From IMG/VR virus record IMGVR_UViG_2728369181_000005: a stretch of DNA of 55,128 bases. The stretch is one strand, 5' to 3'. Origin of the DNA: a virus (taxonomy: Duplodnaviria > Heunggongvirae > Uroviricota > Caudoviricetes). Below are positions 1 to 55,128 of the stretch, piece by piece. Positions within the stretch are counted from its first letter, which is position 1. Each line of letters starts with the position of its first letter. Below the pieces are notes generated by a model. It saw only the letters and a list, made by a program, of their open reading frames with translations, had not been told where the DNA came from and made no database searches. Both the position numbers and the translations under genes were made by a program.

Positions 1-1143
1 CTATGCTGTTTTGATATCTACGATAATCCAGTCTTTACCACGATCATCATTGTATCGGTCGGTCATTTTTCTGGATTTATGGCCTAACAACTTTTGCGTA
101 TCCAGACCCTGTTCCCGATATAACCGTTCTGACAGAGATCGCTGCTCATGAAATGTGGGCGCAGTTCCTTGCTCCCATTTTATGCCACATTTTTCCCGGG
201 CCTTTTTAAAAGCCGTTGTCAGAGTATTTGCAGAAACCTGGTCTCCTCTGTTTGCTTGAGAGGTAGTGTGACGGTAATGGACCAGATATTTACTAACAAC
301 AGCATCCCTGCACTGAGATATAACTTCACGAAGGGTAATATTCAGAGCATCGCATTTCAGGTTAAGCGGAATAGCAAGTTTTGAACCGGTTTTTTCCTGA
401 GTAATGTGCAACATGTCGTCCCATATATCAGAGAATTTCAAATTGCAGATATCGCCTAAACGTTGTCCAGTAACAAGAGCAAGTAGCATGCCGCATTTTA
501 AATAGGGCTGCCGTCTGCTTACGCTGTCAAATATTGCCTGCCATTCGGGCAGTGACAATCTTTGGCGGTTTACTCGATTTCGCGGTTGTTTTGTTGCCTG
601 CGCTGGGTTAAATCCTGGCGGAACATGTCCTGCGTGTTGTGCTTCTTTGAAGACGTCGATCAACACCATTCTCACGACTTGCGCCATCCTGTTATGACCT
701 TCAGCCTTTACAGCATCAATTATTTCGGCAATATCAAGTGCGGTAATATCCTTGAGGTGTTGCATTCCACAATGCTCACGGAAAAGACGAATGGGTTTGC
801 CTTTTTGCCGATAGGAGTTGGGTCTTAGTTCATTATGTTGCAGCCTGTCCTCTTGGATAGAAATATATTTATCAAGCCATTCTGTCACCGTAATGTCTGA
901 GCGCCTGCCTTTCATTCTTTCCAGACGCTCATTGACGCTTAATATTTGTCTGGTACGTTGTTCAGCAATAATGGTATTTGCTTCAGTAGCAACTTGTTTT
1001 GCTTCATTCTCATCAGTTCCTAAGCTATGAAAACGACCGGATAGTGGATGTTTGTATTGCCAATATACCTTTCCGGTTCGCTTATCTAATTTGCAATATA
1101 AATTGGGTATAGAGATTTTGTGAGATCGGGGTCTAGCAGCCAT
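1..1143 (-). CDS. int: Tyrosine recombinase, lambda Int-like prophage integrase
   Basis: 380-codon ORF aligning along its length with lambda Int, including the C-terminal HELRSLSARLY...LLGHKS catalytic region; stop codon at window positions 1-3. Confidence 0.93.
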   Translation of the reverse strand: MAARPRSHKISIPNLYCKLDKRTGKVYWQYKHPLSGRFHSLGTDENEAKQVATEANTIIAEQRTRQILSVNERLERMKGRRSDITVTEWLDKYISIQEDRLQHNELRPNSYRQKGKPIRLFREHCGMQHLKDITALDIAEIIDAVKAEGHNRMAQVVRMVLIDVFKEAQHAGHVPPGFNPAQATKQPRNRVNRQRLSLPEWQAIFDSVSRRQPYLKCGMLLALVTGQRLGDICNLKFSDIWDDMLHITQEKTGSKLAIPLNLKCDALNITLREVISQCRDAVVSKYLVHYRHTTSQANRGDQVSANTLTTAFKKAREKCGIKWEQGTAPTFHEQRSLSERLYREQGLDTQKLLGHKSRKMTDRYNDDRGKDWIIVDIKTA

Positions 1144-1369
1144 CAGCGATTATCCTTTGGAGTTTTGGGTTTGCGTTTATTGGGAGTTGCGGTTCTGCAA
1201 GCGTTCCTACAAAACGGGAATTTCGGTCAATCATCCAGTAGCGACCAACTTTTATAGCGGGTGGGGCCATCATTTTCCCTTGCGCGTATTTTTTCAGAAC
1301 TCGCTCACTTGGTGCTAAGTCCCCAAATTCTTCTTTAGCCCAGTCCTGTAAAGTGATTAGTCGAGACAT
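1133..1369 (-). CDS. xis: Excisionase (Xis-like)
   Basis: 78-aa ORF immediately upstream of and overlapping int; LTLQ(D/E)W ... PPA.KVGR motif resembles the lambda Xis DNA-binding fold. Confidence 0.75.
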   Translation of the reverse strand: MSRLITLQDWAKEEFGDLAPSERVLKKYAQGKMMAPPAIKVGRYWMIDRNSRFVGTLAEPQLPINANPKLQRIIADGC

Positions 1370-1508
1370 TTGTCCTCCTCTTAGCTGCTGAGGGAGTTTG
1401 TGACCGATATATCTGACATGATATTAAGCTCATGGCAGGTACATCTCTTGACTGGTCATAGAGATAAATTTAATGCTGAGAAATGCAGTATTGAATTTAT
1501 CAATTTTT

Positions 1509-1748
1509 CTATTTCCTGCGCATGTCACGTAACTTCTTAATGTGTTCTGCCGTTTCGATCTCTTCTGCTATCCGATCTGCATCAGCTTTATTCACAGGTT
1601 CAAAGTCATGATTAAAGCGGAACATGCTGGCGATACATGTTCTGCCTTTTCGGATGTAGTGAACTTTGTTGTGGGTAGAACGCAGGATTTTGCAGGGAGT
1701 GCCGTGGTGGTCGACGTACCAGGTGTTAGGGTCAATCACTCTGAACAT
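1509..1748 (-). CDS. Hypothetical protein (int-exo accessory region)
   Basis: 79-codon ORF co-oriented with the early-left operon; no family recognised. Confidence 0.4.
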   Translation of the reverse strand: MFRVIDPNTWYVDHHGTPCKILRSTHNKVHYIRKGRTCIASMFRFNHDFEPVNKADADRIAEEIETAEHIKKLRDMRRK

Positions 1749-2061
1749 TCTTGACCTTGTGTTGTGCGGATTGATATTCAGTGCTGATATTCACCTTTAT
1801 AGCGAACACCTTTACCGGTTTATCGCCAAAGTGCGGATGTGTGATTGTCTTCACTTCATATCCGTCATACGGAACATCAATTCTGCGACTGGAATCGTCG
1901 CGCTTCGGATATCCCTTTGTGATAATCAGGCGGTCATATTCCCGGAACATAATTCGCTTATTCCAGTAGTCATTACACAAGCGATACTCTTCCGTTTTCT
2001 CTCCGCGAATCATGGCATCGAAGTATTCACTTTTAACAGCAAGTTGCAGGTTAGCCATCAC
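1732..2061 (-). CDS. Hypothetical protein
   Basis: 109-codon ORF, co-oriented, overlapping neighbours by a few codons (operon-like packing); possible ASCH/PUA-like fold is a guess. Confidence 0.4.
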   Translation of the reverse strand: MMANLQLAVKSEYFDAMIRGEKTEEYRLCNDYWNKRIMFREYDRLIITKGYPKRDDSSRRIDVPYDGYEVKTITHPHFGDKPVKVFAIKVNISTEYQSAQHKVKNVQSD

Positions 2062-2279
2062 TTAATCCCCCTTTGTTTGCGGATAAGCTCCAGATCTTGC
2101 TGGCAACTGGCGCAAGTCCGACAACCCTGAACGGCCAGGCGTCTTCGTTCATCTATCGGATCGCCACACTCACAACAATGAGTGGCAGATACAGCCAGGT
2201 AGTTCAGGCGGCGCATTTTTATTGCTGTGTTGCGCTGTAATTCTTCTATTTCTGATGCTGAATCAATGATGTCTGCCAT
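2058..2279 (-). CDS. DksA/TraR-family C4-type zinc-finger protein
   Basis: 73 aa with CxxC...17 residues...CxxC (CCECGD...CRTCASC), typical of phage TraR/DksA-like proteins. Confidence 0.65.
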   Translation of the reverse strand: MADIIDSASEIEELQRNTAIKMRRLNYLAVSATHCCECGDPIDERRRLAVQGCRTCASCQQDLELIRKQRGIK

Positions 2280-2377
2280 CTTTCATTAATCCCTGAACTG
2301 TTGGTTAATACGCTTGAGGGTGAATGCGAACAATAAAAAAGGAGCCTGTAGCTCCCTGATAATTTTGCTTTTCATGT

Positions 2378-2659
2378 TCATCGTTCCTTAAAGACGCCGT
2401 TTAACATGCCGATTGCCAGGCTTAAATGAGTCGGTGTGAATCCCTTCAGCGTTACCGTTTCGCGGTGCTTCTTCAGTACGCTACGGCAAATGTCATTGAC
2501 GTTTTTATCCGGAAACTGCTGTCTGACTTTTTTGATTTCAGAATTAGCCTGACGGGCAATGCTGCGAAGGGCGTTTTCTTGCTGAGGTGTCACTGAACAA
2601 GCCCCATGTCGGCAAGCATAAGCACACAGAATATGAAGCCCGCTGCCAGAAAAATGCAT
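2378..2659 (-). CDS. Hypothetical protein
   Basis: 93-codon ORF co-oriented with the early-left operon; start uncertain. Confidence 0.35.
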   Translation of the reverse strand: MHFSGSGLHILCAYACRHGACSVTPQQENALRSIARQANSEIKKVRQQFPDKNVNDICRSVLKKHRETVTLKGFTPTHLSLAIGMLNGVFKER

Positions 2660-2669
2660 TCAGTGGTTG

Positions 2670-2861
2670 TCATACCTGGTCTCTCTCATCTGCTTCTGCT
2701 TTCGCCACCATCATTTCCAGCTTTTGTGAAAGGGATGTGGCTAACGTATGAAATTCTTCGTCTGTTTCTGCTGGTATTGGCACAAACCTGACTCCAATTT
2801 GAGCAAGGCTATGTGCCAAATCAATACTCGTTCTTAACTCAACAGGAGATGCTTTGTGCAT
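2670..2861 (-). CDS. Hypothetical small protein
   Basis: 63-codon acidic ORF, co-oriented. Confidence 0.3.
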   Translation of the reverse strand: MHKASPVELRTSIDLAHSLAQIGVRFVPIPAETDEEFHTLATSLSQKLEMMVAKAEADERDQV

Positions 2862-3012
2862 ACCGCCCCCCGTTTATTATTTATCTCCTCAGCCAGCCGC
2901 TGGGCTTTCAGCGGATTTCGGATAACAGAAAGACCGTGAAATACCCAGCCTCGCTTTGTAACGGAGTAGACGAAAGTGATCGCGCCTACCCGGATATTAT
3001 CGTGAGGATGGG

Positions 3013-3693
3013 TCATCGCCATTGCTCTCCAAATACAAAACCAATTTCAGCCAGTGCTTCGTCCATTTTTTCGATGAACTCCGGCACCATCTCGTCAAAA
3101 CTCGCCATGTACTTTTCATCCCGCTCAACCACGACATAATGCAGGCCTTCACGCTTCATTCGTGGGTCATAGTTGGCAAAGTACCAGGCATCTTTTCGTG
3201 TCACCCACATGCTGTACTGCACCTGGGCCATGTAAGCCGACTTTATGGCCTCGAAACCACCGAGCCGGAACTTCATGAAATCCCGGGAGGTAAACGGGCA
3301 TTTCAGCTCAAGGCCATTGCCGTCACTGCATAAACCATCGGGAGAGCAGGCGGTGCGCATACTTTCGTCGCGATAGATGATCGGGGATTCAGTAACATTC
3401 ACGCCGGAAGTGAATTCAAACAGGGTTCTGGCGTCGTTCTCGTACTGTTTTCCCCAGGCCAGCGCCTTAGCATTAACTTCCGGAGCCACACCGGTGCAAA
3501 CCTCAGCCAGCAGGGTGTGGAAGTAGGACATTTTCATGTCAGGCCACTTCTTTCCTGAGCGGGGCTTTGCTATCACGTTGTGAACTTCTGAAGCGGTGAT
3601 GACGCCGAGCCGTAATTTGTGCCATGCATCATCCCCCTGTTCGACAGCTCTCACGTCGATCCCGGTACGCTGCAGGATAATGTCCGGTGTCAT
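3013..3693 (-). CDS. exo: Lambda exonuclease (Red-alpha)
   Basis: 226 aa, essentially identical to lambda Exo as recalled ([40 protein letters not shown]...). Confidence 0.97.
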
Positions 3694-4475
3694 GCTGCCA
3701 CCTTCTGCTCAGTGGCTTTCTGTTTCAGGAATCCAAGAGCTTTCACTGCTTCGGCCTGTGTCAGTTCTGACGATGCGCGAATGTCGCGGCGAAATATCTG
3801 GGAACAGAGCGGCAATAAGTCGTCATCCCATGTTTTATCCAGGGCGATCAGCAGAGTGTTAATCTCCTGCATGGTTTCATCGTTAACCGGAGTGATGTCG
3901 CGTTCTGGCTGACGTTCTGCAGTGTATGCAGTATTTTCGACAATGCGCTCGGCTTCATCCTTGTCATAGATACCAGCAAATCCGAAGGCCAGACGGGCAC
4001 ACTGAATCATGGCTTTATGCCGTAACATCCGTTTGGGATGCGACTGCCACGGCCCCGTGATTTCTCTGCCTTCGCGAGTTTTGAATGGTTCGCGGCGGCA
4101 TTCATCCATCCATTCGGTAACGCAGATCGGATGATTACGGTCCTTGCGGTAAATCCGGCATGTACAGGATTCATTGTCCTGCTCAAAGTCCATGCCATCA
4201 AACTGCTGGTTTTCATTGATGATGCGGGACCAGCCATCAACGCCCACCACCGGAACGATGCCGTTCTGCTTATCAGGGAAGGCGTAAATTTCTTTCGTCC
4301 ACGGATTAAGGCCGTACTGGTTGGCGACGATCAACAATGCGATGAACTGCGCATCGCTGGCATCGCCTTTAAATGCTGTCTGGCGAAGAGTGGTGATCAG
4401 TTCCTGTGGGTCGACAGAATCCATGCCGACACGTTCAGCCAGCTTCCCAGCCAGCGTTGCGAGTGCTGTACTCAT
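3690..4475 (-). CDS. bet: Recombination protein Bet (Red-beta, single-strand annealing)
   Basis: 261 aa matching lambda Bet ([37 protein letters not shown]...); ATGA overlap with exo. Confidence 0.97.
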
Positions 4476-4480
4476 CCGTT

Positions 4481-4777
4481 TTATACCTCTGAATCAATAT
4501 CAACCTGGTGGTGAGCAATGGTTTCAACCATGTACCGGATGTGTTCTGCCATGCGCTCCTGAAACTCAACATCGTCATCAAACGCACGGGTAATGGCTTT
4601 TTTGCTGGCCCCGTGACGTTGCAAATGATCGATGCAGAGTGATTCAAACAGGTGCTGTGGAAGACCTTTTTCCATGTCGTCTGCCAGTTCTGCCTCTTTC
4701 TCTTCACGGGCGATCTGCTGGTAGTGACGTGCCCAGCTCTGAGCCTCAAGACGATCCTGAATGTAATAAGCGTTCAT
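4481..4777 (-). CDS. gam: Gam (RecBCD inhibitor), short form
   Basis: 98 aa matching lambda GamS ([21 protein letters not shown]...VDIDSEV). The upstream extension seen in lambda long Gam is not open here. Confidence 0.93.
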
Positions 4778-4840
4778 GGCTGAACTCCTGAAAATATCGC
4801 CCGCGAAATGCCAGGCTGATTAGGAAAACAGGAAAGGGGA

Positions 4841-5251
4841 TTAGTGATTCAGGCCGTTACCGCGTCCGTCGAGAAAAACTTCCACGAGCAAATCACGGGT
4901 ATAAGTGCGCTCGATGCCGCGATGCAGATATAGCCGTCCGCGTAAATTAGCTGATGCAGTCCAGGTACCATCTTTGTGTTTGACCAGCATTCCTGGCATG
5001 ACCGCACCTCGATTAACGGTCTGCGTTCCGTAATGTTGATGAACCATAAAAACTCCTGCCCGTAAGCTGGGCTGCTGAACATATAGAGACTTCTGCGCGT
5101 ATTCAGGCGGTGGATGGCCGCCGGTTGTCATAACTAAGTCGCCTCGTTGAAGCGACTGAGGTATGAAGTGTTGAGTTGATTCCAGCTGGTCACACCGACG
5201 TTCACGCGTCCGCTTCACCCCTCGCACTCCCCGGAGCCTGCTGAAATTCAA
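4841..5251 (-). CDS. Hypothetical protein at the N-gene position, Arg-rich N-terminus
   Basis: 136-codon ORF between the putative pL and gam; N-terminus RLRGVRGVKRTRERR is arginine-rich like N-type antiterminators, but no alignment to lambda N recognised. Confidence 0.35.
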   Translation of the reverse strand: MNFSRLRGVRGVKRTRERRCDQLESTQHFIPQSLQRGDLVMTTGGHPPPEYAQKSLYVQQPSLRAGVFMVHQHYGTQTVNRGAVMPGMLVKHKDGTWTASANLRGRLYLHRGIERTYTRDLLVEVFLDGRGNGLNH

Positions 5252-5299
5252 GCTGCGGATCTAAGCGGTCATCGCAACGGTGAATCAGGTGATTGCCGT

Positions 5300-5450
5300 A
5301 TCGTTGTGTTGTTGCGATGAATTCATTTAAAACTATAGTTGTTTTATCGTCAACAACAAAAGTTGTTTTGTTGGTTGTTTTAGATATAACTGGTTGTATT
5401 TAAGATGGATTTATTTTGTGACTTGCATCGCATAGCGATAACTGAAGCGA
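5300..5450 (-). promoter_or_regulatory. Putative oL/pL region
   Basis: Contains AACTATAGTTGTTTT and TGGTTGTTTT motifs resembling the AACAACCATAGTTTT / ATGGTTGTT operator-like palindromes between cI and cro; position equals lambda oL/pL. Confidence 0.35.
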
Positions 5451-5492
5451 GGTCGTGGTGGTTTTTTGAACGGTTTGTGTGATGAGGGGAGG

Positions 5493-5528
5493 CAAAAGAA
5501 AACCCGGCACGGTGGCCGGGTTATTAAT
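5493..5528 (-). terminator. Rho-independent terminator after the rex-slot operon
   Basis: CCCGGC-ACGGTG-GCCGGG hairpin (5503-5520) followed on the minus strand by TTTTCTTTT; about 28 nt beyond the stop at 5556. Confidence 0.6.
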
Positions 5529-5555
5529 AAGGAATATCACATACAAAAATAAATT

Positions 5556-6383
5556 TTAAACTTGGGGAAGTATTTTTTTTGCAAAATCAATAGTTTCTTT
5601 GTGGTTGGATGCAGGTATATGATTTATTTTCTTAGCATCCATAGTTCTCTTTATGATGTCAATAACTTTGCTTTGGCCTGCGTTTGGTGTTTCAGGAGTT
5701 TCAATTGTGAATAAAATGTCATCAAGTGAAAGCAGGTTTTCTTCTGCTGCTCGAGTTATTCTCATCACCCAAGTATCACTATGCTCCATCATTTTTCCTG
5801 GTTCAGCTTGAGTGAATGCCAGAGGTTTGATGGCACATTGGATCCTGTCATGCTTCTTGGCGACCAATGGCATTGAGAACTTTGCGAAATACCCATCAAT
5901 GGTTGCTTGTTTGAAGACGTTCTTCAATCCATCTATTCTATCGATACTTCGTTTTAGCTCTCTGGCTAGAACATCTTCACGGCGCTCTTTTGTATAGTCA
6001 GAGTGGTTTACATATTTATTGTAAATGCGGGCCAGCTCTTCTTTTGGGTTTTCGCTGAGAATCACTCTCGTAGAACTGAACTGAAAAATTGATTCTTTTT
6101 TGTTTGTAAAATATCTGAAGAATTGTGCAAGTTGTTGATGTCCAACAATCTGGGTCGCATGCATTTTTGCGAACTGTAGTTCTCTTTGTATTGAGTCTTT
6201 TGCTACAGGGAAAATACAATCATCATGGAAAAAATTCTTTACACGAGAGTCATTTCGCTTTGTGAGCTGGAAATCAAAGTAATTTTCTTTTGGCGCGCAC
6301 AGAAGTACGCCTATGTTTGCGAACTCTTCAGTCTCCGCATAAGGCGCATAGCGAACGATGCTATATAGGCATGGAGTTGTCAT
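5556..6383 (-). CDS. Hypothetical protein, second gene of the rex-slot operon
   Basis: AT-rich ORF; ATG at 6383 overlaps the upstream stop as ATGA. N-terminus YSIVRYAPYAETEEFANIGVLL is reminiscent of DUF3037-type proteins (from memory, unverified). Confidence 0.6.
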   Translation of the reverse strand: MTTPCLYSIVRYAPYAETEEFANIGVLLCAPKENYFDFQLTKRNDSRVKNFFHDDCIFPVAKDSIQRELQFAKMHATQIVGHQQLAQFFRYFTNKKESIFQFSSTRVILSENPKEELARIYNKYVNHSDYTKERREDVLARELKRSIDRIDGLKNVFKQATIDGYFAKFSMPLVAKKHDRIQCAIKPLAFTQAEPGKMMEHSDTWVMRITRAAEENLLSLDDILFTIETPETPNAGQSKVIDIIKRTMDAKKINHIPASNHKETIDFAKKILPQV

Positions 6384-7132
6384 TCTATTGCGCTCCAAAA
6401 TTCATCACAATCACCTTTGTCTAGCGTAGTGCAGACAAAAGGTAAAAACTCCTCATCTACTATCCACTCTTCTGGAATTTCGTCAAGGATAGCAGGAAGC
6501 TTGTGTAAACTGTTAACGACCCTCTGGCGGTACTCTACGCGATCCACTAAATCATATTGCCATTTGCGGTTACCAGGGCCGTACACGTGCACAGAAAAAT
6601 CTTCAGGTCCAGCATTCTGATCAAATGAGAGATTATGGTCAATCAGATAATACTTATCGTTACTGATGTCATAAAGGATGTTAACGTTTCCACCTTTGTC
6701 AGTAAGCGTTCTGTCTGCATTTAATATCCATTTATCAAAAACATAGATTAATTTTTGCTGTTCGACTGGGATGATCGTTTCGTTTCTTGACTGCGTAAAC
6801 GTTAACGCTATTGCACCGTCAATGAACAATGAAGCAAAGGCATATCCTGTACAAATTTGTTGCTGCAGATCAGGTGAGTACTCTATAAGTTCCTCTGGCA
6901 CAAATACGATTTTAAAGTCAGGTAAAGGAAGGCCGATATCATTAGCCAAACACGCCGAAATGAACTCAGCTAAGAGATTTTTCGGGGGCATTGATGGTTT
7001 TGACTTCAAAACATACAACTGCCCATCATCACATTTGCAAAGAAATGGCTGAGTGGAACCTTCATTGATGCGACGTATTACCTCAACGACATTAGGTATT
7101 GCACTATTGCTGCTCGCTACGCACTCCATCAC
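6380..7132 (-). CDS. Hypothetical kinase-like protein, first gene of the rex-slot operon
   Basis: 250-aa ORF 119 bp downstream of cI, same strand. Motifs suggest a protein-kinase-like fold: YVLK (beta-3 Lys), NADRTLTDKGGN (catalytic-loop-like D...N), LIDHN (DFG-like Asp). Confidence 0.6.
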   Translation of the reverse strand: MMECVASSNSAIPNVVEVIRRINEGSTQPFLCKCDDGQLYVLKSKPSMPPKNLLAEFISACLANDIGLPLPDFKIVFVPEELIEYSPDLQQQICTGYAFASLFIDGAIALTFTQSRNETIIPVEQQKLIYVFDKWILNADRTLTDKGGNVNILYDISNDKYYLIDHNLSFDQNAGPEDFSVHVYGPGNRKWQYDLVDRVEYRQRVVNSLHKLPAILDEIPEEWIVDEEFLPFVCTTLDKGDCDEFWSAIE

Positions 7133-7251
7133 TAACCCTTATGTGATTCAAGTCTTCCATCTCATTACTCCGCATCTCAAAGAGCGGTTTAACACTGCGT
7201 GTTTAAAGAAAAACAACAGGCCTATTGCTGTAACTGTTTTTTAGCCTCACT

Positions 7252-7941
7252 TTAACCATGCTTCCTATATGTCTGCGGCATGCTCCCAATAACCTTACCG
7301 AAGATAAACACCCGGTTCATCTCGTCTTTCTCGATCGGGTCCCACGGTGAGTAGCTCTTGTTATCAGAGATAACCAGCAGCTTATCCTTCATCATTTGCA
7401 GGCGCTTTACATGGGCTGTGTCGTCGTACAGAAACGCATAGATGCCATCACCGTCGAAAGATTTAACCGTGATATCAACGAACAGAAGATCACCTGGTTC
7501 GATCGTTCCTGACATGCTGTCACCGCGTACGTTAATGATGCGGATATTTTCTGCCTTCCTACCATCGAACATGTGACGAGCATCGTCAAACGAGTACTCA
7601 ACCGAGCGTAGAACTTCTACAAACTCACGGTTGATGACTCCCGGCCCGGCACTCACTTCTATATCAAGAACGTCAATTTTAAAGTATTTGGAATAGCTGA
7701 CAGTTGATGGTATTGGTTGCACTGTACTGTCTGACATATTTCCAACGCCAGAAGATAACCATTCTGCGCGCACACCCAAAGCGTTCGCGATCTCCACGAT
7801 TTTAGTTGTTTGGTTAGCTTTCCCTGTTTCGATTTTCTGAATAGCAGCTTGGCTAACCCCGACCAAATCCCCAAGCGCCTTTTGTGTAAGGCCTCGCGCT
7901 AATCTGGCTTCTTTAAGTCTTTCTGAGAGTGTTGTTTTCAT
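7252..7941 (-). CDS. cI: CI-type prophage repressor (HTH-XRE plus S24 LexA-like peptidase domain)
   Basis: N-terminal HTH (LTQKALGDLVGVSQAAIQKIETG) and C-terminal RGDSMSG...K autocleavage motifs; start at ATG 7941; divergent from cro across a 104-bp operator region. Not lambda immunity. Confidence 0.9.
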   Translation of the reverse strand: MKTTLSERLKEARLARGLTQKALGDLVGVSQAAIQKIETGKANQTTKIVEIANALGVRAEWLSSGVGNMSDSTVQPIPSTVSYSKYFKIDVLDIEVSAGPGVINREFVEVLRSVEYSFDDARHMFDGRKAENIRIINVRGDSMSGTIEPGDLLFVDITVKSFDGDGIYAFLYDDTAHVKRLQMMKDKLLVISDNKSYSPWDPIEKDEMNRVFIFGKVIGSMPQTYRKHG

Positions 7942-8045
7942 AGTCCAAATGTACAACCAAGGTTTTATTCCATCAAACGAAAATGGTTGTTGACTAAAAA
8001 CAACCATAGTTTTAATCTTGATTCAAATTAACCACGGAGGTTGTT
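7942..8045. promoter_or_regulatory. oR/pRM/pR immunity switch region
   Basis: Palindrome ATGGTTGTT-8 bp-AACAACCAT overlapping a TTGACT (-35, 7990-7995) / 17-bp spacer / TAATCT (-10, 8013-8018) promoter facing cro; related half-sites further left. Confidence 0.6.
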
Positions 8046-8276
8046 ATGAACCCAGCTATCAAAACAGCGATCAATATCGTTGGTTCACAAAAGAAACTGG
8101 GCGCTGCCTGCGAAGTTTCACAGCAGGCCGTCTATAAGTGGCTTCACAACAAAGCAAAGGTATCCCCTGAACATGTCGGCAGCATTGTTACGGCTACTGG
8201 TGGAGTAGTGAAGGCATACCAGATTCGCCCGGATCTTCCGAAGTTGTTTCCACACACCGAAAAGAACGCAGCTTAA
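8046..8276 (+). CDS. cro: Cro-like HTH regulator (YdaS/Cro family)
   Basis: 76-aa ORF divergent from cI with GGAGG SD at 8036-8040; HTH segment QKKLGAACEVSQQAVYKW. Confidence 0.8.
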   Translation: MNPAIKTAINIVGSQKKLGAACEVSQQAVYKWLHNKAKVSPEHVGSIVTATGGVVKAYQIRPDLPKLFPHTEKNAA

Positions 8277-8345
8277 ATTTCCATTTCACGCTCTTTAACA
8301 ATAAGCAATCAACTTAACAGTCAATTCAAACTAAAGGAGTCAATT

Positions 8346-8885
8346 ATGCAACCACTTACATACCAACAGACTAGCGGATTTAGCCCGACTGCGGTGATAA
8401 ATCGTTCTCAAACAAAACAGGTGCCAGGCCACGAAAAAATCCGTGATGCCGTCCGCGCCTGGTCGGCTGAAGATAATCAGGATGTTGTTGCCGCACTCAT
8501 TGTGAATGAGTATCGGGAGCAGGGCGGCGGCACCATCGATTTCCCTGATGATGTCAGCCGTGCACGCCAGAAGCTGTTCCGCTTCCTCGATAACAAATTC
8601 GATTCTGAAAAATACCGAAATAACGTGCGTGAACTGACCCCGGCAATTCTGGCGGTACTACCGCTGGACTATCGCGGCCACCTGGTTGAGCAGGATAGCT
8701 TCATGGCTCGGCTGGCTGAAATGGAAAAGGAACTCAGTGAGGCAAAGCAGGCGGTCATTCTCAACGCACCACGCCACCAGAAACTGAAGGAGATGAGTGA
8801 AGGCATTGTGTCGATGTTTCGAGTGGACCCGGATCTGGCTGGTCCATTGATGGCGATGGTCACCACCATGCTGGGGGCAATATGA
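8346..8885 (+). CDS. YdaT-like protein (occupies the cII position)
   Basis: 179 aa; EYREQGGG ... PAILAVLP motifs resemble Rac YdaT as recalled; immediately follows cro. Confidence 0.55.
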   Translation: MQPLTYQQTSGFSPTAVINRSQTKQVPGHEKIRDAVRAWSAEDNQDVVAALIVNEYREQGGGTIDFPDDVSRARQKLFRFLDNKFDSEKYRNNVRELTPAILAVLPLDYRGHLVEQDSFMARLAEMEKELSEAKQAVILNAPRHQKLKEMSEGIVSMFRVDPDLAGPLMAMVTTMLGAI

Positions 8886-8971
8886 CAGGTTCAAAAATGG
8901 TGAAAGTCGGTCTGCGGGAACAGAACCGACTTTCAGGTGCAAATCGTAACACACTCATTGCGGGAGGAATT

Positions 8972-9901
8972 ATGGCAAACACTGCTGAGATATTCAATTT
9001 TCCAGTGCCGGATGCGGCACAAAAGGAGCCGCGCGTGTCAGATCTCGATGATGGTTATACGCGCATTGCAAATGAGTTGCTGGAAGCTGTAATGCTGGCC
9101 GGATTAACACAGCACCAGCTTCTGGTCTTCCTGGCTGTCATGCGCAAAACATATGGCTTTAATAAAAAAATGGATTGGGTGAGCAACGAGCAACTTTCCG
9201 AGTTAACCGGGATATTGCCGCACAAGTGTTCTGCTGCAAAAAGTGTTCTGGTAAAGCGTGGGATTTTGATTCAGAGCGGGCGGAATATCGGCATTAATAA
9301 TGTGGTCAGTGAATGGTCAACATTACCCGAATCAGGTAAGAAAAATAAAGTTTACCTGAAAGAGGTAAAATTACCTGAATCAGGTAAGAAAAGTTTACCC
9401 AAATCAGGTAAAGGCGTTTACCCGAATCAGGTAAACACAAAAGACAAACTAACAAAAGACAATATAAAACCTTTTTCGTCCGAGAATTCTGACGAATCCT
9501 CTGACCAGCCAGAAAACGATCTTCCTGTGGTGAAACCGGATGCTGCAATTCAGAGCGGCAGCAAGTGGGGGACAGCAGAAGACCTGACCGCCGCAGAGTG
9601 GATGTTTGACATGGTGAAGACCATCGCGCCATCAGCCAGAAAACCGAATTTTGCAGGGTGGGCTAACGATATCCGCCTGATGCGTGAACGTGACGGACGT
9701 AACCACCGCGACATGTGTGTACTGTTCCGCTGGGCATGCCAGGACAACTTCTGGTCCGGTAACGTGCTGAGTCCGGCCAAACTCCGCGACAAGTGGACCC
9801 AGCTCGAAATCAACCGAAACAAGCAACAGGCTGGCGTGACAGCCGGCAAACCAAAACTCGACCTGACGAACACTGACTGGATTTACGGGGTGGAGCTATG
9901 A
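8972..9901 (+). CDS. O: Replication initiator O (hybrid: divergent N-terminus, lambda-identical C-terminus)
   Basis: GGGAGG SD before ATG 8972; N-terminus MANTAEIFNF parallels lambda O MTNTAKILNF; C-terminal ~110 aa match lambda O; iterons lie inside the gene. Confidence 0.9.
   Translation: MANTAEIFNFPVPDAAQKEPRVSDLDDGYTRIANELLEAVMLAGLTQHQLLVFLAVMRKTYGFNKKMDWVSNEQLSELTGILPHKCSAAKSVLVKRGILIQSGRNIGINNVVSEWSTLPESGKKNKVYLKEVKLPESGKKSLPKSGKGVYPNQVNTKDKLTKDNIKPFSSENSDESSDQPENDLPVVKPDAAIQSGSKWGTAEDLTAAEWMFDMVKTIAPSARKPNFAGWANDIRLMRERDGRNHRDMCVLFRWACQDNFWSGNVLSPAKLRDKWTQLEINRNKQQAGVTAGKPKLDLTNTDWIYGVEL
9320..9480. repeat. Replication origin iterons plus AT-rich flank inside O
   Basis: Four copies of TTACC(C/T)(G/A)AATCAGGTAA (9323-9340, 9371-9388, 9394-9411, 9417-9435) followed by an A-rich stretch; same architecture as ori-lambda. 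Confidence 0.85.
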
Positions 9902-10599
9902 AAAACATCGCCGCACAGATGGTTAACTTTGACCGTGAGCAGATGCGTCGGATCGCCAACAACATGCCGGAACAGTACGACGAAAAGCCGCAGGTACAAC
10001 AGGTAGCGCAGATCATCAATGGTGTGTTCAGCCAGTTACTGGCAACTTTCCCGGCGAGCCTGGCTAACCGGGACCAGAACGAACTGAACGAAATCCGCCG
10101 CCAGTGGGTGCTGGCTTTCCGGGAAAACGGGATCACCACAATGGAACAGGTTAACGCAGGAATGCGCGTAGCCCGTCGGCAGAATCGACCATTCCTGCCA
10201 TCACCCGGGCAGTTTGTTGCCTGGTGCCGGGAAGAAGCATCCGTTACCGCCGGGCTGCCAAACGCCAGCGAGCTGGTTGATATGGTTTACGAGTATTGCC
10301 GGAAGCGTGGCCTGTATCCGGACGCAGAGTCTTATCCATGGAAATCGAACGCGCACTACTGGCTGGTTACCAACCTGTACCAGAACATGCGAGCCAATGC
10401 GCTGACTGACGCGGAATTACGGCGCAAGGCTGCCGATGAACTGACCTGTATGACAGCGCGAATTAACCGTGGTGAGGCTATACCTGAACCAGTAAAACAA
10501 CTTCCTGTCATGGGCGGTAGACCTCTAAATCGTGCACAGGCTCTGGCGAAGATCGCAGAAATCAAAGCTAAGTTTGGGCTGAAAGGAGCAAGTGTATGA
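9898..10599 (+). CDS. P: Replication protein P (DnaB helicase loader)
   Basis: 233 aa, near-identical to lambda P (MKNIAAQMVNFDREQMRRIANNMPEQYDEKPQ...); ATGA overlap with O. Confidence 0.97.
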   Translation: MKNIAAQMVNFDREQMRRIANNMPEQYDEKPQVQQVAQIINGVFSQLLATFPASLANRDQNELNEIRRQWVLAFRENGITTMEQVNAGMRVARRQNRPFLPSPGQFVAWCREEASVTAGLPNASELVDMVYEYCRKRGLYPDAESYPWKSNAHYWLVTNLYQNMRANALTDAELRRKAADELTCMTARINRGEAIPEPVKQLPVMGGRPLNRAQALAKIAEIKAKFGLKGASV

Positions 10600-10883
10600 C
10601 GGGCAAAGAGGCAATTATTCATTACCTGGGGACTCATAAGAACTTCTGTGCGCAGGACGTTGCCGCGGTAACAGGCGCAACCGTAACCAGCATAAATCAG
10701 GCTGCGGCTAAAATGGCGCGGGCAGGAATCCTGGTCGTTGATGGTAAGGTCTGGCGAACGGTGTATTATCGGTTCGCTACCAGAGAAGAACGGGAAGGAA
10801 AGATGAGCACGAACCTGATTTTTAAGGAGTGTCGCCAGAGTGCCGCGATGAAGCGAGTGTTGGCGATGTATGGGCGAGGATGA
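10596..10883 (+). CDS. ren: Ren (Rex exclusion relief protein)
   Basis: 95 aa matching lambda Ren (MTGKEAIIHYLGTH...). Confidence 0.9.
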   Translation: MTGKEAIIHYLGTHKNFCAQDVAAVTGATVTSINQAAAKMARAGILVVDGKVWRTVYYRFATREEREGKMSTNLIFKECRQSAAMKRVLAMYGRG

Positions 10884-11168
10884 GTGATGGAACGGGGCTT
10901 GACCTGTATGCTGTCCGTGTACTTGCAAGGAAATTTAGATGCAGTACGAGATGAGTCCATCAAAAATAAACTCAAAAATCAAAGTGAGTAGGTACATCGT
11001 TTGCAATCGACAATGCCCTATAATAGATGTTGAATAATTGCATAAAATGATGCTATACCTCTTTTGCCTTATTCATATTGAGTTTAATTCTTCTCAACAG
11101 AAAGGACTTATCGACGCACGATAAGTGTCATATATGCAATTGTTTATCAACACAAAATCTGAGGAATT

Positions 11169-11435
11169 ATGATTACTAGAAATCTTGGCGAAGAAACAAT
11201 CAATAGTATTATCGAAGAAGATAATCTGCTGTCAGAGCAGGTTCAAGTCATTGATGGTTGCATCGTTATAAATATTGAATATGAGTACCCCATTCCCTTG
11301 AATACATGCTCAACTTATCAACAAATTTTGCATTGGGTATGGCACTTGGCGGAAAAAACATGGATGACGCAAATTGTCACTCGTCGTTTCATCGAAATTG
11401 CCTGCCAACATCATAATTTAGAATATAATTATTAA
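11169..11435 (+). CDS. Hypothetical protein (AT-rich, first gene of nin-region cassette)
   Basis: 88-codon ORF in strongly AT-rich DNA right after ren; no family recognised. Confidence 0.4.
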   Translation: MITRNLGEETINSIIEEDNLLSEQVQVIDGCIVINIEYEYPIPLNTCSTYQQILHWVWHLAEKTWMTQIVTRRFIEIACQHHNLEYNY

Positions 11436-11466
11436 TTATCAGATTCATTTTTTGAATCAAACAACT

Positions 11467-11582
11467 ATAATTAAGTCATCGAAGCCTGAACAACTCTGGT
11501 GACTTCTGCGCTAAACGGGGCATTTATGCGCGTATACAACCTAAACTCTCTCCTCCTGTCACAGATGCAGAAATGCACCTGT
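11467..11582. repeat. Left copy of a ~115-bp imperfect direct repeat
   Basis: Shares GAGCCTGAACAACT..GGTGACTTCTGCGCTAAACGGGG...TCACAGATGCAGAAATGCACCTG with 13947-14062 (roughly 85-90 percent identical by eye). Confidence 0.85.
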
Positions 11583-11655
11583 GTTTTTTGTATTCGGTGT
11601 TTTACCTCAACAGCCAGAACTGAGAGTATCTATTCGTCTGGCGGCTAATGGTGAT

Positions 11656-11745
11656 ATGGAAATCGTTATGTCTTGGCCTGAAGCAATTGTAACTGTTGTA
11701 GTCACTATGGCTATGATCATCGTGGTGTCCATTTACTGGGGTTGA
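11656..11745 (+). CDS. Possible 29-codon hydrophobic micro-ORF
   Basis: ATG GAA ATC ... TGA encodes MEIVMSWPEAIVTVVVTMAMIIVVSIYWG, a single predicted TM helix; weak hairpin plus T7 tract at 11834-11853 downstream. Confidence 0.2.
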   Translation: MEIVMSWPEAIVTVVVTMAMIIVVSIYWG

Positions 11746-12009
11746 CGACATGATTTATCTGGGGATATATTCTTACGAGTTGCCGGAAAATCGGCACACG
11801 GGATTGGCGTCCCGGAATACTACTCAACGCATGCCGCGTTAAGCGGTTTTTTTATGCGCTAAGCACGGCTACGCCCAAATTATGGTGGGCTGTGTGAGGG
11901 CTTCTTCGGGAGCGCCGGGTTTGAGTAGCCGGTTACGCCAACCTTGCACAGTTCACCACCAGTCGATTGGCGTCGTTGGTGGTGATGGTTAACCTGATGA
12001 GGTGATACT

Positions 12010-12618
12010 ATGACTACTCAATTAGCATTCCACAAAACGACGTTTACCCCGATTTGCCACAATAACAGAATTTGGCTTACTGCCACTGAAGTTGGTTTAG
12101 CTCTGGAATATGCGGACGATAAAGCAGTTCAGCGTATTTACTCTCGTCACTCAGATGAATTTACAGATATGATGACAAGGGTGGTCAAAGTGACCACCCC
12201 TCGTGGAATGCAGGAGTCTCGAGTATTTAGCCTTCGCGGAGCCCATCTGATCGCCATGTTTGCTCGTACTCCTGTGGCCAAAGAATTCCGCCGCTGGGTG
12301 CTGGATATTCTCGATCGAGAAATTCAACAATCCCCAATCACAAAACAATTCACTGATAACGAACTTTGCACACTTGCTTGGTTATGGCGAGCAGGGGATA
12401 TGATGTTAACTGCCTGCCAGAACGTTACTCCACTTCTTCAGGTTGCGGAGCACCGCGAAGCTGGTCGCTTTACTTCTATCGGGCAAGAATATCCCCAGAT
12501 ACTACATAAGGCGCGCGAAATCCTTGCCAGAGAAACGGCACATGTGAAACTCCAGCCTTGGCAGGATAATAAGTGGAGCAGGGTGTTGCCACATTTGCGT
12601 CAGGATAGATTGCAATAG
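12010..12618 (+). CDS. BRO-N-like / antirepressor-like protein
   Basis: 202 aa; the N-terminal FHKTTFTPI...IWLTATEVGLALEY pattern resembles the BRO-N DNA-binding domain of phage antirepressors. Confidence 0.5.
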   Translation: MTTQLAFHKTTFTPICHNNRIWLTATEVGLALEYADDKAVQRIYSRHSDEFTDMMTRVVKVTTPRGMQESRVFSLRGAHLIAMFARTPVAKEFRRWVLDILDREIQQSPITKQFTDNELCTLAWLWRAGDMMLTACQNVTPLLQVAEHREAGRFTSIGQEYPQILHKAREILARETAHVKLQPWQDNKWSRVLPHLRQDRLQ

Positions 12619-12780
12619 TTTTACATATTAGGCGCTGAATGGATGCAATCAGATAGCGCACTGGGCGGCAATGATTAAGGCTTCAGATAAGCCAAGTAAG
12701 CACTGAAAAAGTTCAATGTAATCAAATTCTCTTTATGGTATTTTCGTTAGACATCTCATACGCTTAGATGGAAATTTGAA

Positions 12781-12981
12781 ATGATGTATTCAGTAACTTT
12801 CGATGAAACTGGACGAGTAGAAGATATTGAACTAGAGCGTGAGGTTAGAGCCGGAGATAGACTCTCGCTTAATATTGATGGTCTTGATGGTATTTATATA
12901 GTCATGACTGTTAGCGGCCCTATCTATGAAAATGTTTGTGTGCCAATGAATATCCGGGTTCAAAAGTATTGGAAGCAATGA
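12781..12981 (+). CDS. Hypothetical small protein
   Basis: 66-codon ORF in the AT-rich cassette. Confidence 0.3.
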   Translation: MMYSVTFDETGRVEDIELEREVRAGDRLSLNIDGLDGIYIVMTVSGPIYENVCVPMNIRVQKYWKQ

Positions 12982-13015
12982 TGTATAATCCCCTCAGATG
13001 ATCGAGGGGATTTTT

Positions 13016-13189
13016 ATGTCAGATTGGAACATTGCAGCAAAACCGCAAGAGGAACGTGACAATGTTAACTTTGACCTTGCTGCGTCTGGTGTTGCATATA
13101 AAGAACGCTCCAAAATTCTCGTCATAGCCGAAGTGGTGATGTGCCAGCAACCAGAGCATCTTTGTGATTACTTCATGGAGCGCGTCTGA
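13016..13189 (+). CDS. Hypothetical small protein
   Basis: ORF with candidate start MSDWNIAAKP; AT-rich cassette. Confidence 0.25.
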   Translation: MSDWNIAAKPQEERDNVNFDLAASGVAYKERSKILVIAEVVMCQQPEHLCDYFMERV

Positions 13190-13261
13190 CTTCTCCATTG
13201 AGCATAGCATCACCCAGCCTAAAACATCTGACCCTAGATATATGAAACAGGAGGAAGATAA

Positions 13262-13894
13262 ATGAAATTCTCTCGAATTGAACAAAGCCCAACAACGGAT
13301 GAGGGTAATTACGTGAAAATCGATCATGACTTTGGCTATTTTCTAGATCCTAATAAAATGGCCTCGATAGCTAACTATGAGGATGAGTCTGCCGCGCTAT
13401 TAAAATTGATGCTAATTCATGAGGACTTTCTTCGGGTTGTTATTGAAAACTTACGACCTGATGGCTCTGAAAAATACAATTCGATAAGAAGCTATAAGTA
13501 TTTTGCGTCAAAGCTGTCTGCCGCAGTTCTGTTAGGGCTGCCTGTCTCGCTTGCAGACGCTATGGCTGAGCTCAACACAATACGTAACAAGTACGCTCAT
13601 AAAATTGAATATGTAATTACAAATGAAGAGGTTGATAAACTCGCAGAATCGATTAAAAACATAAAGTTAGAAGAGATTAACCATGGTGGCTACGTGCATC
13701 AAGTTGTTGAGCCAATTCTCAAGGATGGAATCTACGCTATAGCGTTGATGAAAGAGCTACCTCCTGATCTTGAAGAAAATCGCATTCGTATTTGTAAGTT
13801 AGTCACTAGCGCGCATTGTATGTGTTTGCTCGGGGCCTTCTGGTTAATTAACACTCTGCACGTAAAGGGTAAGCTCAAGCTTTCCAAGGCCTGA
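13262..13894 (+). CDS. Hypothetical protein with HEPN-like R-x4-H motif (candidate defence gene)
   Basis: 210 aa with strong AGGAGG SD; AT-rich; contains NTIRNKYAHK (R-N-K-Y-A-H), comparable to RNKLGDAHG in the island protein at 37096-37857. Confidence 0.55.
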   Translation: MKFSRIEQSPTTDEGNYVKIDHDFGYFLDPNKMASIANYEDESAALLKLMLIHEDFLRVVIENLRPDGSEKYNSIRSYKYFASKLSAAVLLGLPVSLADAMAELNTIRNKYAHKIEYVITNEEVDKLAESIKNIKLEEINHGGYVHQVVEPILKDGIYAIALMKELPPDLEENRIRICKLVTSAHCMCLLGAFWLINTLHVKGKLKLSKA

Positions 13895-13946
13895 GTAGAT
13901 CAATCGTGTCATTTTCGCAAAATTGATTCTCCGTAATCAATTCGCC

Positions 13947-14062
13947 ATAATTGTATCACCGGAGCCTGAACAACTTCGGTGACTTCTGCGCTAAACGGGG
14001 ACGTTTATGCGCACACACAATCCAAACTCTCTTCTCCCTTCACAGATGCAGAAATGCACCTG
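13947..14062. repeat. Right copy of the ~115-bp imperfect direct repeat
   Basis: See 11467-11582; ends just before the ninB ribosome-binding site. Confidence 0.85.
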
Positions 14063-14104
14063 CAATTCTTTGCATCTAACGTTTGACCTCTGCGGAGGTG
14101 AAGC

Positions 14105-14560
14105 GTGAACCTCTCACAAGACGGCATCAAATTACATCGCGGCAACTTCACCGCTATCGGCCAGCAGATCCAGCCTTATCTGGAGGAAGGCAAATGCTTT
14201 CGCATGGTGCTTAAACCGTGGCGTGAGAAACGCAGTCTTTCCCAGAATGCACTCAGCCACATGTGGTACAGCGAAATCAGTGAATACCTCATCAGCAGGG
14301 GGAAATCGTTCGCTACCGCAGCATGGGTAAAAGATGCTCTCAAACACACATACCTCGGTTATGAAACCAAGGACCTGGTTGATGTCGTAACCGGCGAAAT
14401 CACTACTATCCAGTCGTTACGCCATACCTCCGATCTCGATACCGGAGAGATGTATGTCTTCCTGTGTAAGGTTGAAGCCTGGGCGGTGAATATTGGCTGC
14501 CACCTGACTATTCCGCAGAGCTGCGAGTTCCAGCTGCTGCGCGACAAGCAGGAGGCGTAA
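14105..14560 (+). CDS. ninB: NinB-family recombination protein
   Basis: GTG start with GGAGG SD; [13 protein letters not shown] parallels the NRSLDQNRKLWA segment of lambda NinB; nin-region position. Confidence 0.75.
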
Positions 14561-14722
14561 TGGCTACACCGCTTATTCGTGTCATGAACGGACACATCTA
14601 CAGAGTACCAAATCGTCGTAAGCGTAAGCCTGAGCTGAAACCATCCGAAATACCAACACTGCTCGGATATACCGCCAGCCTGGTTGATAAAAAATGGTTG
14701 CGACTGGCAGCAAGGAGGAATC

Positions 14723-15013
14723 ATGGCTGATTTGAGAAAAGCAGCGCGTGGTCGGGAATGCCAGGTAAGAATCCCTGGCGTATGTAATGGCAACCCTGAA
14801 ACGTCTGTACTGGCACATATCCGGCTGGCTGGATTGTGCGGCACCGGTATTAAACCGCCAGACCTGATTGCCACCATTGCATGTTCTGCCTGTCACGATG
14901 AGATCGACCGTCGCACGAATTTTGTTGACGCTGGATATGCAAAAGAATGCGCGCTGGAAGGTATGGCGAGAACGCAGGTTATCTGGCTGAAAGAGGGGGT
15001 AATTAAGGCGTGA
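14723..15013 (+). CDS. YbcO-like protein (DUF1364, Cys/His-rich putative nuclease)
   Basis: Start [23 protein letters not shown]...; CxxC/H pattern; closely matches DLP12 YbcO as recalled. Confidence 0.75.
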
Positions 15014-15372
15014 ATACTTACAGCATCACATTACCCTGGCCTCCGAGCAATAATCGCTATTACCGCCATAATCGCGGGCGCACGCACATCAGCGCAGAGG
15101 GGCAGGCATACCGCGATAACGTCGCCCGAATCATCAAAGGCTCCATGCTGGATATCGGCCTGGCTATGTCAGTGAAAATCCGTATTGAGTGCCACATGCC
15201 GGATCGCCGTCGCCGTGACCTGGATAATCTGCAAAAAGCCGCTTTTGACGCACTCACCAAAGCAGGTTTCTGGCTGGATGATGTTCAGGTCGTTGATTAC
15301 CGTGTTGTGAAGATGCCCGTTACCAAAGGTGGGAAGCTGGAGCTGACCATCACCGAAATGGGGAATGAATGA
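15010..15372 (+). CDS. rusA: Holliday-junction resolvase RusA
   Basis: 120 aa ([18 protein letters not shown]...) matching the RusA family; ATGA-style overlap with upstream gene. Confidence 0.9.
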
Positions 15373-15509
15373 TGTTTGAGTTTTATATGGCAGAACGTCT
15401 TCGCCACCGCTGGATGCGCCTGCGCTTATATCGTTTTCCTGGTTCTGTTTTGGCCGATTACCGGATACTGAAGAATTACGCCAAAACACTGAAAGGAGCA
15501 TGTGTATGA
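15369..15509 (+). CDS. Small ORF (YlcG-like, 46 aa)
   Basis: ATG overlapping the rusA stop; [23 protein letters not shown]...; resembles the DLP12 small protein between rusA and Q as recalled. Confidence 0.35.
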
Positions 15510-15594
15510 AGTCAGAGATAACAATCGACTAATACTGTTTTGTTGTTTTTTGCTTTTAATTGGAGTTCTGGCCTGATTTTTGTGGAGTAAGTTG

Positions 15595-15978
15595 ATGCGT
15601 GATGTTCAGATGGTTCTTGAGCGTTGGGGGGCGTGGGCAGCTAATAATCATGAAGATGTGACCTGGTCGTCCATTGCTGCCGGTTTTAAGGGATTAATTC
15701 CTTCAAAAGTAAAATCTCGCCCGCAATGTTGTGACGATGACGCGATGATCATTTGCGGGTGCATGGCCCGTCTGAAAAAGAACAACAGCGATTTACACGA
15801 TTTATTAGTAGATTATTATGTATGTGGTATGACATTCATGTCACTGGCAAGTAAGCATTGCTGCTCGGATGGTTATATCGGGAAAAGGTTACAGAAGGCT
15901 GAGGGCATAATTGAAGGGATGTTAATGGCATTAGATATCCGGTTAGATATGGATATCGTTGCTAATAATTCTAATTGA
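15595..15978 (+). CDS. Q: Late-gene antiterminator Q (DLP12 QuuD / phage 82-type)
   Basis: [26 protein letters not shown]... with a Cys-rich zinc-binding region; position before the lysis cassette. Confidence 0.85.
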
Positions 15979-16010
15979 TATGCAATTGTTTACTAAAAGT
16001 TATTAAAAAT

Positions 16011-16028
16011 GGGGCGTGGAAACGCCCC
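16011..16028 (-). terminator. Rho-independent terminator downstream of the porin gene
   Basis: GGGGCG-TGGAAA-CGCCCC hairpin followed on the minus strand by ATTTTTAAT. Confidence 0.5.
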
Positions 16029-16115
16029 CAAAATAAAGGGTAATATATAACAGAAGGTTTATATAGTAAGAAGCAAGGTAGTGCTTCTAAAGGAAGTGGC
16101 TTGAGGGCTCCACTT

Positions 16116-16156
16116 ATATGTTGCGGAGGCAAAGCCTCCCGCAACATATCTTTTTC
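16116..16156 (+). terminator. Rho-independent terminator after Q
   Basis: 15-16-bp stem ATATGTTGCGGAGGC / GCCTCCCGCAACATAT with AAA loop, followed by CTTTTTC. Confidence 0.55.
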
Positions 16157-16166
16157 GTAAGTCAGA

Positions 16167-17249
16167 TTAGAACTGATAAACCAGACCTACAGCGACGATG
16201 TCGTCGGTATCAATACCAGCTGTTTTGGTAAACTTACTATCGTCAATTAAGTTGATTTTGTAATCAACAAAAGTGGACATGTTTTTATTAAAGTAGTAAG
16301 TAGCACCGACATCGACATACTTGACTAAGTCTCGGTCACCATGAACACCAAGGTCTTTACCTTTTGACTGAAGGTAAGCAACAGATGGGCGCAGACCGAA
16401 GTCAAACTGATATTGTGCTACTGCTTCAAAGTTTTGTGCTTTGTTTGCAATATGGTTATTACCAAAAACGGTCATATTCTGAGTTTCAGAATATGTGGTA
16501 GCCAGATAGATATTGTTCGCATCATATTTCAGGCCTGCAGCCCATACTTCCGCATTTTTGCCGGAGGCATTGAATTTGCTCTTACCATAGGCGACCTGAC
16601 CGTCAGTGCGATCTGATTTAGCATAGGTTGCACCCACGCCGAATCCTTCATACTCATAAGTAGTGGAGAAACCGAAACCATCACCATTGGCTTCAGTTAC
16701 GTCAGTGCGGTCATTTTTACCCTGATACTGAGCAGCAAAGTTCAGGCCATCGACCAGACCAAAGAAGTCGTTGTTACGATAAGTTGCAACACCAGTAGTG
16801 CGACCAGTCATGAACACATCTGTTTGGGTCCAGGTATCACCACCGAATTCTGGCAGAACGTCAGTCCACGCACCGATGTCGTATGCTACACCGTAGTTAC
16901 GGCCGTAATCGATTGAGCCGTAATCACCAAATTTCAGGCCTGCAAATGCAAGACGGGTTTTGTCTTTGGAAGAACCTTGAGATTCAGCACGGTTGCCTTT
17001 GAATTCATATTCCCACTGACCGAAACCAGTCAGTTGATCGTTGATTTGGGTTTCACCTTTGAAGCCAAGACGGGCATAAGTAGTATCACCATCATCTGCA
17101 TCATTAGAGGAGAAGTAGTGCTTGGCATTAACTTTCCCGTATAGATCCAGCTTGTTACTGTCTTTATTATAAATTTCAGCTGCCTGAGCAGACATCGCCA
17201 TCAGTACTGATGCAGCTACAGCAGAAATTGCCACTGTTAATTTTTTCAT
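16167..17249 (-). CDS. nmpC: OmpC-family general porin (NmpC/Lc-type prophage porin)
   Basis: Signal peptide [23 protein letters not shown], porin hallmarks (AEIYNKD..., C-terminal ...VAVGLVYQF); opposite strand to flanking phage genes. Confidence 0.9.
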
Positions 17250-17675
17250 TGTACGCCCTTTTTTTGAACTATTATAAAAAAATGATGTCACTGCGCGATA
17301 AATATTCATCTAATCAATGTGATTATTTCAAGATGTAAGTTTTAGTTTCTCATTTAATTTGTGAAGTAGATCTCTATTTTTATCTGAACCTTTTCTATCT
17401 AATCCTATTCATAGCTCTTGTCTGAACAAAAATAAATCTATTAGCTAATTTATATTAATGGCACTTATTTATAAGTGCTCTATAATTCTTTAGCTTAATT
17501 TAAACAAACTAAAAATAACATCGGAAATTATTGACTGGTTATTTGTTGAAGTTTTCTTATGCATTTGTGGTGGTGTTTTGAACACTCGGTGGCATTCTCA
17601 CAAATATCATTTAGTAGTTTACGTACGTAAAAAATTGGTTATGCTGTTAAGAGTGGTTACTTCGTCACACAGCTT

Positions 17676-17708
17676 AAACCCGCCGTCGAGCGGGTTTTTC
17701 CATTTTTT
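17676..17708 (+). terminator. tR'-like rho-independent terminator upstream of the lysis genes
   Basis: AAACCCGC-CGTCGA-GCGGGTTT hairpin followed by TTCCATTTTTT; about 130 bp before the holin start. Confidence 0.6.
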
Positions 17709-17837
17709 GAGTCTCGATATTAGCTGATAACCCAATACCTGAGTTATTCACTGACTCCGAATCTGTTACGTTTCTGCCTTTATTGCGATACGTAGTATCC
17801 CCTTAATTTACACCCGCTTTGTCTGCGAGGTGGGGTT

Positions 17838-18053
17838 ATGAAATCCATGGATAAGTTAACAACGGGTGTCGCCTATGGTACCTCAGCAGGTAGTGCCGGG
17901 TACTGGTTTTTACAGTTGCTCGATAAAGTCACGCCCTCACAGTGGGCGGCAATAGGTGTGCTGGGTAGCCTGGTATTTGGCCTGCTGACGTACCTGACAA
18001 ACCTTTATTTCAAGATTAAAGAAGATAAGCGCAAGGCTGCGAGAGGTGAATAA
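17838..18053 (+). CDS. S: Holin (phage 21 S / EssD type)
   Basis: 71 aa, [26 protein letters not shown]... with TM segments and charged C-terminus. Confidence 0.9.
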
Positions 18054-18550
18054 TGCCTCCATCATTACGAAAAGCCGTTGCTGCTGCTATTGGTGGCGGA
18101 GCAATTGCTATAGCATCAGTGTTAATCACTGGCCCAAGTGGTAACGATGGTCTGGAAGGTGTCAGCTACATACCATACAAAGATATTGTTGGTGTATGGA
18201 CTGTATGTCACGGGCATACAGGAAAAGACATCATGCTCGGTAAAACGTATACCAAAGCAGAATGCAAAGCACTCTTGAATAAAGACCTTGCCACTGTCGC
18301 CAGACAAATTAACCCGCACATCACAGTCGATATACCGGAAACAACGCGCGGCGCTCTTTACTCATTCGTTTACAACGTGGGTGCTGGTAATTTCAGAACA
18401 TCGACGCTTCTTCGCAAAATAAACCAGGGCGATATCAAAGGCTCATGTGATCAGCTACGTCGCTGGACATATGCTGGCGGTAAGCAATGGAAAGGTCTCA
18501 TGACTCGTCGTGAGATTGAGCGTGAAATCTGTTTGTGGGGTCAGCAATGA
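18053..18550 (+). CDS. R: SAR endolysin (lysozyme, R21/RrrD type)
   Basis: 165 aa; N-terminal Gly/Ala-rich signal-anchor-release segment then lysozyme domain; ATGA overlap with holin. Confidence 0.9.
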
Positions 18551-19008
18551 ACAGAGTAACCGCGATTATCTCCGCTCTGGTTATCTGCATCATCGTCTGC
18601 CTGTCATGGGCTGTTAATCATTACCGTGATAACGCCATTACCTACAAAGCCCAGCGCGACAAAAATGCCAGAGAACTGAAGCTGGCGAACGCGGCAATTA
18701 CTGACATGCAGATGCGTCAGCGTGATGTTGCTGCGCTCGATGCAAAATACACGAAGGAGTTAGCTGATGCGAAAGCTGAAAATGATGCTCTGCGTGATGA
18801 TGTTGCCGCTGGTCGTCGTCGGTTGCACATCAAAGCAGTCTGTCAGTCAGTGCGTGAAGCCACCACCGCCTCCGGCGTGGATAATGCAGCCTCCCCCCGA
18901 CTGGCAGACACCGCTGAACGGGATTATTTCACCCTCAGAGAGAGGCTGATCACTATGCAAAAACAACTGGAAGGAACCCAGAAGTATATTAATGAGCAGT
19001 GCAGATAG
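18547..19008 (+). CDS. Rz: Rz i-spanin
   Basis: Start [17 protein letters not shown] (TM anchor) followed by coiled-coil; downstream of endolysin. Confidence 0.85.
18767..18949 (+). CDS. Rz1: Rz1 o-spanin (embedded lipoprotein)
   Basis: 60-aa +1-frame ORF inside Rz with lipobox LVVVGC and proline-rich tract [15 protein letters not shown]. Confidence 0.8.
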
Positions 19009-19039
19009 AGCTGCCCATATCGATGGGCAACTCATGCAA

Positions 19040-19333
19040 TTATTGTGAGCAATACACACGCGCTTCCAGCGGAGTATAAATGCCTAAAGTAATAAAACCG
19101 AGCAATCCATTTACGAATGTTTGCTGGGTTTCTGTTTTAACAACATTTTCTGCGCTGCCACAAATTTTGGCTGCATCAACAGTTTTCTCCTGTCCAATTC
19201 CCGAAACGAAGAAGTGATGGGTGATGGTTTCCTTTGGTGTTACTGCTGTCGGTTTGTTTCCAACAGTAAACGTCTGTTGAGCACATCCTGTAATAAGCAT
19301 TGCCAGAGCGGCAGAAAACAACATTTTTTTCAT
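19040..19333 (-). CDS. bor: Bor lipoprotein (serum-resistance moron)
   Basis: MKKMLFSAALAMLITGCAQQTFTV... lipobox; matches lambda Bor; opposite strand. Confidence 0.9.
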   Translation of the reverse strand: MKKMLFSAALAMLITGCAQQTFTVGNKPTAVTPKETITHHFFVSGIGQEKTVDAAKICGSAENVVKTETQQTFVNGLLGFITLGIYTPLEARVYCSQ

Positions 19334-19815
19334 CTTATTATCCTGCATTGTTAAAAACGGCAGAATCCTATGTGACAACAATTAAACGATAGTTAAATGG
19401 ATTGATGAAAATTAAAACTATATAGGTGTACGCTCAGACTATTGGAGGAAGTTGGGGACACTCAGAATCCTGTGGAATGAAATAAACCGGTCTATCCGTC
19501 CATTACCCTTTTAGCTGCGCTGTATCGTCGCCGTATTCCCGCATTAACCATGACCGTAGCCCGACGGGGAATTCCTTCTGCGTGAGTGTGCGGGAATAAT
19601 CAAAAACGATGCACACCGAGTTTTTACCGCGTTAATGATTCGCGGGTTTATCCCGGTGCGATGGTGGAAGAAACCGGAAGCTGTATTACAGAAAGTGCTA
19701 CTACTGTATCCCGATGCGATGTATGTAATGTGAGTCAGATAATGGCACAGGATGTGGTGATGTGGCAGTCTGGAACACAGGATATATTGTCAGAATAAGA
19801 CCCGTAGGAATAAAA

Positions 19816-20142
19816 ATGAAAAGACGCCTTTTACTACTTTTTCTGTTATCTGTCCTGGCAGTGGGATGCTCGCAGCAAAAAGCTGATGAGCCCCGGCAAT
19901 TAGTGACGGTGTATCCACGATATCCGGAATATGCTGCAGCAAATTATATCAAGGGACTGGTTGAGGTTAAGTTCGATATTGGTGCTGATGGGACTGTGAC
20001 ACGGATCGTTTTTCTCCGCTCAGAGCCTCATAATTTGTTTCGTGATGAAGTGGTGAAGGCCATGGCGAAATGGCGATTTGAAAAGAATCGTCCCTGTCAG
20101 GGAGTGAAGAGACAATTTATCTTTACGCCGTCACGTCCCTGA
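19816..20142 (+). CDS. Putative lipoprotein with TonB-C-like domain
   Basis: MKRRLLLLFLLSVLAVGCSQ lipobox; GLVEVKFDIGADGTV resembles TonB C-terminal fold. Confidence 0.45.
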   Translation: MKRRLLLLFLLSVLAVGCSQQKADEPRQLVTVYPRYPEYAAANYIKGLVEVKFDIGADGTVTRIVFLRSEPHNLFRDEVVKAMAKWRFEKNRPCQGVKRQFIFTPSRP

Positions 20143-20264
20143 TGCTTCCAGGTAGAGAGGGGCTGGAAGCAGGAGAAAAATGAAAGAGCCAGCGGTTATA
20201 TTTTTGTCATGGCTGACGAGGAATGATGGAAGAAGGCGTTGTATGCCACACAACGCCTCACTGT

Positions 20265-20618
20265 TCATTTCTTCTTTTTCTCTGGTGGAACCCGATGAAT
20301 AAGAGTTGCACTGGTTTCCGATGAGATGGCGATATACTCGGGCAAAGTATGCTGGCAGTTTTCCAACTGCTCAAAAATACCTGCTCTCGTCTGTTGCAAT
20401 GCCTGCAGCATGCGGCGGCAATGCGCCTTGTTTTTACTAACCATCTTTCCTTCCTCTATCAGTCGCTGCGTGAACTCATCATGGAATACCAGGTAAATGC
20501 GGATGTTATCGGTTTTGGCTACGCAGCATAGTACAAAACGGACAGGTGCATCCCGGGACGGGGGAGGCGTCACATGTCCCTGTGATGGTTGTTCCGGGTA
20601 ATGCACTGTGTGGGGCAT
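20265..20618 (-). CDS. Hypothetical protein between bor and cos
   Basis: 117-codon ORF; start and reality uncertain. Confidence 0.2.
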   Translation of the reverse strand: MPHTVHYPEQPSQGHVTPPPSRDAPVRFVLCCVAKTDNIRIYLVFHDEFTQRLIEEGKMVSKNKAHCRRMLQALQQTRAGIFEQLENCQHTLPEYIAISSETSATLIHRVPPEKKKK

Positions 20619-20889
20619 AAAAATGTCCGATAATTTTACTTTCTACCGCAGTTAGTTGATTCGTTGGTCCTGGTAGCACATTGGGCGAGGATTTAAATGC
20701 CAGGCAACTGAAGGATGATGTTGCAAGGGAGATAGCGAGAATATTTCTGATTTTCATTTGATGATGCCTCTGTGTGAAATGACGGTAAACGACGCACTTG
20801 TGCCGGCACATAATAGCAAGCACCATAATAGATCAGATTCGATTCTTGCTGTAAGTGATAATCATTCTCGTTTTTGGGTCCTTTCCGTC

Positions 20890-20960
20890 GATCCAACAGG
20901 TTACGGGGCGGCGACCTCGCGGGTTTTCGCTATTTATGAAAATTTTCCGGTTTAAGGCGT
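20890..20960. other. Prophage cos site (cosN 12-nt cohesive end at 20906-20917)
   Basis: CAGGTTACG|GGGCGGCGACCT|CGCGGGTTTTCGCTATTTATGAAAATTTTCCGG matches the lambda cohesive-end region, directly upstream of nu1. Confidence 0.9.
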
Positions 20961-21094
20961 TTCCGTTCTTCTTCGTCGTAACTTAATGTTTTTATTTAAA
21001 ATACCCCCTGAAAAGAAAGGAAACGACAGGTGCTGAAAGCGAGCTTTTTGGCCTCTGTCGTTTCCTTTCTCTGTTTTTGTCCGTGGAATGAACA

Positions 21095-21614
21095 ATGGAA
21101 GTCAACAAAAAGCAGCTGGCTGACATTTTCGGTGCGAGTATCCGTACCATTCAGAACTGGCAGGAACAGGGAATGCCCGTTCTGCGAGGCGGTGGCAAGG
21201 GTAATGAGGTGCTTTATGACTCTGCCGCCGTCATAAAATGGTATGCCGAAAGGGATGCTGAAATTGAGAACGAAAAGCTGCGCCGGGAGGTTGAAGAACT
21301 GCGGCAGGCCAGCGAGACAGATCTCCAGCCAGGGACTATTGAGTACGAACGCCATCGACTTACGCGTGCGCAGGCCGACGCACAGGAGCTGAAAAATGCC
21401 AGAGACTCCGCTGAAGTGGTGGAAACCGCATTCTGTACTTTCGTGCTTTCGCGGATCGCAGGTGAAATTGCCAGTATTCTCGACGGGATCCCCCTGTCGG
21501 TGCAGCGGCGTTTTCCGGAACTGGAAAACCGACATGTTGATTTCCTGAAACGGGATATCATCAAAGCCATGAACAAAGCAGCCGCGCTGGATGAACTGAT
21601 ACCGGGGTTGCTGA

Positions 21615-21640
<26 letters not shown>
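21095..21640 (+). CDS. nu1: Terminase small subunit Nu1
   Basis: 181 aa near-identical to lambda Nu1 (MEVNKKQLADIFGASIRTIQNWQEQGMPVLRGGGKGNEV...). Confidence 0.97.
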
Positions 21641-25332
<3,692 letters not shown>

Positions 25333-25352
<20 letters not shown>

Positions 25353-26650
25353 TCTCCCGCATATTGCCAGCATGGCCTTTAATGAGCCGCTGATGCTTGA
25401 ACCCGCCTATGCGCGGGTTTTCTTTTGTGCGCTTGCAGGCCAGCTTGGGATCAGCCGCCTGACGGATGCGGTGTCCGGCGACAGCCTGACTGCCCAGGAG
25501 GCACCCGCGACGCTGGCATTATCCGGTGATGATGACGGACCACGACAGGCCCGCAGTTATCAGGTCATGAACGGCATCGCCGTGCTGCCGGTGTCCGGCA
25601 CGCTGGTCAGCCGGACGCGGGCGCTGCAGCCGTACTCGGGGATGACCGGTTACAACGGCATTATCGCCCGTCTGCAACAGGCTGCCAGCGACCCGATGGT
25701 GGACGGCATTCTGCTCGATATGGACACACCGGGCGGAATGGTGGCGGGAGCATTTGACTGCGCTGACATCATCGCCCGTGTGCGTGACATAAAGCCGGTA
25801 TGGGCGCTGGCCAACGACATGAACTGCAGTGCAGGTCAGCTGCTTGCCAGTGCCGCCTCCCGACGTCTGGTCACGCAGACCGCCCGGACAGGCTCCATCG
25901 GCGTCATGATGGCTCACAGTAATTACGGCGCTGCGCTGGAGAAACAGGGCGTGGAAATCACGCTGATTTACAGCGGCAGCCATAAGGTGGATGGCAACCC
26001 CTACAGCCATCTACCGGATGATGTCCGGGAAACACTGCAGTCCCGGATGGATGCAACCCGCCGGATGTTTGCACAGAAGGTGTCGGCATATACCGGCCTG
26101 TCCGTGCAGGCTGTGCTGGATACCGAGGCTGCAGTGTACCGCGGTCAGGAGGCCATTAATGCCGGACTGGCTGATGAACTTGTTAACAGCACCGATGCGA
26201 TCACCGTCATGCGTGATGCGCTGGATGCACGTAAATCCCGTCTCTCAGGAGGGCGAATGACCAAAGAGACTCAATCAACAACTGTTTCAGCCACTGCTTT
26301 GCAGGCTGACGTTACTGACGTGGTGCCAGCGACGGAGGGTGAAAACGCCAGCGCGGCGCAGCCGGACGTGAACGCGCAGATCACCGCAGCGGTTGCGGCA
26401 GAAAACAGCCGCATTATGGGGATCCTCAACTGTGAGGAGGCTCACGGACGCGAAGAACAGGCTCGCGTGCTGGCAGAAACTCCCGGTATGACCGTGGAAA
26501 CGGCCCGNNNNNNNNNNNNNNNNNNNNNNNNNNNNNNNNNNNNNNNNGTGACACTGCGCTGGATCGTCTGATGCAGGGGGCACCGGCACCGCTGGCTGCA
26601 GGTAACCCGGCATCTGATGCCGTTAACGATTTGCTGAACACACCAGTGTA
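25333..26650 (+). CDS. C: Head protease/scaffold protein C (Nu3 nested in frame)
   Basis: GTG start at 25333 (VTAELRNLPHIASMAF...) as in lambda C; N-run 26508-26547 inside; true stop TAA 26648-26650. Confidence 0.9.
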
Positions 26651-26660
26651 AGGGATGTTT

Positions 26661-26993
26661 ATGACGAGCAAAGAAACCTTTACCCATTACCAGCCGCTGG
26701 GCAACAGTGACCCGGCTCATACCGCAACCGCGCCCGGCGGATTGAGTGCGAAAGCGCCTGCAATGACCCCGCTGATGCTGGACACCGCCACCCGTAAGCT
26801 GGTTGCGTGGGATGGCACCACCGACGGTGCTGCCGTTGGCATTCTGGCGGTTACTGCTGACCAGACCAGCACTACGCTGACGTTCTACAAGTCCGGCACG
26901 TTCCGTTATGAGGATGTGCTCTGGCCGGAGGCTGCCAGCGACGAGACGAAAAAACGGACCGCGTTTGCCGGAACGGCAATCAGCATCGTTTAA
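26661..26993 (+). CDS. D: Head decoration protein D
   Basis: [27 protein letters not shown]... matches lambda gpD. Confidence 0.95.
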
Positions 26994-27013
26994 CCTTACC
27001 CTTCATCACTAAA

Positions 27014-27035
27014 GGCCGCCTGTGCGGCTTTTTTT
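27014..27035 (+). terminator. Rho-independent terminator between D and E
   Basis: GCCGC-CTGT-GCGGC hairpin followed by a T7-8 tract. Confidence 0.7.
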
Positions 27036-27048
27036 ACGGGATTTTTTT

Positions 27049-27293
27049 ATGTCGATGTTCACAACCGCCCAGCTGCTGGCGGCAAATGAGCAGAAATTTA
27101 AGTTTGATCCGCTGTTTCTGCGTCTCTTTTTCCGTGAAAGCTATCCCTTCACCACGGAGAAAGTCTATCTCTCACAAATTCCGGGACTGGTAAACATGGC
27201 GCTGTACGTTTCGCCGATTGTTTCCGGTGAGGTTATCCGCTCCCGTGGCGGCTCTACCTCCGAATTTACGCCGGGATATGTCAAGCCGAAGCA
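27049..27293 (+). pseudogene. E: Major capsid protein E, N-terminal fragment (gene split by island insertion)
   Basis: MSMFTTAQLLAANEQKFKFD...GYVKPKH matches the lambda gpE N-terminus, then reads into island DNA and stops at 27324. Confidence 0.9.
27284..27293. repeat. Left copy of 10-bp insertion core AGCCGAAGCA (attL core)
   Basis: Identical 10-mer at 38017-38026; the flanking bases differ, and joining the outer flanks restores a continuous E reading frame (VKPKHEVN). Confidence 0.8.
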
Positions 27294-27402
27294 CTTAGCA
27301 TGGCTTTCTGAGGCTTTCGTGTAGTTGCTGGTTTTTACACTTAATCTTTTGATAATAAAGAGTAAGTTTATCTGGCGCTTTCACTGGATTTTCCTCGTTA
27401 TC

Positions 27403-27441
27403 TGTGTGTTGCAATCATCTCTGTATTGCAGCTTGTATTGC
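27403..27441. repeat. TGT(A/G)TTGCA direct repeats at island left end (candidate integrase arm sites)
   Basis: TGTGTTGCAA, TGTATTGCAG, TGTATTGC within 39 bp just upstream of the island int start; same motif at 37920-37940. Confidence 0.5.
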
Positions 27442-27456
27442 TTTTTGGGGCTAAAA

Positions 27457-28692
27457 ATGGCTGGCGAGAACAAACTGAGCGACAAAGCACTTAAAGGATA
27501 TCTGGGGAAACCTAGAGAAAAGCAGATCACCATTGCTGATGGAAAGGGGCTTTCTATTCGTGTGAGTACCAAGGGGGCTGTGAGCTTTGTTTTCTTCTAC
27601 AGGTTAGCAGGTGGCCGGGCTGCTCCGGTCTGGCTAACGTTGGGTAAATATCCTGATATGTCACTCAAACAGGCAAGGGAAAAGCGCGACGAGTGCCGTG
27701 GTTGGTTGGCTGACAAACGTGATCCGCGTATTCAGATTAAGATTCAGGCTGAAGAACGCTTAAAGCCGGTCACAGTGGAGGATGCACTAAATTACTGGTA
27801 TGAAAATTACTGTAAGGTGCGTCGTAAAACTCATGCTGTAACGCTTGGCAGATTTCGAAAGCATATCTTTCCCTATATCGGTCATTTGCCCGTAAATGAC
27901 ACTCACCTATATGAATGGCTGGACTGTTTTGACCGAATTAAACGTAATGCACCAGTTATGGCGGCGTATGTTTTTTCTGACACTAAATTAGCTCTTCGTT
28001 TTTGTCGGGTACGCCAGTACGCGACGTGTGATGCTTTAAAGGATTTGCGCATGAGTGATGTGGGGCAGATTGCAGGTAAGCGGGATCGGGTTCTGGATGA
28101 AGCCGAACTGGGCCAGCTCTGGAAGGCAATTTTTGTCGAGCCTGATTTAAAACTAATGTCTGAATACACGCGAAAAATGTTTGTGCTTTGTACAGTATTT
28201 GGATGTCGAATGAGTGAAGCCCGATTATCAGAATGGAGCGAATGGGATCTAGAAAGTTGGGTTTGGACTGTACCGAAAGATCACTCAAAAACTGGTGTTG
28301 AAATTGTCAGGCCAGTACCTGAAATTCTACGGCAGTGGGTAACGGATGTTCACGAAGAGACAAAACATACTGGTTATGTGCTGGGAAGTCTGCGAATTAG
28401 AGAAAGCGTAAGCAAGATTGGGGGGAAAATCGGTAAACGTTTGGGCCATGAAAAACAATGGTCACTACACGACCTTAGAAGAACGCTATCTACTCATCTA
28501 AGTGATCTCGGTGTTGAATTTTATGTAGTAGAACAACTGTTAGGCCATGCGCTACCTGGCGTGGCAGGTGTTTACAACCGGAGTAAGTTTATGGCTAAAA
28601 AACTGGATGCTCTGGAACTCTGGACTACATATCTCAATAGCATCGCAGCTGCTGATTCAAAAGTGACAATCCTCAAACAAAAGGCTGGTTAG
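27457..28692 (+). CDS. int: Tyrosine integrase (P4-like family) of the island
   Basis: Start MAGENKLSDKALKGYLGKP...; C-terminal catalytic region with HDLRRT...LGH...Y; first gene at island left end. Confidence 0.88.
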   Translation: MAGENKLSDKALKGYLGKPREKQITIADGKGLSIRVSTKGAVSFVFFYRLAGGRAAPVWLTLGKYPDMSLKQAREKRDECRGWLADKRDPRIQIKIQAEERLKPVTVEDALNYWYENYCKVRRKTHAVTLGRFRKHIFPYIGHLPVNDTHLYEWLDCFDRIKRNAPVMAAYVFSDTKLALRFCRVRQYATCDALKDLRMSDVGQIAGKRDRVLDEAELGQLWKAIFVEPDLKLMSEYTRKMFVLCTVFGCRMSEARLSEWSEWDLESWVWTVPKDHSKTGVEIVRPVPEILRQWVTDVHEETKHTGYVLGSLRIRESVSKIGGKIGKRLGHEKQWSLHDLRRTLSTHLSDLGVEFYVVEQLLGHALPGVAGVYNRSKFMAKKLDALELWTTYLNSIAAADSKVTILKQKAG

Positions 28693-28693
28693 C

Positions 28694-28915
28694 ATGAAAA
28701 AAATGGCAATTGTTGATAAAAAGGGGCTGGAGTACATTCCTAACATTGACCGAATGATCCGTGAGAAAGAATGTCGGGAGCTAACCACTCTTGCGAACAG
28801 CACACGCTGGAAGCTTGAAAAGGAGGGGAAATTCCCCAAGCGAATCAAAATCGGATCTACGGCGGTGGCTTATAGACTCTCTGAGATTCAAGCTTGGATA
28901 AGAGGTGAATGGTAA
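28694..28915 (+). CDS. AlpA-family transcriptional regulator / excisionase-like
   Basis: 73 aa with AlpA-type HTH; directly follows the integrase. Confidence 0.7.
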   Translation: MKKMAIVDKKGLEYIPNIDRMIREKECRELTTLANSTRWKLEKEGKFPKRIKIGSTAVAYRLSEIQAWIRGEW

Positions 28916-28941
28916 GTTAGGGAGGTATTCCTCCCTATATC

Positions 28942-29625
28942 TTACAGGAAATTTTTTAAATCAGGGTTTTTTCCAAATGCGCTCTTATAATATACTGTTG
29001 CAATCTCGTTAAAAATAGTTTTTATATCATCGGTAACCACTATTGTTGCTACGCGCAAATCTTTTTGATATTCATTTAAATCTGGAGGGGTATAGTCCAA
29101 TAGCGTTGATTTATCCAAGATTAAATGTTCTAACATGGCATAGCGCTCAATCAATGTTTTATAAAAATGATATTGATTTTCACTGTTAGCATGTGCACAG
29201 TTTATTGCAAGTAAATACGTTATTTCATTATCTAGATGTGCACGGACAAGGCTTGTATAGGTTTTTTTACGATCTAGATCAAAGGGATGGTATCCAGCAT
29301 TTTCATCAATGAACTTCAATAGATGATATAATATTCTGAAGTAGCTTCCAAAAACAGCATCATGATTGTGCATCAGTGTATTAGTGTCTTTTAAAGAAAC
29401 CAATCCATTCATCATTTTATTAATTAACTCTGAGTAATTTGATTTTTTTCTAAGATCATTTAGAGCATTGTTATGTTGAGATAACATGAGAGAAAATGTT
29501 GATTCAAAAGATGATTGCTTTTTAGCAATTAATGCAACTAACACTGCTGTGCAAGTCCCGAGTGCCACGAAGAAATTTATAATGTTTGATGCAGTGAATA
29601 CAGCATCGTCAGGAGTTGGAGTCAT
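28942..29625 (-). CDS. Hypothetical AT-rich membrane-anchored protein (candidate accessory/defence gene)
   Basis: 227 aa; N-terminal hydrophobic helix FFVALGTCTAVLVALIA; very AT-rich; follows the small regulator at 29658-29852 on the same strand. Confidence 0.45.
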   Translation of the reverse strand: MTPTPDDAVFTASNIINFFVALGTCTAVLVALIAKKQSSFESTFSLMLSQHNNALNDLRKKSNYSELINKMMNGLVSLKDTNTLMHNHDAVFGSYFRILYHLLKFIDENAGYHPFDLDRKKTYTSLVRAHLDNEITYLLAINCAHANSENQYHFYKTLIERYAMLEHLILDKSTLLDYTPPDLNEYQKDLRVATIVVTDDIKTIFNEIATVYYKSAFGKNPDLKNFL

Positions 29626-29657
29626 TTGAATATCCTATTCAATAAAAATTAAAAAAA

Positions 29658-29852
29658 TTAGCCTTTAGGTTCTATACCTTTACGGCGAAGCTCAGCACGA
29701 ACTAATTCTTTAATCCAATTGGCCAAGCTCATTCCTTCCTGAGCTGCTGATTCAGCCATCTGTTCTTTGAGTTCAGGATTGATTCGGATCTGAAACGCAG
29801 GGGCTTTGCCGGCTCCTTTTGGCTGCTTATCTCTTTGAATTGTAGTTGACAT
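29658..29852 (-). CDS. Small ribbon-helix-helix-like DNA-binding protein
   Basis: 64 aa; FQIRINPELKEQMAESAAQEGMSLANWIKELV fits an RHH (Arc/CopG-like) pattern. Confidence 0.45.
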   Translation of the reverse strand: MSTTIQRDKQPKGAGKAPAFQIRINPELKEQMAESAAQEGMSLANWIKELVRAELRRKGIEPKG

Positions 29853-29988
29853 GTGTGTACCTATTGCTTAGCATCAGTGTTGAATAGGTACACACATTAA
29901 CATGATGTTATACCTATAAACAACGCCCTAGGGTGCTCGCAACACACCTAGGGCGTCTAACCACAAACCGTTAACTGGAGTAACGACT

Positions 29989-30354
29989 ATGGCTGGAACA
30001 CAGCATACCCAAACTCACCCTAAATTTATATACATCTTTCTGGCGCTACATCGCGATCGCATAGCAGATGGAGCAACTACGGTACATGTAGCCGCTGACA
30101 CGCTGGTTGATGCGCGCAAGATGGTTAAGGAGATGGGCTATACTGCGGCTTTCTGGAAAGGGCGGGAAGAAAACACGCTGTTTATTCAGAAATGTGAAAA
30201 CAATTTCATCTGGCGTTTTATCGCCCTGAGTACGGCACAACCGCGCGTGATTACCATCGAGGCCACCAGCGAACAGGAAGCCCGCCAGCAATCCCCAACT
30301 GGCTGCGTGATGATATTCGCCGCCCGTATTCGTCAGGAGGTGTGCCATGAATGA
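29989..30354 (+). CDS. Hypothetical protein (possibly Icd-like)
   Basis: 121-codon ORF at the start of the island rightward operon; Icd-like assignment is from memory and weak. Confidence 0.3.
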   Translation: MAGTQHTQTHPKFIYIFLALHRDRIADGATTVHVAADTLVDARKMVKEMGYTAAFWKGREENTLFIQKCENNFIWRFIALSTAQPRVITIEATSEQEARQQSPTGCVMIFAARIRQEVCHE

Positions 30355-30571
30355 TCTTTATTTTAAAGTGCTGACACATGCTGAAAACGCGCTCGTTTGT
30401 GGCAAAAATATGCGAGAAATCTTATCAACCTGGCTTGATGGGACAACAAATGCGGAACACGATGAACGGGATGCTAATTTAGCTGGAGCGTTAATTACGT
30501 TACTTGATCCTGTCATCAAAGAGTTGGATGAAGCTATAAAAATACACGACCAGAGCTATACCGGAGAATAA
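30347..30571 (+). CDS. Hypothetical protein
   Basis: 74-codon ORF overlapping neighbours. Confidence 0.35.
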   Translation: MNDLYFKVLTHAENALVCGKNMREILSTWLDGTTNAEHDERDANLAGALITLLDPVIKELDEAIKIHDQSYTGE

Positions 30572-30574
30572 AAA

Positions 30575-30862
30575 ATGAAAAATAAATTTTCTGGCTTTAT
30601 TGCCAGCGGTCAAACTCATTCAAAAATCAGCCTTGGGGATATTTTCAAAGACAGCTATGGCTATCGGGTAAAGATTATTTCGGTTGATGATCGTCGTGTC
30701 TCTTATTTGCGTGATGGTTATGATTTTGAATGTGTTATGCCGCGTCAGCAGTTCGAAAGAGATTTCATTCTGGTAAAAAATTGCAAGACAGATAATCAGA
30801 GGCGTGCCGCAGGCTATATCCGTAAAATTCGGGCAATGTTAGTTGCCGGAGGTAACAAATGA
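30575..30862 (+). CDS. Hypothetical protein
   Basis: 95-codon ORF; ATGA overlap with the primase gene. Confidence 0.35.
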   Translation: MKNKFSGFIASGQTHSKISLGDIFKDSYGYRVKIISVDDRRVSYLRDGYDFECVMPRQQFERDFILVKNCKTDNQRRAAGYIRKIRAMLVAGGNK

Positions 30863-32679
30863 AACGTGCTCCGAACTTAAAATACCAACCGCGCGACAAA
30901 ATGACGGAAGTCATCATTTTTGCTGGCAGTGATGCCTGGAGCCATGCAAAAGAATGGAATGAATGGGCAGGTAAGCATATTGCAGCAGATGATACACCAC
31001 CAGTCATTCTGGGTACGGAACAACTGGAAAACCTGGATGATATGCAAATTATCGATGAAGGCCGTCATTATGTGCGTGTTTATCGTGCCGGAAAGATTGC
31101 AGAGAAAAGTCTGACGAAGGTTGCGACATTACTTGCTATTGCAGGCGTAAAGGAAGCACGTTGTTACCGTAGCTTTGTTGATCGAGAGCCTGAAGACTGG
31201 ACTCCGCGCCTTGTCGGCCTAAAAGCTGAAGCGGAGCATGGGGAAAGTCTGGTGATTGAACTGCCAGTGAAGAAGGCAGAGCGCAAAAATGACGAGCGTG
31301 CTTCATCTTTGGCGTTGAATCAGATGGGGGCCAGCCAGCGCGGTGAAGTTCTCCTTGCACATTACGGCGGCGAACTGGCAATCAATGCCGACTCTGACAC
31401 CGTTCATCATTACAACGGCGTTGTATGGGAGCCGGTTCAGGATAAAGAGTTACAGCGTGCTATGGCGCAGATTTTCATTGATGCGGAGATCAGCTATTCG
31501 CAGAACGCTATTAAATCGGCGGTAGATACCATGAAGTTAAGTTTGCCTGTAATGGGGAATACAGCCCGTAACCTGATTGGATTCAGTAACGGGGTATTTG
31601 ATACCAGAACTGGTAATTTTCGGGAGCATAACAAAAACGACTGGTTGTTAATTGCCAGTGAATTACCTTTCAGCCCACCAGCAGAGGGGGAAACGCTGGC
31701 AACACATGCGCCGAATTTCTGGAAGTGGTTGCGCCGTTCGGTGGCTGATAATGACCGCAAGGCAGATCGCGTACTGGCGGCATTATTCATGGTGCTGGCG
31801 AACCGGTACGACTGGCAGTTATTCATTGAGGTAACAGGGCCGGGGGGAAGTGGTAAAAGTGTGATGGCGGAGATTTGCACCATGCTGGCGGGTAAGGCGA
31901 ATACAGTATCAGCAAGCATGAAGGCGCTGGAAGATGCAAGGGAACGTGCGTTAGTGGTTGGCTTTTCGCTGATTATCATGCCGGATATGACCCGCTACGC
32001 TGGTGATGGGGCAGGGATTAAGGCCATTACAGGCGGTGACAAGGTGGCAATTGACCCGAAACACAAAGCCCCCTATTCAACGCGTATTCCGGCAGTAGTG
32101 CTGGCGGTTAACAATAACGCCATGTCATTCAGTGACCGCAGCGGGGGGATCTCACGTCGTCGGGTGATATTCAATTTTTCGGAAGTTGTACCGGAGAACG
32201 AACGCGATTCGATGCTGGCGGAAAAAATAGAAGGTGAGCTGGCGGTAGTGATTCGCCATCTGCTTACACGGTTTGCTGATCAGGACGAAGCCAGACGCCT
32301 GTTATATGAGCAGCAGAAATCTGAAGAAGCACTGGCGATAAAGCGAGAGGGGGATTCGCTGGTGGACTTCTGCGGCTATCTCATGGCATCGGTAATGTGT
32401 GATGGCCTGTTAGTGGGTAATGCTGAAATTGTGCCATTCAGCCCACGCAGGTATCTCTATCATGCCTATCTGGCTTATATGAGGGCACATGGGTTTGGTA
32501 AACCTGTAACACTGACGCGCTTCGGTAAAGATATGCCGGGGGCAATGGCGGAATATGGCAGGGAGTATATGAAACGGAAAACGAAGCACGGTTTGCGTTC
32601 AAACGTGACACTGACGGAGGAATCAGAAGACTGGATGCCATCATGTGTATCGGTCACTAATGACGATAGCAAAAATTAA
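30859..32679 (+). CDS. Primase-helicase (P4 alpha-like replication protein)
   Basis: 606 aa; Walker A GPGGSGKS and Walker B-like FSLIIMPDM in the C-terminal half; followed by an iteron array. Confidence 0.85.
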   Translation: MKRAPNLKYQPRDKMTEVIIFAGSDAWSHAKEWNEWAGKHIAADDTPPVILGTEQLENLDDMQIIDEGRHYVRVYRAGKIAEKSLTKVATLLAIAGVKEARCYRSFVDREPEDWTPRLVGLKAEAEHGESLVIELPVKKAERKNDERASSLALNQMGASQRGEVLLAHYGGELAINADSDTVHHYNGVVWEPVQDKELQRAMAQIFIDAEISYSQNAIKSAVDTMKLSLPVMGNTARNLIGFSNGVFDTRTGNFREHNKNDWLLIASELPFSPPAEGETLATHAPNFWKWLRRSVADNDRKADRVLAALFMVLANRYDWQLFIEVTGPGGSGKSVMAEICTMLAGKANTVSASMKALEDARERALVVGFSLIIMPDMTRYAGDGAGIKAITGGDKVAIDPKHKAPYSTRIPAVVLAVNNNAMSFSDRSGGISRRRVIFNFSEVVPENERDSMLAEKIEGELAVVIRHLLTRFADQDEARRLLYEQQKSEEALAIKREGDSLVDFCGYLMASVMCDGLLVGNAEIVPFSPRRYLYHAYLAYMRAHGFGKPVTLTRFGKDMPGAMAEYGREYMKRKTKHGLRSNVTLTEESEDWMPSCVSVTNDDSKN

Positions 32680-32690
32680 ACTTATGGAAT

Positions 32691-32916
32691 AACTGTTCAC
32701 CACTGTTCACCCTGTCATAAATATCTTTTATATCAGTATATTATAGGGTGAACAGTTATTTATGAACTGTTCACCAAACTATTCACTGTTCACCTTTTTG
32801 ATTGTTTATTGAGCTTCAAGGGTGAACAGTGGTGAACAGTTGGTGAATAGTTTTTGTGAAACTGTTCACCCATTAACATTATGAATTAAAAGAGAAAATA
32901 TCAAAAGGTGAACAGG
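32691..32916. repeat. Island replication-origin iterons
   Basis: About ten copies of ACTGTTCACC / GGTGAACAGT in both orientations immediately after the primase stop. Confidence 0.8.
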
Positions 32917-32966
32917 TGAAGGGTTAAAACGCAAAAATTTTAATTTACTGCTGTGAGATAAAGCCT

Positions 32967-33212
32967 ATGACAGCGAAGCACACAAAAAAATCACAATCGC
33001 ACGCCCTTGATTTGACGGAACACTGGTTAAGGGTGTCGATAAAAATCATCGACCGCAACGCCGGGGAAGGATACGCGAAAGCACATCCCGAACTGATTAG
33101 CGCATTCATGACAACGGCGGCTGCAAACTTTGCCACTCTGACCGAACGGGAGATTGCTGAAGCGGAGGAAGTGACAACAATCAATATTAAGTCCGGAGAG
33201 CAGGCAGCATGA
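32967..33212 (+). CDS. Hypothetical protein
   Basis: 81-codon ORF after the iteron array. Confidence 0.35.
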   Translation: MTAKHTKKSQSHALDLTEHWLRVSIKIIDRNAGEGYAKAHPELISAFMTTAAANFATLTEREIAEAEEVTTINIKSGEQAA

Positions 33213-33658
33213 CGGCGCAAATATCAGTTTACGGGCGGTTGGTGGACGACCCGCAGACAAAACAGACCAGCAAGGGCACCCCCATGACGCTGGCGCGTAT
33301 GGCGGTATCACTGCCCTGCAGTCAGTCGGATGACGGTCAGGCGACGATGTGGTTATCTGTCCTGGCGTTTGGCAGACAAGCCGACGCACTGGCAAAGCAT
33401 CACAAAGGCGAACTCCTGAGCGTGGCGGGTAACATGCAGATGAGCCAGTGGACTGGACAGAACGGCGAAACGCGGCAGGGCTGGCAGGTTATCGCAGACA
33501 GCGTAATCAGTGCGCGATCGGTGCGACCGGGCGGCAAAAAAGGCCAACAGGGGCAGGCTACTGACGCACTGAACAGAGCAAAACAACAGGCAGATCAGCA
33601 AGGAAGCCAGCCACCAGTGGGAGATAATGAGCAATGGGGAGATGATATCCCGTTTTAA
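33209..33658 (+). CDS. Single-stranded DNA-binding protein (SSB-like)
   Basis: N-terminal OB-fold pattern ISVYGRLVDDP...ARMAVSL...WLSVLAFG; Gln/Gly-rich tail ending DDIPF. Confidence 0.7.
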   Translation: MTAQISVYGRLVDDPQTKQTSKGTPMTLARMAVSLPCSQSDDGQATMWLSVLAFGRQADALAKHHKGELLSVAGNMQMSQWTGQNGETRQGWQVIADSVISARSVRPGGKKGQQGQATDALNRAKQQADQQGSQPPVGDNEQWGDDIPF

Positions 33659-33875
33659 ATATTGCCAATAAAAAAAGGCCGGAAAAAATAAATTTTCCGG
33701 CATGCTACATAAATCCCGACCAAAGGGAGTGAAGATATTAACACTAATTGTCCGCACTGAAGTTGTCACCCCAAAACTTTATACAACATTGCACTTGGTT
33801 GCATGTGTTCGCATGACAAATATCGGTGGTAGCATATATCCACAATTATTTTTAATGAATGCAAAGAGGATGCGT

Positions 33876-34916
33876 ATGGTTGATTTATATTCGCCTACTC
33901 AGCTTGTACAGGTGGTTAATGCTGTAGATGTACAAAAACAACTAAATGCGTTGTTTACCAGTTTGTTTTTTACTCGCTCGGTAATGTTTGAATCGCGCGA
34001 TATTATTCTTGATACAATCGACGATCCAAATATCCCAATTGCAGCGTTTTGTTCTCCTATGGTGGGTAGTAAAGTTTCACGTGACGAAGGGTACGAATCA
34101 AAAACAATTCGTCCAGGCTATATGAAGCCGAAAAGCAGCATTGATCCAAATAAGTTAGCTGTGCGCCCTGCTGGTGTATCACCTGAGCAATACAATGCTT
34201 TTGGGGCGCGTAATATTAAAGTTAAACAGGCGATTGTAAATCAAGCTAAAGCTATTCGTGCACGTATTGAATGGCTTGCTGTTCAGGCAATCACAACGGG
34301 GAAAAATATCATTGAGGGCGATGGTATTGAACGTTATGAGCTGGACTGGAATATTAAACCACAAAATATCATCACTCAGTCTGGCGGTGCTGAGTGGTCA
34401 GGTAAGGATAAAGAAACTTTTGATCCAAATGATTATATTGAGAGCTACGCAGAATTTAGTGAGGGCGTCACTAATATTATCATTATGGGCGGTAATGTAT
34501 GGAAGAAATACCGTTCATTCAGAGCAATAAAAGAGGCTCTGGATACCCGTCGTGGTTCTAATTCCGAACTGGAAACGGCCCTTAAAGACCTTGGTGATTC
34601 GGTGAGTTTTAAAGGGTATATGGGCGATGTTGCGATTGTTGTTTACAGCGGGCGTTATACCGACGAGGACGGAACAGAAAAACATTTCCTTGATCCTGAT
34701 TTGATGGTGCTTGGCAATACGGCTCTTCAGGGGATTGTCGCCTATGGCGGTGTTCAGGATCCGGAGCTAATCCGAATGGGGCTGACTAAAGCCGAACTTG
34801 CACCGAAAAACTATATTGTGCCTGGTGATCCGGCTATTGAATATGTGCAGACACATTCAGCACCACAGCCAATACCGGCCCGCATCAATCGTTTTGTTAC
34901 CGTTCGCATTGGCTAA
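33876..34916 (+). CDS. Island-encoded major capsid protein (lambda gpE-like)
   Basis: AAGAGGA SD before ATG 33876; aligns with lambda E (GYMKPK vs GYVKPK; ITQSGGAEWSGKDKETFDPNDYIESYA; DTRRGSNSELETA; GDVAIVVYSG). Confidence 0.8.
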   Translation: MVDLYSPTQLVQVVNAVDVQKQLNALFTSLFFTRSVMFESRDIILDTIDDPNIPIAAFCSPMVGSKVSRDEGYESKTIRPGYMKPKSSIDPNKLAVRPAGVSPEQYNAFGARNIKVKQAIVNQAKAIRARIEWLAVQAITTGKNIIEGDGIERYELDWNIKPQNIITQSGGAEWSGKDKETFDPNDYIESYAEFSEGVTNIIIMGGNVWKKYRSFRAIKEALDTRRGSNSELETALKDLGDSVSFKGYMGDVAIVVYSGRYTDEDGTEKHFLDPDLMVLGNTALQGIVAYGGVQDPELIRMGLTKAELAPKNYIVPGDPAIEYVQTHSAPQPIPARINRFVTVRIG

Positions 34917-34925
34917 GGGGGAGCA

Positions 34926-35267
34926 ATGGCTACTCATTACACTGAACTCATGGCTGGCACTGAAGCACTGGTGACTACGCTGGGGATATTTTCAGCTAAT
35001 AAAGGGGTAATTCCTGCATTTACGCCACTGATGCAGGAAGATGCAACAGGTGCACTGGTGGTATGGGATGGTTCGAGCGTAGGTAAAGCGGTTTATGTTT
35101 CCGCTGTACAAATCGACACCGCGAAAAAAACACAGGCTCAGGTCTATAAGACAGGTGTCTTAAATGTTGATGCTCTGAACTGGCCTGAGTCTGTTAAAGA
35201 ACTGTCAGTAAAGGTTGCAGCGTTTGTTGGCTCAGGTATTTCTGTTCAGCCGCTGGCTCGTGTGTAA
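34926..35267 (+). CDS. Island-encoded decoration protein (lambda gpD-like)
   Basis: 113 aa; LVVWDGSSVGKAV parallels lambda [14 protein letters not shown]; same length class. Confidence 0.6.
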   Translation: MATHYTELMAGTEALVTTLGIFSANKGVIPAFTPLMQEDATGALVVWDGSSVGKAVYVSAVQIDTAKKTQAQVYKTGVLNVDALNWPESVKELSVKVAAFVGSGISVQPLARV

Positions 35268-35278
35268 AGGGGGATACA

Positions 35279-35662
35279 ATGCAGAATGATTACAATGACC
35301 TTAAGCCAATTGCCGAAATGATGTACCCGAATCCAGCTGTAGAGGAATTAAAAGCTATCGCTGACAAAATGTGTTTAAGCGAGCGCCTTGTTGATATGAA
35401 TCAGGTGATGGAAATTACAACCCTGAGTCGTCGTACACTGCTAAACCTTGAGGCTAGTGGAGAGTTCCCGGAGCGTGTGCAGGTTACGGAAGGGCGTAAG
35501 GCCTGGTATTTAAGTGAAGTGATCGACTGGATAAATAATATTCCTCGCGCTTCTGAATATTGCCGCGTACCTGTCCCAAAAAAGCCAGATGCGGCGCTAT
35601 GCCTCAAGATTGAGCGTGTACGCCGCAATGCACGGGATGGTCGCTATAAGCTGATTGGTTGA
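35279..35662 (+). CDS. AlpA-type HTH domain protein (possible packaging/regulatory factor)
   Basis: 127 aa; C-terminal half carries an AlpA-like HTH (MNQVMEITTLSRRTLLNLEASGEFPERV). Confidence 0.5.
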   Translation: MQNDYNDLKPIAEMMYPNPAVEELKAIADKMCLSERLVDMNQVMEITTLSRRTLLNLEASGEFPERVQVTEGRKAWYLSEVIDWINNIPRASEYCRVPVPKKPDAALCLKIERVRRNARDGRYKLIG

Positions 35663-35689
35663 TGAAATTAGGGCCCGCTCTGGCTGGCG

Positions 35690-35770
35690 GGTCCTTTCCG
35701 GTGATCCAGAACGTTACGGGGCGTCAGGCGCGCGGGTTTTCGCTATTTATGAGCATTTTAAGGGGACTGG
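35690..35770. other. Island cos-like site with divergent cosN core (35718-35729)
   Basis: GGTCCTTTCCGGTGATCCAGAACGTTACG|GGGCGTCAGGCG|CGCGGGTTTTCGCTATTTATGA: flanks match the prophage cos, the 12-nt core differs at about five positions. Confidence 0.7.
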
Positions 35771-35878
35771 TGGTGGTTTTGTTGTTCGCTATATCTGTAT
35801 GAATAATAAGAGAAAAATACAATCAATACACCAACCTGAAACAGTAATTAAGTTGTGGTATCAATGAAATTACACCTG

Positions 35879-36406
35879 ATGAACAAAAAAAACATGGCAA
35901 AAAGTTGCCGTGTAAGCGCCACTGCGTTCGATAAGTGGGGAGTGATTCCCGTCGAGCGTAAGGGCCGTGAGGCGTTCTATGATGTTGCCAGTGTAATAGA
36001 TAATCGGGTTAACAATGCAATCAGCCAGATTACAAACGAAACGGGCGATATTGATGACGATGAACTTTTACGCGTCAGGATCAGATTACTGACAGCACAG
36101 GCAGAGGCGCAGGAGCTTAAAAACGAGCGCGAACGCGGCGACGTTATTGATACAGAGTTTTGTATGTATGTTCTTTCCAAACTGGCGAGTCAGATTTCAT
36201 CTATCATGGACAGCCTGCCGCTTACCATGCAAAGGCGCTTCCCACAGATGACTCCGGCTATGCTGGATGGACTTAAAAAGGAAGTGGCTAAAGCCTGTAA
36301 TGCCAGTGCCGGCGTTGCTGACAACCTCCCACAGATACTGGCTGATTATCTGATGGAAAGTACAGGAAACGTACCGGATAAGTTGCAGCTGAATAAGGAT
36401 AAGTAA
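35879..36406 (+). CDS. Island small terminase (Nu1-like, diverged)
   Basis: Aligns with lambda Nu1 (VIPVERKGREAFYDV vs MPVLRGGGKGNEVLYD; AQAEAQELKNERERGDVIDTEFC vs AQADAQELKNARDSAEVVETAFC); start codon choice (35864/35879/35894) uncertain. Confidence 0.7.
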   Translation: MNKKNMAKSCRVSATAFDKWGVIPVERKGREAFYDVASVIDNRVNNAISQITNETGDIDDDELLRVRIRLLTAQAEAQELKNERERGDVIDTEFCMYVLSKLASQISSIMDSLPLTMQRRFPQMTPAMLDGLKKEVAKACNASAGVADNLPQILADYLMESTGNVPDKLQLNKDK

Positions 36407-36417
36407 CGTAGTACGCT

Positions 36418-36693
36418 ATGACTGAATCCGAACTACTGAAAGTAATCTGCCATGCTGGTGGAGTCAGCCACCAGCATGACGAACAGGCCACGCAGCCGGG
36501 CAGTGTCACCGCTGAAAATTACGCTCGTGTGGTTGCTGAGGTTATGTGGCGTGACGGTATAGAACTGAACGGACAGGATTGCTTAGTCATCCGCACCAAA
36601 GTGCTGGCTATACTGGCAGCTAGGCGGAGGCAGGGACAACGCCAGAACGTTGCATCGTACCAGTGGAAGAAGCCTGACAGACTGCGGCGATAA
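36418..36693 (+). CDS. Hypothetical protein
   Basis: 91-codon ORF following the TerS-like gene. Confidence 0.35.
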   Translation: MTESELLKVICHAGGVSHQHDEQATQPGSVTAENYARVVAEVMWRDGIELNGQDCLVIRTKVLAILAARRRQGQRQNVASYQWKKPDRLRR

Positions 36694-37095
36694 CTCTTTG
36701 ATTTTCTCGACGGCCCCAAAATGGGCCTTACCATAGCCAGCTAATAAATGAGCAAGCCTCAAAAGTGAGGTTTGTGGCCGTTTGGCCTATTCATATGCTA
36801 ACTCGTTGATATTCCTGACGACGCAAATTTACGCCTTGTGGCTGGTAGTCGAATTGCAAATTTGCAACTCGACTATGAAACTACAGGTAGTTTGGGTAGT
36901 AAAAGCAACACACTGATTTTGGGGCTTCTTCGCGATACCTAATATTATGGTATCGGTGGAAGAGATATCGTTTCTCATAGGTTAGCACCGAGGGCGGAGT
37001 TCCGCCCTCATCGAAAAATTGCTTACGAGTCGTCAAAATAAATTAATCGACTGAGTATAATGATTAACTAATTGCTCGTGTTACTTCATTATACG

Positions 37096-37857
37096 TTATT
37101 TCCCATCTTTAAGGTTTAACCAAGTGTTAATTAAAAAAAGAGCCATTGAGCCTGATAAATTTACTGCAAGTTCGGCATGCCTTGGGGATGGCTTAATTGA
37201 TGAGCTGTTCGTTCCATGTGCATCACCGAGTTTATTACGAAGAGTACCTAACCCATTTACAACTGCAGAACAACCGCCGAGAATTTGTTTGAAGATATTT
37301 TCAGTATGTTGGTCGGCAGATAGGTTAAGTTCTTTTGAAAGAGTTTTATAAAGCTCTGACATTTCAATATTTTTATTATTATACTGAATGCCCATATCAT
37401 CAAGAATGTGTTTGCAAACTGTTTCAAGAAGTGTTCTTGCGGAGGTTATCGCACCATCCGGATCTGTATGGCGCCGTTCAAGTGCTTTTATCCAAACGGC
37501 GTGGACTCCATCCTCGTTAAACTTTCTTAATACATCAGATATGTCTTCATCCGCTGGAGCTTTATTTTTCCCTTCTAGATAGTCCAGCATCGGCTGAAAT
37601 GCCTTATAAATCAAATCTCTCCGGGGGGCATACTTTTCAGTCTTTTTTATAAATCCCCAAAATTCTTTTAGTGAGCGATTAGTTCTCACAAACTCTGGTA
37701 ATAGCTGATGTAAAGGAGGATTTTGTAAGAAATATGTTCTTAGAAGCAAATAATCATTATTAGCTTCATCCTGGGCTCCTGTAGCTCTTGCAATTAGTAT
37801 GTTTTGAAGCGCTACTGCGCGCTCTAGGTCATTTTGAAGGGTATCTATAATATTCAT
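37096..37857 (-). CDS. Abortive-infection-like protein (Abi_C/HEPN-type motif)
   Basis: 253 aa, AT-rich, opposite strand at the island right end; C-terminal GTLRNKLGDAHG (R-x6-H) matches the Abi_C/HEPN signature as recalled. Confidence 0.6.
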   Translation of the reverse strand: MNIIDTLQNDLERAVALQNILIARATGAQDEANNDYLLLRTYFLQNPPLHQLLPEFVRTNRSLKEFWGFIKKTEKYAPRRDLIYKAFQPMLDYLEGKNKAPADEDISDVLRKFNEDGVHAVWIKALERRHTDPDGAITSARTLLETVCKHILDDMGIQYNNKNIEMSELYKTLSKELNLSADQHTENIFKQILGGCSAVVNGLGTLRNKLGDAHGTNSSSIKPSPRHAELAVNLSGSMALFLINTWLNLKDGK

Positions 37858-37919
37858 AACAAATCTTTATTCACTTCATTTGTGGGTTGATAATTGAATG
37901 GTTTGTACATTGATTTCTG

Positions 37920-37940
37920 TGTATTGCAGTGTGTATTGCA
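37920..37940. repeat. TGTATTGCA direct repeats at island right end
   Basis: TGTATTGCAG and TGTATTGCA, same orientation as the left-end copies. Confidence 0.5.
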
Positions 37941-38016
37941 ACATAGCCATTCAGGTAGAGATTATGCTCTATTTTTCCTCTTATATCATTCACATACTTA
38001 CACCATTGACTCATGT

Positions 38017-38026
38017 AGCCGAAGCA
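38017..38026. repeat. Right copy of 10-bp insertion core AGCCGAAGCA (attR core)
   Basis: Identical to 27284-27293. Confidence 0.8.
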
Positions 38027-38807
38027 TGAGGTGAATCCGCAGATGACCCTGCGTCGCCTGCCGGATGAAGATCCACAGAATCTGGCGGATCCGGCTTACC
38101 GTCGCCGTCGCATCATCATGCAGAACATGCGTGACGAAGAGCTGGCCATTGCCCAGGTCGAAGAGATGCAGGCAGTTTCTGCCGTGCTTAAGGGCAAATA
38201 CACCATGACCGGTGAAGCCTTCGATCCGGTTGAGGTGGATATGGGCCGCAGTGCGGCGAACAACATCACGCAGTCCGGCGGTACGGAGTGGAGCAAGCGT
38301 GACAAGTCCACGTATGACCCGACCGACGATATCGAAGCCTACGCGCTGAACGCCAGCGGTGTGGTGAATATCATCGTGTTCGATCCGAAAGGCTGGGCGC
38401 TGTTCCGTTCCTTCAAAGCCGTCAGGGAGAAGCTGGATACCCGTCGCGGCTCTCATTCTGAGCTGGAGACAGCGGTGAAAGACCTGGGTAAAGCGGTGTC
38501 CTATAAGGGGATGTATGGCGATGTGGCCATCGTCGTGTATTCCGGACAGTACGTGGAAAACGGTGTCAAAAAGAACTTCCTGCCGGACAACACGATGGTG
38601 CTTGGGAACACTCAGGCACGCGGTCTGCGCACCTATGGCTGTATTCAGGATGCGGATGCATTGAGTGAGGGTATTAATGCGTCTCCCCGTTATCCGAAAA
38701 ACTGGAAGACATCCGGCGATCCGGCGCGTGAGTTCACCATGATTCAGTCAGCACCGCTGATGCTGCTGGCTGATCCTGATGAGTTCGTGTCCGTACAACT
38801 GGCGTAA
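38020..38807 (+). pseudogene. E: Major capsid protein E, C-terminal fragment
   Basis: PKHEVNPQMTLRRLPDEDPQNL... to ...DEFVSVQLA matches lambda gpE from residue ~83 onward; no start of its own. Confidence 0.9.
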
Positions 38808-38848
38808 TCATGGCCCTTCGGGGCCATTTTCTCTCTGTGGAGGAGTCC

Positions 38849-39244
38849 ATGACGAAAGATGAACTGATTGCCCGTCTCCGCTCGCTGGGTGAACAACTGA
38901 ACCGTGATGTCAGCCTGACGGGGACGAAAGAAGAACTGGCGCTCCGTGTGGCAGAGCTGGAAGAGGAGCTTGATGACACGGATGACGCTGCCGGTCAGGA
39001 CACATCTGTCAGCCCGGAAAATGCGCTGACCGGACATGAAAATGAGGTGGTATCAGCGCAGCCGGATACCGTGACTGATACGGCTGATCTGGTCACGGTT
39101 GTGGCACTGGTGACGCTGCATACTGATGCACTTCACGCCACGCGGGATGAACCTGTGGCATTTGTGCTGCCGGGAACGGCGTTCCGTGTCTCTGCCGGTG
39201 TGGCAGCCGAAATGACAGAGCGCGGCCTGGCCAGAATGCAATAA
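38849..39244 (+). CDS. FI: DNA packaging protein FI
   Basis: MTKDELIARLRSLGEQLNRDVSLTG... matches lambda gpFI. Confidence 0.9.
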   Translation: MTKDELIARLRSLGEQLNRDVSLTGTKEELALRVAELEEELDDTDDAAGQDTSVSPENALTGHENEVVSAQPDTVTDTADLVTVVALVTLHTDALHATRDEPVAFVLPGTAFRVSAGVAAEMTERGLARMQ

Positions 39245-39255
39245 CGGGAGGCGCT

Positions 39256-39609
39256 GTGGCTGATTTCGATAACCTGTTCGATGCTGCCATTGCCCGCGCC
39301 GATGAAACGATACGCGGGTACATGGGAACGTCAGCCACCATGACATCCGGTGAGCAGTCCGGTGCTGTGATACGTGGTGTTTTTGATGACCCTGAAAATA
39401 TCAGCTATGCCGGACCGGGCGTGCGCGTTGAAGGCTCCAGCCCGTCCCTGTTTGTCCGGACTGATGATGTGCGGCAGCTGCGGCGCGGCGACACGCTGAC
39501 CATCGGTGAGGAAAACTTCTGGATAGACCGGATTTCGCCGGATGATGGCGGAAGCTGTCATCTCTGGCTTGGGCGGGGCGTACCGCCTGCCGTTAACCGT
39601 CGCCGCTGA
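39256..39609 (+). CDS. FII: Head-tail joining protein FII
   Basis: 117 aa matching lambda gpFII. Confidence 0.9.
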   Translation: MADFDNLFDAAIARADETIRGYMGTSATMTSGEQSGAVIRGVFDDPENISYAGPGVRVEGSSPSLFVRTDDVRQLRRGDTLTIGEENFWIDRISPDDGGSCHLWLGRGVPPAVNRRR

Positions 39610-39620
39610 AAGGGGGATGT

Positions 39621-40199
39621 ATGGTCATAAAAGGTCTTGAGCAGGCCGTTGAAAACCTCAGCCGTATCAGCAGAACGGCGGTGCCCGGTGCTGCCGCAAT
39701 GGCCATTAACCGCGTTGCTTCATCCGCGATATCGCAGTCGGCGTCACAGGTTGCCCGTGAGACAAAGGTACGCCGGAAACTGGTAAAGGAAAGGGCCAGG
39801 CTGAAAAGGGCTACGGTCAAAAATCCGCAGGCCAGAATCAAGGTTAACCGGGGGGATTTGCCCGTAATAAAGCTGGGTAACGCGCGGATTGTCCTGTCCC
39901 GACGCAGGCGTCGTAAAAAGGGGCAGCGTTCAGCCCTGAAAGGTGGCGGCAGCGTGCTTGTGGTGGGTAACCGTCGTATTCCCGGCGCGTTTATTCAGCA
40001 ACTGAAAAATGGCCGGTGGCATGTCATGCAGCGTGTGGCCGGGAAAAACCGTTACCCCATTGATGTGGTGAAAATCCCGATGGCGGTGCCGCTGACCACG
40101 GCGTTTAAACAAAATATTGAGCGGATACGGCGTGAACGTCTTCCGAAAGAGCTGGGCTATGCGCTGCAGCATCAACTGAGGATGGTAATAAAGCGATGA
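39621..40199 (+). CDS. Z: Tail completion protein Z
   Basis: 192 aa matching lambda gpZ. Confidence 0.9.
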   Translation: MVIKGLEQAVENLSRISRTAVPGAAAMAINRVASSAISQSASQVARETKVRRKLVKERARLKRATVKNPQARIKVNRGDLPVIKLGNARIVLSRRRRRKKGQRSALKGGGSVLVVGNRRIPGAFIQQLKNGRWHVMQRVAGKNRYPIDVVKIPMAVPLTTAFKQNIERIRRERLPKELGYALQHQLRMVIKR

Positions 40200-40591
40200 A
40201 ACATACTGAACTCCGTGCAGCCGTACTGGATGCACTGGAGAAGCATGACACCGGGGCGACGTTTTTTGATGGTCGCCCCGCTGTTTTTGATGAGGCGGAT
40301 TTTCCGGCAGTTGCCGTTTATCTCACCGGCGCTGAATACACGGGCGAAGAGCTGGACAGCGATACCTGGCAGGCGGAGCTGCATATCGAAGTTTTCCTGC
40401 CTGCTCAGGTGCCGGATTCAGAGCTGGATGCGTGGATGGAGTCCCGGATTTATCCGGTGATGAGTGATATCCCGGCACTGTCAGATTTGATCACCAGTAT
40501 GGTGGCCAGCGGCTATGACTACCGGCGCGACGATGATGCGGGCCTGTGGAGTTCAGCCGATCTGACTTATGTCATTACCTATGAAATGTGA
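40196..40591 (+). CDS. U: Tail terminator protein U
   Basis: 131 aa matching lambda gpU; ATGA overlap with Z. Confidence 0.9.
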
Positions 40592-40598
40592 GGACGCT

Positions 40599-41339
40599 AT
40601 GCCTGTACCAAATCCTACAATGCCGGTGAAAGGTGCCGGGACCACACTGTGGGTTTATAAGGGGAACGGTGACCCTTATGCGAACCCGCTTTCAGACGTT
40701 GACTGGTCGCGTCTGGCTAAAGTTAAAGACCTGACGCCCGGCGAACTGACCGCTGAGTCCTATGACGACAGCTATCTCGATGATGAAGATGCGGACTGGA
40801 CTGCGACCGGGCAGGGGCAGAAATCTGCCGGAGATACCAGCTTCACGCTGGCGTGGATGCCCGGAGAGCAGGGGCAGCAGGCGCTGCTGGCGTGGTTTAA
40901 TGAAGGGGATACCCGTGCCTATAAAATCCGCTTCCCGAACGGCACGGTCGATGTGTTCCGCGGCTGGGTCAGCAGTATCGGTAAGGCGGTGACGGCGAAG
41001 GAAGTGATCACCCGCACGGTGAAAGTCACCAACGTGGGACGTCCGTCGATGGCAGAAGATCGCAGCATGGTAACAGCGGCAACCGGCATGACCGTGACGC
41101 CTGCCAGCACTTCGGTGGTGAAAGGGCAGAGCACCACGCTGACCGTGGCATTCCAGCCGGAAGGCGCAACCGACAAGAGCTTCCGTGCGGTGTCAGCGGA
41201 TAAAACAAAAGCCACCGTGTCGGTCAGTGGTATGACCATCACCGTGAAAGGTGTTGCTGCAGGCAAGGTCAACATTCCGGTTGTATCCGGTAATGGTGAA
41301 CTTGCTGTGGTTGCAGAAATCACCGTCACCGACAGTTAA
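40599..41339 (+). CDS. V: Major tail protein V
   Basis: [22 protein letters not shown]... matches lambda gpV including the C-terminal Ig-like region. Confidence 0.95.
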
Positions 41340-41354
41340 TCCGGAGAGTCAGCG

Positions 41355-41777
41355 ATGTTCCTGAAAACCGAATCATTTGAATATAACGGTGTGAGCGTCA
41401 CGCTTTCTGAACTGTCAGCCCTGCAGCGAATTGAGCATCTCGCCCTGCTGAAACGACAGGCAGAACAGGCGGGATCCAGTCTCAATCGACAGGTGAGCGT
41501 GGAAGATCTCGTCAGAACCGGTGCTTTTCTGGTGGCGATGTCCCTGTGGCATAGCCATCCGCAGAAGACAAAGATGCCGTCCATGAATGAAGCCGTTAAA
41601 CAAATTGAGCAGGAAGTGCTTACCACCTGGCCCACAGAGGCAATTGCTCAGGCTGAAAATGTGGTAATGCGTCTGTCCGGTATGTCTGAGTTTGTTGTGA
41701 ATGATGCCCCTGACCAGGCAGAGGACGCCGGGCCCGCAGAGCCTGTTTCTGCGGGAAAGTGTTCGACGGTGAGCTGA
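41355..41777 (+). CDS. G: Tail assembly chaperone G
   Basis: 140 aa matching lambda gpG; slippery heptamer GGGAAAG at 41753-41759 near its end. Confidence 0.9.
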   Translation: MFLKTESFEYNGVSVTLSELSALQRIEHLALLKRQAEQAGSSLNRQVSVEDLVRTGAFLVAMSLWHSHPQKTKMPSMNEAVKQIEQEVLTTWPTEAIAQAENVVMRLSGMSEFVVNDAPDQAEDAGPAEPVSAGKCSTVS

Positions 41778-42193
41778 GTTTTGCCCTGAAACTGGCGCGT
41801 GAGATGGGGCGACCCGACTGGCGCGCCATGCTTGCCGGGATGTCATCCACGGAGTATGCCGACTGGCACCGCTTTTACAGTACCCATTATTTTCATGATG
41901 TTCTGCTGGATATGCACTTTTCCGGGCTGACGTACACCGTGCTCAGCCTGTTTTTCAGCGATCCGGATATGCATCCGCTGGATTTCAGTCTGCTGAACCG
42001 GCGCGAGGCTGACGAAGAGCCTGAAGATGATGTGCTGATGCAGAAAGCGGCAGGGCTTGCCGGAGGCGTTCGTTTTGTCCCGGACGGGAATGAAGTTATC
42101 CCCGCTTCCCCGGATGTGGCGGACATGACGGAGGATGACGTAATGCTGATGACAGTATCAGAAGGGATCGCAGGAGGAGTCCGGTATGGCTGA
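41759..42193 (+). CDS. T: T segment of the G-T tail assembly chaperone (via -1 frameshift)
   Basis: Overlapping -1 frame ORF matching lambda gpT; no independent start expected (established G-T frameshift mechanism). Confidence 0.85.
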   Translation: MFDGELSFALKLAREMGRPDWRAMLAGMSSTEYADWHRFYSTHYFHDVLLDMHFSGLTYTVLSLFFSDPDMHPLDFSLLNRREADEEPEDDVLMQKAAGLAGGVRFVPDGNEVIPASPDVADMTEDDVMLMTVSEGIAGGVRYG

Positions 42194-44776
42194 ACCGGTA
42201 GGCGATCTGGTCGTTGATTTGAGTCTGGATGCGGCCAGATTTGACGAGCAGATGGCCAGAGTCAGGCGTCATTTTTCCGGTACGGAAAGTGATGCGAAAA
42301 AAACAGCGGCAGTCGTTGAACAGTCGCTGAGCCGACAGGCGCTGGCTGCACAGAAAGCGGGGATTTCCGTCGGGCAGTATAAAGCCGCCATGCGTATGCT
42401 GCCTGCACAGTTCACCGACGTGGCCACGCAGCTTGCAGGCGGGCAAAGTCCGTGGCTGATCCTGCTGCAACAGGGTGGTCAGGTTAAGGACTCCTTCGGC
42501 GGGATGATCCCCATGTTCCGGGGGCTTGCCGGTGCGATCACCCTGCCGATGGTGGGGGCCACCTCGCTGGCGGTGGCGACCGGTGCGCTGGCGTATGCCT
42601 GGTATCAGGGCAACTCAACCCTGTCCGATTTCAACAAAACGCTGGTCCTTTCCGGCAATCAGGCGGGACTGACGGCAGATCGTATGCTGGTCCTGTCCAG
42701 AGCCGGGCAGGCGGCAGGGCTGACGTTTAACCAGACCAGCGAGTCACTCAGCGCACTGGTCAAGGCGGGGGTAAGCGGTGAGGCTCAGATTGCGTCCATC
42801 AGCCAGAGTGTGGCGCGTTTCTCCTCTGTATCCGGCGTGGAGGTGGACAAGGTCGCTGAAGCCTTCGGGAAGCTGACCACAGACCCGACGTCGGGGCTGA
42901 CGGCGATGGCACGCCAGTTCCATAACGTGACGGCGGAGCAGATTGCGTATGTTGCTCAGTTGCAGCGTTCCGGCGATGAAGCCGGGGCATTGCAGGCGGC
43001 GAACGAGGCCGCAACGAAGGGGTTTGATGACCAGACCCGCCGCCTGAAAGAGAACATGGGCACGCTGGAGACCTGGGCAGAGAGGACAGCGCGGGCATTC
43101 AAATCCATGTGGGATGCGGTGCTGGATATTGGTCGTCCTGATACCGCGCAGGAGATGCTGATTAAGGCAGAGGCTGCGTTTAAGAAAGCAGACGACATCT
43201 GGAATCTGCGCAAGGATGATTATTTTGTTAACGATGAAGCGCGGGCGCGTTACTGGGATGATCGTGAAAAGGCCCGTCTTGCGCTTGAAGCCGCCCGAAA
43301 GAAGGCTGAGCAGCAGACTCAACAGGACAAAAATGCGCAGCAGCAGAGCGATACCGAAGCGTCACGGCTGAAATATACCGAAGAGGCGCAGAAGGCTTAC
43401 GAACGGCTGCAGACGCCGCTGGAGAAATATACCGCCCGTCAGGAAGAACTGAACAAGGCACTGAAAGACGGGAAAATCCTGCAGGCGGATTACAACACGC
43501 TGATGGCGGCGGCGAAAAAGGATTATGAAGCGACGCTGAAAAAGCCGAAACAGTCCGGCGTGAAGGTGTCTGCGGGCGATCGTCAGGAAGACAGTGCTCA
43601 TGCTGCCCTGCTGACGCTTCAGGCAGAACTCCGGACGCTGGAGAAGCATGCCGGAGCGAATGAGAAAATCAGCCAGCAGCGCCGGGATTTGTGGAAGGCG
43701 GAGAGTCAGTTCGCGGTACTGGAGGAGGCGGCGCAACGTCGCCAGCTGTCTGCACAGGAGAAATCCCTGCTGGCGCATAAAGATGAGACGCTGGAGTACA
43801 AACGCCAGCTGGCTGCACTTGGCGACAAGGTCACCTATCAGGAGCGCCTGAACGCGCTGGCGCAGCAGGCGGATAAATTCGCACAGCAGCAACAGGCAAA
43901 ACGGGCCGCCATTGATGCGAAAAGCCGGGGGCTGACTGACCGGCAGGCAGAACGGGAAGCCACGGAACAGCGCCTGAAGGAACAGTATGGCGATAATCCG
44001 CTGGCGCTGAATAACGTCATGTCAGAGCAGAAAAAGACCTGGGCGGCTGAAGACCAGCTTCGCGGGAGCTGGATGGCAGGCCTGAAGTCCGGCTGGAGTG
44101 AGTGGGAAGAGAGCGCCACGGACAGTATGTCGCAGGTTAAAAGTGCAGCCACGCAGACCTTTGATGGTATTGCACAGAATATGGCGGCGATGCTGACCGG
44201 CAGTGAGCAGAACTGGCGCAGCTTCACCCGTTCCGTACTGTCCATGATGACAGAAATTCTGCTTAAGCAGGCAATGGTGGGGATTGTCGGGAGTATCGGC
44301 AGCGCCATTGGCGGGGCTGTTGGTGGCGGCGCATCCGCGTCAGGCGGAACAGCCATTCAGGCAACTGCGGCGNNNNNNNNNNNNNNNNNNNNNNNNNNNN
44401 NNNNNNNNNNTTTGCGACCGGGGGATTTACGGGAACCGGCGGCAAATATGAGCCAGCGGGGATTGTTCACCGTGGTGAGTTTGTCTTCACGAAGGAGGCA
44501 ACCAGCCGGATTGGCGTGGGGAATCTCTACCGGCTGATGCGCGGCTATGCCACCGGTGGTTATGTCGGTACACCGGGCAGTCTGGCTGACAGCCGGTCGC
44601 AGGCGTCCGGGACGTTTGAGCAGAATAACCATGTGGTGATTAACAACGACGGCACGAACGGGCAGATAGGTCCGGCTGCTCTGAAGGCGGTGTATGACAT
44701 GGCCCGCAAGGGTGCCCGTGATGAAATTCAGACACAGATGCGTGATGGTGGCCTGTTCTCCGGAGGTGGACGATGA
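42186..44776 (+). CDS. H: Tape measure protein H (interrupted by an assembly gap)
   Basis: Long coiled-coil protein matching lambda gpH; N-run 44373-44410 breaks the apparent frame; C-terminus continues to 44776. Confidence 0.9.
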
Positions 44777-45102
44777 AAACCTTCCGCTGGAAAGTGAAAC
44801 CCGGTATGGATGTGGCTTCGTCCCCTTCTGTAAGAAAGGTGCGCTTTGGTGATGGCTATTCCCAGCGAGCGCCTGCCGGGCTGAATGCCAACCTGAAAAC
44901 GTACAGCGTGACGCTGTCTGTCCCCCGTGAGGAGGCCACGGTACTGGAGTCGTTTCTGGAAGAGCACGGGGGCTGGAAAGCCTTTCTGTGGACGCCGCCT
45001 TATGAGTGGCGGCAGATAAAGGTGACCTGCGCAAAATGGTCGTCGCGGGTCAGTATGCTGCGTGTTGAGTTCAGCGCAGAGTTTGAACAGGTGGTGAACT
45101 GA
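44773..45102 (+). CDS. M: Tail tip protein M
   Basis: 109 aa matching lambda gpM. Confidence 0.9.
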   Translation: MKTFRWKVKPGMDVASSPSVRKVRFGDGYSQRAPAGLNANLKTYSVTLSVPREEATVLESFLEEHGGWKAFLWTPPYEWRQIKVTCAKWSSRVSMLRVEFSAEFEQVVN

Positions 45103-45800
45103 TGCAGGATATCCGGCAGGAAACACTGAATGAATGCACCCGTGCGGAGCAGTCGGCCAGCGTGGTGCTCTGGGAAATCGACCTGACAGAGGTCGGTGGA
45201 GAACGTTATTTTTTCTGTAATGAGCAGAACGAAAAAGGTGAGCCGGTCACCTGGCAGGGGCGACAGTATCAGCCGTATCCCATTCAGGGGAGTGGTTTTG
45301 AACTGAATGGCAAAGGCACCAGTACGCGCCCCACGCTGACGGTTTCTAACCTGTACGGTATGGTCACCGGGATGGCGGAAGATATGCAGAGTCTGGTCGG
45401 CGGAACGGTGGTCCGGCGTAAGGTTTACGCCCGTTTTCTGGATGCGGTGAACTTCGTCAACGGAAACAGTGACGCCGATCCGGAGCAGGAGGTGATCAGC
45501 CGCTGGCGCATCGAGCAGTGCAGCGAACTGAGCGCGGTGAGTGCCTCCTTTGTACTGTCCACGCCGACGGAAACGGATGGCGCTGTTTTTCCGGGACGTA
45601 TCATGCTGGCCAACACCTGCACCTGGACCTATCGCGGTGACGAGTGCGGTTATCACGGTCCGGCTGTCGCGGATGAATATGACCAGCCGACGTCCGATAT
45701 CACGAAAGATAAATGCAGCAAATGCCTGAGTGGCTGTAAGTTTCGCAATAACGTCGGCAACTTTGGCGGCTTCCTTTCCATTAACAAACTTTCGCAGTAA
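45102..45800 (+). CDS. L: Tail tip protein L
   Basis: 232 aa matching lambda gpL, with a Cys cluster near the C-terminus. Confidence 0.9.
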   Translation: MQDIRQETLNECTRAEQSASVVLWEIDLTEVGGERYFFCNEQNEKGEPVTWQGRQYQPYPIQGSGFELNGKGTSTRPTLTVSNLYGMVTGMAEDMQSLVGGTVVRRKVYARFLDAVNFVNGNSDADPEQEVISRWRIEQCSELSAVSASFVLSTPTETDGAVFPGRIMLANTCTWTYRGDECGYHGPAVADEYDQPTSDITKDKCSKCLSGCKFRNNVGNFGGFLSINKLSQ

Positions 45801-45804
45801 TCCC

Positions 45805-46548
45805 ATGACAGAGACAGAATCAGCGATTCTGGCGCACGCCCGGCGATGTGCGCCAGCGGAGTCGTGCGGCTTCGTGGTAAGCACGCCGGAGGGGGAAAGA
45901 TATTTTCCCTGCGTGAATATTTCCGGTGAGCCGGAGGATTATTTCCGGATGGCTCCGGAGGACTGGCTGCAGGCCAAAATGCAGGGTGAGATTGTGGCGC
46001 TGGTCCACAGTCACCCCGGTGGTCTGCCCTGGCTGAGTGAGGCCGACCGGCGGCTGCAGGTGCAGAGTGATTTGCCGTGGTGGCTGGTCTGCCGGGGGAC
46101 GATTCATAAGTTCCGCTGTGTGCCGCATCTCACCGGGCGGCGCTTTGAGCACGGGGTGACGGACTGTTACACGCTGTTCCGGGATGCTTATCATCTGGCG
46201 GGGATTGAGATGCCGGATTTTCATCGCGAGGATGACTGGTGGCGTCACGGTCAGAATCTCTATCTGGATAATCTGGAGGCCACAGGGCTGTATCAGGTGC
46301 CGTTGTCATCAGCACAACCGGGCGATGTGCTGCTGTGCTGTTTTGGTTCATCGGTGCCGAATCATGCCGCCATTTACTGTGGTGATGGCGAGCTGCTGCA
46401 CCATATTCCTGAACAACTGAGCAAACGAGAGAGGTATACCGACAAATGGCAGCGACGCACACACTCCCTCTGGCGTCACCGGGCATGGCGCGCATCTGCC
46501 TTTACGGGGATTTGCAACGATTTGGCCGCCGCATCGACCTTCGTGTGA
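45805..46548 (+). CDS. K: Tail assembly protein K (JAB/NlpC-P60 type)
   Basis: MTETESAILAHARRCAPAESCGFVV... matches lambda gpK. Confidence 0.9.
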   Translation: MTETESAILAHARRCAPAESCGFVVSTPEGERYFPCVNISGEPEDYFRMAPEDWLQAKMQGEIVALVHSHPGGLPWLSEADRRLQVQSDLPWWLVCRGTIHKFRCVPHLTGRRFEHGVTDCYTLFRDAYHLAGIEMPDFHREDDWWRHGQNLYLDNLEATGLYQVPLSSAQPGDVLLCCFGSSVPNHAAIYCGDGELLHHIPEQLSKRERYTDKWQRRTHSLWRHRAWRASAFTGICNDLAAASTFV

Positions 46549-46814
46549 AAACGGGGGCTGAAGCCATCCGCGCACTGGCCACACAGCTCCCGGTGTTTCG
46601 TCAGAAACTGAGCGACGGCTGGTATCAGGTACGGATTGCCGGGCGGGACGTCAGCACGTCCGGGTTAACGGCGCAGTTACATGAGACTCTGCCTGATGGC
46701 GCTGTGATTCATATTGTTCCCAGAGTCGCCGGGGCCAAGTCAGGTGGCGTATTCCAGATTGTCCTGGGGGCTGCCGCCATTGCCGGATCATTCTTTACCG
46801 CCGGAGGGATTTGA
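46446..46814 (+). pseudogene. I: Tail assembly protein I, truncated after ~121 residues
   Basis: Matches lambda gpI up to ...AIAGSFFTAG, then reads GI-stop where J-homologous sequence begins in another frame. Confidence 0.6.
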
Positions 46815-49800
46815 ATCCTCCGGCTCCGAGACGGTGCTGGGTACGGAAGTGAAATATGACACGCCGATCACCCGGACCATCACGTCGGCAAACATCGACC
46901 GTCTGCGCTTTACCTTCGGTGTACAGGCACTGGNNNNNNNNNNNNNNNNNNNNNNNNNNNNNNNNNNNNNNNNNNNNNNNNNNNNNNNNNNNNNNNNAGA
47001 CAGGAATCCGTCGGAAGTTCGCCTGCTGGTTCAGATACAGCGTAACGGTGGCTGGGTGACGGAAAAAGACATCACCATTAAGGGCAAAACCACCTCGCAG
47101 TATCTGGCCTCGGTGGTGGTGGATAACCTGCCGCCGCGCCCGTTTAATATCCGGATGCGCAGGATGACGCCGGACAGCACCACAGACCAGCTGCTGAACA
47201 AAACGCTCTGGTCGTCATACACCGAAATCATCGATGTGAAACAGTGCTACCCGAACACGGCACTGGTTGGCGTGCAGGTGGACTCGGAGCAGTTCGGCAG
47301 CCAGCAGGTGAGCCGTAATTATCATCTTCGCGGGCGCATTCTGCAGGTGCCGTCGAACTATAACCCGCAGACGCGGCAATACAGCGGTATCTGGGACGGA
47401 ACGTTAAAACCGGCATACAGCAACAACATGGCCTGGTGTCTGTGGGATATGCTGACCCATCCGCGCTACGGCATGGGGAAACGTCTTGGTGCGGCGGATG
47501 TGGATAAATGGGCGCTGTATGTCATCGGCCAGTACTGCGACCAGTCGGTGCCGGACGGCTTTGGCGGCACGGAGCCGCGCATTACCTGTAATGCGTACCT
47601 GACCACACAGCGCAAGGCGTGGGATGTGCTCAGTGATTTCTGCTCGGCGATGCGCTGTATGCCGGTATGGAACGGGCAGACGCTGACGTTCGTGCAGGAC
47701 CGACCATCAGATAAGGTGTGGACCTATAACCGCAGTAATGTGGTGATGCCGGATGATGGCGCGCCGTTCCGCTACAGCTTCAGCGCCCTGAAGGACCGCC
47801 ATAATGCCGTTGAGGTGAACTGGATTGACCCGGATAACGGCTGGGAGACGGCGACAGAGCTCGTGGAGGATACGCAGGCCATTGCCCGTTACGGCCGTAA
47901 CGTCACGAAGATGGATGCCTTTGGCTGTACCAGCCGGGGGCAGGCACACCGCGCCGGGCTGTGGCTGATTAAAACGGAGCTGCTGGAAACGCAGACCGTG
48001 GACTTCAGCGTGGGTGCTGAAGGGCTTCGCCATGTACCGGGGGATGTCATTGAAATCTGCGATGATGACTATGCCGGTATCAGCACCGGTGGTCGTGTGC
48101 TGGCGGTGAACAGCCAGACCCGGACGCTGACGCTCGACCGTGAAATCACGCTGCCATCCTCCGGTACCACGCTGATAAGCCTGGTTGACGGAAGTGGCAA
48201 TCCGGTCAGCGTGGAGGTTCAGTCCGTCACCGACGGCGTGAAGGTGAAAGTGAGCCGTGTTCCTGACGGTGTTGCTGAATACAGCGTATGGGGGCTGAAG
48301 CTGCCGACGCTGCGCCAGCGACTGTTCCGCTGCGTGAGTATCCGTGAAAACGACGACGGCACGTATGCCATCACCGCCGTGCAGCATGTGCCGGAAAAAG
48401 AGACCATCGTGGATAACGGGGCGCACTTTGACGGCGAACAGAGTGGCACGGTGAATGGTGTCACGCCGCCCGCGGTGCAGCACCTGACCGCAGAAGTCAC
48501 CGCAGACAGCGGGGAATATCAGGTGCTGGCGCGATGGGACACACCGAAGGTGGTGAAGGGGGTGAGCTTTATGCTTCGCCTGACCGTGGCAGCGGATGAC
48601 GGCAGTGAGCGGCTGGTCAGCACGGCCAGGACGACGGAAACCACATACCGCTTCAGGCAACTGGCGCTGGGGAACTACAGGCTGACAGTCCGGGCGGTAA
48701 ATGCGTGGGGGCAGCAGGGGGATCCGGCGTCGGTATCGTTCCGGATTGCCGCACCGGCAGCGCCATCGCGGATTGAGCTGACGCCGGGCTATTTTCAGAT
48801 AACCGCCACGCCGCATCTTGCCGTTTATGATCCGACGGTACAGTTTGAGTTCTGGTTCTCGGAAAAGCGGATTGCGGATATCAGGCAGGTTGAAGCCAGC
48901 GCGCGTTATCTTGGTACGGCGCTGTACTGGATAGCCGCCAGTATCAATATCAAACCGGGCCATGATTATTATTTTTACATTCGCAGTGTGAACACCGTTG
49001 GCAAATCGGCATTTGTGGAGGCTGTTGGCCAGCCGAGTGATGATGCATCCGGCTATCTGGATTTTTTCAAAGGAGAGATAGGGAAAACCCATCTGGCTCA
49101 GGAGTTGTGGACGCAGATTGATAACGGTCAGCTTGCGCCTGACCTGGCTGAAATCAGGACGTCCATTACGGATGTCAGCAATGAAATCACGCAGACCGTC
49201 AATAAGAAACTGGAAGACCAGAGTGCAGCGATCCAGCAGATACAGAAGGTTCAGGTTGATACAAATAATAACCTGAACAGCATGTGGGCTGTGAAGCTGC
49301 AGCAGATGCAGGACGGACGCCTTTATATCGCGGGTATTGGTGCCGGTATTGAGAATACCCCTGACGGTATGCAGAGTCAGGTGCTGCTGGCGGCGGACAG
49401 GATTGCGATGATTAATCCTGCGAATGGCAATACAAAGCCGATGTTTGTTGGGCAGGGCGATCAGATATTCATGAACGAAGTGTTCCTGAAATATCTGACG
49501 GCTCCCACCATTACCAGCGGTGGCAATCCCCCAACGTTTTCACTGACACCTGATGGTCGACTTTCTGCGAGAAATGCGGATATCAGCGGTAACGTGAATG
49601 CGAACTCCGGGACGCTCAATAATGTCACGATTAACCAGAACTGTCGGATTCTGGGAAAACTGTCAGCTAACCAGATTGAAGGTGATATTGTCAAAACGGT
49701 GGGAAAAGCCTTTCCGAGAAATGGCAGTTATGCCAGCGGTACAATAACGGTCACTGTGTACGATGACCAGGCTTTTGACCGTCAGATAGTCGTCCCCCCC

Positions 49801-50069
49801 GTTCTGTTTCGCGGTGGTAAGCATGAAAACTTCAACAGCAACAACCAACAGTCATACTGGTATTCAACCTGTAAGCTGCANNNNNNNNNNNNNNNNNNNN
49901 NNNNNNNNNNNNNNNNNNNNNNNNNNNNNNNNNNNNNNNNNNNNNNNNNNNNNNNNNNNNNNNNNNNNNNNNNNNNNNNNNNNNAAATAACTGGACGCCA
50001 ACGACCAGTATCAGCGACCTTCTTGTTGTCGTGATGAAGAAATCAACAGCCGGCATCAGTATCAGTTGA
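46801..50069 (+). pseudogene. J: Central tail fibre / host-specificity protein J, 5'-truncated, with two assembly gaps
   Basis: Homology to lambda gpJ begins at PEGFESSGSETVLGTEVKYD (about 85 residues into J as recalled) with no start codon nearby; N-runs at 46924-46997 and 49881-49984; C-terminal receptor-binding region diverges from lambda. Confidence 0.7.
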
Positions 50070-50127
50070 ATTTTAAAACCCAAATTCGGGCACCAGAAAT
50101 GGTGCCTTTTTTATTTGTGGAGTGAAT

Positions 50128-52188
50128 ATGGCAGTACAGATTTCAGGTGTGCTGAAAGACGGTGCAGGAAAACCGATACAGAACTGCACCATTCAGCTCA
50201 AAGCAAAACGTAACAGCACCACAGTTGTGGTGAACACGGTGGCCTCAGAAAATCCGGATGAAGCCGGACGTTACAGCATGGATGTTGAGTATGGCCAGTA
50301 CAGCGTCGCCCTGCTGGTTGAAGGTTTTCCGCCTTCACATGCCGGGACCATCACCGTGTATGAGGATTCTAAGCCGGGGACATTGAATGATTTTCTGGGC
50401 GCTGCAACAGAAGATGATGTTTGTCCGGAGGCACTGTATCGTTTTGAAAAGATGGTGGAAGAGGCGGCACGCAACGCTGAAGCCGCCTCTCAGAGCGCAG
50501 CGGCAGCAAAGAAATCAGAAACAGCAGCGGCATCGTCCAGGAACGCGGCGAAAACATCAGAGACGAATGCAGGTAACAGCGCGAAAGCGGCAGCTTCTTC
50601 AAAAACAGCCGCACAAAACGCAGCAACAGCGGCAGAACGTTCAGAGACAAATGCCCGTGCGTCAGAAGAAGCCTCCGCAGACAGTGAAGAGGCTTCCCGC
50701 CGTAATGCAGAGTCAGCCGCTGAAAATGCCGGAGTCGCCACCACAAAAGCGCGGGAGGCCGCAGCAGACGCAACAAAGGCCGGGCAGAAAAAGGATGAGG
50801 CTCTGTCGGCAGCGACACGGGCTGAAAAGGCGGCAGACCGTGCAGAAGCCGCAGCGGAAGTGACGGCAGAGCCTTATGCGAATATAGTGCCGCCGCTGCC
50901 TGATGTGTGGATACCGTTTAACGATTCACTGGATATGATTGCGGGTTTTTCTCCGGGCTATAAAAAAATAGCTATTGGTGACGATGTGGTTCAGGTCGCC
51001 AGTGATAAACAGGTTAGTTTCACGCGCGCATCAACGGCAACCTATATCAACAAATCTGGTGAACTGAAAACAGCGGAAATTAATGAGCCGCGATTTGAGC
51101 GCGAAGGTCTGCTGATTGAGGGGCAAAGAACTAATTACATGCTGAATTCGGAAACTCCGGCCAGTTGGGGCAAGTCGGTAAATATGGATGTTCCCGAAAC
51201 CGGGAAGGATAGTTTTGGTTTTACCTATGGAAAGTTCGTCTGTAACGATTCTCTGATTGGGCAAACCTCAGCTATTAATATGGCATCAATTGCTGCAACA
51301 AAGTCAGTTGATGTCTCAGGCGATAATAAGTACGTGACAACCTCATGCCGTTTTAAAACAGAACGACAGGTAAGGTTACGTATACGGTTTGATAAGTATG
51401 ATGGTAGTGCAACAACTTTTCTTGGCGATGCGTACATTGATACGCAAACGCTTGAAATTAATATGACAGGTGGTGCTGCCGGCAGAATTACGGCACGAGT
51501 CAGGAAGGATAAGACCACAGGCTGGATTTTTGCAGAGGCAACGATTCAGGCAATTGATGGTGAGTTAAAAATAGGCTCTCAGATACAGTATTCTCCTGAG
51601 CGGGGTGGGGCAACAGTATCTGGTGACTATATTTATCTTGCCACCCCACAAGTAGAGAATGGGCCGTGTGTATCATCATTTATTATTTCAGGAGGCAGCG
51701 CAACGACAAGAGCCAGTGATTTGGTTAGTATCCCCACCAGAAATAATCTTTATAAGTTACCATTTACTTTTTCACTTGAGATTCATAAAAACTGGGATAT
51801 TGCACCAAACGCCGCACCCCGCGTGTGGGATATAGCAGCAGCCAATACCGGGCAATCAGCAATTGCAGCAATCAACAGAGGTAGTGGTAAGTTATATATG
51901 AGTCTGTCAAACCCTTCAGGCTCGTATGTTAATAGCGCAGCGACAGATGTATTTGCAGAGAAAACCACATTTGGATGTATTGCAAAAGCTGATGGTTACT
52001 TTCATGTGGTGACAAATGGTAAAGCGGTTAATGAAGTTTATTGTGAATATAATGGCGTGACCGCTGATAAAAATATCCGATTTGGAGGGCAGACGAATAC
52101 TGGAGAACGACATCTGTTTGGCCATATTCGCAATTTCCGCATATGGCATAAAGAATTAAATGACAGGCAATTAAAAGAGGTCGTATGA
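50128..52188 (+). CDS. stf: Side tail fibre protein (Stf-like)
   Basis: N-terminus MAVQISGVLKDGAGKPIQNCTIQLKAKRNSTTVVVNT... matches the conserved Stf N-terminal domain; Ala/Ser-rich repeat shaft; divergent C-terminus. Confidence 0.8.
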   Translation: MAVQISGVLKDGAGKPIQNCTIQLKAKRNSTTVVVNTVASENPDEAGRYSMDVEYGQYSVALLVEGFPPSHAGTITVYEDSKPGTLNDFLGAATEDDVCPEALYRFEKMVEEAARNAEAASQSAAAAKKSETAAASSRNAAKTSETNAGNSAKAAASSKTAAQNAATAAERSETNARASEEASADSEEASRRNAESAAENAGVATTKAREAAADATKAGQKKDEALSAATRAEKAADRAEAAAEVTAEPYANIVPPLPDVWIPFNDSLDMIAGFSPGYKKIAIGDDVVQVASDKQVSFTRASTATYINKSGELKTAEINEPRFEREGLLIEGQRTNYMLNSETPASWGKSVNMDVPETGKDSFGFTYGKFVCNDSLIGQTSAINMASIAATKSVDVSGDNKYVTTSCRFKTERQVRLRIRFDKYDGSATTFLGDAYIDTQTLEINMTGGAAGRITARVRKDKTTGWIFAEATIQAIDGELKIGSQIQYSPERGGATVSGDYIYLATPQVENGPCVSSFIISGGSATTRASDLVSIPTRNNLYKLPFTFSLEIHKNWDIAPNAAPRVWDIAAANTGQSAIAAINRGSGKLYMSLSNPSGSYVNSAATDVFAEKTTFGCIAKADGYFHVVTNGKAVNEVYCEYNGVTADKNIRFGGQTNTGERHLFGHIRNFRIWHKELNDRQLKEVV

Positions 52189-52463
52189 AAGATTTAACTT
52201 TGAAGTTTCATGACAAACTGCAGTTTAAGGCCTTCCTGTCATCTCTTGGCTGGGCGGAAGATGAAGACCTCCAGAATAAACTGTTAGTTGATGAAATTGG
52301 TTTCACCTACACAGAAACAGGGGTAACAGAAGAGGGAGAACCTGTCTGTATCCGGAATGATGGTTATTTTGTCAACATTCGCATTCTTGATGACTTGTTT
52401 GATGTTTCTGTATTCTCTGATTATGTCGTGGAGCTGGAAACACCGCTTCGGGAATGGAGCTGA
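52185..52463 (+). CDS. Hypothetical protein (in the tail-fibre assembly chaperone position, not Tfa-like)
   Basis: 92-codon acidic ORF overlapping the stf stop (ATGA). Confidence 0.4.
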   Translation: MKDLTLKFHDKLQFKAFLSSLGWAEDEDLQNKLLVDEIGFTYTETGVTEEGEPVCIRNDGYFVNIRILDDLFDVSVFSDYVVELETPLREWS

Positions 52464-52475
52464 AAGGAGGAAATA

Positions 52476-52769
52476 ATGGATATAAGCCCCTTACTTCATG
52501 CACTTTGTGCTGTGGCTGCGCAGATACTGGTTGGTCTTTTTACCGGAAACTGGGCTTACGGAGCGATAGCCGGTTGTACGTTCTTCATTGCGCGTGAACA
52601 TACCCAGGCAGAATATCGCTGGATTGAAATGTTCGGGCATGGCAAGCGAATGAATATGCCGTGGTGGGGCGGTTTTGATCCGCGTGCTTGGGATGTGGCA
52701 AGCCTGATGGATTTTGCTGTGCCGGTGGTGGCGTGTCTGCTGGTCTGGGTATTTATCCGTTCAACATAA
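52476..52769 (+). CDS. Hypothetical small membrane protein
   Basis: 97 aa with two hydrophobic segments (LCAVAAQILVGLF..., FAVPVVACLLVWVFI); SD AGGAGG upstream. Confidence 0.4.
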   Translation: MDISPLLHALCAVAAQILVGLFTGNWAYGAIAGCTFFIAREHTQAEYRWIEMFGHGKRMNMPWWGGFDPRAWDVASLMDFAVPVVACLLVWVFIRST

Positions 52770-53110
52770 AAAGTCGCAGCAACTTGTCATGGCGGAATAC
52801 TGCGGCTTGCTGGCGAACCTTTGATAGTTCGGGTATTGAATAATTTCCAGCCATTACTGATTTTATGTATTTTTTGCATGAGAGGATTTGCTCCTCCTTA
52901 CACCGAGCTTACATGATTACACGCTACTGTTTTAGGTGTGCTATGTGCCAGAAGTAGACATAGTTTTATCTTACTTTATGTACAATAAGCTAAGAACTTA
53001 CTTGCGCACTATTTCTGTTAGGTAGTATGAAAAAAATGGGAGTATATTCAATTAGGTATAAACAGGAGTTTCTGATGCATCAGACATATCTTGGATAATT
53101 GGATGTTGAT

Positions 53111-53137
53111 TGATCAGGGTTGCAGCAACCCTGATCA
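53111..53137. promoter_or_regulatory. Perfect 27-bp palindrome (candidate operator)
   Basis: TGATCAGGGTTGC-A-GCAACCCTGATCA, 13-bp arms, in the AT-rich region about 110 bp beyond the OLD-like gene stop; no adjacent U-tract. Confidence 0.4.
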
Positions 53138-53244
53138 GAAATTTCATATTGCTAAATTTAACTCTTATTAATTAATGGAACCATATCACTAATATCCAAT
53201 ATAATTGTAACTTTAAAAGTTACGATAATATAGATTTTAAATTT

Positions 53245-55128
53245 TTACTCCTGAATTCCTGGTAATACTTCCGGTATAATGGTAATTGGGTTTTGGGATG
53301 GGGAGATTTCAAATGGGAAAGTCGTACGCTCAAACAATGGTGAGACTATATCAACTTTAAGCTTAAGCTGTTGCTCAGTAGATTTATTCGTTAATTTGAA
53401 TACTGTTGCATCAACCCCGATGGTAGATCTAGCTAGTGTATCAAGTTCTTGATCGCTACTGTTCAATGTCATTTCAAGCATCACTGGTGTCAACATAGCA
53501 CCGAGCTTCATACGAAGGAGACGATCTTCATCGACAAACTGATTTGGAGCCGTATGATTTAAGGCATCATAAATATCATTATAACACATTGCAAGTTCTT
53601 TCTGAGTTTTAGCATCAAATCCAGCAGCTTCTAGTGCAGCACGATCTGGTTTTCCAGTTCCAATTTCTTCTATCGCCCCGTAATAGTTTTCAATTGCTCC
53701 TCGACGTAAAAAAAAGCACCCAAGATTACTTAATGCCTTCAAAAGCACATTGTATTTTCTACAAAGACTTTCGGCTCGAGAAGATGCTTCTGTACCAAAG
53801 CTTGTTGGATCAGTAAGAATACGAGCTAACGTCACGCGACGTTTGCTATCAGCCCCAGAATCTTTACTTGACCAATTAGGATAACTTTCAGCTGCTATCT
53901 CAACCTCTTCCTTAAAGTCAGTCATGAAGGTTGTAATTTCTGCACGCAAATCTCTGTCAAGATCAGCGAGACTTGTTCTTCCGACTTGGTCTGCAATCGC
54001 CCTAGCTTCTGTTAATCCACTGAAATAGTTGACTAAATTATTATCGTCAGCTAAGGCGTCGAGATCTGCAAGCAAACTAACTCGTTTATTCATCAAGCGA
54101 AACAGTTTGGCAGCTTCGATAAACTCTCCCTTACCAGTAACTGGAAGTATCTGAGCATTACGTGCAAGGAGACGGAGACCGAACTTTCTTGCAAGTTGTG
54201 TTACTATTATTTCATCACTAGGACCTTCGACTAATAAAACATGCTCAGCGAACATAGCTGTTCGATGGGTAGCGCTAAGGCGTGCTATTAATGCGGCCAG
54301 TTTTGTGCTGCAAAGAATATCTGCATTTTTTGGTATCTGAACTGGAGGTTGCTGTGCGGAGTTGAAAAAGATTATTTTTGATAACTCTTCAATTCGTCGC
54401 AGCGGTAGTATTGAAGGTGAATGTGTCGCTATGATTATCATTTTTTTCTTTGGATTTTGAGGATCACCGGCTACCAGTTCCATCTCTTCGAGCAGAAATG
54501 CTTGATGCTGTGGGTGTAGGGAGATTTCTGGCTCATCGATAATCAATGCACCTATTTCGTCATTATGAATTGCAGTTAGTAACGAGACAACCTGCAGTAT
54601 ACCGCTGGCTTCGTGATTAGCTGCGTAGCCATCGCCGCCAGTGACGGATGTTATTCTAATAGTCATTCCATTTTGAGACCACTTGAGCTCAACGCTTCGA
54701 TCAAACAACTGCTGTAGGCGTGCTTCAATCTTTAGTTTGAGGTCTGGTCTCTGGTCTAAGATCATTAAGTCACCAGTAACACTTTCATAATTCCACCATT
54801 GCTCAACGTAACTCGCGTTTCCAATAGCAGCATCGCTAGAATTGATGCCATAAGGAGAATCTGAGCTAGATCTATAGGATTCAAATGGACTACACCGTCC
54901 TGCCGAAAGAAAATGTACTTTTCTATTTTGTCCAATTATTCGGTTTTCACTCAATAATTTTGATTTTATTGCACGCAGTGCTCGGGTTTTACCACTACCA
55001 TTTGGCCCGACCATCGTTGTAATACCTGGTCCGACTTGTATTATCGCTTTTGTGGATGAATTATCGACTAATGAATATTCAACGTCCATCGGCCACATAA
55101 GGTCTTGATCTGCAGTATCTAAGCTCAT
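53245..55128 (-). CDS. OLD-family ATPase-Toprim nuclease (P2 Old / Gabija GajA / PARIS-like)
   Basis: 627 aa; Walker A GPNGSGKT near the N-terminus, LIIDEPEISLHPQ Walker B-like, then Toprim-like VLLVEGPSDE and DLDALADD; AT-rich; start codon sits exactly at the window edge. Confidence 0.7.
   Translation of the reverse strand: MSLDTADQDLMWPMDVEYSLVDNSSTKAIIQVGPGITTMVGPNGSGKTRALRAIKSKLLSENRIIGQNRKVHFLSAGRCSPFESYRSSSDSPYGINSSDAAIGNASYVEQWWNYESVTGDLMILDQRPDLKLKIEARLQQLFDRSVELKWSQNGMTIRITSVTGGDGYAANHEASGILQVVSLLTAIHNDEIGALIIDEPEISLHPQHQAFLLEEMELVAGDPQNPKKKMIIIATHSPSILPLRRIEELSKIIFFNSAQQPPVQIPKNADILCSTKLAALIARLSATHRTAMFAEHVLLVEGPSDEIIVTQLARKFGLRLLARNAQILPVTGKGEFIEAAKLFRLMNKRVSLLADLDALADDNNLVNYFSGLTEARAIADQVGRTSLADLDRDLRAEITTFMTDFKEEVEIAAESYPNWSSKDSGADSKRRVTLARILTDPTSFGTEASSRAESLCRKYNVLLKALSNLGCFFLRRGAIENYYGAIEEIGTGKPDRAALEAAGFDAKTQKELAMCYNDIYDALNHTAPNQFVDEDRLLRMKLGAMLTPVMLEMTLNSSDQELDTLARSTIGVDATVFKLTNKSTEQQLKLKVDIVSPLFERTTFPFEISPSQNPITIIPEVLPGIQE

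Follow-up and report, generated by a model that had tools for sequence, protein, structure and literature searches.

The window analysed here, a 55,128-nt stretch of DNA, contains a lambdoid prophage, referred to below as the helper, whose lambda-like gene E is interrupted by a 10.7-kb island (positions 27284-38026). When the 5′ fragment of helper gene E (codons 1-82, 27049-27293, + strand) and the 3′ fragment (38027-38807, + strand) were joined, an intact 341-aa lambda-type gpE was restored. At attL the fusion of helper E reads nine foreign codons and then a stop, and no replacement sequence for the interrupted gene is present, as in the published site E:Phage_cap_E:80. The attL sequence (27284-27293) is a 10-bp identity block, AGCCGAAGCA, covering E codons K79-H82 and equal to the block published for 11capE, and its second copy, attR, lies at 38017-38026. 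The motif TGTATTGCA is found at 27422, followed by the near-copy TTGTATTGC, and again at 37920 and 37932, forming the doubled motif that flanks the attP core. Five other E. coli records (four strains) contain 99.1-99.6% identical copies, annotated alike, with "major capsid protein" appearing three times; carriers of the element include strains AST216, SCU-101 and C 237-04.

The integrase, alpA, primase, SSB and late-module genes of the island all lie on the + strand, the same as the helper late operon, and three small cargo or regulatory genes lie on the − strand (28942-29625, 29658-29852 and 37096-37857). A tyrosine integrase (27457-28692), assigned by Arm-DNA-bind_3 and Phage_integrase matches and by the RefSeq annotation of a 99.6% identical copy, is followed by an AlpA regulator/excisionase (28694-28915; Phage_AlpA, E=1.4e-15), by the D5-type primase/helicase of the replication zone (30859-32679; D5_N/Pox_D5 profile matches) and by a single-strand DNA-binding protein, SSB (33209-33658; profile match). 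At 32693-32925 the iteron GGTGAACAGT recurs about 11 times, in either orientation; because PICI origins sit just 3′ of pri (PMC6092414), these iterons probably mark the island replication origin. Apart from the capsid, decoration and terminase homologues, the ORFs encode the integrase, AlpA, two Abi-like proteins, YlcI/YnfO, Icd-like and DUF4222 proteins, the primase, the SSB, an AlpA-like HTH protein and small unknowns. Defence cargo comprises putAbiC and AbiJ-like genes, the AbiJ/Abi_C-like gene at the right end (37096-37857, − strand) being recognized by a profile match, and variants of the island carry a TIR gene. Profile searches and RefSeq annotation of all island ORFs revealed no portal, protease, TerL, tail, holin or connector gene, which bears out an earlier sequence-only reading of this DNA as to the portal, protease and TerL. 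When 32600-38100 was scanned for promoters and terminators, the number of sites did not exceed that in shuffled sequence.

The late module runs in the order E-like, D-like, HTH, cos, Nu1-like TerS and a 91-aa ORF. Its segment beginning with the start of the E-like ORF and ending with the stop of TerS coincides exactly with positions 33876-36406, to which the sequence-only reading had assigned diverged homologues of lambda gpE, gpD and Nu1; profile searches, which could have shown these ORFs to be unrelated to such families, matched them to Phage_cap_E, HDPD and Phage_Nu1. The 346-aa E-like major capsid protein homologue (WP_001560457.1; 33876-34916, + strand) matched Pfam Phage_cap_E (E=1.2e-39), the PHROG major head protein family (E=3e-90) and, among capsid proteins of solved structure, 3BQW (E=5.9e-120) and 7VI9, the lambda gpE (E=5.5e-75), sequence matches by which we take its fold as settled, and was 41% identical over 338 aa to the product of the rejoined helper gene E. 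The 113-aa D-like head decoration protein homologue (WP_000190773.1; 34926-35267, + strand) matched Pfam HDPD (E=4.5e-15), PHROG head decoration (E=1.3e-25) and, in the PDB, phage 21 SHP 1TD0 and lambda gpD 1C5E, with 39% identity to helper D. These full-length profile and solved-structure sequence matches place the two proteins in the gpE and gpD families. Their order is the inverse of that in lambda, as had been noticed, and of that in the helper, where D (26655-26993) precedes E (27049 onward).

The third homologue, a full-length Nu1-family small terminase (TerS; 35864-36406, + strand), measures 180 aa from the RefSeq start or 183 aa from a GTG at 35855. It matched Pfam Phage_Nu1 (E=1.1e-24) and PHROG small terminase (E=3.2e-53) and aligned with helper Nu1 (21095-21640) at 36% identity over 179 aa, essentially its full length; together with the position of the gene just 3′ of cos, these matches identify a lambda Nu1-type small terminase. 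Among PICIs, conservation is 91-98% in the first 55 aa but 57-76% in the C-terminal third, a pattern that fits a DNA target that stays constant and TerL partners that differ. A 127-aa AlpA/MerR-like HTH protein (35279-35662, + strand), recognized by profile matches and conservation, is kept together with the module. Downstream of terS, a conserved 91-aa protein (36418-36693, + strand) is 55% identical to the ORF after rppA in the PICI EcCICFT073; TerS, located between cos and this gene, thus occupies the Rpp slot. RppA, RppB and RppC are proteins of 144-153 aa with a wHTH and a coiled-coil dimer. Neither the Nu1-like ORF, which aligned over its full length to Nu1 instead, nor the 127-aa HTH protein showed BLASTP similarity to RppA, and a PDB search with both returned no match to the Rpp entries 6HLK and 6HN7, so that we rejected an Rpp identity for either. 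A 70-aa ORF at 35655-35867 is probably not a gene despite a match to phrog_11159 (E=1.5e-44), since it overlies cos and lacks RefSeq annotation.

The island cos core (35689-35752, + strand) consists of the cosQ box GGGTCCTTTCC, a variant cosN, GGGCGTCAGGCG (35719-35730), and the conserved right flank CGCGGGTTTTCGCTATTTATGA, and lies about 130 bp 5′ of the terS gene in the lambda layout. For comparison we used the helper cos and Nu1 (20876-21640, + strand), which include an exact lambda cosN at 20906-20917 and a lambda-type cosB; the two cos sites were 83% identical over 71 bp (helper 20876-20946). Alignment of seven cos regions defined a putative island cosB of the GGTGGTGGTTT type (35753-35863, + strand), which differs from helper cosB and is otherwise common only to TerS-bearing PICIs. 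Across the seven loci, the cosB type co-varied with the downstream gene, be it TerS, Rpp or neither: one cosB is common to four TerS-bearing islands, the TerS-less sibling form of the element (locus L005) has a helper-type cosB (205 bp, 89%), and the Rpp-type EcCICFT073 (locus L006) has a third type. This co-variation suggests that packaging-specificity cassettes are exchanged modularly at cosN, which adds modestly, and in a testable way, to what is known of Rpp. The earlier proposal that the island has its own packaging specificity finds support in a cos directly 5′ of the terS gene and, after this cos, a putative cosB that differs from that of the helper, and island-specific packaging by its own TerS and cosB appears well supported at the sequence level.

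In the mechanism that we propose, helper late transcription would run on into the co-oriented island, and Int and AlpA would excise the island, restoring helper E. We infer that TerS binds both the island cosB, via its N-terminal winged helix, and the helper large terminase gpA, which its C-terminal segment would recruit. Helper gpA would then cut the island cosN and package island concatemers, four island units (42.9 kb) filling a lambda-sized head, although cutting at this site is not assured because 5 of the 12 overhang positions differ between the island and helper cosN. Here the complete TerS would serve the functional slot held by Rpp in EcCICFT073.

Comparison of copies gave dN/dS values of 0.04-0.2 for E, D, HTH and TerS, and of 0.04-0.13 where the copies were 83-98% identical in nucleotide sequence, indicating purifying selection on the module and contradicting the status of a pseudogene or relic. 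Helper-gene capture is known for PICI late zones (PMC10111431) and deletions of homologues gave null phenotypes, as one might expect if the genes were decaying, currently functionless remnants of a captured helper head-gene cluster; however, every ORF is intact and full length, gene order is kept across genera, and the protein folds, judging from the crystal structure 3BQW of a 54% identical homologue. With the low dN/dS, we regard such decay as extremely improbable and as effectively refuted by the selection analysis.

Further copies of this module were seen in chromosomal PICIs, in one island inserted into portal gene B, and in Kluyvera, Superficieibacter and Kosakonia; the Kosakonia island, located at the gene-E site, encodes an 88.6% identical integrase. 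In the portal-gene-B island, E-D-HTH-cos-TerS showed ~92% nucleotide identity across the whole module, and helper E and D are intact there. A taxonomic-spread scan of genome contigs with the E-like protein yielded three loci only, too few for statistics. Among 50,697 phage records, the best phage match was 41% identical for E and 47% for TerS, and the E-like lineage has so far been found in satellites only. We rejected the idea that the helper around the island had recently donated E, D and Nu1: identities to the helper are only 36-41%, the order is inverted, and phage records gave matches of no more than 41-47%.

This distribution bears on the proposal of Tommasini et al. (10.1101/2022.07.18.500453) that the island E is a backup copy, replacing the split helper E until excision restores it. 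The helper E is indeed split by an island that holds an intact homologue, yet the same module is present in chromosomal PICIs and in the portal-gene-B island with its intact helper E and D, the present island carries a D as well although helper D is intact, and the E/D lineage is only ~40% identical to helper E and D, arguing that the pair was not recently captured from the interrupted gene. We therefore consider a backup role improbable.

As a whole, the region is very probably best explained as the packaging (late) module of a PICI that is embedded in its helper and belongs to the published 11capE / E:Phage_cap_E:80 type. Among the features by which SatelliteFinder recognizes PICIs, we found the integrase at the island end, AlpA beside int, a primase with an adjacent origin, and a capsid homologue together with a small terminase; with every island ORF accounted for, no other phage structural or lysis genes were present. 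Membership in the capsid-forming PICIs (cf-PICIs) was rejected, as the portal, prohead protease, head-tail adaptor/connector and TerL are not island-encoded. As defined by de Sousa et al. (2023, PMC10085698), the proteobacterial PICI core consists of an integrase, AlpA, a primase, a capsid homologue and TerS, and 21 of 29 reference Gram-negative PICIs have a capsid gene (PMC10111431). The Gram-negative model PICI EcCICFT073 likewise has an E-like gene followed by a D-like one (PMC6092414; Fillol-Salom et al. 2018, 2019); its c1499, the protein of 3BQW, is 54% identical to the island E, and c1500 is its decoration homologue. An island type inside gene E with its own capsid gene had been described as E:Phage_cap_E:80 or 11capE from 201 instances, and virions were not recovered from the 11capE strain of that study (Tommasini et al. 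2023, 10.1101/2022.07.18.500453). The element is therefore already described, its three genes are its standard late module, and the finding is a rediscovery of the canonical Gram-negative PICI late module in a published helper-embedded satellite type. The sequence-only reading had placed the island midway from classic PICIs to capsid-forming satellites. Contrary to that reading, a capsid homologue and terS without other structural genes are the published PICI core (PMC10085698), the same E/D pair is found in EcCICFT073 (PMC6092414), and the type is known as 11capE; no novel kind of element is defined.

We consider it unlikely that the island belongs to a new class intermediate between PICIs and cf-PICIs, in which its E-like and D-like proteins form their own, possibly smaller, lattice on the helper portal and packaging proceeds via its own TerS. 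Cement proteins of the gpD kind work, as is established for lambda, solely on a lattice that has assembled and expanded, and the retention of D therefore hints that the E-like protein assembles; E and D are, moreover, a matched pair under strong purifying selection, and their lineage is without a close phage relative. The PICI PmCI172, which encodes a capsid homologue, produces capsids of small size (PMC6092414). Against this, the gene set is the canonical PICI core of a published element type, monomer sequence or fold gives no T-number, and in EcCICFT073 the DNA packaged was of phage size and deletion of c1499 or c1500 left transfer and interference unaltered, so that a structural role of E and D is dispensable there. 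The same deletions speak against the E-like and D-like subunits poisoning or misdirecting capsid assembly of the helper or of competing lambdoid phages, in the manner of Ccm of SaPIbov5 or of assembly-blocking prophage proteins: interference with lambda, whose mapped source is RppA, persisted when c1499 or c1500 was lost, and PADLOC gave no match for E, D, HTH or TerS. Interference with helpers is common among PICIs, the SaPIbov5 capsid homologue being an instance (PMC6092414), and defence cargo is otherwise plentiful in the island, but we judge such interference to have a low probability.

Our best guess is that the island E-like and D-like proteins are true structural shell and cement proteins, which would be usable with the helper portal, scaffold and protease and, in the laboratory, would be redundant with their helper counterparts E and D. 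Tentatively, and with less than even confidence, we speculate that a satellite-specific E-like/D-like pair, conserved whatever the integration site, builds satellite shells on the helper portal, scaffold and protease, with TerS, Rpp and helper-cosB mimicry as three interchangeable cassettes swapped at cosN. If shells are satellite-made, the "classic" E. coli PICIs would be partial capsid-formers, the null deletions in EcCICFT073 would reflect redundancy with helper E and D, and in gene-E-embedded islands the pair would make heads before helper E is restored. The capsid and decoration homologues of PICIs are strongly constrained and without a close relative in the 50,697 phage records, yet the sole deletions tested were phenotype-free, and in the literature we found no functional follow-up on PICI E/D proteins or HE-PICIs. 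An island that sits in gene E and brings its own E, D, cos and TerS offers a good natural setting for the study of E/D function, since helper E is unavailable until excision.

Several known systems resemble parts of this arrangement. P4 is likewise an enterobacterial satellite of ~11 kb with a related integrase/primase organisation and its own capsid-stabilising decoration protein, Psu; however, it is not known to have a capsid-protein or TerS homologue, its Sid is an external scaffold, and its helper is P2-like. The cf-PICI EcCIEDL933 (Alqurainy et al. 2023) shares satellite-encoded capsid and small-terminase homologues, but cf-PICIs have their own portal, protease, head-tail adaptor, connector and TerL, and tails are all that they borrow from the helper. 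The cos-packaged SaPIbov5 encodes Ccm, a capsid homologue of the helper major capsid protein, without a portal, and in pac SaPIs a satellite TerS pairs with the helper TerL and redirects packaging; these elements are, by contrast, Gram-positive and unrelated in sequence, and capsid-size redirection was shown for Ccm, whereas a like effect of the E. coli E-like proteins is hypothetical.

The late zone of EcCICFT073 has the layout of the island late module: a capsid homologue, a decoration homologue, a single small gene, cos, a gene for packaging specificity and a homologous 91-93-aa gene (55%). In contrast to the prophage-embedded island, EcCICFT073 is chromosomal beside phoQ, an unrelated gene separates D from cos, its cosN is of the lambda type, and its post-cos slot is filled not by a complete TerS but by RppA, a 144-aa protein that binds the helper TerS. 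Also among the closest is 11capE, an 11-kb island lying inside a lambda-like gene E and oriented like it, with a 10-bp identity block near codon 80, int-alpA, a primase, an E-family capsid gene of its own, a doubled motif by att and no E replacement sequence. The published type element, however, is said to be without terS and to have 258 bp (90%) of cos in common with its helper, whereas the present island shares only ~71 bp of cosQ/cosN with its helper and has a different cosB and a full-length Nu1-type TerS. Beyond the published type, our analysis adds the island cos, the co-variation of cosB, the TerS in the Rpp slot, the purifying selection, the presence of the module at other sites and its lack of a close phage relative.

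The span 33876-36406 of the island takes in three ORFs in the same orientation. The first (33876-34916, 346 aa) matched Pfam Phage_cap_E (E=1.2e-39) and the PHROG major head protein (E=3e-90), and among solved structures 3BQW, a 'putative capsid protein of prophage' (E=5.9e-120), and lambda gpE (7VI9, E=5.5e-75). The second (34926-35267, 113 aa) matched HDPD, the lambda gpD family of Pfam (E=4.5e-15), and PHROG head decoration (E=1.3e-25), with phage 21 SHP and lambda gpD as its structural matches, and the third (35855/35864-36406, 183/180 aa) matched Phage_Nu1 (Pfam, E=1.1e-24) and PHROG small terminase (E=3.2e-53). Identity to the helper counterparts was 36% for Nu1 (21095-21640; over 179 aa, near full length), 39% for D (26655-26993) and 41% for the product of the split gene E, and E precedes D in the island, whereas in the helper D precedes E. 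These matches bear out the sequence-only reading, which had proposed diverged gpE, gpD and Nu1 homologues, the first two in inverted order, and an island devoid of portal, protease and TerL; none of the latter was found among all island ORFs, the remainder being accounted for as integrase, AlpA, putAbiC-like, YlcI/YnfO, Icd-like, DUF4222, D5-type primase, SSB, an AlpA-like HTH, an AbiJ-like protein and four small unknowns.

What stands out most at this locus, absent from that reading and already published as the layout of helper-embedded PICIs (HE-PICIs), is that the island lies within the helper's major capsid gene E. Joining 27049-27293 (5′) to 38027-38807 (3′) restores an intact 341-aa lambda-type gpE, and the 10-bp block AGCCGAAGCA is present at both junctions (27284-27293 and 38017-38026), defining a 10,733-bp island inserted at codons 79-82. 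No replacement sequence for E was found at the junction, where the attL fusion ends after nine foreign codons; because gene E is split at AGCCGAAGCA, helper E is expressible only once the island is excised. A doubled TGTATTGCA motif close to both island ends (27422-27441 and 37920-37940) probably corresponds to the doubled motif at attP that was reported to be found in HE-PICIs alone; it may serve as an integrase arm site. The int, alpA, primase, SSB and late module genes share the orientation of the late operon, with three small cargo/regulatory genes on the opposite strand, and the iteron GGTGAACAGT occurs about 11 times, in either orientation, at 32693-32925 just 3′ of the primase gene, the place expected of the PICI replication origin that these copies would form. 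Two low-GC abortive-infection-type cargo genes, putAbiC (28942-29625, minus strand; Pfam 2.8e-16) and an Abi_C/AbiJ-like gene (37096-37857, minus strand; Pfam 1.3e-23, PADLOC 2.2e-21), occupy the two variable spots, which hold a TIR-domain or BRO-N gene in related islands. Five further complete E. coli records, from four strains, have a near-identical island (99.1-99.6%) in the same split gene, and at least 80% of the island together with its junctions is present in 45 genomes.

The rest of the window appears to be a complete lambdoid prophage, with a lambda-type integrase (1-1143), an S24 repressor, O/P-type replication genes, Nu1, A, portal, protease, D and tail genes. Of five masked N runs (23001-23059, 26508-26547, 44373-44410, 46934-46997 and 49881-49984), the first splits the large-terminase gene A into 489-aa and 156-aa pieces, its only interruption, and the second falls in the protease/scaffold gene; TerL is intact in the strain AST216 prophage, which carries a 99.6% identical island copy. 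The apparent breaks in helper genes are masking artefacts rather than signs of a defective helper. Next to the repressor lies a HipA_2 kinase and DUF3037 gene pair (5556-7132, minus strand) matching the PADLOC candidate defence system PDC-M66A/B. Upstream of the lysis and packaging genes, on the opposite strand, is a porin gene (16167-17309, minus strand; Porin_1 E=2e-151), a lysogenic-conversion cargo gene whose position resembles that of the prophage-borne ompC of the CFT073 icd prophage.

A local comparison of island and helper returned a single non-coding match (83%), between island 35689-35759 and helper cos 20876-20946, which contains the GGGTCCTTTCC box, cosN (35719-35730) and the conserved right flank CGCGGGTTTTCGCTATTTATGA. 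Helper similarity stops after this flank and the TerS gene begins about 130 bp further on; the cosQ-cosN-cosB-Nu1 layout is thus that of lambda with a different cosB. Compared with the exact lambda cosN of the helper, GGGCGGCGACCT (20906-20917), the island overhang GGGCGTCAGGCG is different at 5 of 12 positions; positions 1-5, 7 and 11 are kept and both flanks are conserved. This variant also occurs in L005 (NZ_CP128888.1), a TerS-less sibling in gene E, whereas L004, L006, L007 and L008, at other sites, retain a lambda-type cosN. A 70-aa ORF over the cos site (35655-35867) matches phrog_11159 over its whole length (E=1.5e-44) but lacks RefSeq annotation; the members of this family may be ORF predictions over conserved cos DNA and not true proteins.

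In an alignment of seven cos regions, the cosB type tracked the downstream gene. A GGTGGTGGTGGTTT-type cosB is common to the four TerS-bearing PICIs, namely this island, the chromosomal O157:H7 PICI L004, L007 inside portal gene B and the chromosomal PICI L008 at abgR/smrA, and the Rpp-type EcCICFT073 has a third type. L005, whose right-end cargo is a TIR-domain gene, is 99% identical to the island across E-D-HTH as far as cosN, after which 10016-10260 holds a helper-type cosB (205 bp, 89% to helper) and no TerS, as against window 35753-36406; this comparison suggests that packaging cassettes are swapped by recombination at cosN. TerS proteins of PICIs share 91-98% identity over their first 55 residues but only 57-76% over the C-terminal third. 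The N-terminal region of Nu1 is a DNA-binding winged helix, and the C-terminal third of lambda Nu1 contacts gpA. We infer that island TerS would read island cosB and recruit helper TerL, conferring packaging specificity through SaPI-TerS rather than Rpp logic. The anatomy (a cos directly ahead of TerS, with a cosB unlike the helper's) supports well the earlier proposal that the island's packaging specificity would be its own.

For E, D and HTH, dN/dS was 0.04-0.08 across copies at 93-98% nucleotide identity, and for TerS it was 0.10-0.22; on these values, the capsid and decoration homologues are not relics. Among 50,697 phage records, no relative exceeded 41% (E) or 47% (TerS, phage N15), so that recent capture from the helper was also rejected. 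The inverted E-D order is common to all satellite copies seen. A simple spare for the interrupted helper E is not what the module represents, since it also occurs in an island at another helper gene and in chromosomal PICIs: L007 (NZ_CP100486.1, 975-13556) carries E-D-HTH-cos-TerS within portal gene B beside intact helper E and D, so the presence of the capsid module does not depend on the helper gene that is disrupted, and the chromosomal L004 and L008 carry the same module. Kluyvera, Superficieibacter and Kosakonia also have it (E identity 84-86%), the Kosakonia copy again within gene E.

Judged by lambda biology, the retention of a cement protein that matches it suggests that the E-like product assembles into an expanded lattice. 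The only experiments, on EcCICFT073, speak against a necessary structural role: deleting its capsid or decoration homologue (c1499 or c1500) changed neither interference, which maps to RppA, nor transfer, and with lambda as helper all packaged EcCICFT073 DNA was phage-sized. A literature search for later functional work on PICI E/D homologues found none. At 42.9 kb, four copies of the island would suffice to fill a head of lambda size, and hypothetical smaller shells would take one or two; this arithmetic cannot discriminate between head sizes. We favour the view that the E-like and D-like products truly are shell and cement proteins, made redundant in the laboratory by those of the helper, and consider an island-built capsid lattice a rather unlikely, minority possibility.

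Taking these observations together, the earlier interpretation is partly supported, in its gene identities and packaging specificity and not in its new class, intermediate between PICIs and capsid-forming PICIs (cf-PICIs). The element is already known, a published HE-PICI type carrying the canonical PICI core. 'Eco567.11capE', which is organised like a PICI and has an att identity block of 10 bp and a doubled motif close to attP, was described at site E:Phage_cap_E:80, with 201 instances (Tommasini, Mageeney and Williams, NAR Genom Bioinform 2023, PMC10111431; bioRxiv 10.1101/2022.07.18.500453), and the island shows every testable 11capE feature: insertion at codons 79-82, the doubled motif at both ends and main genes that run in the direction of the late operon. 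According to the publication, 11capE is without terS and has 258 bp of cos in common with its helper, a description that the structure of L005 fits. What is added is modest: a TerS-bearing HE-PICI variant with a cosB of its own, a cassette-like alternation at cosN of TerS, Rpp and helper-cosB mimicry, and evidence for the E/D pair as a constrained lineage, independent of integration site and found here in satellites only.

The gene set that had seemed unusual is the textbook PICI set: integrase, regulator, primase-replicase, capsid-morphogenesis gene and small terminase, no further structural gene being allowed (De Sousa et al. 2023, PMC10085698), capsid genes being present in 21 of 29 reference Gram-negative PICIs (PMC10111431). 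Lacking portal, protease, connectors and TerL, the island is not a cf-PICI. EcCICFT073, which we located adjoining phoQ in CFT073 (L006), has a 351-aa capsid homologue, the length of the 3BQW chain, that is 54% identical to the island's, and the same E-then-D order; because of this shared pair and the textbook core, an intermediate class is not supported. TerS and RppA have no detectable sequence similarity, but the 91-aa ORF that follows island TerS shares 55% identity with the one that follows rppA, and TerS and RppA therefore fill the same slot in the two islands.

Follow-up and report, generated by a model that had tools for sequence, protein, structure and literature searches.

The closest described relative of the locus analysed here is 11capE (Tommasini, Mageeney and Williams 2023, PMC10111431), a satellite of ~11 kb that encodes an integrase of the P4-like clade, occupies a site in a lambda-like gene E with a 10-bp identity block, and carries its genes in the order int, alpA, primase, and homologues of the capsid and decoration proteins. 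Its packaging is covered in a single sentence, which states that it 'lacks terS' and that a stretch of 258 bp matches the helper cos at 90% identity (PMC10111431). Such a match implies that the published 11capE has a cosB of the lambda type. Excision and replication were seen by these authors in NRG857c, and virions were not detected (PMC10111431). Our literature search returned no later paper on HE-PICI packaging, and no demonstration that such islands are packaged was found in the literature searched.

The cos sites of EcCICFT073-type PICIs (Fillol-Salom 2018, 2019; Murialdo and Feiss 2022) have a lambda-like cosQ and cosN joined to a different cosB, and lie just upstream of the satellite gene for Rpp (139-154 aa), a protein that alters which cosB the helper terminase uses. 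In published PICI cos sites, cosN is nearly identical to that of lambda. Phage N15 (Feiss et al. 2015, PMC4669245) has a simple cosB with a G/T-rich R3-type element ~50-60 bp from cosN and no exact IHF consensus, and its cohesive end is naturally variable in the right half. As a complete phage, it encodes a TerL of its own, and the C-terminus of its small terminase, gp1, is 76% identical to that of Nu1. The lambda-N15hy4 hybrid showed that the lambda TerL can be driven by a TerS whose DNA-binding domain is that of N15 (PMC4669245). In Gram-positive PICIs, the SaPI TerS proteins are satellite small terminases that serve the satellite's own packaging site together with the helper large terminase; these systems use pac sites and headful packaging, and their TerS proteins form an unrelated family. 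In Gram-negative PICIs, terS homologues are known at the level of annotation (PMC6092414, PMC10085698), and there is apparently no experimental study of a cos-type, Nu1-like satellite TerS in the literature searched.

Here, we describe a second lambda-type cos in a 55,128-nt stretch of viral DNA (IMG/VR record IMGVR_UViG_2728369181_000005; referred to as the window), in which a capE-type island interrupts a prophage. The island resembles 11capE in integrase clade, insertion site, identity block, gene order, size and position of cos, but differs in carrying a Nu1-family terS and a non-lambda cosB; the variant cohesive-end core that it also carries goes unmentioned in the 11capE paper. With the EcCICFT073 type it shares a lambda-like cosQ and cosN, a different cosB, and a position just upstream of a gene proposed here to alter the cosB used by the helper terminase. 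However, the encoded protein is a full-length, 180-aa Nu1-family TerS rather than an Rpp, and the island cosN differs from the canonical one at 5 of the 12 core positions. The likeness to N15 lies in the DNA-binding domain of TerS and in the general layout of cosB, while the C-terminus of TerS (32-34% identity) and the R element itself (GGTGGTGGTTTTGTTGTT in the island, GAGGTTGTTGTT in N15) are unlike. The division of labour proposed here is that of the SaPI TerS proteins, although in a cos system with defined 12-nt ends. New with respect to the literature are the presence of terS, the existence of three alternative capE packaging modules, and the unusually variable right half of cosN and cosQ-cosN spacer. 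The first of these corrects the published description of capE islands, which were said to be without terS. The three interchangeable modules form a natural series on how cos-type satellites take over a lambda-type terminase without Rpp, and the cohesive-end variation gives population-scale support to a functional asymmetry of cosN that Feiss inferred from few phages. Furthermore, lambda-based delivery systems, whether cosmid or PICI, could use the cos-terS pair as an orthogonal packaging signal.

The embedded island and its cos site

The island is a helper-embedded PICI of the capE type, matching 11capE (PMC10111431), and spans 10,733 bp (27284-38026, + strand) within the prophage gene E. A 10-bp direct repeat, AGCCGAAGCA, bounds it at 27284-27293 and 38017-38026, and the major capsid gene is interrupted after ...PGYVKPKH, with the split at 27324/38031. 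The assignment follows from an integrase gene next to attL in gene E, a short att block and co-oriented genes in the PICI order. Encoded are a P4-like integrase, AlpA, two Abi-type proteins, a primase, an SSB, an E-like capsid protein, a D-like decoration protein and a second AlpA-like protein, after which come the cos site, the gene for the 180-aa Nu1-family protein and a 91-aa ORF. At least 80% of the island is present in ~40 complete Escherichia coli genomes, and in both copies inspected (L001 and L002) it lies within gene E and keeps the cos-terS arrangement. The island of the composite lysogens AST216 and SCU-101 is 99.6% identical to the one described here.

The window contains two lambda-type cos sites, the prophage cos (20876-21094, + strand) and a second one in the island (35689-35863, + strand). 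The helper site consists of cosQ (20876-20882), the canonical core GGGCGGCGACCT (20906-20917, its single occurrence in the window) and a lambda-type cosB, as judged from sequence and alignment, and it lies upstream of the helper terminase genes nu1 (21095-21640) and A (21615-23551), which were identified by ORF and family matches (21095-23551, + strand). At the island site the sequence reads GTTACG-GGGCGTCAGGCG-CGCGGG, with the core at 35719-35730 and mismatches to the helper core at positions 6, 8, 9, 10 and 12. The 22-mer to the right of the core, CGCGGGTTTTCGCTATTTATGA, has exactly two copies in the window (20918-20939 and 35731-35752) and none in 100 shuffles. To the left, the cosQ-like sequence GGGTCCTTTCC is found at 35689-35699 in the island, where 16 nt separate it from the ACG before the core, and at 20876-20886 in the helper; at both sites it starts exactly 30 bp 5′ of the first cohesive-end base (20876 versus 20906 in the helper). 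Aligned with each other, the two sites have ~75 bp in common, from cosQ to just past the 22-mer (~35759), beyond which, in cosB, the likeness is lost.

The sequence-only reading of this DNA had already pointed to a second cos-like site with helper-like flanks and a different core, and both the 22/22 match of the right flank and the core GGGCGTCAGGCG bear this out. It had also claimed that the downstream region differs, which agrees with the loss of likeness past ~35759, and that the site precedes the island Nu1-like gene much as the helper cos precedes nu1, which holds as well (145 bp upstream in the island, 189 bp in the helper). Its description needs adjusting in extent and position: the flank match is real and longer than it had stated, reaching from cosQ to ~35759, and the core, which it had placed at 35718-35729, is the right site shifted by one base.

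The heptamer GGGTCCT at the start of the island site (35689-35695, + strand) does not vary among 18 near-identical islands and is kept by 90% or more of the 50 unique cos sequences of the island type; we take it to be cosQ by comparison with lambda cosQ (bp 48473-48479). It is followed by a cosQ-cosN spacer, GGTGATCCAGAACGTT in the window (35700-35715, + strand), which is hypervariable among these 18 islands. By sequence and alignment, cosN covers 35717-35732 (+ strand), comprising the core and its flanking CG dinucleotides, and by analogy with lambda the nicks would fall at 35718/35719 on the top strand and at 35730/35731 on the bottom strand. The right flank, corresponding to the lambda I2 region (35731-35752, + strand), is 22/22 identical to the helper and hardly varies among islands (diversity 0.005). 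Across 81 related sites, the pattern ACG-GGGCG.......-CGCGG is kept, with the predicted nicks 12 bp apart; relative to lambda, bp 6 is changed from G to T at the island site.

A hairpin with a 10-bp stem (AGGGCCCGCU...GGCGGGUCCU) can be drawn at 35670-35695, directly past the AlpA-like gene, and its 3′ arm includes the cosQ heptamer. The fold shows no excess over shuffled sequence (z = -1.24), and only UUUCC follows the stem. A scan of 35200-36800 around terS found no sigma-70-like promoter, so that expression of the island terS would depend on read-through.

The small terminase and cosB of the island

The gene immediately downstream of the island cos (35864-36406, + strand) encodes a 180-aa protein, assigned to the Nu1 family by Pfam, PHROG, BLASTP and domain-wise identities. 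It matches Pfam Phage_Nu1 (PF07471, 1e-24) and PHROG 57 'terminase small subunit' (9e-53, residues 2-174), so that family membership extends over the full length, and it is 36% identical to the helper Nu1 over its full length (BLASTP 4e-34). Its best phage relative is N15 gp1 (47% identity), and the identical CDS of L001 (100%) is WP_000766228.1, a RefSeq 'terminase small subunit'. No NCBIfam match was obtained for any TerS, and phmmer returned no PDB match to the island TerS at E up to 1. The relationship differs between domains: the DNA-binding domain is 40% identical to the helper Nu1 and 59% to N15 gp1, with a recognition helix (TAFDKWGV versus QAFDKWGV in N15) identical at 7 of 8 positions, the central domain is 52% identical to either protein, and the last 35 residues are 32% identical to Nu1 and 34% to N15 gp1. 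Proteins at least 82% identical to the island TerS were found only in contexts without a large terminase, and this TerS clade is restricted to satellites in the sample. None of the 80 related loci has a disrupted terS (82-100% identity).

The region between cosN and terS is unlike the R3-I1-R2-R1 array of the helper. By alignment and conservation profile (the profile built from 50 unique cos sequences upstream of TerS relatives), the lambda cosB is here replaced by another cosB (35753-35863, + strand), in which a conserved (GGT/GTT)n element takes the place of R3. This R3-like element, GGTGGTGGTTTTGTTGTT (cos bp 51-68; 35769-35786, + strand), is at least 90% conserved in the 50 unique sequences. 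A second conserved block, ACACCAACCTGAA (cos bp 110-122; 35828-35840, + strand), emerged from the same profile and may be a second, inverted R-like element. A pattern scan of 35753-35863 found no exact IHF consensus, a likeness to the simple cosB of N15.

In lambda, R3 occupies bp 50-65, and the island element lies at a distance from cosN like that of the R3 elements of lambda and N15. Block mutations mapped the N15 R3 to bp 48-59, GAGGTTGTTGTT (PMC4669245), and the motif GTTGTT stands at bp 63-68 in the island versus bp 54-59 in N15, so the two do not superpose exactly. A related motif, GAGGTGGTGGTTGTTGTTTT, occupies the R3 position in L076, a phage that encodes an N15-like TerS along with a TerL of its own. 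We had considered whether this GAGGTGGTGGTTGTTGTTTT type of cosB (L024 and L076) belongs to Rpp-type PICIs, and rejected it on the ORFs, which are those of a phage with an N15-like TerS and a 643-aa TerL. Throughout the examined cases, the type of cosB tracks the type of TerS DNA-binding domain, lambda with lambda in L331 and N15-like with N15-like at the 81 sites. We infer the R3-like element to be the candidate binding site of the island TerS.

What such a pair might do can be read against the N15 work, in which the terminases of lambda and 21 fail to package cosB-N15 DNA, and a chimeric TerS combining the N15 DNA-binding domain with the lambda C-terminus works with the lambda TerL (PMC4669245). 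By analogy, initiation at the island cos would be expected of the island TerS but not of the helper Nu1. Following induction of the helper and excision of the island, the island TerS would bind the island cosB and position the helper TerL (gpA) on cosN, where TerL would introduce nicks staggered by 12 bp. Concatemers of the island would then be packaged into helper-derived heads, with four copies (42.9 kb) filling a head of lambda size, and termination would proceed via cosQ and cosN at a downstream island cos. Helper Nu1 would not initiate at this cos, and initiation is thus probably private to the island. In sequence, the site retains everything required by a lambda-type large terminase to nick and to terminate, namely cosQ at -30, the CG dinucleotides, bp 1-5, C11 and the 22-bp flank. 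Cutting by a lambda-type TerL is plausible, with conservation extending to cosQ, its spacing, the bases on either side of the nicks, bp 1-5 and C11, and the nicking enzyme is probably the helper TerL. The scheme as a whole, from binding of the island TerS to four copies per head, is the one we favour with moderate confidence, and with a similar degree of confidence we regard the site as the functional cos of a capE-type helper-embedded PICI, a satellite type that is already known.

One step in this scheme concerns the tail of TerS. The C-terminal end of lambda Nu1 binds TerL, and the island has no TerL of its own. In the alignable C-terminal region, 11 of 34 residues of the island TerS are identical to Nu1, and a 13-aa extension is present; this divergence makes direct recruitment of TerL by the island TerS uncertain. 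The chief rival to our reading, which we hold to be unlikely, starts from here: the island TerS would hetero-oligomerise with the helper Nu1 through the central domain without binding TerL itself, so that the island subunit reads the island cosB, the Nu1 subunit provides the TerL-binding tail, and the helper cos is blocked, resulting in interference. The contrast between a central domain 52% identical to Nu1 and an extreme C-terminus at only 32% would fit such redirection, and there is a precedent in the Rpp-TerS heterodimers of EcCICFT073 (PMC6739421, PMC9026076). It would also fit a second TerS type, from sister islands, that keeps lambda residues 1 to ~100 and diverges in its C-terminal half, meaning that a non-Nu1 C-terminus is recurrent in these satellite TerS proteins. 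However, the island TerS is a full-length, 180-aa member of the Nu1 family, against 139-154 aa for Rpp, and its C-terminal region can still be aligned with Nu1 across the whole length. When held against the RppC-TerS structure 6hn7, the Nu1-family profile matches the TerS chain (chain B) and misses the RppC chain. We accordingly class the island protein as a TerS and reject its identity as an Rpp, on profile and length alike.

In another alternative, the true helper is a different phage, a lambda-like one with a TerS and cosB of the N15 or Monarch type (for example of the L076 type), and the island cos and terS would be tuned to the TerL of that phage. The same viral contig collection does contain phages that combine an N15-like DNA-binding domain in TerS and a GGTGGTGGTTGTTGTTTT cosB with a TerL of their own, 65% identical to lambda A. 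Yet the C-terminus of the island TerS, taken as its last 35 residues, is no closer to the TerS of L076 (9/35 identical) than to Nu1 (11/34). Every embedded copy examined sits in lambda-type head genes (E or portal B), with a single copy, L394, not embedded, and embedding ties induction to the host prophage (PMC10111431). We therefore give this alternative little credence and retain the resident lambda-type prophage as the probable source of TerL.

Variation in the cohesive-end core

The 12-nt core is where the island and helper sites differ within cosN, and it varies widely among relatives. Over 81 island-type cos sites, the canonical core GGGCGGCGACCT is found 56 times, GGGCGTCAGGCG 12 times, GGGCGGAAGGCG and GGGCGGAGACCT 4 times each, GGGCGTCGACCT twice, and three further variants once each. 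Throughout these sites bp 1-5 and C11 are invariant, and the variation is confined to bp 6-10 and 12. Per-site diversity was calculated for 18 islands whose TerS proteins are 98-100% identical, and it is 0 in cosQ, 0.18 in the cosQ-cosN spacer, 0 in core bp 1-5, 0.29 in core bp 6-12, 0.005 in the 22-bp right flank, 0.014 in cosB and 0.009 in terS. The spacer and bp 6-12 (35700-35715 and 35724-35730; loci L126-L140) thus reach 20-30 times the diversity of neighbouring DNA, a level not accounted for by relaxed constraint alone. Whole spacer/core alleles are common to islands and helper-type cos sites, several alternative spacers occur alongside the same cosB and TerS, and one island (L136) carries a typical helper spacer and core. 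A candidate process behind this diversity is short-patch exchange among cos sites.

The variant core GGGCGTCAGGCG is not peculiar to islands. L306, a lambda-type prophage (Nu1 98% and TerL (A) 99% identical) with B, C, D and E intact and uninterrupted, has GGGCGTCAGGCG as the core of its own cos; the exact sequence also occurs in L226, a true phage case, and a one-base variant, GGGCGTCAGACG, in L305. Similarly, GGGCGGAAGGCG is the core of the phage YDC107_1's own cos and is found at 38 loci with a TerL ~99% identical to the helper type. Some islands with a 98-100% identical TerS and a near-identical cosB carry the canonical core or GGGCGGAAGGCG. Conversely, GGGCGTCAGGCG is the core of capE islands with a lambda-type cosB and without terS, where the missing terS means that helper Nu1 and A must cut it. 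We had counted sites combining a lambda cosB with GGGCGTCAGGCG as helper sites, and rejected this because most are the cos of such islands. In the genetics of Feiss et al., changes at cosN bp 7-12 are phenotypically silent or of minimal effect, and natural variation falls in the same half (PMC4669245); for the lambda TerL, cosN-lambda and cosN-N15 are equally good substrates (PMC4669245). Compared in this way, the core GGGCGTCAGGCG reads as one of several interchangeable natural alleles of a tolerant right half of cosN and not as a recognition determinant.

These observations bear on the proposal, made in the sequence-only reading, that the site is a private packaging signal with its own core. 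The part that stands, on homology and on published genetics of relatives, is cosB together with the island's own N15-like TerS. The part that falls is the different 12-nt core, since L306 uses it as its own, sister islands do with a canonical core, and the right half tolerates change at bp 7-12.

The core may still matter after packaging. With 5 of their 12 positions different, the cohesive ends of helper and island are not expected to anneal with one another; as few as two mismatches already lower the yield ~4-fold (PMC4669245), so that five out of 12 should prevent annealing. For a satellite that lies in cis to its helper this could be an advantage: hybrid molecules that start from the island cos of an unexcised composite and end at the helper cos would not cyclise, and helper and island ends would not join. 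Selection or cos-specific exchange would then keep the sticky ends of an embedded satellite non-complementary to those of its host prophage, an example of such exchange being the repair of mismatched annealed ends after heterologous termination. If true, hybrid helper-satellite molecules would be unable to cyclise. Besides the excess diversity at bp 6-12 (0.29 against ~0.01 in neighbouring DNA), composites in which both cos sites could be read speak for it, 19 pairs differing and 3 matching, and the difference goes in both directions, as L244 and L392 have a variant core in the helper and a canonical one in the island. These 19/3 counts are, however, not dereplicated or corrected for phylogeny and roughly what chance would give for lineage-specific alleles. 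L364, L383 and L393 are matched pairs, portal-embedded islands with a readable cos mostly carry the canonical core, and the variant cores are also seen in lambda-type prophages that harbour no island (L306, and many with GGGCGGAAGGCG). Canonical portal-embedded islands and matched pairs likewise weaken the idea that embedding as such selects a variant core. On these grounds an adaptive role for non-complementary ends seems improbable to us, and we keep to the reading of the core as a tolerated allele.

Packaging modules and neighbouring genes

Behind the same AlpA-like gene, capE islands carry one of three packaging modules: (a) a lambda-type cosB without terS, (b) a lambda-type cosB with a chimeric TerS (L331), or (c) an N15-like cosB with an N15-like TerS, as in the window. 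Six islands with a variant core (L327, L337, L343, L346, L387 and L391) belong to module (a) and have no terS of any type downstream; these are probably the islands of the published 11capE description. In L331 (19101-19870), the cos of the island combines the core GGGCGTCAGGCG with a complete cosB of the lambda type (R3-I1-R2-R1), and the gene for a 183-aa chimeric TerS follows. Over its first ~100 residues this protein is practically lambda Nu1 (84 of 85 aligned positions across the DNA-binding domain plus linker), and the C-terminal half has diverged, with 10 of 34 positions identical within the last 35 aa.

The capsid-D-alpA-cos-terS module of the window also recurs outside gene E. It is found in islands within the portal gene B of lambda-type prophages, in L392 (E. 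coli CFSAN018748) and L393 (20Y000092), and in a chromosomal PICI by a tRNA-Ile gene with a different integrase, L394 (PEC199). This distribution bears on whether the island cos and terS could be an inactive remnant, phage DNA captured along with late genes and with no present role. PICIs do capture late genes of their helpers, and the published composite gave no detectable virions (PMC10111431). Against it stand the conservation of the cos-terS module across islands with different integration sites, the strong conservation of cosQ, the nick flanks and the R3-like element, an intact terS in all 80 related loci, and the co-occurrence of cosB type and TerS DNA-binding-domain type in the cases examined. 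A remnant is, in our view, highly improbable, and a functional cos remains the preferred reading.

Several other genes of the island and prophage deserve mention. The conserved 91-aa ORF at 36418-36693 (PHROG 1561) is found behind the satellite terS, at 55-100% identity, in almost every one of the 80 related loci, and could be a member of a packaging or interference module. The E-like major capsid protein of the island is ~45% identical to the helper E and is encoded together with the D-like decoration protein at 33876-35267, while the island itself interrupts helper E. Abortive-infection-type genes lie near both island ends (28942-29625 and 37096-37857, both on the - strand) and encode putAbiC and Abi_C domains, and in L002 a TIR-domain gene stands in place of the left one, which suggests a satellite with variable slots for defence genes.

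In the helper, an apparent frameshift in gene A was rejected because it coincides with a run of masked N at 23001-23059. Further masked runs are found at 26508-26547 (which breaks gene C), 44373-44410, 46934-46997 and 49881-49984, and the breaks in genes A and C are thus not real lesions. Two 380-aa ORFs (1-1143 and 16167-17309) were considered as possible relatives of each other, and this was rejected on their starts, phage-integrase-like in one and porin-like in the other. The porin-like ORF (16167-17309, - strand) has a signal peptide, lies upstream of a putative lysis region and the prophage cos, and looks like a lysogenic-conversion (moron) gene.

What the first reader, a model, noticed from the sequence alone, without database searches (positions are those of the whole stretch)
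37096..37857. AT-rich cargo gene at the island right end with an Abi_C/HEPN-like motif
The 253-aa protein is encoded antisense to the island's packaging operon, in very AT-rich DNA next to the att junction, a typical location for satellite-borne defence cargo. Its C-terminus carries GTLRNKLGDAHG, an R-x6-H arrangement like the HEPN/Abi_C signature of abortive-infection RNases.
Basis: partly seen in the sequence, partly recalled or inferred. Interest (0 to 1): 0.65.

Follow-up and report, generated by a model that had tools for sequence, protein, structure and literature searches.

The report
Satellite-borne Abi_C/HEPN abortive-infection gene
The gene is real and encodes a predicted RNA-cutting "abortive infection" protein carried as swappable cargo at the end of a small phage satellite that sits inside its helper prophage's capsid gene; it is a new member of a known defence family, not a new kind of system.

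Summary
The ORF 37096-37857 (-) encodes 253 aa, has 38% GC, runs antisense to the island's capsid/TerS operon and starts 159 bp from attR.

- Pfam Abi_C matches at E=1.3e-23.
- R207, N208, D212 and H214 (RNxxGDAH) are invariant in 35 homologues. The spacing matches RNEYGDAH of S. aureus SadR, where R/N/H mutants lose RNase activity and defence.

The protein has two modules. An unnamed ~100-aa helical N-terminal domain is found elsewhere fused to TIR or kinase effectors. The C-terminal ~150 aa form the HEPN domain. There is no conserved partner gene, and dN/dS is about 0.09.

The island is a known helper-embedded PICI of the "11capE" type, inserted in lambda-like capsid gene E. Its right end is a cargo hotspot:
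- 41 of 174 such E. coli islands carry this gene.
- 31 carry a PD-T4-2/NsnA-like DUF262+HEPN pair there instead.
- Homologues end other PICIs and cf-PICIs, or sit beside SIR2 or type I R-M genes.

RefSeq already names it "abortive infection family protein". The phenotype, trigger and RNA target are untested. Verdict: new member of a known kind, of modest interest.

The parts
37096..37857 (-). Abi_C/HEPN gene, 253 aa (RefSeq WP_001021158.1, 'abortive infection family protein')
   Evidence: ORF; Pfam Abi_C E=1.3e-23; RefSeq annotation; 100% identical in 41 complete E. coli genomes; dN/dS 0.085 against the Klebsiella homologue
37558..37857 (-). N-terminal ~100-aa all-helical domain (aa 1-100), presumed sensor/regulatory module
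37108..37557 (-). HEPN domain (aa ~101-250); the Pfam Abi_C core is aa 168-243 = 37129-37356
37216..37239 (-). Predicted catalytic motif R207-N208-K-L-G-D212-A-H214 (RNxxGDAH)
   Evidence: R207, N208, D212 and H214 are invariant in 35 homologues. The spacing and the G-D-A-H are the same as RNEYGDAH in SadR, whose R225A, N226A and H232A mutants lose RNase activity and defence (PMC13590631).
37961..37989 (-). Promoter-like -35/-10 (ATGATA-17-CATAAT) upstream of the gene
   Evidence: Consensus scan. Not above chance for the region (4 found, 3.8 expected), so tentative.
37920..37940 (+). Two TGTATTGCA repeats between the gene start and attR; likely integrase arm-type sites
   Evidence: A matching cluster lies at 27405-27442 upstream of int. 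Function is inferred.
37010..38016 (.). Extent of the cargo cassette (gene plus its 5' region), between the conserved backbone element and attR
   Evidence: Similarity to a sister PICI that lacks the gene (L011) ends at 37009. The attR core starts at 38017.
38017..38026 (+). attR core AGCCGAAGCA (twin attL core at 27284-27293), inside lambda-like capsid gene E
   Evidence: It matches the 10-bp identity block reported for HE-PICI Eco567.11capE (PMC10111431).
27294..38016 (+). The carrier: a ~10.7-kb helper-embedded PICI. Genes: int 27457-28692, alpA 28694-28915, putAbiC (-) 28942-29625, D5-type primase 30859-32679, SSB 33209-33658, capsid E-like 33876-34916, decoration 34926-35267, AlpA-like HTH 35279-35662, Nu1-type TerS 35864-36406, orf91 36418-36693
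   Evidence: RefSeq annotation of an identical locus; Pfam

Best explanation
The gene encodes a single-protein abortive-infection/defence RNase of the Abi_C (AbiJ-type) branch of the HEPN superfamily. It is carried as exchangeable cargo by a helper-embedded phage satellite.

Shown here:
- The protein has two modules: an unnamed ~100-aa helical N-terminal domain and a ~150-aa HEPN domain with an invariant RNxxGDAH motif.
- It has no conserved partner gene and is under strong purifying selection.
- It occupies a cargo hotspot that in sister islands holds a known defence system.

Inferred:
- It is transcribed from its own promoter in the lysogen, independently of and antisense to the satellite and helper late operons.
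- The N-terminal domain keeps the HEPN domain inactive until a phage-derived cue is sensed. For AbiJ and SadR, escape mutations map to phage single-strand-annealing proteins.
- HEPN domains then cleave RNA without a metal cofactor, using R207, N208 and H214, probably across a dimer interface.
- Translation stops and the competing phage is aborted, which protects the satellite, its helper prophage and the clonal host population.
For: - Profiles: Pfam Abi_C E=1.3e-23, 83 bits against a cut-off of 24. The PADLOC AbiJ model matches its C-terminal part at E=2e-21.
- Conservation: R207, N208, D212 and H214 are invariant, together with a conserved face on the first HEPN helix (R141, E145, K149, D153).
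- Characterised relatives: SadR, an Abi_C protein with RNEYGDAH, is an RNase that blocks phages and plasmids, and its R/N/H mutants are dead (PMC13590631). AbiJ escape mutants map to an SSAP (PMC13064643). Taranis, also Abi_C, defends in V. cholerae (bioRxiv 2024.07.02.601686).
- Modularity: the same N-terminal domain is fused to TIR or kinase effectors in other proteins.
- Selection: dN/dS is 0.085.
- Hotspot: 174 E. coli genomes carry this integrase in gene E. Of these, 41 have this gene and 31 have a PD-T4-2/NsnA-like DUF262+HEPN pair at the same place. Sister PICIs have nothing or a PerC-like gene there.
- Homologue contexts: homologues are the terminal gene of Klebsiella and Enterobacter PICIs and cf-PICIs next to fis, or neighbours of SIR2_2 or a type I R-M system.
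Against: - No experiment exists for this protein or its close subfamily. No paper cites WP_001021158.
- The N-terminal domain is unlike those of canonical AbiJ, so the trigger cannot be transferred from AbiJ or SadR. No AbiJ_NTD3/4/5 hit was found, and the PADLOC AbiJ and NCBIfam STM4504 models match only the C-terminal part.
- Foldseek against the PDB gave nothing significant.
- The AF2 confidence around the motif is only 53-70.
- The promoter call is not above chance.
- The helper prophage itself encodes a RecT-family SSAP. This would be awkward if SSAPs were the trigger.
Confidence: 0.72

Rival explanations
1. The HEPN toxin serves the satellite rather than host immunity. It could be an addiction or stabilisation toxin, or an interference factor that degrades helper (or host) RNA during induction to bias packaging towards the satellite.
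For: HEPN toxins act in toxin-antitoxin modules (PMC3710099; PMC13064643). The gene lies in a satellite embedded in its helper, next to attP in the excised form (L014). Satellites are known to interfere with helpers (established knowledge of PICIs).
Against: No antitoxin-like neighbour is conserved across loci. Only 41 of 174 islands of this type carry the gene. Close homologues sit outside satellites, in chromosomal defence islets and on plasmids of many phyla. The gene is antisense to the late operon, so it is not co-expressed with packaging genes.
Confidence: 0.13
2. It is an active RNase with a non-defence regulatory or RNA-processing role for the island or host, or it is a ligand-binding, non-catalytic HEPN protein.
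Against: The catalytic R/N/H are invariant. The Abi_C relatives that have been tested are defence RNases. The N-terminal domain is shared with TIR and kinase immune-type effectors. The location is a defence hotspot.
Confidence: 0.08
3. It is a decaying or inert hitch-hiker: an AT-rich foreign gene that happens to be intact.
For: Low GC and silent annotation; there are no expression data.
Against: dN/dS is 0.085 at dS about 1. The gene is intact and identical in 41 genomes from diverse sources. There are 5746 homologous clusters with conserved length.
Confidence: 0.04

Closest known systems
SadR (Staphylococcus aureus defensive RNase; Abi_C protein; PMC13590631)
   Same: Single-gene system carried on a mobile element (SCCmec). 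It has an Abi_C domain and a catalytic motif of identical spacing and near-identical sequence (RNEYGDAH against RNKLGDAH). It falls in the 'no recognised NTD' class.
   Different: Different phylum. SadR's RNase activity and its anti-phage and anti-plasmid phenotypes are demonstrated; none are for this protein. An SSAP escape mutant is known for SadR only.
AbiJ / Abi-859 (Lactococcus lactis), as modelled in PADLOC and DefenseFinder
   Same: C-terminal Abi_C HEPN domain (PADLOC AbiJ model positions 162-274 of 281, E=2e-21). Single-gene abortive-infection architecture of N-terminal domain plus HEPN.
   Different: The N-terminal ~130 residues do not match the AbiJ model. No AbiJ_NTD3/4/5 Pfam hit was found. 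NCBIfam STM4504/CBY_0614 (the NTD4 type) scores 17 bits against a cut-off of 150.
Taranis (Vibrio cholerae chromosomal-integron cassette; bioRxiv 2024.07.02.601686)
   Same: A stand-alone Abi_C protein validated as anti-phage and carried as a small mobile cassette.
   Different: The Taranis N-terminus is reported as distantly AbiJ_NTD5-like, and this protein has no NTD5 match. The carrier is an integron cassette rather than a satellite.
PD-T4-2 / NsnA-like DUF262 + HEPN pair (cargo of NRG857c island Eco567.11capE)
   Same: It occupies the same antisense position just inside attR of the same helper-embedded PICI family, and it also uses a HEPN effector.
   Different: It is a two-gene system with a DUF262 (GmrSD-type) partner. 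Its HEPN is of a different family. That island variant also lacks terS and orf91.
HepS (Gifsy-1 prophage HEPN that binds the lambda J tail tip; PDB 9oik)
   Different: The similarity is distant and only at fold level. It has no Abi_C signature and a different accessory region.
Helper-embedded PICI Eco567.11capE (Barth, Nguyen & Williams 2023, PMC10111431)
   Same: The carrier island has the same integrase clade (98% nt identity), the same target (lambda-like gene E), the same 10-bp identity block and the same gene order.
   Different: The right-end cargo differs: Abi_C here, DUF262+HEPN in the type island. That paper does not discuss cargo or defence genes.

Membership tests
HEPN superfamily | All-alpha up-down helical-bundle HEPN fold | tested here: met
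HEPN superfamily | Conserved R-x4-6-H motif with a polar residue after R | tested here: met
   R207-N208-x3-D212-x-H214 is invariant in 35 homologues of 58-86% identity. The bare motif alone would occur by chance about once per protein.
HEPN superfamily | Metal-independent RNase activity | not testable with these tools
   Needs purified protein. Shown for the Abi_C relative SadR.
Pfam Abi_C (PF14355) | Score above the gathering threshold over the whole model | tested here: met
   83.3 bits against a cut-off of 24, model positions 2-82 of 83, aa 168-243. All 35 homologues match.
AbiJ sensu stricto (PADLOC AbiJ model; AbiJ_NTD3/4/5 architectures) | Full-length match including an AbiJ N-terminal domain | tested here: not met
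   The PADLOC AbiJ model aligns only at positions 162-274 of 281. No AbiJ_NTD3/4/5 hit at E<=1 in any of 35 homologues. NCBIfam STM4504/CBY_0614 scores 17 bits against a cut-off of 150. AbiJ-NTD1 and NTD2 of Anantharaman 2013 have no model here and could not be tested.
AbiJ / Abi_C defence systems | Confers phage resistance, or abortive infection, when expressed | not testable with these tools
   No experimental report was found for this protein.
Satellite (PICI) accessory/defence cargo | Lies in a region that varies between otherwise similar islands, outside the replication and packaging modules, next to att | tested here: met
   The cassette 37010-38016 is absent from sister PICIs. It is replaced by a PD-T4-2/NsnA-like pair in 31 genomes. 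The gene is present in 41 of 174 islands with this integrase.
Satellite (PICI) accessory/defence cargo | The same gene family recurs as cargo of unrelated satellites or defence islands | tested here: met
   It is the terminal gene of Klebsiella and Enterobacter PICIs and cf-PICIs at fis. It lies beside SIR2_2 or a type I R-M system.
Toxin-antitoxin (HEPN-MNT or type III) module | A conserved adjacent antitoxin gene or repeat RNA | tested here: not met
   Downstream ORFs differ between loci and none is shared with the window. There is no Rfam hit and no tandem array in the flanks.
Helper-embedded PICI (11capE type) - the carrier | Tyrosine integrase targeting lambda-like gene E with a 10-bp identity block, PICI gene order, co-oriented with the helper late operon | tested here: met
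   compared with PMC10111431.

The most novel reading that the evidence does not exclude
The unnamed ~100-aa N-terminal helical domain may be a portable phage-sensing or autoinhibitory module shared by HEPN, TIR and kinase effectors. In a helper-embedded satellite, the toxin's antisense placement just inside attR may also matter. Helper late transcription reads through the co-oriented island, and Int binds the adjacent arm sites. Either could shut the gene off when the satellite's own helper is induced. The RNase would then spare its helper, which itself encodes a RecT-type SSAP, while aborting competitor phages. That would be cis-wired self/non-self discrimination.
Probability: 0.12. Interest if true: 0.7.

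Novelty: new member of a known kind. Interest (0 to 1): 0.35.

Why it matters
This gives a concrete, easily cloned candidate (762 bp, single gene) for an Enterobacterial Abi_C defence RNase whose N-terminal module is not covered by any Pfam model. It shows that helper-embedded PICIs, so far described only for their integration strategy, have a defence-cargo hotspot with at least two alternative HEPN-based occupants, plus a second Abi-like gene (putAbiC) at the left end. It also raises a testable question: how does a satellite that lives inside its helper carry an abortive-infection toxin without killing that helper's productive cycle? The biology is otherwise expected. PICIs are known to carry immune systems, and Abi_C proteins are known to be defence RNases.

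Tried and rejected
- Foldseek of the full model against the PDB gave no significant match. The best E was 0.33, although Csm6 and HEPN entries ranked at the top.
- phmmer and profile hmmsearch against PDB sequences gave only spurious hits, so no Abi_C relative has a solved structure detectable by sequence.
- A type III or RNA antitoxin was looked for. Rfam gave nothing, and no repeat array or conserved small downstream ORF was found.
- The terminator and promoter scans were not above chance.
- The phage collection holds no full-length copy in deposited phage genomes. There are four partial or distant hits, one of them an ESSI2-type phage 'abortive infection family protein' at 28% identity.
- Literature: the Cell 2022 PICI-immunity paper is not held. 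One broad search was uninformative. The accession search returned nothing. The Enterobacter PICI paper does not mention Abi. The supplement of the 2013 HEPN survey is not held as text, so AbiJ-NTD1 and NTD2 could not be compared.
- I first described the island as 'cf-PICI-like'. I dropped this because it has only capsid, decoration, AlpA-like and TerS genes, and matches the published GN-PICI/HE-PICI layout instead.

Full report
**1. The observation**

An ATG-initiated ORF of 253 codons lies at 37096-37857 on the minus strand. Homologues start at the same residues (MNIIDTLQNDLERA...), which supports the start codon. The peptide GTLRNKLGDAHG is at residues 204-215, window 37213-37248.

The gene has 38.2% GC (GC3 28.7%). 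The rest of the island has 45.4% and the prophage DNA to its right has 57%. All neighbouring island genes are on the plus strand: lambda-E-like capsid, head-decoration protein, an AlpA-like HTH protein, a Nu1-type small terminase and a 91-aa ORF. The gene is therefore antisense to the packaging operon.

A 10-bp direct repeat, AGCCGAAGCA, occurs exactly twice in the window, at 27284-27293 and 38017-38026. None of 100 shuffles gave two copies. The right copy is 159 bp from the start codon.

One caveat concerns the motif. An R-x4-6-H spacing is expected about once by chance in a protein of this composition, so the motif only counts together with the evidence below.

**2. What the protein is**

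*Profile matches.*
- Pfam Abi_C (PF14355) matches residues 168-243 over essentially the whole model, at 83.3 bits against a gathering score of 24 (E=1.3e-23).
- The PADLOC AbiJ model matches only through its C-terminal part, positions 162-274 of 281.
- The NCBIfam STM4504/CBY_0614 model scores far below its cut-off.
- PHROG 23253 (unknown function) matches full length.
- RefSeq already names the product 'abortive infection family protein', WP_001021158.1.

*Family and conserved residues.* The family is large, with 5746 clusters at E<=1e-3. Full-length relatives of 58-86% identity occur in Klebsiella, Pectobacterium, Pantoea, Enterobacter, Serratia and even Methylococcaceae. Relatives of 40-57% identity lie on plasmids of Vibrio, Burkholderia, Pseudomonas, alphaproteobacteria and Paenibacillus.

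In an alignment of 35 members, R207, N208, D212 and H214 (RNxxGDAH) are invariant. So is a set of residues on the preceding helices: R128, R129, D132, T138, R141, E145, K149 and D153.

- further down, the defence HEPNs LsoA, AbiA, Csm6, AbiV and HepS.

Foldseek against the PDB was not significant. No solved structure is detectable by sequence.

A profile of this domain finds 1313 representatives at the 50% cluster level. In several of them it is followed by a TIR_2 domain, a CAP12/Pycsar-type TIR domain or a protein-kinase domain instead of HEPN. Conversely, residues 100-246 occur with other N-termini on Rhizobium plasmids.

The protein is therefore a two-module 'N-terminal domain + effector' protein. 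This is the architecture that Anantharaman et al. 2013 described for AbiJ-family proteins (PMC3710099). Its N-terminal domain may correspond to their AbiJ-NTD1 or NTD2, which have no model here, so I could not test this.

*Selection.* Selection is strongly purifying: dN/dS is 0.085 against the 86%-identical Klebsiella gene. In more distant comparisons the N-terminal part changes about 2.5-3 times faster than the HEPN part.

**3. Partner genes**

No neighbour is conserved. The small ORFs downstream of homologues differ from locus to locus, and none is shared with the window. Rfam finds nothing, and there is no repeat array. This is a single-gene module.

**4. Where it sits**

*The carrier.* The gene is the last gene of a ~10.7-kb island (27294-38016). 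The island carries int, alpA, a D5-type primase, SSB, an E-like capsid gene, a D-like decoration gene, an AlpA-like HTH gene and a Nu1-type terS.

The island interrupts the lambda-type major capsid gene E of a lambdoid prophage. The left E fragment ends at ...GTCAAGCCGAAGCA, and the right fragment resumes at AGCCGAAGCATGAGGTGAATCCG. This is the 'helper-embedded PICI' configuration described for Eco567.11capE in E. coli NRG857c, including the 10-bp identity block (PMC10111431). That paper does not discuss cargo or defence genes.

*Occupancy of the right end.* Among 5426 complete E. coli genomes:
- 174 carry this integrase at gene E;
- 41 carry the Abi_C gene, all 100% identical and always next to the E fragment;
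- 31 carry a different cassette at the same position and in the same antisense orientation.

In the type island of NRG857c, that other cassette is a DUF262 protein plus a HEPN protein. These match PADLOC NsnA (E=2e-59) and PD-T4-2_A/B.

*Cassette boundaries.* Sister PICIs share the packaging module but integrate at tRNA-Pro or at the cspD/clpS locus. After terS/orf91 they have nothing, or a PerC-like gene. Similarity to one of them continues through a non-coding element (36799-37009) and then stops. This delimits the cassette to about 37010-38016.

*Contexts of homologues.*
- They are the terminal, outward-facing gene of Klebsiella PICIs and of an Enterobacter cf-PICI next to fis.
- One metagenomic contig joins the int end to the Abi end, as expected for the excised or concatemeric form.
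- Other homologues lie beside a SIR2_2 gene and an IS element, or beside a type I R-M system.

Together these contexts support the reading 'exchangeable defence cargo'.

**5. How it most likely works**

*Shown.* The domain composition, the invariant catalytic-type residues, solo gene status, purifying selection and hotspot location.

*Taken from characterised relatives.*
- S. aureus SadR is an Abi_C protein with RNEYGDAH. It degrades RNA and blocks phages and plasmids, and R225A, N226A and H232A abolish both activities.
- Lactococcal AbiJ escape mutants also map to an SSAP (PMC13064643).
- V. cholerae Taranis is another Abi_C defence protein.

*Inferred.*
- The gene is expressed from its own promoter in the lysogen. 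A -35/-10-like site lies at 37989-37961, but it is not above chance.
- The N-terminal domain holds the HEPN domain inactive until infection.
- Activation leads to RNA cleavage through R207, N208 and H214, and to abortive infection.

The trigger and the RNA target are unknown, and the N-terminal domain differs from canonical AbiJ.

The helper prophage in this window itself encodes a YqaJ exonuclease and a RecT-family SSAP (3013-4475). If SSAPs were the trigger, the helper's own protein would have to be tolerated, or the gene silenced during helper induction.

**6. Rivals**

- *Satellite-serving addiction or interference toxin.* This is disfavoured by the lack of an antitoxin, by presence in only 41 of 174 islands, and by the many non-satellite contexts.
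- *Non-catalytic or regulatory HEPN.* This is disfavoured by the invariant R/N/H.
- *Inert hitch-hiker.* This is excluded by dN/dS.

**7. Comparison and membership**

The protein is a member of the HEPN superfamily (fold and motif both met) and of Pfam Abi_C. It is not a full-length member of the AbiJ models that could be tested: the PADLOC AbiJ model and the NTD3/4/5 and STM4504 types were not met. It works like SadR, AbiJ and Taranis. The carrier is a member of the published HE-PICI class.

**8. Verdict**

The finding is a new, untested member of a known defence family in a known type of satellite, and it is already generically annotated. Three elements are mildly new:
- a defence-cargo hotspot in helper-embedded PICIs, with alternative HEPN-based occupants;
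- a second Abi-like gene (putAbiC) at the island's left end;
- an unnamed N-terminal module shared with TIR and kinase effectors.

Interest is 0.35.

Noticed in passing
window 28942-29625 (-): A second antisense, AT-rich cargo ORF lies just right of int-alpA. It is 227 aa as the longest ORF, and RefSeq aa. It matches Pfam putAbiC (PF16872, E=2.8e-16, above the cut-off) and weakly matches PADLOC AbiC/AbiP. The island therefore carries Abi-like genes at both accessory positions.
   Followed up: partly
window 27284-27293 and 38017-38026; E fragments 27050-27293 and 38017-38807: The ~10.7-kb satellite is inserted inside the lambda-type major capsid gene E of its helper prophage and carries its own E- and D-like genes. 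This is the published helper-embedded PICI (11capE) configuration. 174 of 5426 complete E. coli genomes have it.
   Followed up: yes
L016 (E. coli NRG857c) 21136-23110: The type HE-PICI lacks terS, orf91 and the Abi_C gene. In their place it has a small ORF plus an antisense HEPN + DUF262 pair that matches PADLOC NsnA and PD-T4-2. 31 genomes share this cassette.
   Followed up: partly
window 36799-37009: A non-coding backbone element holds a 30-nt near-perfect palindrome (36846-36875) and a GC hairpin GAGGGCGGAGTTCCGCCCTC (36990-37009). It is 79% conserved in a sister PICI that lacks the Abi gene. It may be the satellite's cos or packaging site, or an operator.
   Followed up: no
window 27405-27442 and 37920-37940: Clusters of TGTATTGCA-type repeats lie near both island ends and are likely integrase arm-type sites. 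The right cluster lies between the Abi start codon and attR, downstream of the promoter-like site.
   Followed up: no
window 5556-7132 (-): An AT-rich pair lies between the recombination genes and the CI-like repressor (7252-8007), at the rexAB-equivalent position of the helper prophage. It consists of DUF3037 (5556-6398) and a HipA_2 kinase (6380-7132), and matches PADLOC candidate system PDC-M66 A/B at E about 1e-15.
   Followed up: partly
window 1-1143, 3013-4475, 8882-10599, 20906-20917: The helper prophage appears complete. It has a lambda-type integrase, a YqaJ exonuclease, a RecT-family SSAP, O/P replication genes and an exact lambda cosN sequence, GGGCGGCGACCT. The SSAP is relevant because AbiJ and SadR escape mutants map to SSAPs.
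   Followed up: no
P0135, P0139, P0187, P0197, P0218, P0256 (representative proteins): The ~100-aa N-terminal domain of the Abi_C protein is found fused to TIR_2, CAP12/Pycsar TIR or a protein-kinase domain instead of HEPN. Several other fusion partners have no Pfam match.
   Followed up: partly
L014 (JGI metagenome contig, 16.3 kb): A cf-PICI contig places the integrase end directly next to the Abi_C homologue. This is consistent with a circular or concatemeric excised form, with the Abi gene adjacent to attP.
   Followed up: no

Follow-up and report, generated by a model that had tools for sequence, protein, structure and literature searches.

A probable short-homology deletion at tail genes I and J of a lambda-like prophage that carries a phage satellite in its capsid gene

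The 55,128-nucleotide stretch of DNA analysed here (the window; IMG/VR record IMGVR_UViG_2728369181_000005) contains a lambda-like E. coli prophage that lacks 608 bp present in its intact relatives, and the missing interval is bounded by two direct copies of the 10-mer ACCGCCGGAG. Taken as a whole, the data make it very likely that this is a recent, RecA-independent short-homology deletion that inactivates tail genes I and J, and that it belongs to an early stage of prophage decay, unrelated in origin to the reversible PICI insertion in the capsid gene E of the same prophage.

Structure of the deletion

In the intact relatives, one copy of ACCGCCGGAG lies within gene I and the other within gene J, at a spacing of 608 bp. 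The window keeps a single copy, at 46797..46806 (no strand assigned), and both a repeat search and an in-silico deletion place the junction there. Alignment to phage PhiR47_2 together with a repeat search likewise puts one copy of the repeat in each of the two genes, 608 bp apart, and the pair recurs at this spacing in three of the loci that we compared (L001, L010 and L012); in some relatives the repeat is 9 bp long. The extra 608 bases are carried by PhiR47_2, E. coli C 237-04, STEC409 and GCA_013075085.1, and removing them in silico from the intact prophage of STEC409 yields a sequence that matches window positions 46600-46930 at 331 of 331 bases. A megablast search with positions 46000-47400 against deposited phages returned lambda-like phages at 97-99% identity, each match spreading the 1401-base query over 1964 phage bases in three pieces. 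The same repeat at both parental endpoints, one copy left behind and an exact reconstruction are the marks of a short-homology deletion, and all three are present here. The junction contains no foreign DNA, no IS element and no att site, and a promoter and terminator scan around it revealed nothing created by the deletion.

The deletion takes out the final 103 codons of I together with its stop, the 60 nt between I and J, which contain the J ribosome-binding site, and the ATG and codons 1-76 of J. Because 608 is not a multiple of 3 (608 mod 3 = 2), the I frame enters J sequence and stops after two codons, which also rules out an in-frame I-J fusion, a candidate that we had considered. An earlier sequence-only reading of this DNA had proposed a deletion at the I-J junction that truncates I and leaves J without a start, and had recommended alignment with an intact I-J region as the check; that alignment bears the proposal out and fixes the deletion at 608 bp. 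The same reading had noted a CCGGAGG microhomology near the junction. It was right that a repeat lies at the breakpoints, while the motif itself needs correction, as the repeat is the 10-mer given above and the last G of CCGGAGG is found on the J side only.

The structure of the junction suggests that the 608 bp would have been lost by replication slippage or by illegitimate recombination at a pair of 10-bp direct repeats; in a lambda-like prophage, one of the pair normally falls mid-gene in I and the other 76 codons into J. In its repeats of about 10 bp at the endpoints, its single retained copy and its lack of inserted sequence, the junction resembles both the microhomology deletions known from E. 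coli and the lesions of decaying cryptic lambdoid prophages, and, as in those, structural genes of a resident prophage are inactivated. It differs in that the rest of the late operon in the window is intact, which puts the prophage very early in its decay: Nu1, A, W, B, C, D, FI, FII, Z, U, V, G, T, H, M, L, K and the side fibre gene are all full length and collinear with those of relatives.

Distribution and origin of the junction

An 80-bp query spanning the junction gave no contiguous match in any of 5,426 complete RefSeq E. coli genomes, and the junction was likewise absent from all 98 matching records among deposited phages and all 48 matching PLSDB plasmid records. In this, too, it differs from the known microhomology deletions and decayed cryptic prophages. 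The exact junction 24-mer was not found in IMG/VR or JGI metagenome contigs; it was also not found in the GTDB species-representative genomes, an uninformative result for E. coli, which has a single representative there. The 24-mer is present in seven of our compared loci (L003, L004, L011, L015, L018, L020 and L026).

A protein identical to the K protein of the window is found in many NCBI assemblies, and we considered the 24 longest contigs that encode it. Ten of these encode complete I and J. Neither product is seen in GCA_023359095.1 or in 12 "similar places", and GCA_002519415.1 is annotated with calls of 89 and 1090 amino acids; the 12 additional carriers were assigned from gene content, and counts of "similar places" vary with the size of flank used. 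The lineage with the deletion probably comprises 15 or more sequenced isolates. Intact siblings, among them GCA_013075085.1 and GCA_043163875.1, match the window without a single mismatch, the 608 bp aside, across the 7.9-14.5 kb that were compared. Since siblings that are mismatch-free in the flanks compared keep the interval, the deletion is recent and lineage-specific.

The junction occurs in three downstream contexts: that of the window, that of GCA_023359095.1, in which the side-fibre region is 94.7% identical, and that of ERZ27309469, in which the body of J is 96% identical. Other E. coli lineages have different lesions at the I-J boundary, for example the UMNF18 group and the 97-3250 group, the latter with a J that lacks its N-terminus. 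One might take these observations, together with the presence of the junction in roughly 14 of the 24 longest contigs with the identical K allele (12 of them by gene content), as signs that the deletion is recurrent or selected, either because the ACCGCCGGAG pair is a slippage hotspot or because loss of the tail tip is favoured, for example through domestication of a defence-carrying composite element. Recombination between prophage arms is frequent, however, and metagenome contigs may be chimeric, so that one origin explains the data more simply; moreover, 50 other pairs of 10-bp repeats occur in K-J alone, of which 17 are within 1 kb, and no complete genome has the junction. We therefore judge recurrence or selection unlikely. 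The different lesions in other lineages fit ordinary decay. Under the preferred reading, that of a single short-homology deletion, the differing downstream sequences would be accounted for by one origin followed by recombination, which we assume, and the lesion would be a strain-lineage polymorphism, the first step of prophage decay.

Gene K, the truncated I and the J remnant

Gene K (45805..46548, + strand), which encodes the JAB/NlpC-P60 tail tip assembly protein, is full length at 247 amino acids, with a tblastn match over residues 1-247 at 98% identity to K of C 237-04, and its 3' end overlaps the start of the truncated gene I. The lambda-type I and J are 92-100% identical to the neighbouring window sequence.

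The truncated I (I') occupies 46446..46814 on the + strand and would encode 122 amino acids, ending in a TGA at 46812-46814. It consists of gpI residues 1-120, the last of them SFFTAG, followed by a new Gly-Ile and the stop; the sequence-only reading, which had seen a match to lambda gpI for about 121 residues and then termination, was thus correct. The Pfam domain Lambda_tail_I (PF06805) is complete in I', with residues 14-97 aligned to profile positions 2-83 of 83 at 101.7 bits, against a cut-off of 23.8 bits. Compared with lambda gpI, I' keeps this N-terminal domain and lacks approximately residues 121-223, which contain the hydrophobic helices H1 and H2, the plug, and the C-terminal strands that pair with gpJ. 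The lost region is the part of gpI that is modelled in PDB 8IYK and 9E7M, and the last approximately 90 residues of gpI, modelled in 9E7M, fall entirely inside the deleted 608 bp. In the tail tip, gpI is a trimer seen from residue 135 to residue 223 (from residue 101 in the closed state); it places two hydrophobic helices and a plug in the lumen of the tip, supports the C-terminus of the tape measure protein and pairs with gpJ through beta-sheet augmentation (PMC10721106, PMC11101478). The product of I' would accordingly have the N-terminal domain alone, deprived of the helices and plug of the tip trimer.

From 46798, at J codon 77, the sequence is again homologous to J, now in frame +1 with respect to I', in agreement with the sequence-only reading, which had placed the beginning of J homology well inside J and in a different frame. 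The J remnant ('J) extends from there to the end of the gene (46798..50069, + strand) and in the window is crossed by two scaffold gaps; in a gap-free sibling assembly (L011) it runs uninterrupted through 1114 codons as far as the native stop. 'J has no ribosome-binding site of its own, no ATG and no codons 1-76, which encode the N-terminal part of the hub region. Pfam matches show that the FNIII-A_GpJ and Phage-tail_3 domains are kept. Set against lambda gpJ (PDB 8IYK, 8XCG and 9E7M), 'J thus retains the FNIII-A domain, the rest of the hub, the fibre and the receptor-binding end, but it is missing residues 1-76 and its own translation start. In terms of the proposed mechanism, J would have lost its translation start along with the first 76 residues of the hub region.

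Upstream of the junction, the J frame contains four near-cognate start codons on the + strand within 46714..46782 (TTG at 46714, GTG at 46744, TTG at 46759 and TTG at 46780), which alone could serve as entry points for translation of 'J. Predicted anti-SD pairing at these codons is weak to modest, at -1.8 to -8.4 kcal/mol, and TTG 46780 has a modest SD-like G-run. The annotation of GCA_002519415.1 starts its 1090-amino-acid J product at TTG 46780, alongside the I call of 89 amino acids. Such starts could allow some N-terminally altered J to be produced at a low level.

These codons, and the fact that a public annotation makes use of one of them, are what could be said for regarding the arrangement as a natural functional variant, that is, for supposing that there are lambdoid phages that work with a short I and an internal start of J. 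The sequence-only reading had named functional phages of this kind as the alternative to look for, but none of the 98 matching phage records has the junction, and full I and J are present in all of the phage relatives inspected. The lost segments are ordered, interacting parts of a tail tip whose structure has been solved, and the full interval in siblings with mismatch-free compared flanks marks the deleted form as the derived one. We give a functional variant hardly any credence, and regard I' and 'J as the products of a deletion in a prophage that formerly had both genes.

The junction in independent assemblies

The window record corresponds to GCA_001571585.1, a draft, and lies on its scaffold LRXN01000013.1; our locus L018 is identical to it, including the runs of N. 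GCA_023359095.1, an earlier candidate for the source, is set aside by its different right arm. Five scaffold gaps lie inside the window prophage, and their lengths are wrong: a sibling assembly free of gaps has 9 nt where the draft has 38 N, 19 nt where it has 64 N and 132 nt where it has 104 N. The gap nearest to the junction starts 128 nt downstream of it (46934..46997, no strand assigned); here 64 N take the place of 19 nt of ordinary J sequence, and the gap is outside the lesion. These wrong lengths account for what look like broken frames in A, C, H and J. We had also considered that the runs of N might be length-preserving masks, in which case A, C, H and J would be frameshifted, and rejected this: the runs are gaps of the deposited draft, and their lengths are unlike those of the true sequence.

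Two other NCBI assemblies have the junction within gap-free contigs, GCA_023359095.1 in one of 376 kb that is 100% identical to window positions 35776-49880, and GCA_002519415.1 in one of 367 kb. It is also present in two short-read assemblies, in a contig of ERZ27309469 built by MEGAHIT and in a Logan contig of SRR31108466. A search of the literature for the two sample accessions gave no result. Although a misjoin in a gapped scaffold built from two similar prophages might have been suspected in a draft with five wrong-length gaps in the prophage, one of them so close to the junction, the gap-free contigs have the same junction, so do contigs that two other assemblers produced from separate data sets, and an overlap of 10 bp is far below the joining criterion of any assembler, which leaves a misjoin with a negligible chance of being the explanation. 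Because the junction stands in independent gap-free contigs, an assembly artefact is excluded for practical purposes, and the deletion is not an assembly error.

The satellite in gene E

Gene E, encoding the major capsid protein, is interrupted in the window. Its 5' fragment of approximately 81 codons (27049..27293, + strand), delimited by alignment to E of phage ev243, ends in AGCCGAAGCA at 27284-27293, and its 3' fragment (38017..38807, + strand) begins with the second att identity block, again AGCCGAAGCA, at 38017-38026. Between them lies a helper-embedded PICI of the 11capE type, 10.7 kb in length (27294..38016, + strand), which we assigned by its gene content, the identity of its integrase and comparison with published elements (PMC10111431). 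It carries genes for an integrase, an AlpA-like HTH protein, an Icd-like protein, a primase and an SSB, capsid and packaging genes for an E-like capsid protein, a D-like decoration protein and a Nu1-like small terminase, and, as cargo, two Abi-type genes. The int, primase and capsid genes are on the + strand, co-oriented with the late operon.

Helper-embedded PICIs in E have been described at the site E:Phage_cap_E:80, with a 10-bp att identity block (Tommasini et al. 2023, PMC10111431). Expression of E has to await excision of the satellite, and such excision after induction has been observed, experimentally in NRG857c only (PMC10111431). No infectious particles have so far been obtained from helper-embedded satellites (PMC10111431). 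The element in the window is placed in the 11capE clade by its integrase, 409 of whose 411 residues are identical to the integrase of Eco567.11capE of NRG857c, and its insertion at about codon 80 of the lambda E cognate, its 10-bp identity block and its late-gene orientation are those of 11capE elements. The closest parallel is thus Eco567.11capE in prophage 50icd of E. coli NRG857c (Tommasini, Mageeney & Williams 2023, PMC10111431), with which the window element shares the site in E, the 10-bp block, the gene order and an integrase that is 99.5% identical; relatives of the prophage in the window also sit at icd. The two differ in their cargo, which is HEPN/DUF262 in NRG857c and Abi-type in the window, and in their helpers, since I and J are intact in the NRG857c helper, whereas the window helper has also lost its tail tip and has a right arm of another type. 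The scaffold thus joins an icd-type left arm to a right arm of the prfC/osmY side.

By analogy with NRG857c, the split E is a known, reversible satellite insertion and no lesion of decay, and excision of the satellite is expected to rebuild E in the window prophage. The sequence-only reading had counted the split E as a defect and had called the prophage head-defective, which finds no support in an arrangement that matches the published PICI configuration. Its suggestion that the prophage may be parasitised by the island was broadly right, in that the island is a phage satellite embedded in the prophage. Nothing suggests, on the other hand, that the prophage depends on the island, as that reading had also proposed; a tail-tip defect would strand satellite and helper alike.

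At least 80% of the island is found in 40 complete genomes, all of them without the I-J junction; I and J are intact in all three of the island-carrying genomes inspected (C 237-04, 95-3322 and NRG857c). Because these carriers have intact I and J and the junction is absent from the 40, the interruption of E is independent of the I-J deletion, and by the same comparison of sequences it predates it.

Consequences for the prophage and its satellite

In lambda, I and J are both needed for assembly of the tail-tip initiator, as established by classical lambda genetics (Katsura and co-workers). Because the initiator needs both, it is a sound inference, by analogy with lambda, that the window prophage is tail-defective; by itself it would be incapable of assembling the tail-tip initiator and would consequently make no tails. 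The source draft probably contains a second, similar lambdoid prophage, and complementation in trans by another lambdoid prophage may occur. A tail-tip defect would block the spread of both helper and satellite unless another lambdoid phage supplied tails.

One may go further and suppose that the deletion causes the composite element to produce tail-less, DNA-filled heads, which would spread only with tails borrowed from a co-resident lambdoid prophage, in the manner of capsid-forming PICIs, and that the allele persists because this dependence, or an immobilised defence-carrying element, is tolerated or favoured. We think it improbable that this is so. If it were true, pairs of isolates with and without the deletion would offer a ready means of testing which contributions of the helper a helper-embedded PICI requires.

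As an instance of resident prophage decay that starts through small repeat-mediated deletions, the I-J deletion is one more example and matters little alone. It does correct the reading of this locus, in which the I-J deletion is the only true structural lesion and the break in the capsid gene is due to the regulated insertion of a satellite; calls of prophage intactness made from "split genes" would be wrong here. Natural pairs are at hand in GCA_023359095.1 and GCA_002519415.1, which have the deletion, and GCA_013075085.1 and GCA_043163875.1, which are intact, all of them mismatch-free in the flanking prophage DNA compared. Public isolates that differ, in the part of the prophage compared, by only the 608 bp are thus possible natural controls for experiments on helper-embedded satellites.

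Assembly gaps and the right arm

The five runs of N in the window (23001-23059, 26508-26547, 44373-44410, 46934-46997 and 49881-49984) are gaps of the deposited draft scaffold, GCA_001571585.1, and their lengths disagree with the real sequence; for example, runs of 64, 38 and 104 N take the place of 19, 9 and 132 nt. Genes A, C, H and J thus look frameshifted only as an artefact of these wrong-length gaps. Gene H is normal, at 853 aa, in the gap-free sibling.

The right arm, at about 50566-55128, has a mosaic structure: up to about 50565 the window matches the sibling composite GCA_023359095.1 at 100% identity, and beyond it, in the side-fibre gene, at about 94%. The last gene of the window (53245-55128, minus strand) encodes an OLD-family ATPase/TOPRIM nuclease with GajA/AriA/Old-like matches, and in the source record dinI, prfC and osmY come after it, whereas relatives have sitABCD and the icd fragment instead. 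From the sequences compared, this pattern suggests either that two lambdoid prophages recombined or inverted between each other, or that there is a problem in the scaffold.

The satellite in gene E

Judged by its sequence, the 10.7-kb island inside capsid gene E (27284-38026), with its integrase and 10-bp att block (AGCCGAAGCA), is the already published 11capE type of helper-embedded PICI (PMC10111431); its integrase is identical to that of the type element in E. coli NRG857c at 409 of 411 positions. Island cargo differs from strain to strain. In other strains 11capE-type islands carry TIR, DUF2971 or HEPN/DUF262 genes, while that of the window is Abi-type, with an AbiJ-like gene (37099-37857) and a weakly matching AbiC/AbiP-like gene (28945-29625).

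The I-J border and helper decay

The junction is also present in contig k141_17986 of ERZ27309469, the upstream part of which is 100% identical to the window. Downstream of the junction (contig positions 530-1237), the J body is only 96% identical, with 28 mismatches in 708 nt. Recombination of the allele, a deletion that arose independently or chimerism of the metagenome contig could each explain this.

Other E. coli lineages, namely UMNF18 with six porcine ETEC, and 97-3250 with related genomes, carry lesions at the I/J boundary that differ from this one and are independent of it. One such lesion is a remnant with the order nohD'-fragment-'J; in another, an intact I is followed by a J pseudogene without its N-terminus. 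Prophage erosion seems to be frequent at the I-J border.

Among complete genomes, the closest relative of the window composite is E. coli 95-3322. The window prophage carries morons: a gene for an OmpC-like porin (16167-17309, minus strand) lies between Q and the lysis genes, and Rz is followed by iss/bor, a gene for a serum-resistance lipoprotein (19040-19381, minus strand). Both are annotated likewise in the near-identical prophage of 95-3322. The annotation of that strain also gives the head protease/scaffold gene C (39004-40320 of the 95-3322 locus) an internal stop and calls it a pseudogene, and thus the helpers of this satellite decay differently from strain to strain.

What the first reader, a model, noticed from the sequence alone, without database searches (positions are those of the whole stretch)
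53245..55128. OLD-family ATPase-Toprim gene beyond the tail-fibre region
The protein has an ABC-type ATPase head (GPNGSGKT, LIIDEPE) fused to a Toprim-like tail (LLVEGPSDE, DLDALADD), as in P2 Old, Gabija GajA and fused PARIS proteins. There is no helicase gene downstream (52770-53244 is non-coding), so it is not a canonical two-gene Gabija unless the partner lies upstream beyond the window. The AT-rich composition and position at the prophage edge fit a defence cargo gene.
Basis: partly seen in the sequence, partly recalled or inferred. Interest (0 to 1): 0.6.

Follow-up and report, generated by a model that had tools for sequence, protein, structure and literature searches.

The report
Solo OLD-type nuclease on a prophage
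The gene is a complete, stand-alone ATP-driven nuclease of the OLD family, carried as an extra gene after the tail fibres of an E. coli prophage; it most likely blocks rival phages, and it belongs to an untested branch that lacks the ATPase insert its studied relatives have.

Summary

The ATG at the window end is the true start. In 27 of 28 complete E. coli genomes with the gene, the DNA beyond it holds a 75-aa ORF, a dinI-like gene, then chromosomal prfC. There is no helicase, reverse transcriptase or AriB.

In about 16 contexts across alpha-, beta- and gamma-proteobacteria the gene is always alone. These include lambdoid, Mu-like and P2-like prophages, a P4-like element, defence islands and bare chromosome. 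By context it is a Class 1 (single-gene) OLD, and most likely an anti-phage cargo gene.

It differs from studied OLDs. The Walker A to Walker B spacing is about 100 residues shorter, leaving no room for the dimerization insert. About 270 residues after the Toprim DxD motif match no Pfam or PADLOC model.

The same prophage encodes lambda-type Gam, so a Gam-triggered mechanism like P2 Old's is unlikely. No function has been tested.

Verdict: a new, architecturally divergent member of a known kind. Interest is moderate.

The parts
53245..55128 (-). Complete coding sequence (627 aa plus stop) of a stand-alone OLD-family ATPase-Toprim nuclease
54334..55128 (-). ABC-type ATPase head, residues ~1-265. 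It is compact and has no room for the dimerization insert of studied OLDs.
   Evidence: Pfam. About 190-200 residues superpose on SMC, Rad50, ABC, AriA and PtuA heads. Walker A Lys47 to Walker B Asp198 is 151 residues, against 262 in P2 Old (K37, D299).
54985..55008 (-). Walker A motif GPNGSGKT (residues 41-48)
   Evidence: Sequence. G41, N43, G46 and K47 are invariant in relatives down to 21% identity.
54511..54552 (-). Walker B and D-loop, GALIIDEPEISLHP (residues 193-206)
   Evidence: BLASTP pairs D198 with P2 Old D299 and H205 with P2 Old H306, both needed for P2 Old killing. D198, P200, E201, H205 and P206 are invariant.
54418..54429 (-). H-loop ATHS (residues 234-237)
   Evidence: H236 pairs with P2 Old H332. 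T235 is invariant and H236 is conserved in at least 90%.
54043..54255 (-). Toprim core strands 1-3 (residues 292-362), with the metal-binding acids E301, D305, D355 and D357
   Evidence: PF20469 matches residues 292-357 over the full model. Pairing with P2 Old: E301 = E398, D305 = E402, D355 = D453, D357 = D455. E301 and D357 are invariant; D305 and D355 are conserved in at least 90%.
53725..54042 (-). Helical insert inside the Toprim domain (residues ~363-468); function unknown
   Evidence: The AF2 models show only helices here. No Pfam or PADLOC match. The spacing from the DxD motif to the next catalytic Glu is 123 residues, against 47 in Thermus OLD and 88 in P2 Old.
53647..53724 (-). Fourth Toprim strand and the GAIENYY...GKP motif (residues 469-494); E480 is the inferred second metal-B ligand and K493 the inferred catalytic lysine
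   Evidence: A strand at 471-473 is followed by invariant G477 and E480; K493 is conserved in at least 90%. The assignment rests on position relative to Thermus S478/E480 and P2 D541/E543/K550. It is an inference, not a structural superposition.
53248..53646 (-). C-terminal region (residues 495-627) of helices plus a small three-stranded sheet; conserved across the family, unlike any described domain
   Evidence: AF2 pLDDT is mostly 80-90. No Pfam match. Relatives at 27-60% identity align through to residue ~620.
52770..53244 (.). AT-rich non-coding spacer between the last tail-region ORF and the 3' end of the OLD gene; it holds a perfect 27-nt palindrome at 53111-53137
   Evidence: No ORF of 60 aa or more. 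Palindrome TGATCAGGGTTGC-A-GCAACCCTGATCA. No T-run follows it, and no terminator-like site was scored in the spacer.

Best explanation
This is a prophage-borne, single-gene OLD-family nuclease. It belongs to Class 1 in the context-based scheme and most likely acts as an anti-phage cargo gene expressed from the lysogen.

Proposed mechanism:
1. The N-terminal ABC-type ATPase binds and hydrolyses ATP and acts as sensor and switch.
2. On infection by another phage it releases or activates the C-terminal Toprim domain.
3. That domain cuts nucleic acid by two-metal catalysis (E301, D355, D357; D305, E480; K493).
4. Phage replication stops or the infected cell is arrested (abortive infection).

Shown here: the domain architecture, conservation of the ATPase and nuclease residues, the absence of any partner gene, and repeated carriage in accessory-gene sites of unrelated mobile elements.

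Inferred: the defence role, the substrate (DNA nicking as in Vc OLD or GajA, or tRNA cleavage as in P2 Old), and the trigger. The trigger is probably not Gam-mediated RecBCD inhibition, because the same prophage encodes Gam.

The ATPase head has no room for the dimerization insert, so oligomerisation and auto-inhibition are presumably handled by the family-specific helical insert and C-terminal region.
For: Identity:
- Pfam AAA_21, AAA_15 and OLD-like_TOPRIM all exceed their cut-offs.
- The best PADLOC models are GajA, AriA and Old.
- The best solved-structure sequence match is the Thermus Class 1 OLD, 6p74.

Likely activity: every P2 Old residue in the aligned core that is required for killing has its counterpart here, namely K47, D198, H205, H236, E301, D305, D355 and D357. 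These stay invariant or at least 90% conserved in relatives down to 21% identity.

Solo gene:
- No helicase, reverse transcriptase or AriB lies within 8 kb in any of about 16 contexts.
- No small neighbour is shared between contexts.

Mobile and defence association:
- After the tail fibres of two different E. coli lambdoid prophages.
- After the tail-fibre chaperone of a Mu-like prophage.
- Between gpS and gpV of a P2-like prophage, which is P2's non-essential orf30 site.
- Beside a P4-like primase.
- Beside two reverse-transcriptase genes plus Fic on a TrbL element.
- Beside ubiquitin-like, ThiF and BubE genes.

Other support: low GC relative to the surrounding tail genes. Patchy distribution at 59-85% identity across three proteobacterial classes. 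Precedent from single-gene OLDs that defend: P2 Old (PMC12445682), Vc OLD (PMC12392090) and YbjD (PMC13261556). Gam, Exo and Bet are encoded in the same window.
Against: - No experiment exists for this protein or family. No paper cites its accessions.
- No homologue was found in 50,697 sequenced phage genomes, and only three close relatives in IMG/VR. Carriage is therefore seen only in integrated elements.
- About five of the contexts show no mobile or defence genes nearby ([L004], 19, 79, 80, 81).
- Solo OLD-family proteins are not always defensive. Archaeal Cran1 acts in the cell cycle (PMC12796447), and YbjD's Toprim domain is dispensable for its phenotype.
- P2 Old K400 corresponds to Pro303 here.
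- The first residue of the metal-B S/T/D-x-E motif is Ala478, so the active site is not a perfect copy.
- The E480 and K493 assignments are positional inferences.
- Promoter-like sites upstream are no more frequent than in shuffled sequence, so expression in the lysogen is not shown.
Confidence: 0.7

Rival explanations
1. It is one half of a multi-gene OLD system (Gabija GajA with a GajB helicase, a retron effector, or PARIS AriA/AriB) whose partner lies outside the window or elsewhere in the genome.
Against: - The DNA past the window end holds a 75-aa ORF, dinI-like and then prfC in 27 of 28 genomes, and a methyltransferase in the other.
- No helicase, reverse transcriptase or DUF4435 gene lies within 8 kb in any of about 16 contexts.
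- No retron RNA was found by Rfam.
- The GajA matches cover only residues ~180-330.
- No AriB model matches the C-terminal half.
Confidence: 0.04
2. It serves the prophage or the host in ordinary DNA metabolism (repair, recombination, replication control or chromosome handling), as RecF, SbcC and SMC-type ATPases or the archaeal OLD-family protein Cran1 do, rather than in defence.
Against: - Housekeeping models score far below their cut-offs: recF 13.7 vs 172, SMC_N 19.7 vs 40, Rad50 13 vs 847.
- The gene is present in only 28 of 5426 complete E. coli genomes.
- It is patchily spread at high identity across distant classes, the pattern of an accessory, horizontally moved gene.
- It sits in known non-essential cargo sites of phages.
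Confidence: 0.1
3. It is a selfish or toxic element (an addiction or inter-element competition module, or a prophage-maintenance factor) that benefits the mobile element without protecting against phage. Alternatively it is silent cargo with no current function in E. coli.
For: It is AT-rich and could be H-NS silenced. One of the 28 E. coli copies is frameshifted (HB37). The E. coli copies are at least 99.7% identical, so they say little about selection within the species. Upstream promoter-like sites are at chance level.
Against: The full length and all catalytic residues are conserved across about 170 clusters at 50% identity, down to 21% identity, which requires purifying selection on an active enzyme. 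There is no adjacent antitoxin-like gene.
Confidence: 0.12

Closest known systems
Thermus scotoductus OLD (PDB 6P74), the structural archetype of Class 1 OLD nucleases
   Different: The Thermus protein is 528 aa and carries a four-helix dimerization domain inside the ATPase. Here the Walker A to Walker B spacing is about 90 residues shorter. Thermus OLD ends soon after the Toprim domain, whereas this protein has a ~105-residue helical insert and a ~130-residue C-terminal region.
Phage P2 Old, the founding Class 1 OLD: a prophage-encoded abortive-infection tRNA nuclease
   Same: Both are prophage-borne, stand-alone accessory genes. They share 24% identity over the Walker B to Toprim core, and every mutationally tested catalytic residue in that stretch is matched. 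P2 Old also has extra residues between the DxD motif and the metal-B motif.
   Different: - P2 Old is 586 aa, with K37 to D299 spanning 262 residues. Its dimerization region locks an auto-inhibited tetramer, and that region has no room here.
- P2 K400 corresponds to Pro here.
- The alignment does not extend into the N-terminal insert or the C-terminal part.
- P2 Old is triggered by Gam and RecBCD loss, but this gene's own prophage encodes Gam.
- The substrate here is unknown.
GajA of Gabija (Class 2 OLD)
   Different: No GajB helicase is present in any context. The profile matches are partial, covering residues ~180-330. GajA has the dimerization insert.
Vibrio cholerae Vc OLD and E. coli YbjD/OldB (bacterial Class 1 OLDs with anti-phage phenotypes)
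   Same: All are single-gene OLD proteins on a mobile or accessory locus. Both known ones act independently of RecBCD (PMC12392090), which is what the Gam argument suggests here.
   Different: YbjD is only remotely similar (hhalign probability 69.5%). The Vc OLD phylogeny kept only proteins of 500-600 aa, so this 610-645 aa family was filtered out of it.

Membership tests
OLD family nucleases (ABC ATPase + Toprim) | N-terminal ABC-type ATPase with Walker A, signature-like motif, Walker B, D-loop His and H-loop His | tested here: met
   GPNGSGKT 41-48, EASGILQ 173-179, LIIDEPE 195-201, H205 and H236. Pfam AAA_21 and AAA_15 exceed their cut-offs. The residues are invariant or nearly so. The head superposes on ABC, SMC and Rad50 heads.
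OLD family nucleases (ABC ATPase + Toprim) | C-terminal OLD-type Toprim domain with metal A ligands (Glu, DxD) and the first metal-B acid | tested here: met
OLD family nucleases (ABC ATPase + Toprim) | Second metal-B motif (S/T/D-x-E) and a basic catalytic residue after the fourth Toprim strand | tested here: inconclusive
   A-I-E480 follows strand 471-473. E480 is invariant and K493 is conserved in at least 90%. The first position is Ala rather than Ser, Thr or Asp. The assignment is positional because model coordinates could not be inspected.
OLD family nucleases (ABC ATPase + Toprim) | Dimerization domain inserted in the ATPase domain (seen in Thermus OLD, GajA and P2 Old) | tested here: not met
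   K47 to D198 is 151 residues, against 262 in P2 Old and about 240-250 in Thermus OLD and GajA as read from the alignments. Between the Walker A strand and the signature motif the model has only a disordered loop (79-103) and three short helices. This rests on spacing and a predicted model.
Class 1 OLD (single-gene) | Stands alone: no UvrD-like helicase downstream and no reverse transcriptase or ncRNA adjacent | tested here: met
   About 16 contexts were examined. No neighbour is shared between them. Rfam finds no retron RNA.
Class 1 OLD (single-gene) | Length of about 500-600 aa, the cut-off used for Class 1 in PMC12392090 | tested here: not met
   This protein is 627 aa, and full-length relatives are 610-647 aa. 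The criterion is quoted.
Class 1 OLD (single-gene) | Anti-phage activity that depends on the ATPase and nuclease residues | not testable with these tools
   This needs phage challenge of the cloned gene and its point mutants.
Class 2 OLD / Gabija GajA | [quoted passage not shown] | tested here: not met
   No helicase is present in any context.
Class 3 OLD / retron effector (Eco8 type) | Adjacent retron reverse transcriptase and msr/msd RNA, and a match to the Eco8 effector model | tested here: not met
   NF038234 scores 37.8 bits against a cut-off of 250. The E. coli locus has no RT gene and no Rfam retron hit. The two RT genes in the Aeromonas locus lie 2.6 kb or more away, separated by three other genes.
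Class 4 OLD / PARIS (AriA + AriB, or fused) | An AriB-type DUF4435 Toprim, either as a neighbouring gene or as the C-terminal half | tested here: not met
RecF / SbcC / SMC housekeeping ATPases | A match above the curated cut-off, and no Toprim domain | tested here: not met
   recF scores 13.7 vs 172, SMC 13.4 vs 567, Rad50 13 vs 847, and SMC_N 19.7 vs 40. A Toprim domain is present.

The most novel reading that the evidence does not exclude
This family may be a separate architectural class of OLD nucleases. It would have a compact ABC head without the dimerization 'lock', with control and assembly moved to a Toprim-embedded helical insert and a new C-terminal domain. Its infection signal would differ from Gam/RecBCD loss, and it would spread as a one-gene cassette into the cargo sites of lambdoid, Mu-like, P2-like and P4-like elements across three proteobacterial classes. 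If so, it would show a second way to keep an OLD nuclease switched off, and would add a single-gene OLD defence to the few tested so far.
Probability: 0.3. Interest if true: 0.6.

Novelty: new member of a known kind. Interest (0 to 1): 0.42.

Why it matters
Single-gene OLD nucleases are rare (0.45% of genomes, per PMC12392090) and little understood. Only P2 Old, Vc OLD and YbjD have phenotypes, and those three differ in substrate and trigger.

This family has about 170 clusters at 50% identity and is highly conserved over its full length. It appears to lack the ATPase insert that forms the auto-inhibitory lock in P2 Old. It also rides on a phage that makes Gam, the very protein that sets off P2 Old.

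Testing it would address three questions:
- How an OLD nuclease is restrained without that insert.
- What it senses.
- Whether it cuts DNA or tRNA.

It also marks the stretch after the tail fibres of lambdoid prophages as a place where such cargo sits. The finding is a good candidate for experiment, but it does not change the picture by itself.

Tried and rejected
- **Two-gene Gabija with the partner beyond the window:** rejected after reading the flank in 28 E. coli genomes and 8-kb flanks of homologues.
- **Fused PARIS:** rejected, because no AriB or DUF4435 match exists in the C-terminal half.
- **Retron effector:** rejected.
- **RecF/SbcC/SMC housekeeping role:** rejected on curated cut-offs.
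- **A conserved small partner** (the divergent 75-aa ORF, or small ORFs next to homologues): an all-against-all BLAST found no shared family. The only hit was a pair of Aeromonas paralogues. The 75-aa, 92-aa and 97-aa ORFs have no Pfam match.
- **Homologues in sequenced phages:** none by megablast or tblastn.
- **Literature on this protein's accessions:** none found.
- **Promoter and terminator scans:** at chance level.
- **A wrong assumption, corrected:** I first took the window to be collinear with strain JNE25-003. One search showed that the left ~18 kb differ. The window runs from its own integrase to the OLD start codon.
Full report
**1. The observation**

Window 53245-55128 on the minus strand is a single 627-aa ORF. 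It begins with an ATG at the very last bases of the window.
- GPNGSGKT, residues 41-48.
- LIIDEPE, residues 195-201.
- LLVEGPSDE, residues 298-306.
- DLDALADD, residues 355-362.

Pfam assigns AAA_21 (62 bits), AAA_15 (51 bits) and OLD-like_TOPRIM PF20469 (51 bits, whole model, residues 292-357), all above the curated cut-offs. The spacer 52770-53244 has no ORF of 60 aa or more. GC falls to 0.38-0.42, against 0.55-0.61 in the tail genes.

**2. Start codon and the DNA beyond the window**

A complete E. coli genome (NZ_AP045053.1) is 100% identical over 52100-55128. There the ORF cannot be extended upstream, and RefSeq annotates the same 627-aa product ('ATP-dependent nuclease', WP_061335757.1). 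An AAGGA ribosome-binding site lies 6 nt before the ATG. Homologues start at the same alignment column.

Past the start codon lie a divergent 75-aa ORF with no Pfam match, a dinI-like gene, and then chromosomal prfC.

The gene is present in 28 of 5426 complete E. coli genomes, always on the chromosome and at least 99.7% identical. Twenty-seven have this prfC junction. One (CFSAN018748) carries the gene after the tail fibres of a different lambdoid prophage next to ompT. One copy is frameshifted.

The window itself runs from the prophage integrase (1-1143, minus strand) to this start codon. Its left ~18 kb are not collinear with the JNE25-003 prophage.

**3. What the protein is**

*Sequence.* The best solved-structure match is the Class 1 OLD of Thermus scotoductus (6p74, E 3e-9), followed by GajA. 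PADLOC gives partial matches to GajA (76 bits), AriA (67) and Old (63). No NCBIfam model reaches its cut-off: Eco8 effector 37.8 vs 250, recF 13.7 vs 172.

*Structure.* An AlphaFold2 model built on 30 homologues has mean pLDDT 79.
- Foldseek against the PDB returns GajA, Thermus OLD and Eco8 OLD.

*Catalytic residues.* P2 Old (taken from AF063097) aligns at 24% identity over 169 residues (hhalign probability 96.7%). The alignment pairs every residue in the aligned stretch that Schiltz et al. showed to be required for P2 Old killing:

| P2 Old | This protein |
|---|---|
| D299 | D198 |
| H306 | H205 |
| H332 | H236 |
| E398 | E301 |
| E402 | D305 |
| D453 | D355 |
| D455 | D357 |

In relatives down to 21% identity, G41, N43, G46, K47, D198, H205, E301, D357, G477 and E480 are invariant. 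H236, D305, D355 and K493 are conserved in at least 90%. Both enzymatic halves are therefore under selection.

**4. How it differs from studied OLDs**

*ATPase head.* The distance from the Walker A lysine to the Walker B aspartate is 151 residues. It is 262 in P2 Old, and about 240-250 in Thermus OLD and GajA as read from the printed alignments. The model shows only a disordered loop and three short helices in that interval. There is no room for the four-helix dimerization domain described for Thermus OLD. A 2026 preprint describes that domain as the lock of the auto-inhibited P2 Old tetramer.

*Toprim and C-terminus.* Between the DxD motif and the next invariant glutamate (E480) lie 123 residues of helices, against 47 in Thermus OLD and 88 in P2 Old. 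Another ~130 residues follow. Residues 361-627 match nothing in Pfam, even at E up to 10, and nothing in PADLOC beyond the Toprim core.

*Family size and length.* An exhaustive search of 1.84 billion cluster representatives finds 169 clusters at E up to 1e-30, and 351 at E up to 1e-10. The full-length ones are 610-647 aa and align through to residue ~620. The phylogeny in the Vc OLD paper kept only proteins of 500-600 aa, so this family was not in it.

*Caveats.* The assignment of E480 as a metal-B ligand and K493 as the basic catalytic residue is positional and unverified. Ala478 replaces the usual Ser, Thr or Asp. Pro303 replaces P2 K400.

**5. Genomic context of relatives**

Close full-length homologues (59-85% identity) occur patchily in Enterobacter, Cronobacter, Citrobacter, Aeromonas, Achromobacter, Burkholderia, Rhizobiales and Acetobacteraceae. 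The gene is alone in every locus read:
- After the tail-fibre chaperone at the end of a Mu-like prophage.
- Between gpS and gpV of a P2-like prophage, the site of P2's non-essential orf30.
- A few kb from lambdoid gpJ and tail-fibre genes, beyond three sugar-metabolism genes (L005).
- At a Burkholderia prophage end.
- Beside a P4-like primase and an Ash protein.
- Near an integrase.
- Beside two reverse-transcriptase genes, Fic and TrbL.
- Beside ubiquitin-like, ThiF and BubE genes.
- Five times among ordinary chromosomal genes.

No small neighbour recurs. No helicase, retron or AriB gene is present. No homologue was found in 50,697 sequenced phage genomes.

**6. Mechanism**

The best-supported reading is a single-gene OLD-family anti-phage nuclease carried as prophage cargo. 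The ABC ATPase acts as sensor and switch, and the Toprim domain is a two-metal nuclease whose activation stops phage replication or arrests the cell.

The substrate is open. Vc OLD and GajA nick DNA (PMC12392090, PMC8136825). P2 Old removes the anticodon arm of tRNAs (PMC12445682).

The window gives one clue about the trigger. The same prophage encodes Exo (3016-3693), Bet (3693-4475) and a full-length lambda-type Gam (4484-4777, Pfam 217 bits). P2 Old is set off by Gam or by loss of RecBCD. A gam-positive phage carrying such a sensor would risk aborting its own induction. I therefore infer a different trigger, or a phage-encoded brake. This is inference only.

Confidence is about 0.95 that this is an OLD-family ATPase-Toprim enzyme, and about 0.7 that it acts in phage defence in the way described.

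**7. Rivals**

- A missing partner gene is essentially excluded by context.
- A housekeeping or phage DNA-metabolism role is unlikely, given the rarity, patchy spread and cargo-site locations. It is not excluded: Cran1 and the dispensable Toprim of YbjD are warnings, and five contexts show no mobile element.
- A selfish or silent element remains possible in E. coli itself. Family-wide conservation of catalytic residues argues for an active enzyme.

**8. Comparison and novelty**

By the context-based scheme this is a Class 1 OLD. It fails two descriptive features of that class as studied so far: the 500-600 aa length and the dimerization insert. Its Toprim motif is GajA-like.

I file it as a new, uncharacterised member of a known kind. 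There is a reasonable chance (about 0.3) that it deserves to be treated as a distinct architectural class.

Interest is moderate. It is a clean, compact candidate for experiments on how OLD nucleases are controlled, but nothing here overturns current understanding.

Noticed in passing
window 3016-4777 (- strand): The same prophage encodes lambda-type Exo (YqaJ domain), Bet (RecT family) and a full-length Gam (Pfam Gam, 217 bits). Gam is the classic trigger of P2 Old, so its presence beside an OLD-family gene suggests a different trigger or a self-protection mechanism.
   Followed up: partly
window 5559-7132 (- strand): A DUF3037 protein (280 aa) and a HipA_2-type kinase (250 aa) overlap as a pair between the recombination genes and the repressor region. 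They are a possible second cargo, toxin-antitoxin or defence module on this prophage.
   Followed up: partly
window 53111-53137: A perfect 27-nt palindrome (TGATCAGGGTTGC-A-GCAACCCTGATCA) lies about 108 nt downstream of the OLD stop codon in the AT-rich spacer. No T-run follows it on either strand, so it is not a standard terminator.
   Followed up: partly
L001 15054-15106 (outside the window, just upstream of the ATG at window 55128): A promoter-like site (TTATCA-16-TATTAT with an upstream TG) is followed by an 8-bp inverted repeat, GTTCAAAT-attg-ATTTGAAC, between it and the AAGGA ribosome-binding site. The repeat could be an operator. The promoter scan as a whole was at chance level.
   Followed up: no
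window 23001-23059, 26508-26547, 44373-44410, 46934-46997, 49881-49984: There are five runs of N (38-104 bases) in the window. Two fall inside the gpJ-like tail-tip ORF, which therefore translates with runs of X.
   Followed up: no
window 1-18000 versus L012: The window's early region (int, xis, exo, bet, gam, HipA, repressor) does not match the early region of the JNE25-003 prophage, which carries the identical OLD gene. The tail-fibre-OLD end is therefore shared between mosaic lambdoid prophages. The window starts exactly at the integrase gene and ends exactly at the OLD start codon.
   Followed up: partly
L005 7168-7839; L008 3938-4642; L020 9288-10034: An SRAP (YedK-like, SOS-response-associated peptidase) gene lies within 0.2-3.4 kb of the OLD homologue in three unrelated loci (Citrobacter, Burkholderia and an IMG/VR contig). 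This may only reflect that both sit near the ends of mobile elements.
   Followed up: no
window 52185-52769 (+ strand): Two small ORFs (92 aa, and 97 aa with hydrophobic stretches) lie between the tail-fibre gene and the spacer and have no Pfam match. The CFSAN018748 prophage, which carries the OLD gene at another chromosomal site, has a hypothetical ORF of the same length (294 nt) at the position of the 97-aa one.
   Followed up: partly
L012 12475-13503 (JNE25-003 prophage, next to its integrase): A 342-aa hypothetical protein with no Pfam match lies right after the integrase of the related prophage. It is another possible cargo gene at the opposite prophage end.
   Followed up: partly
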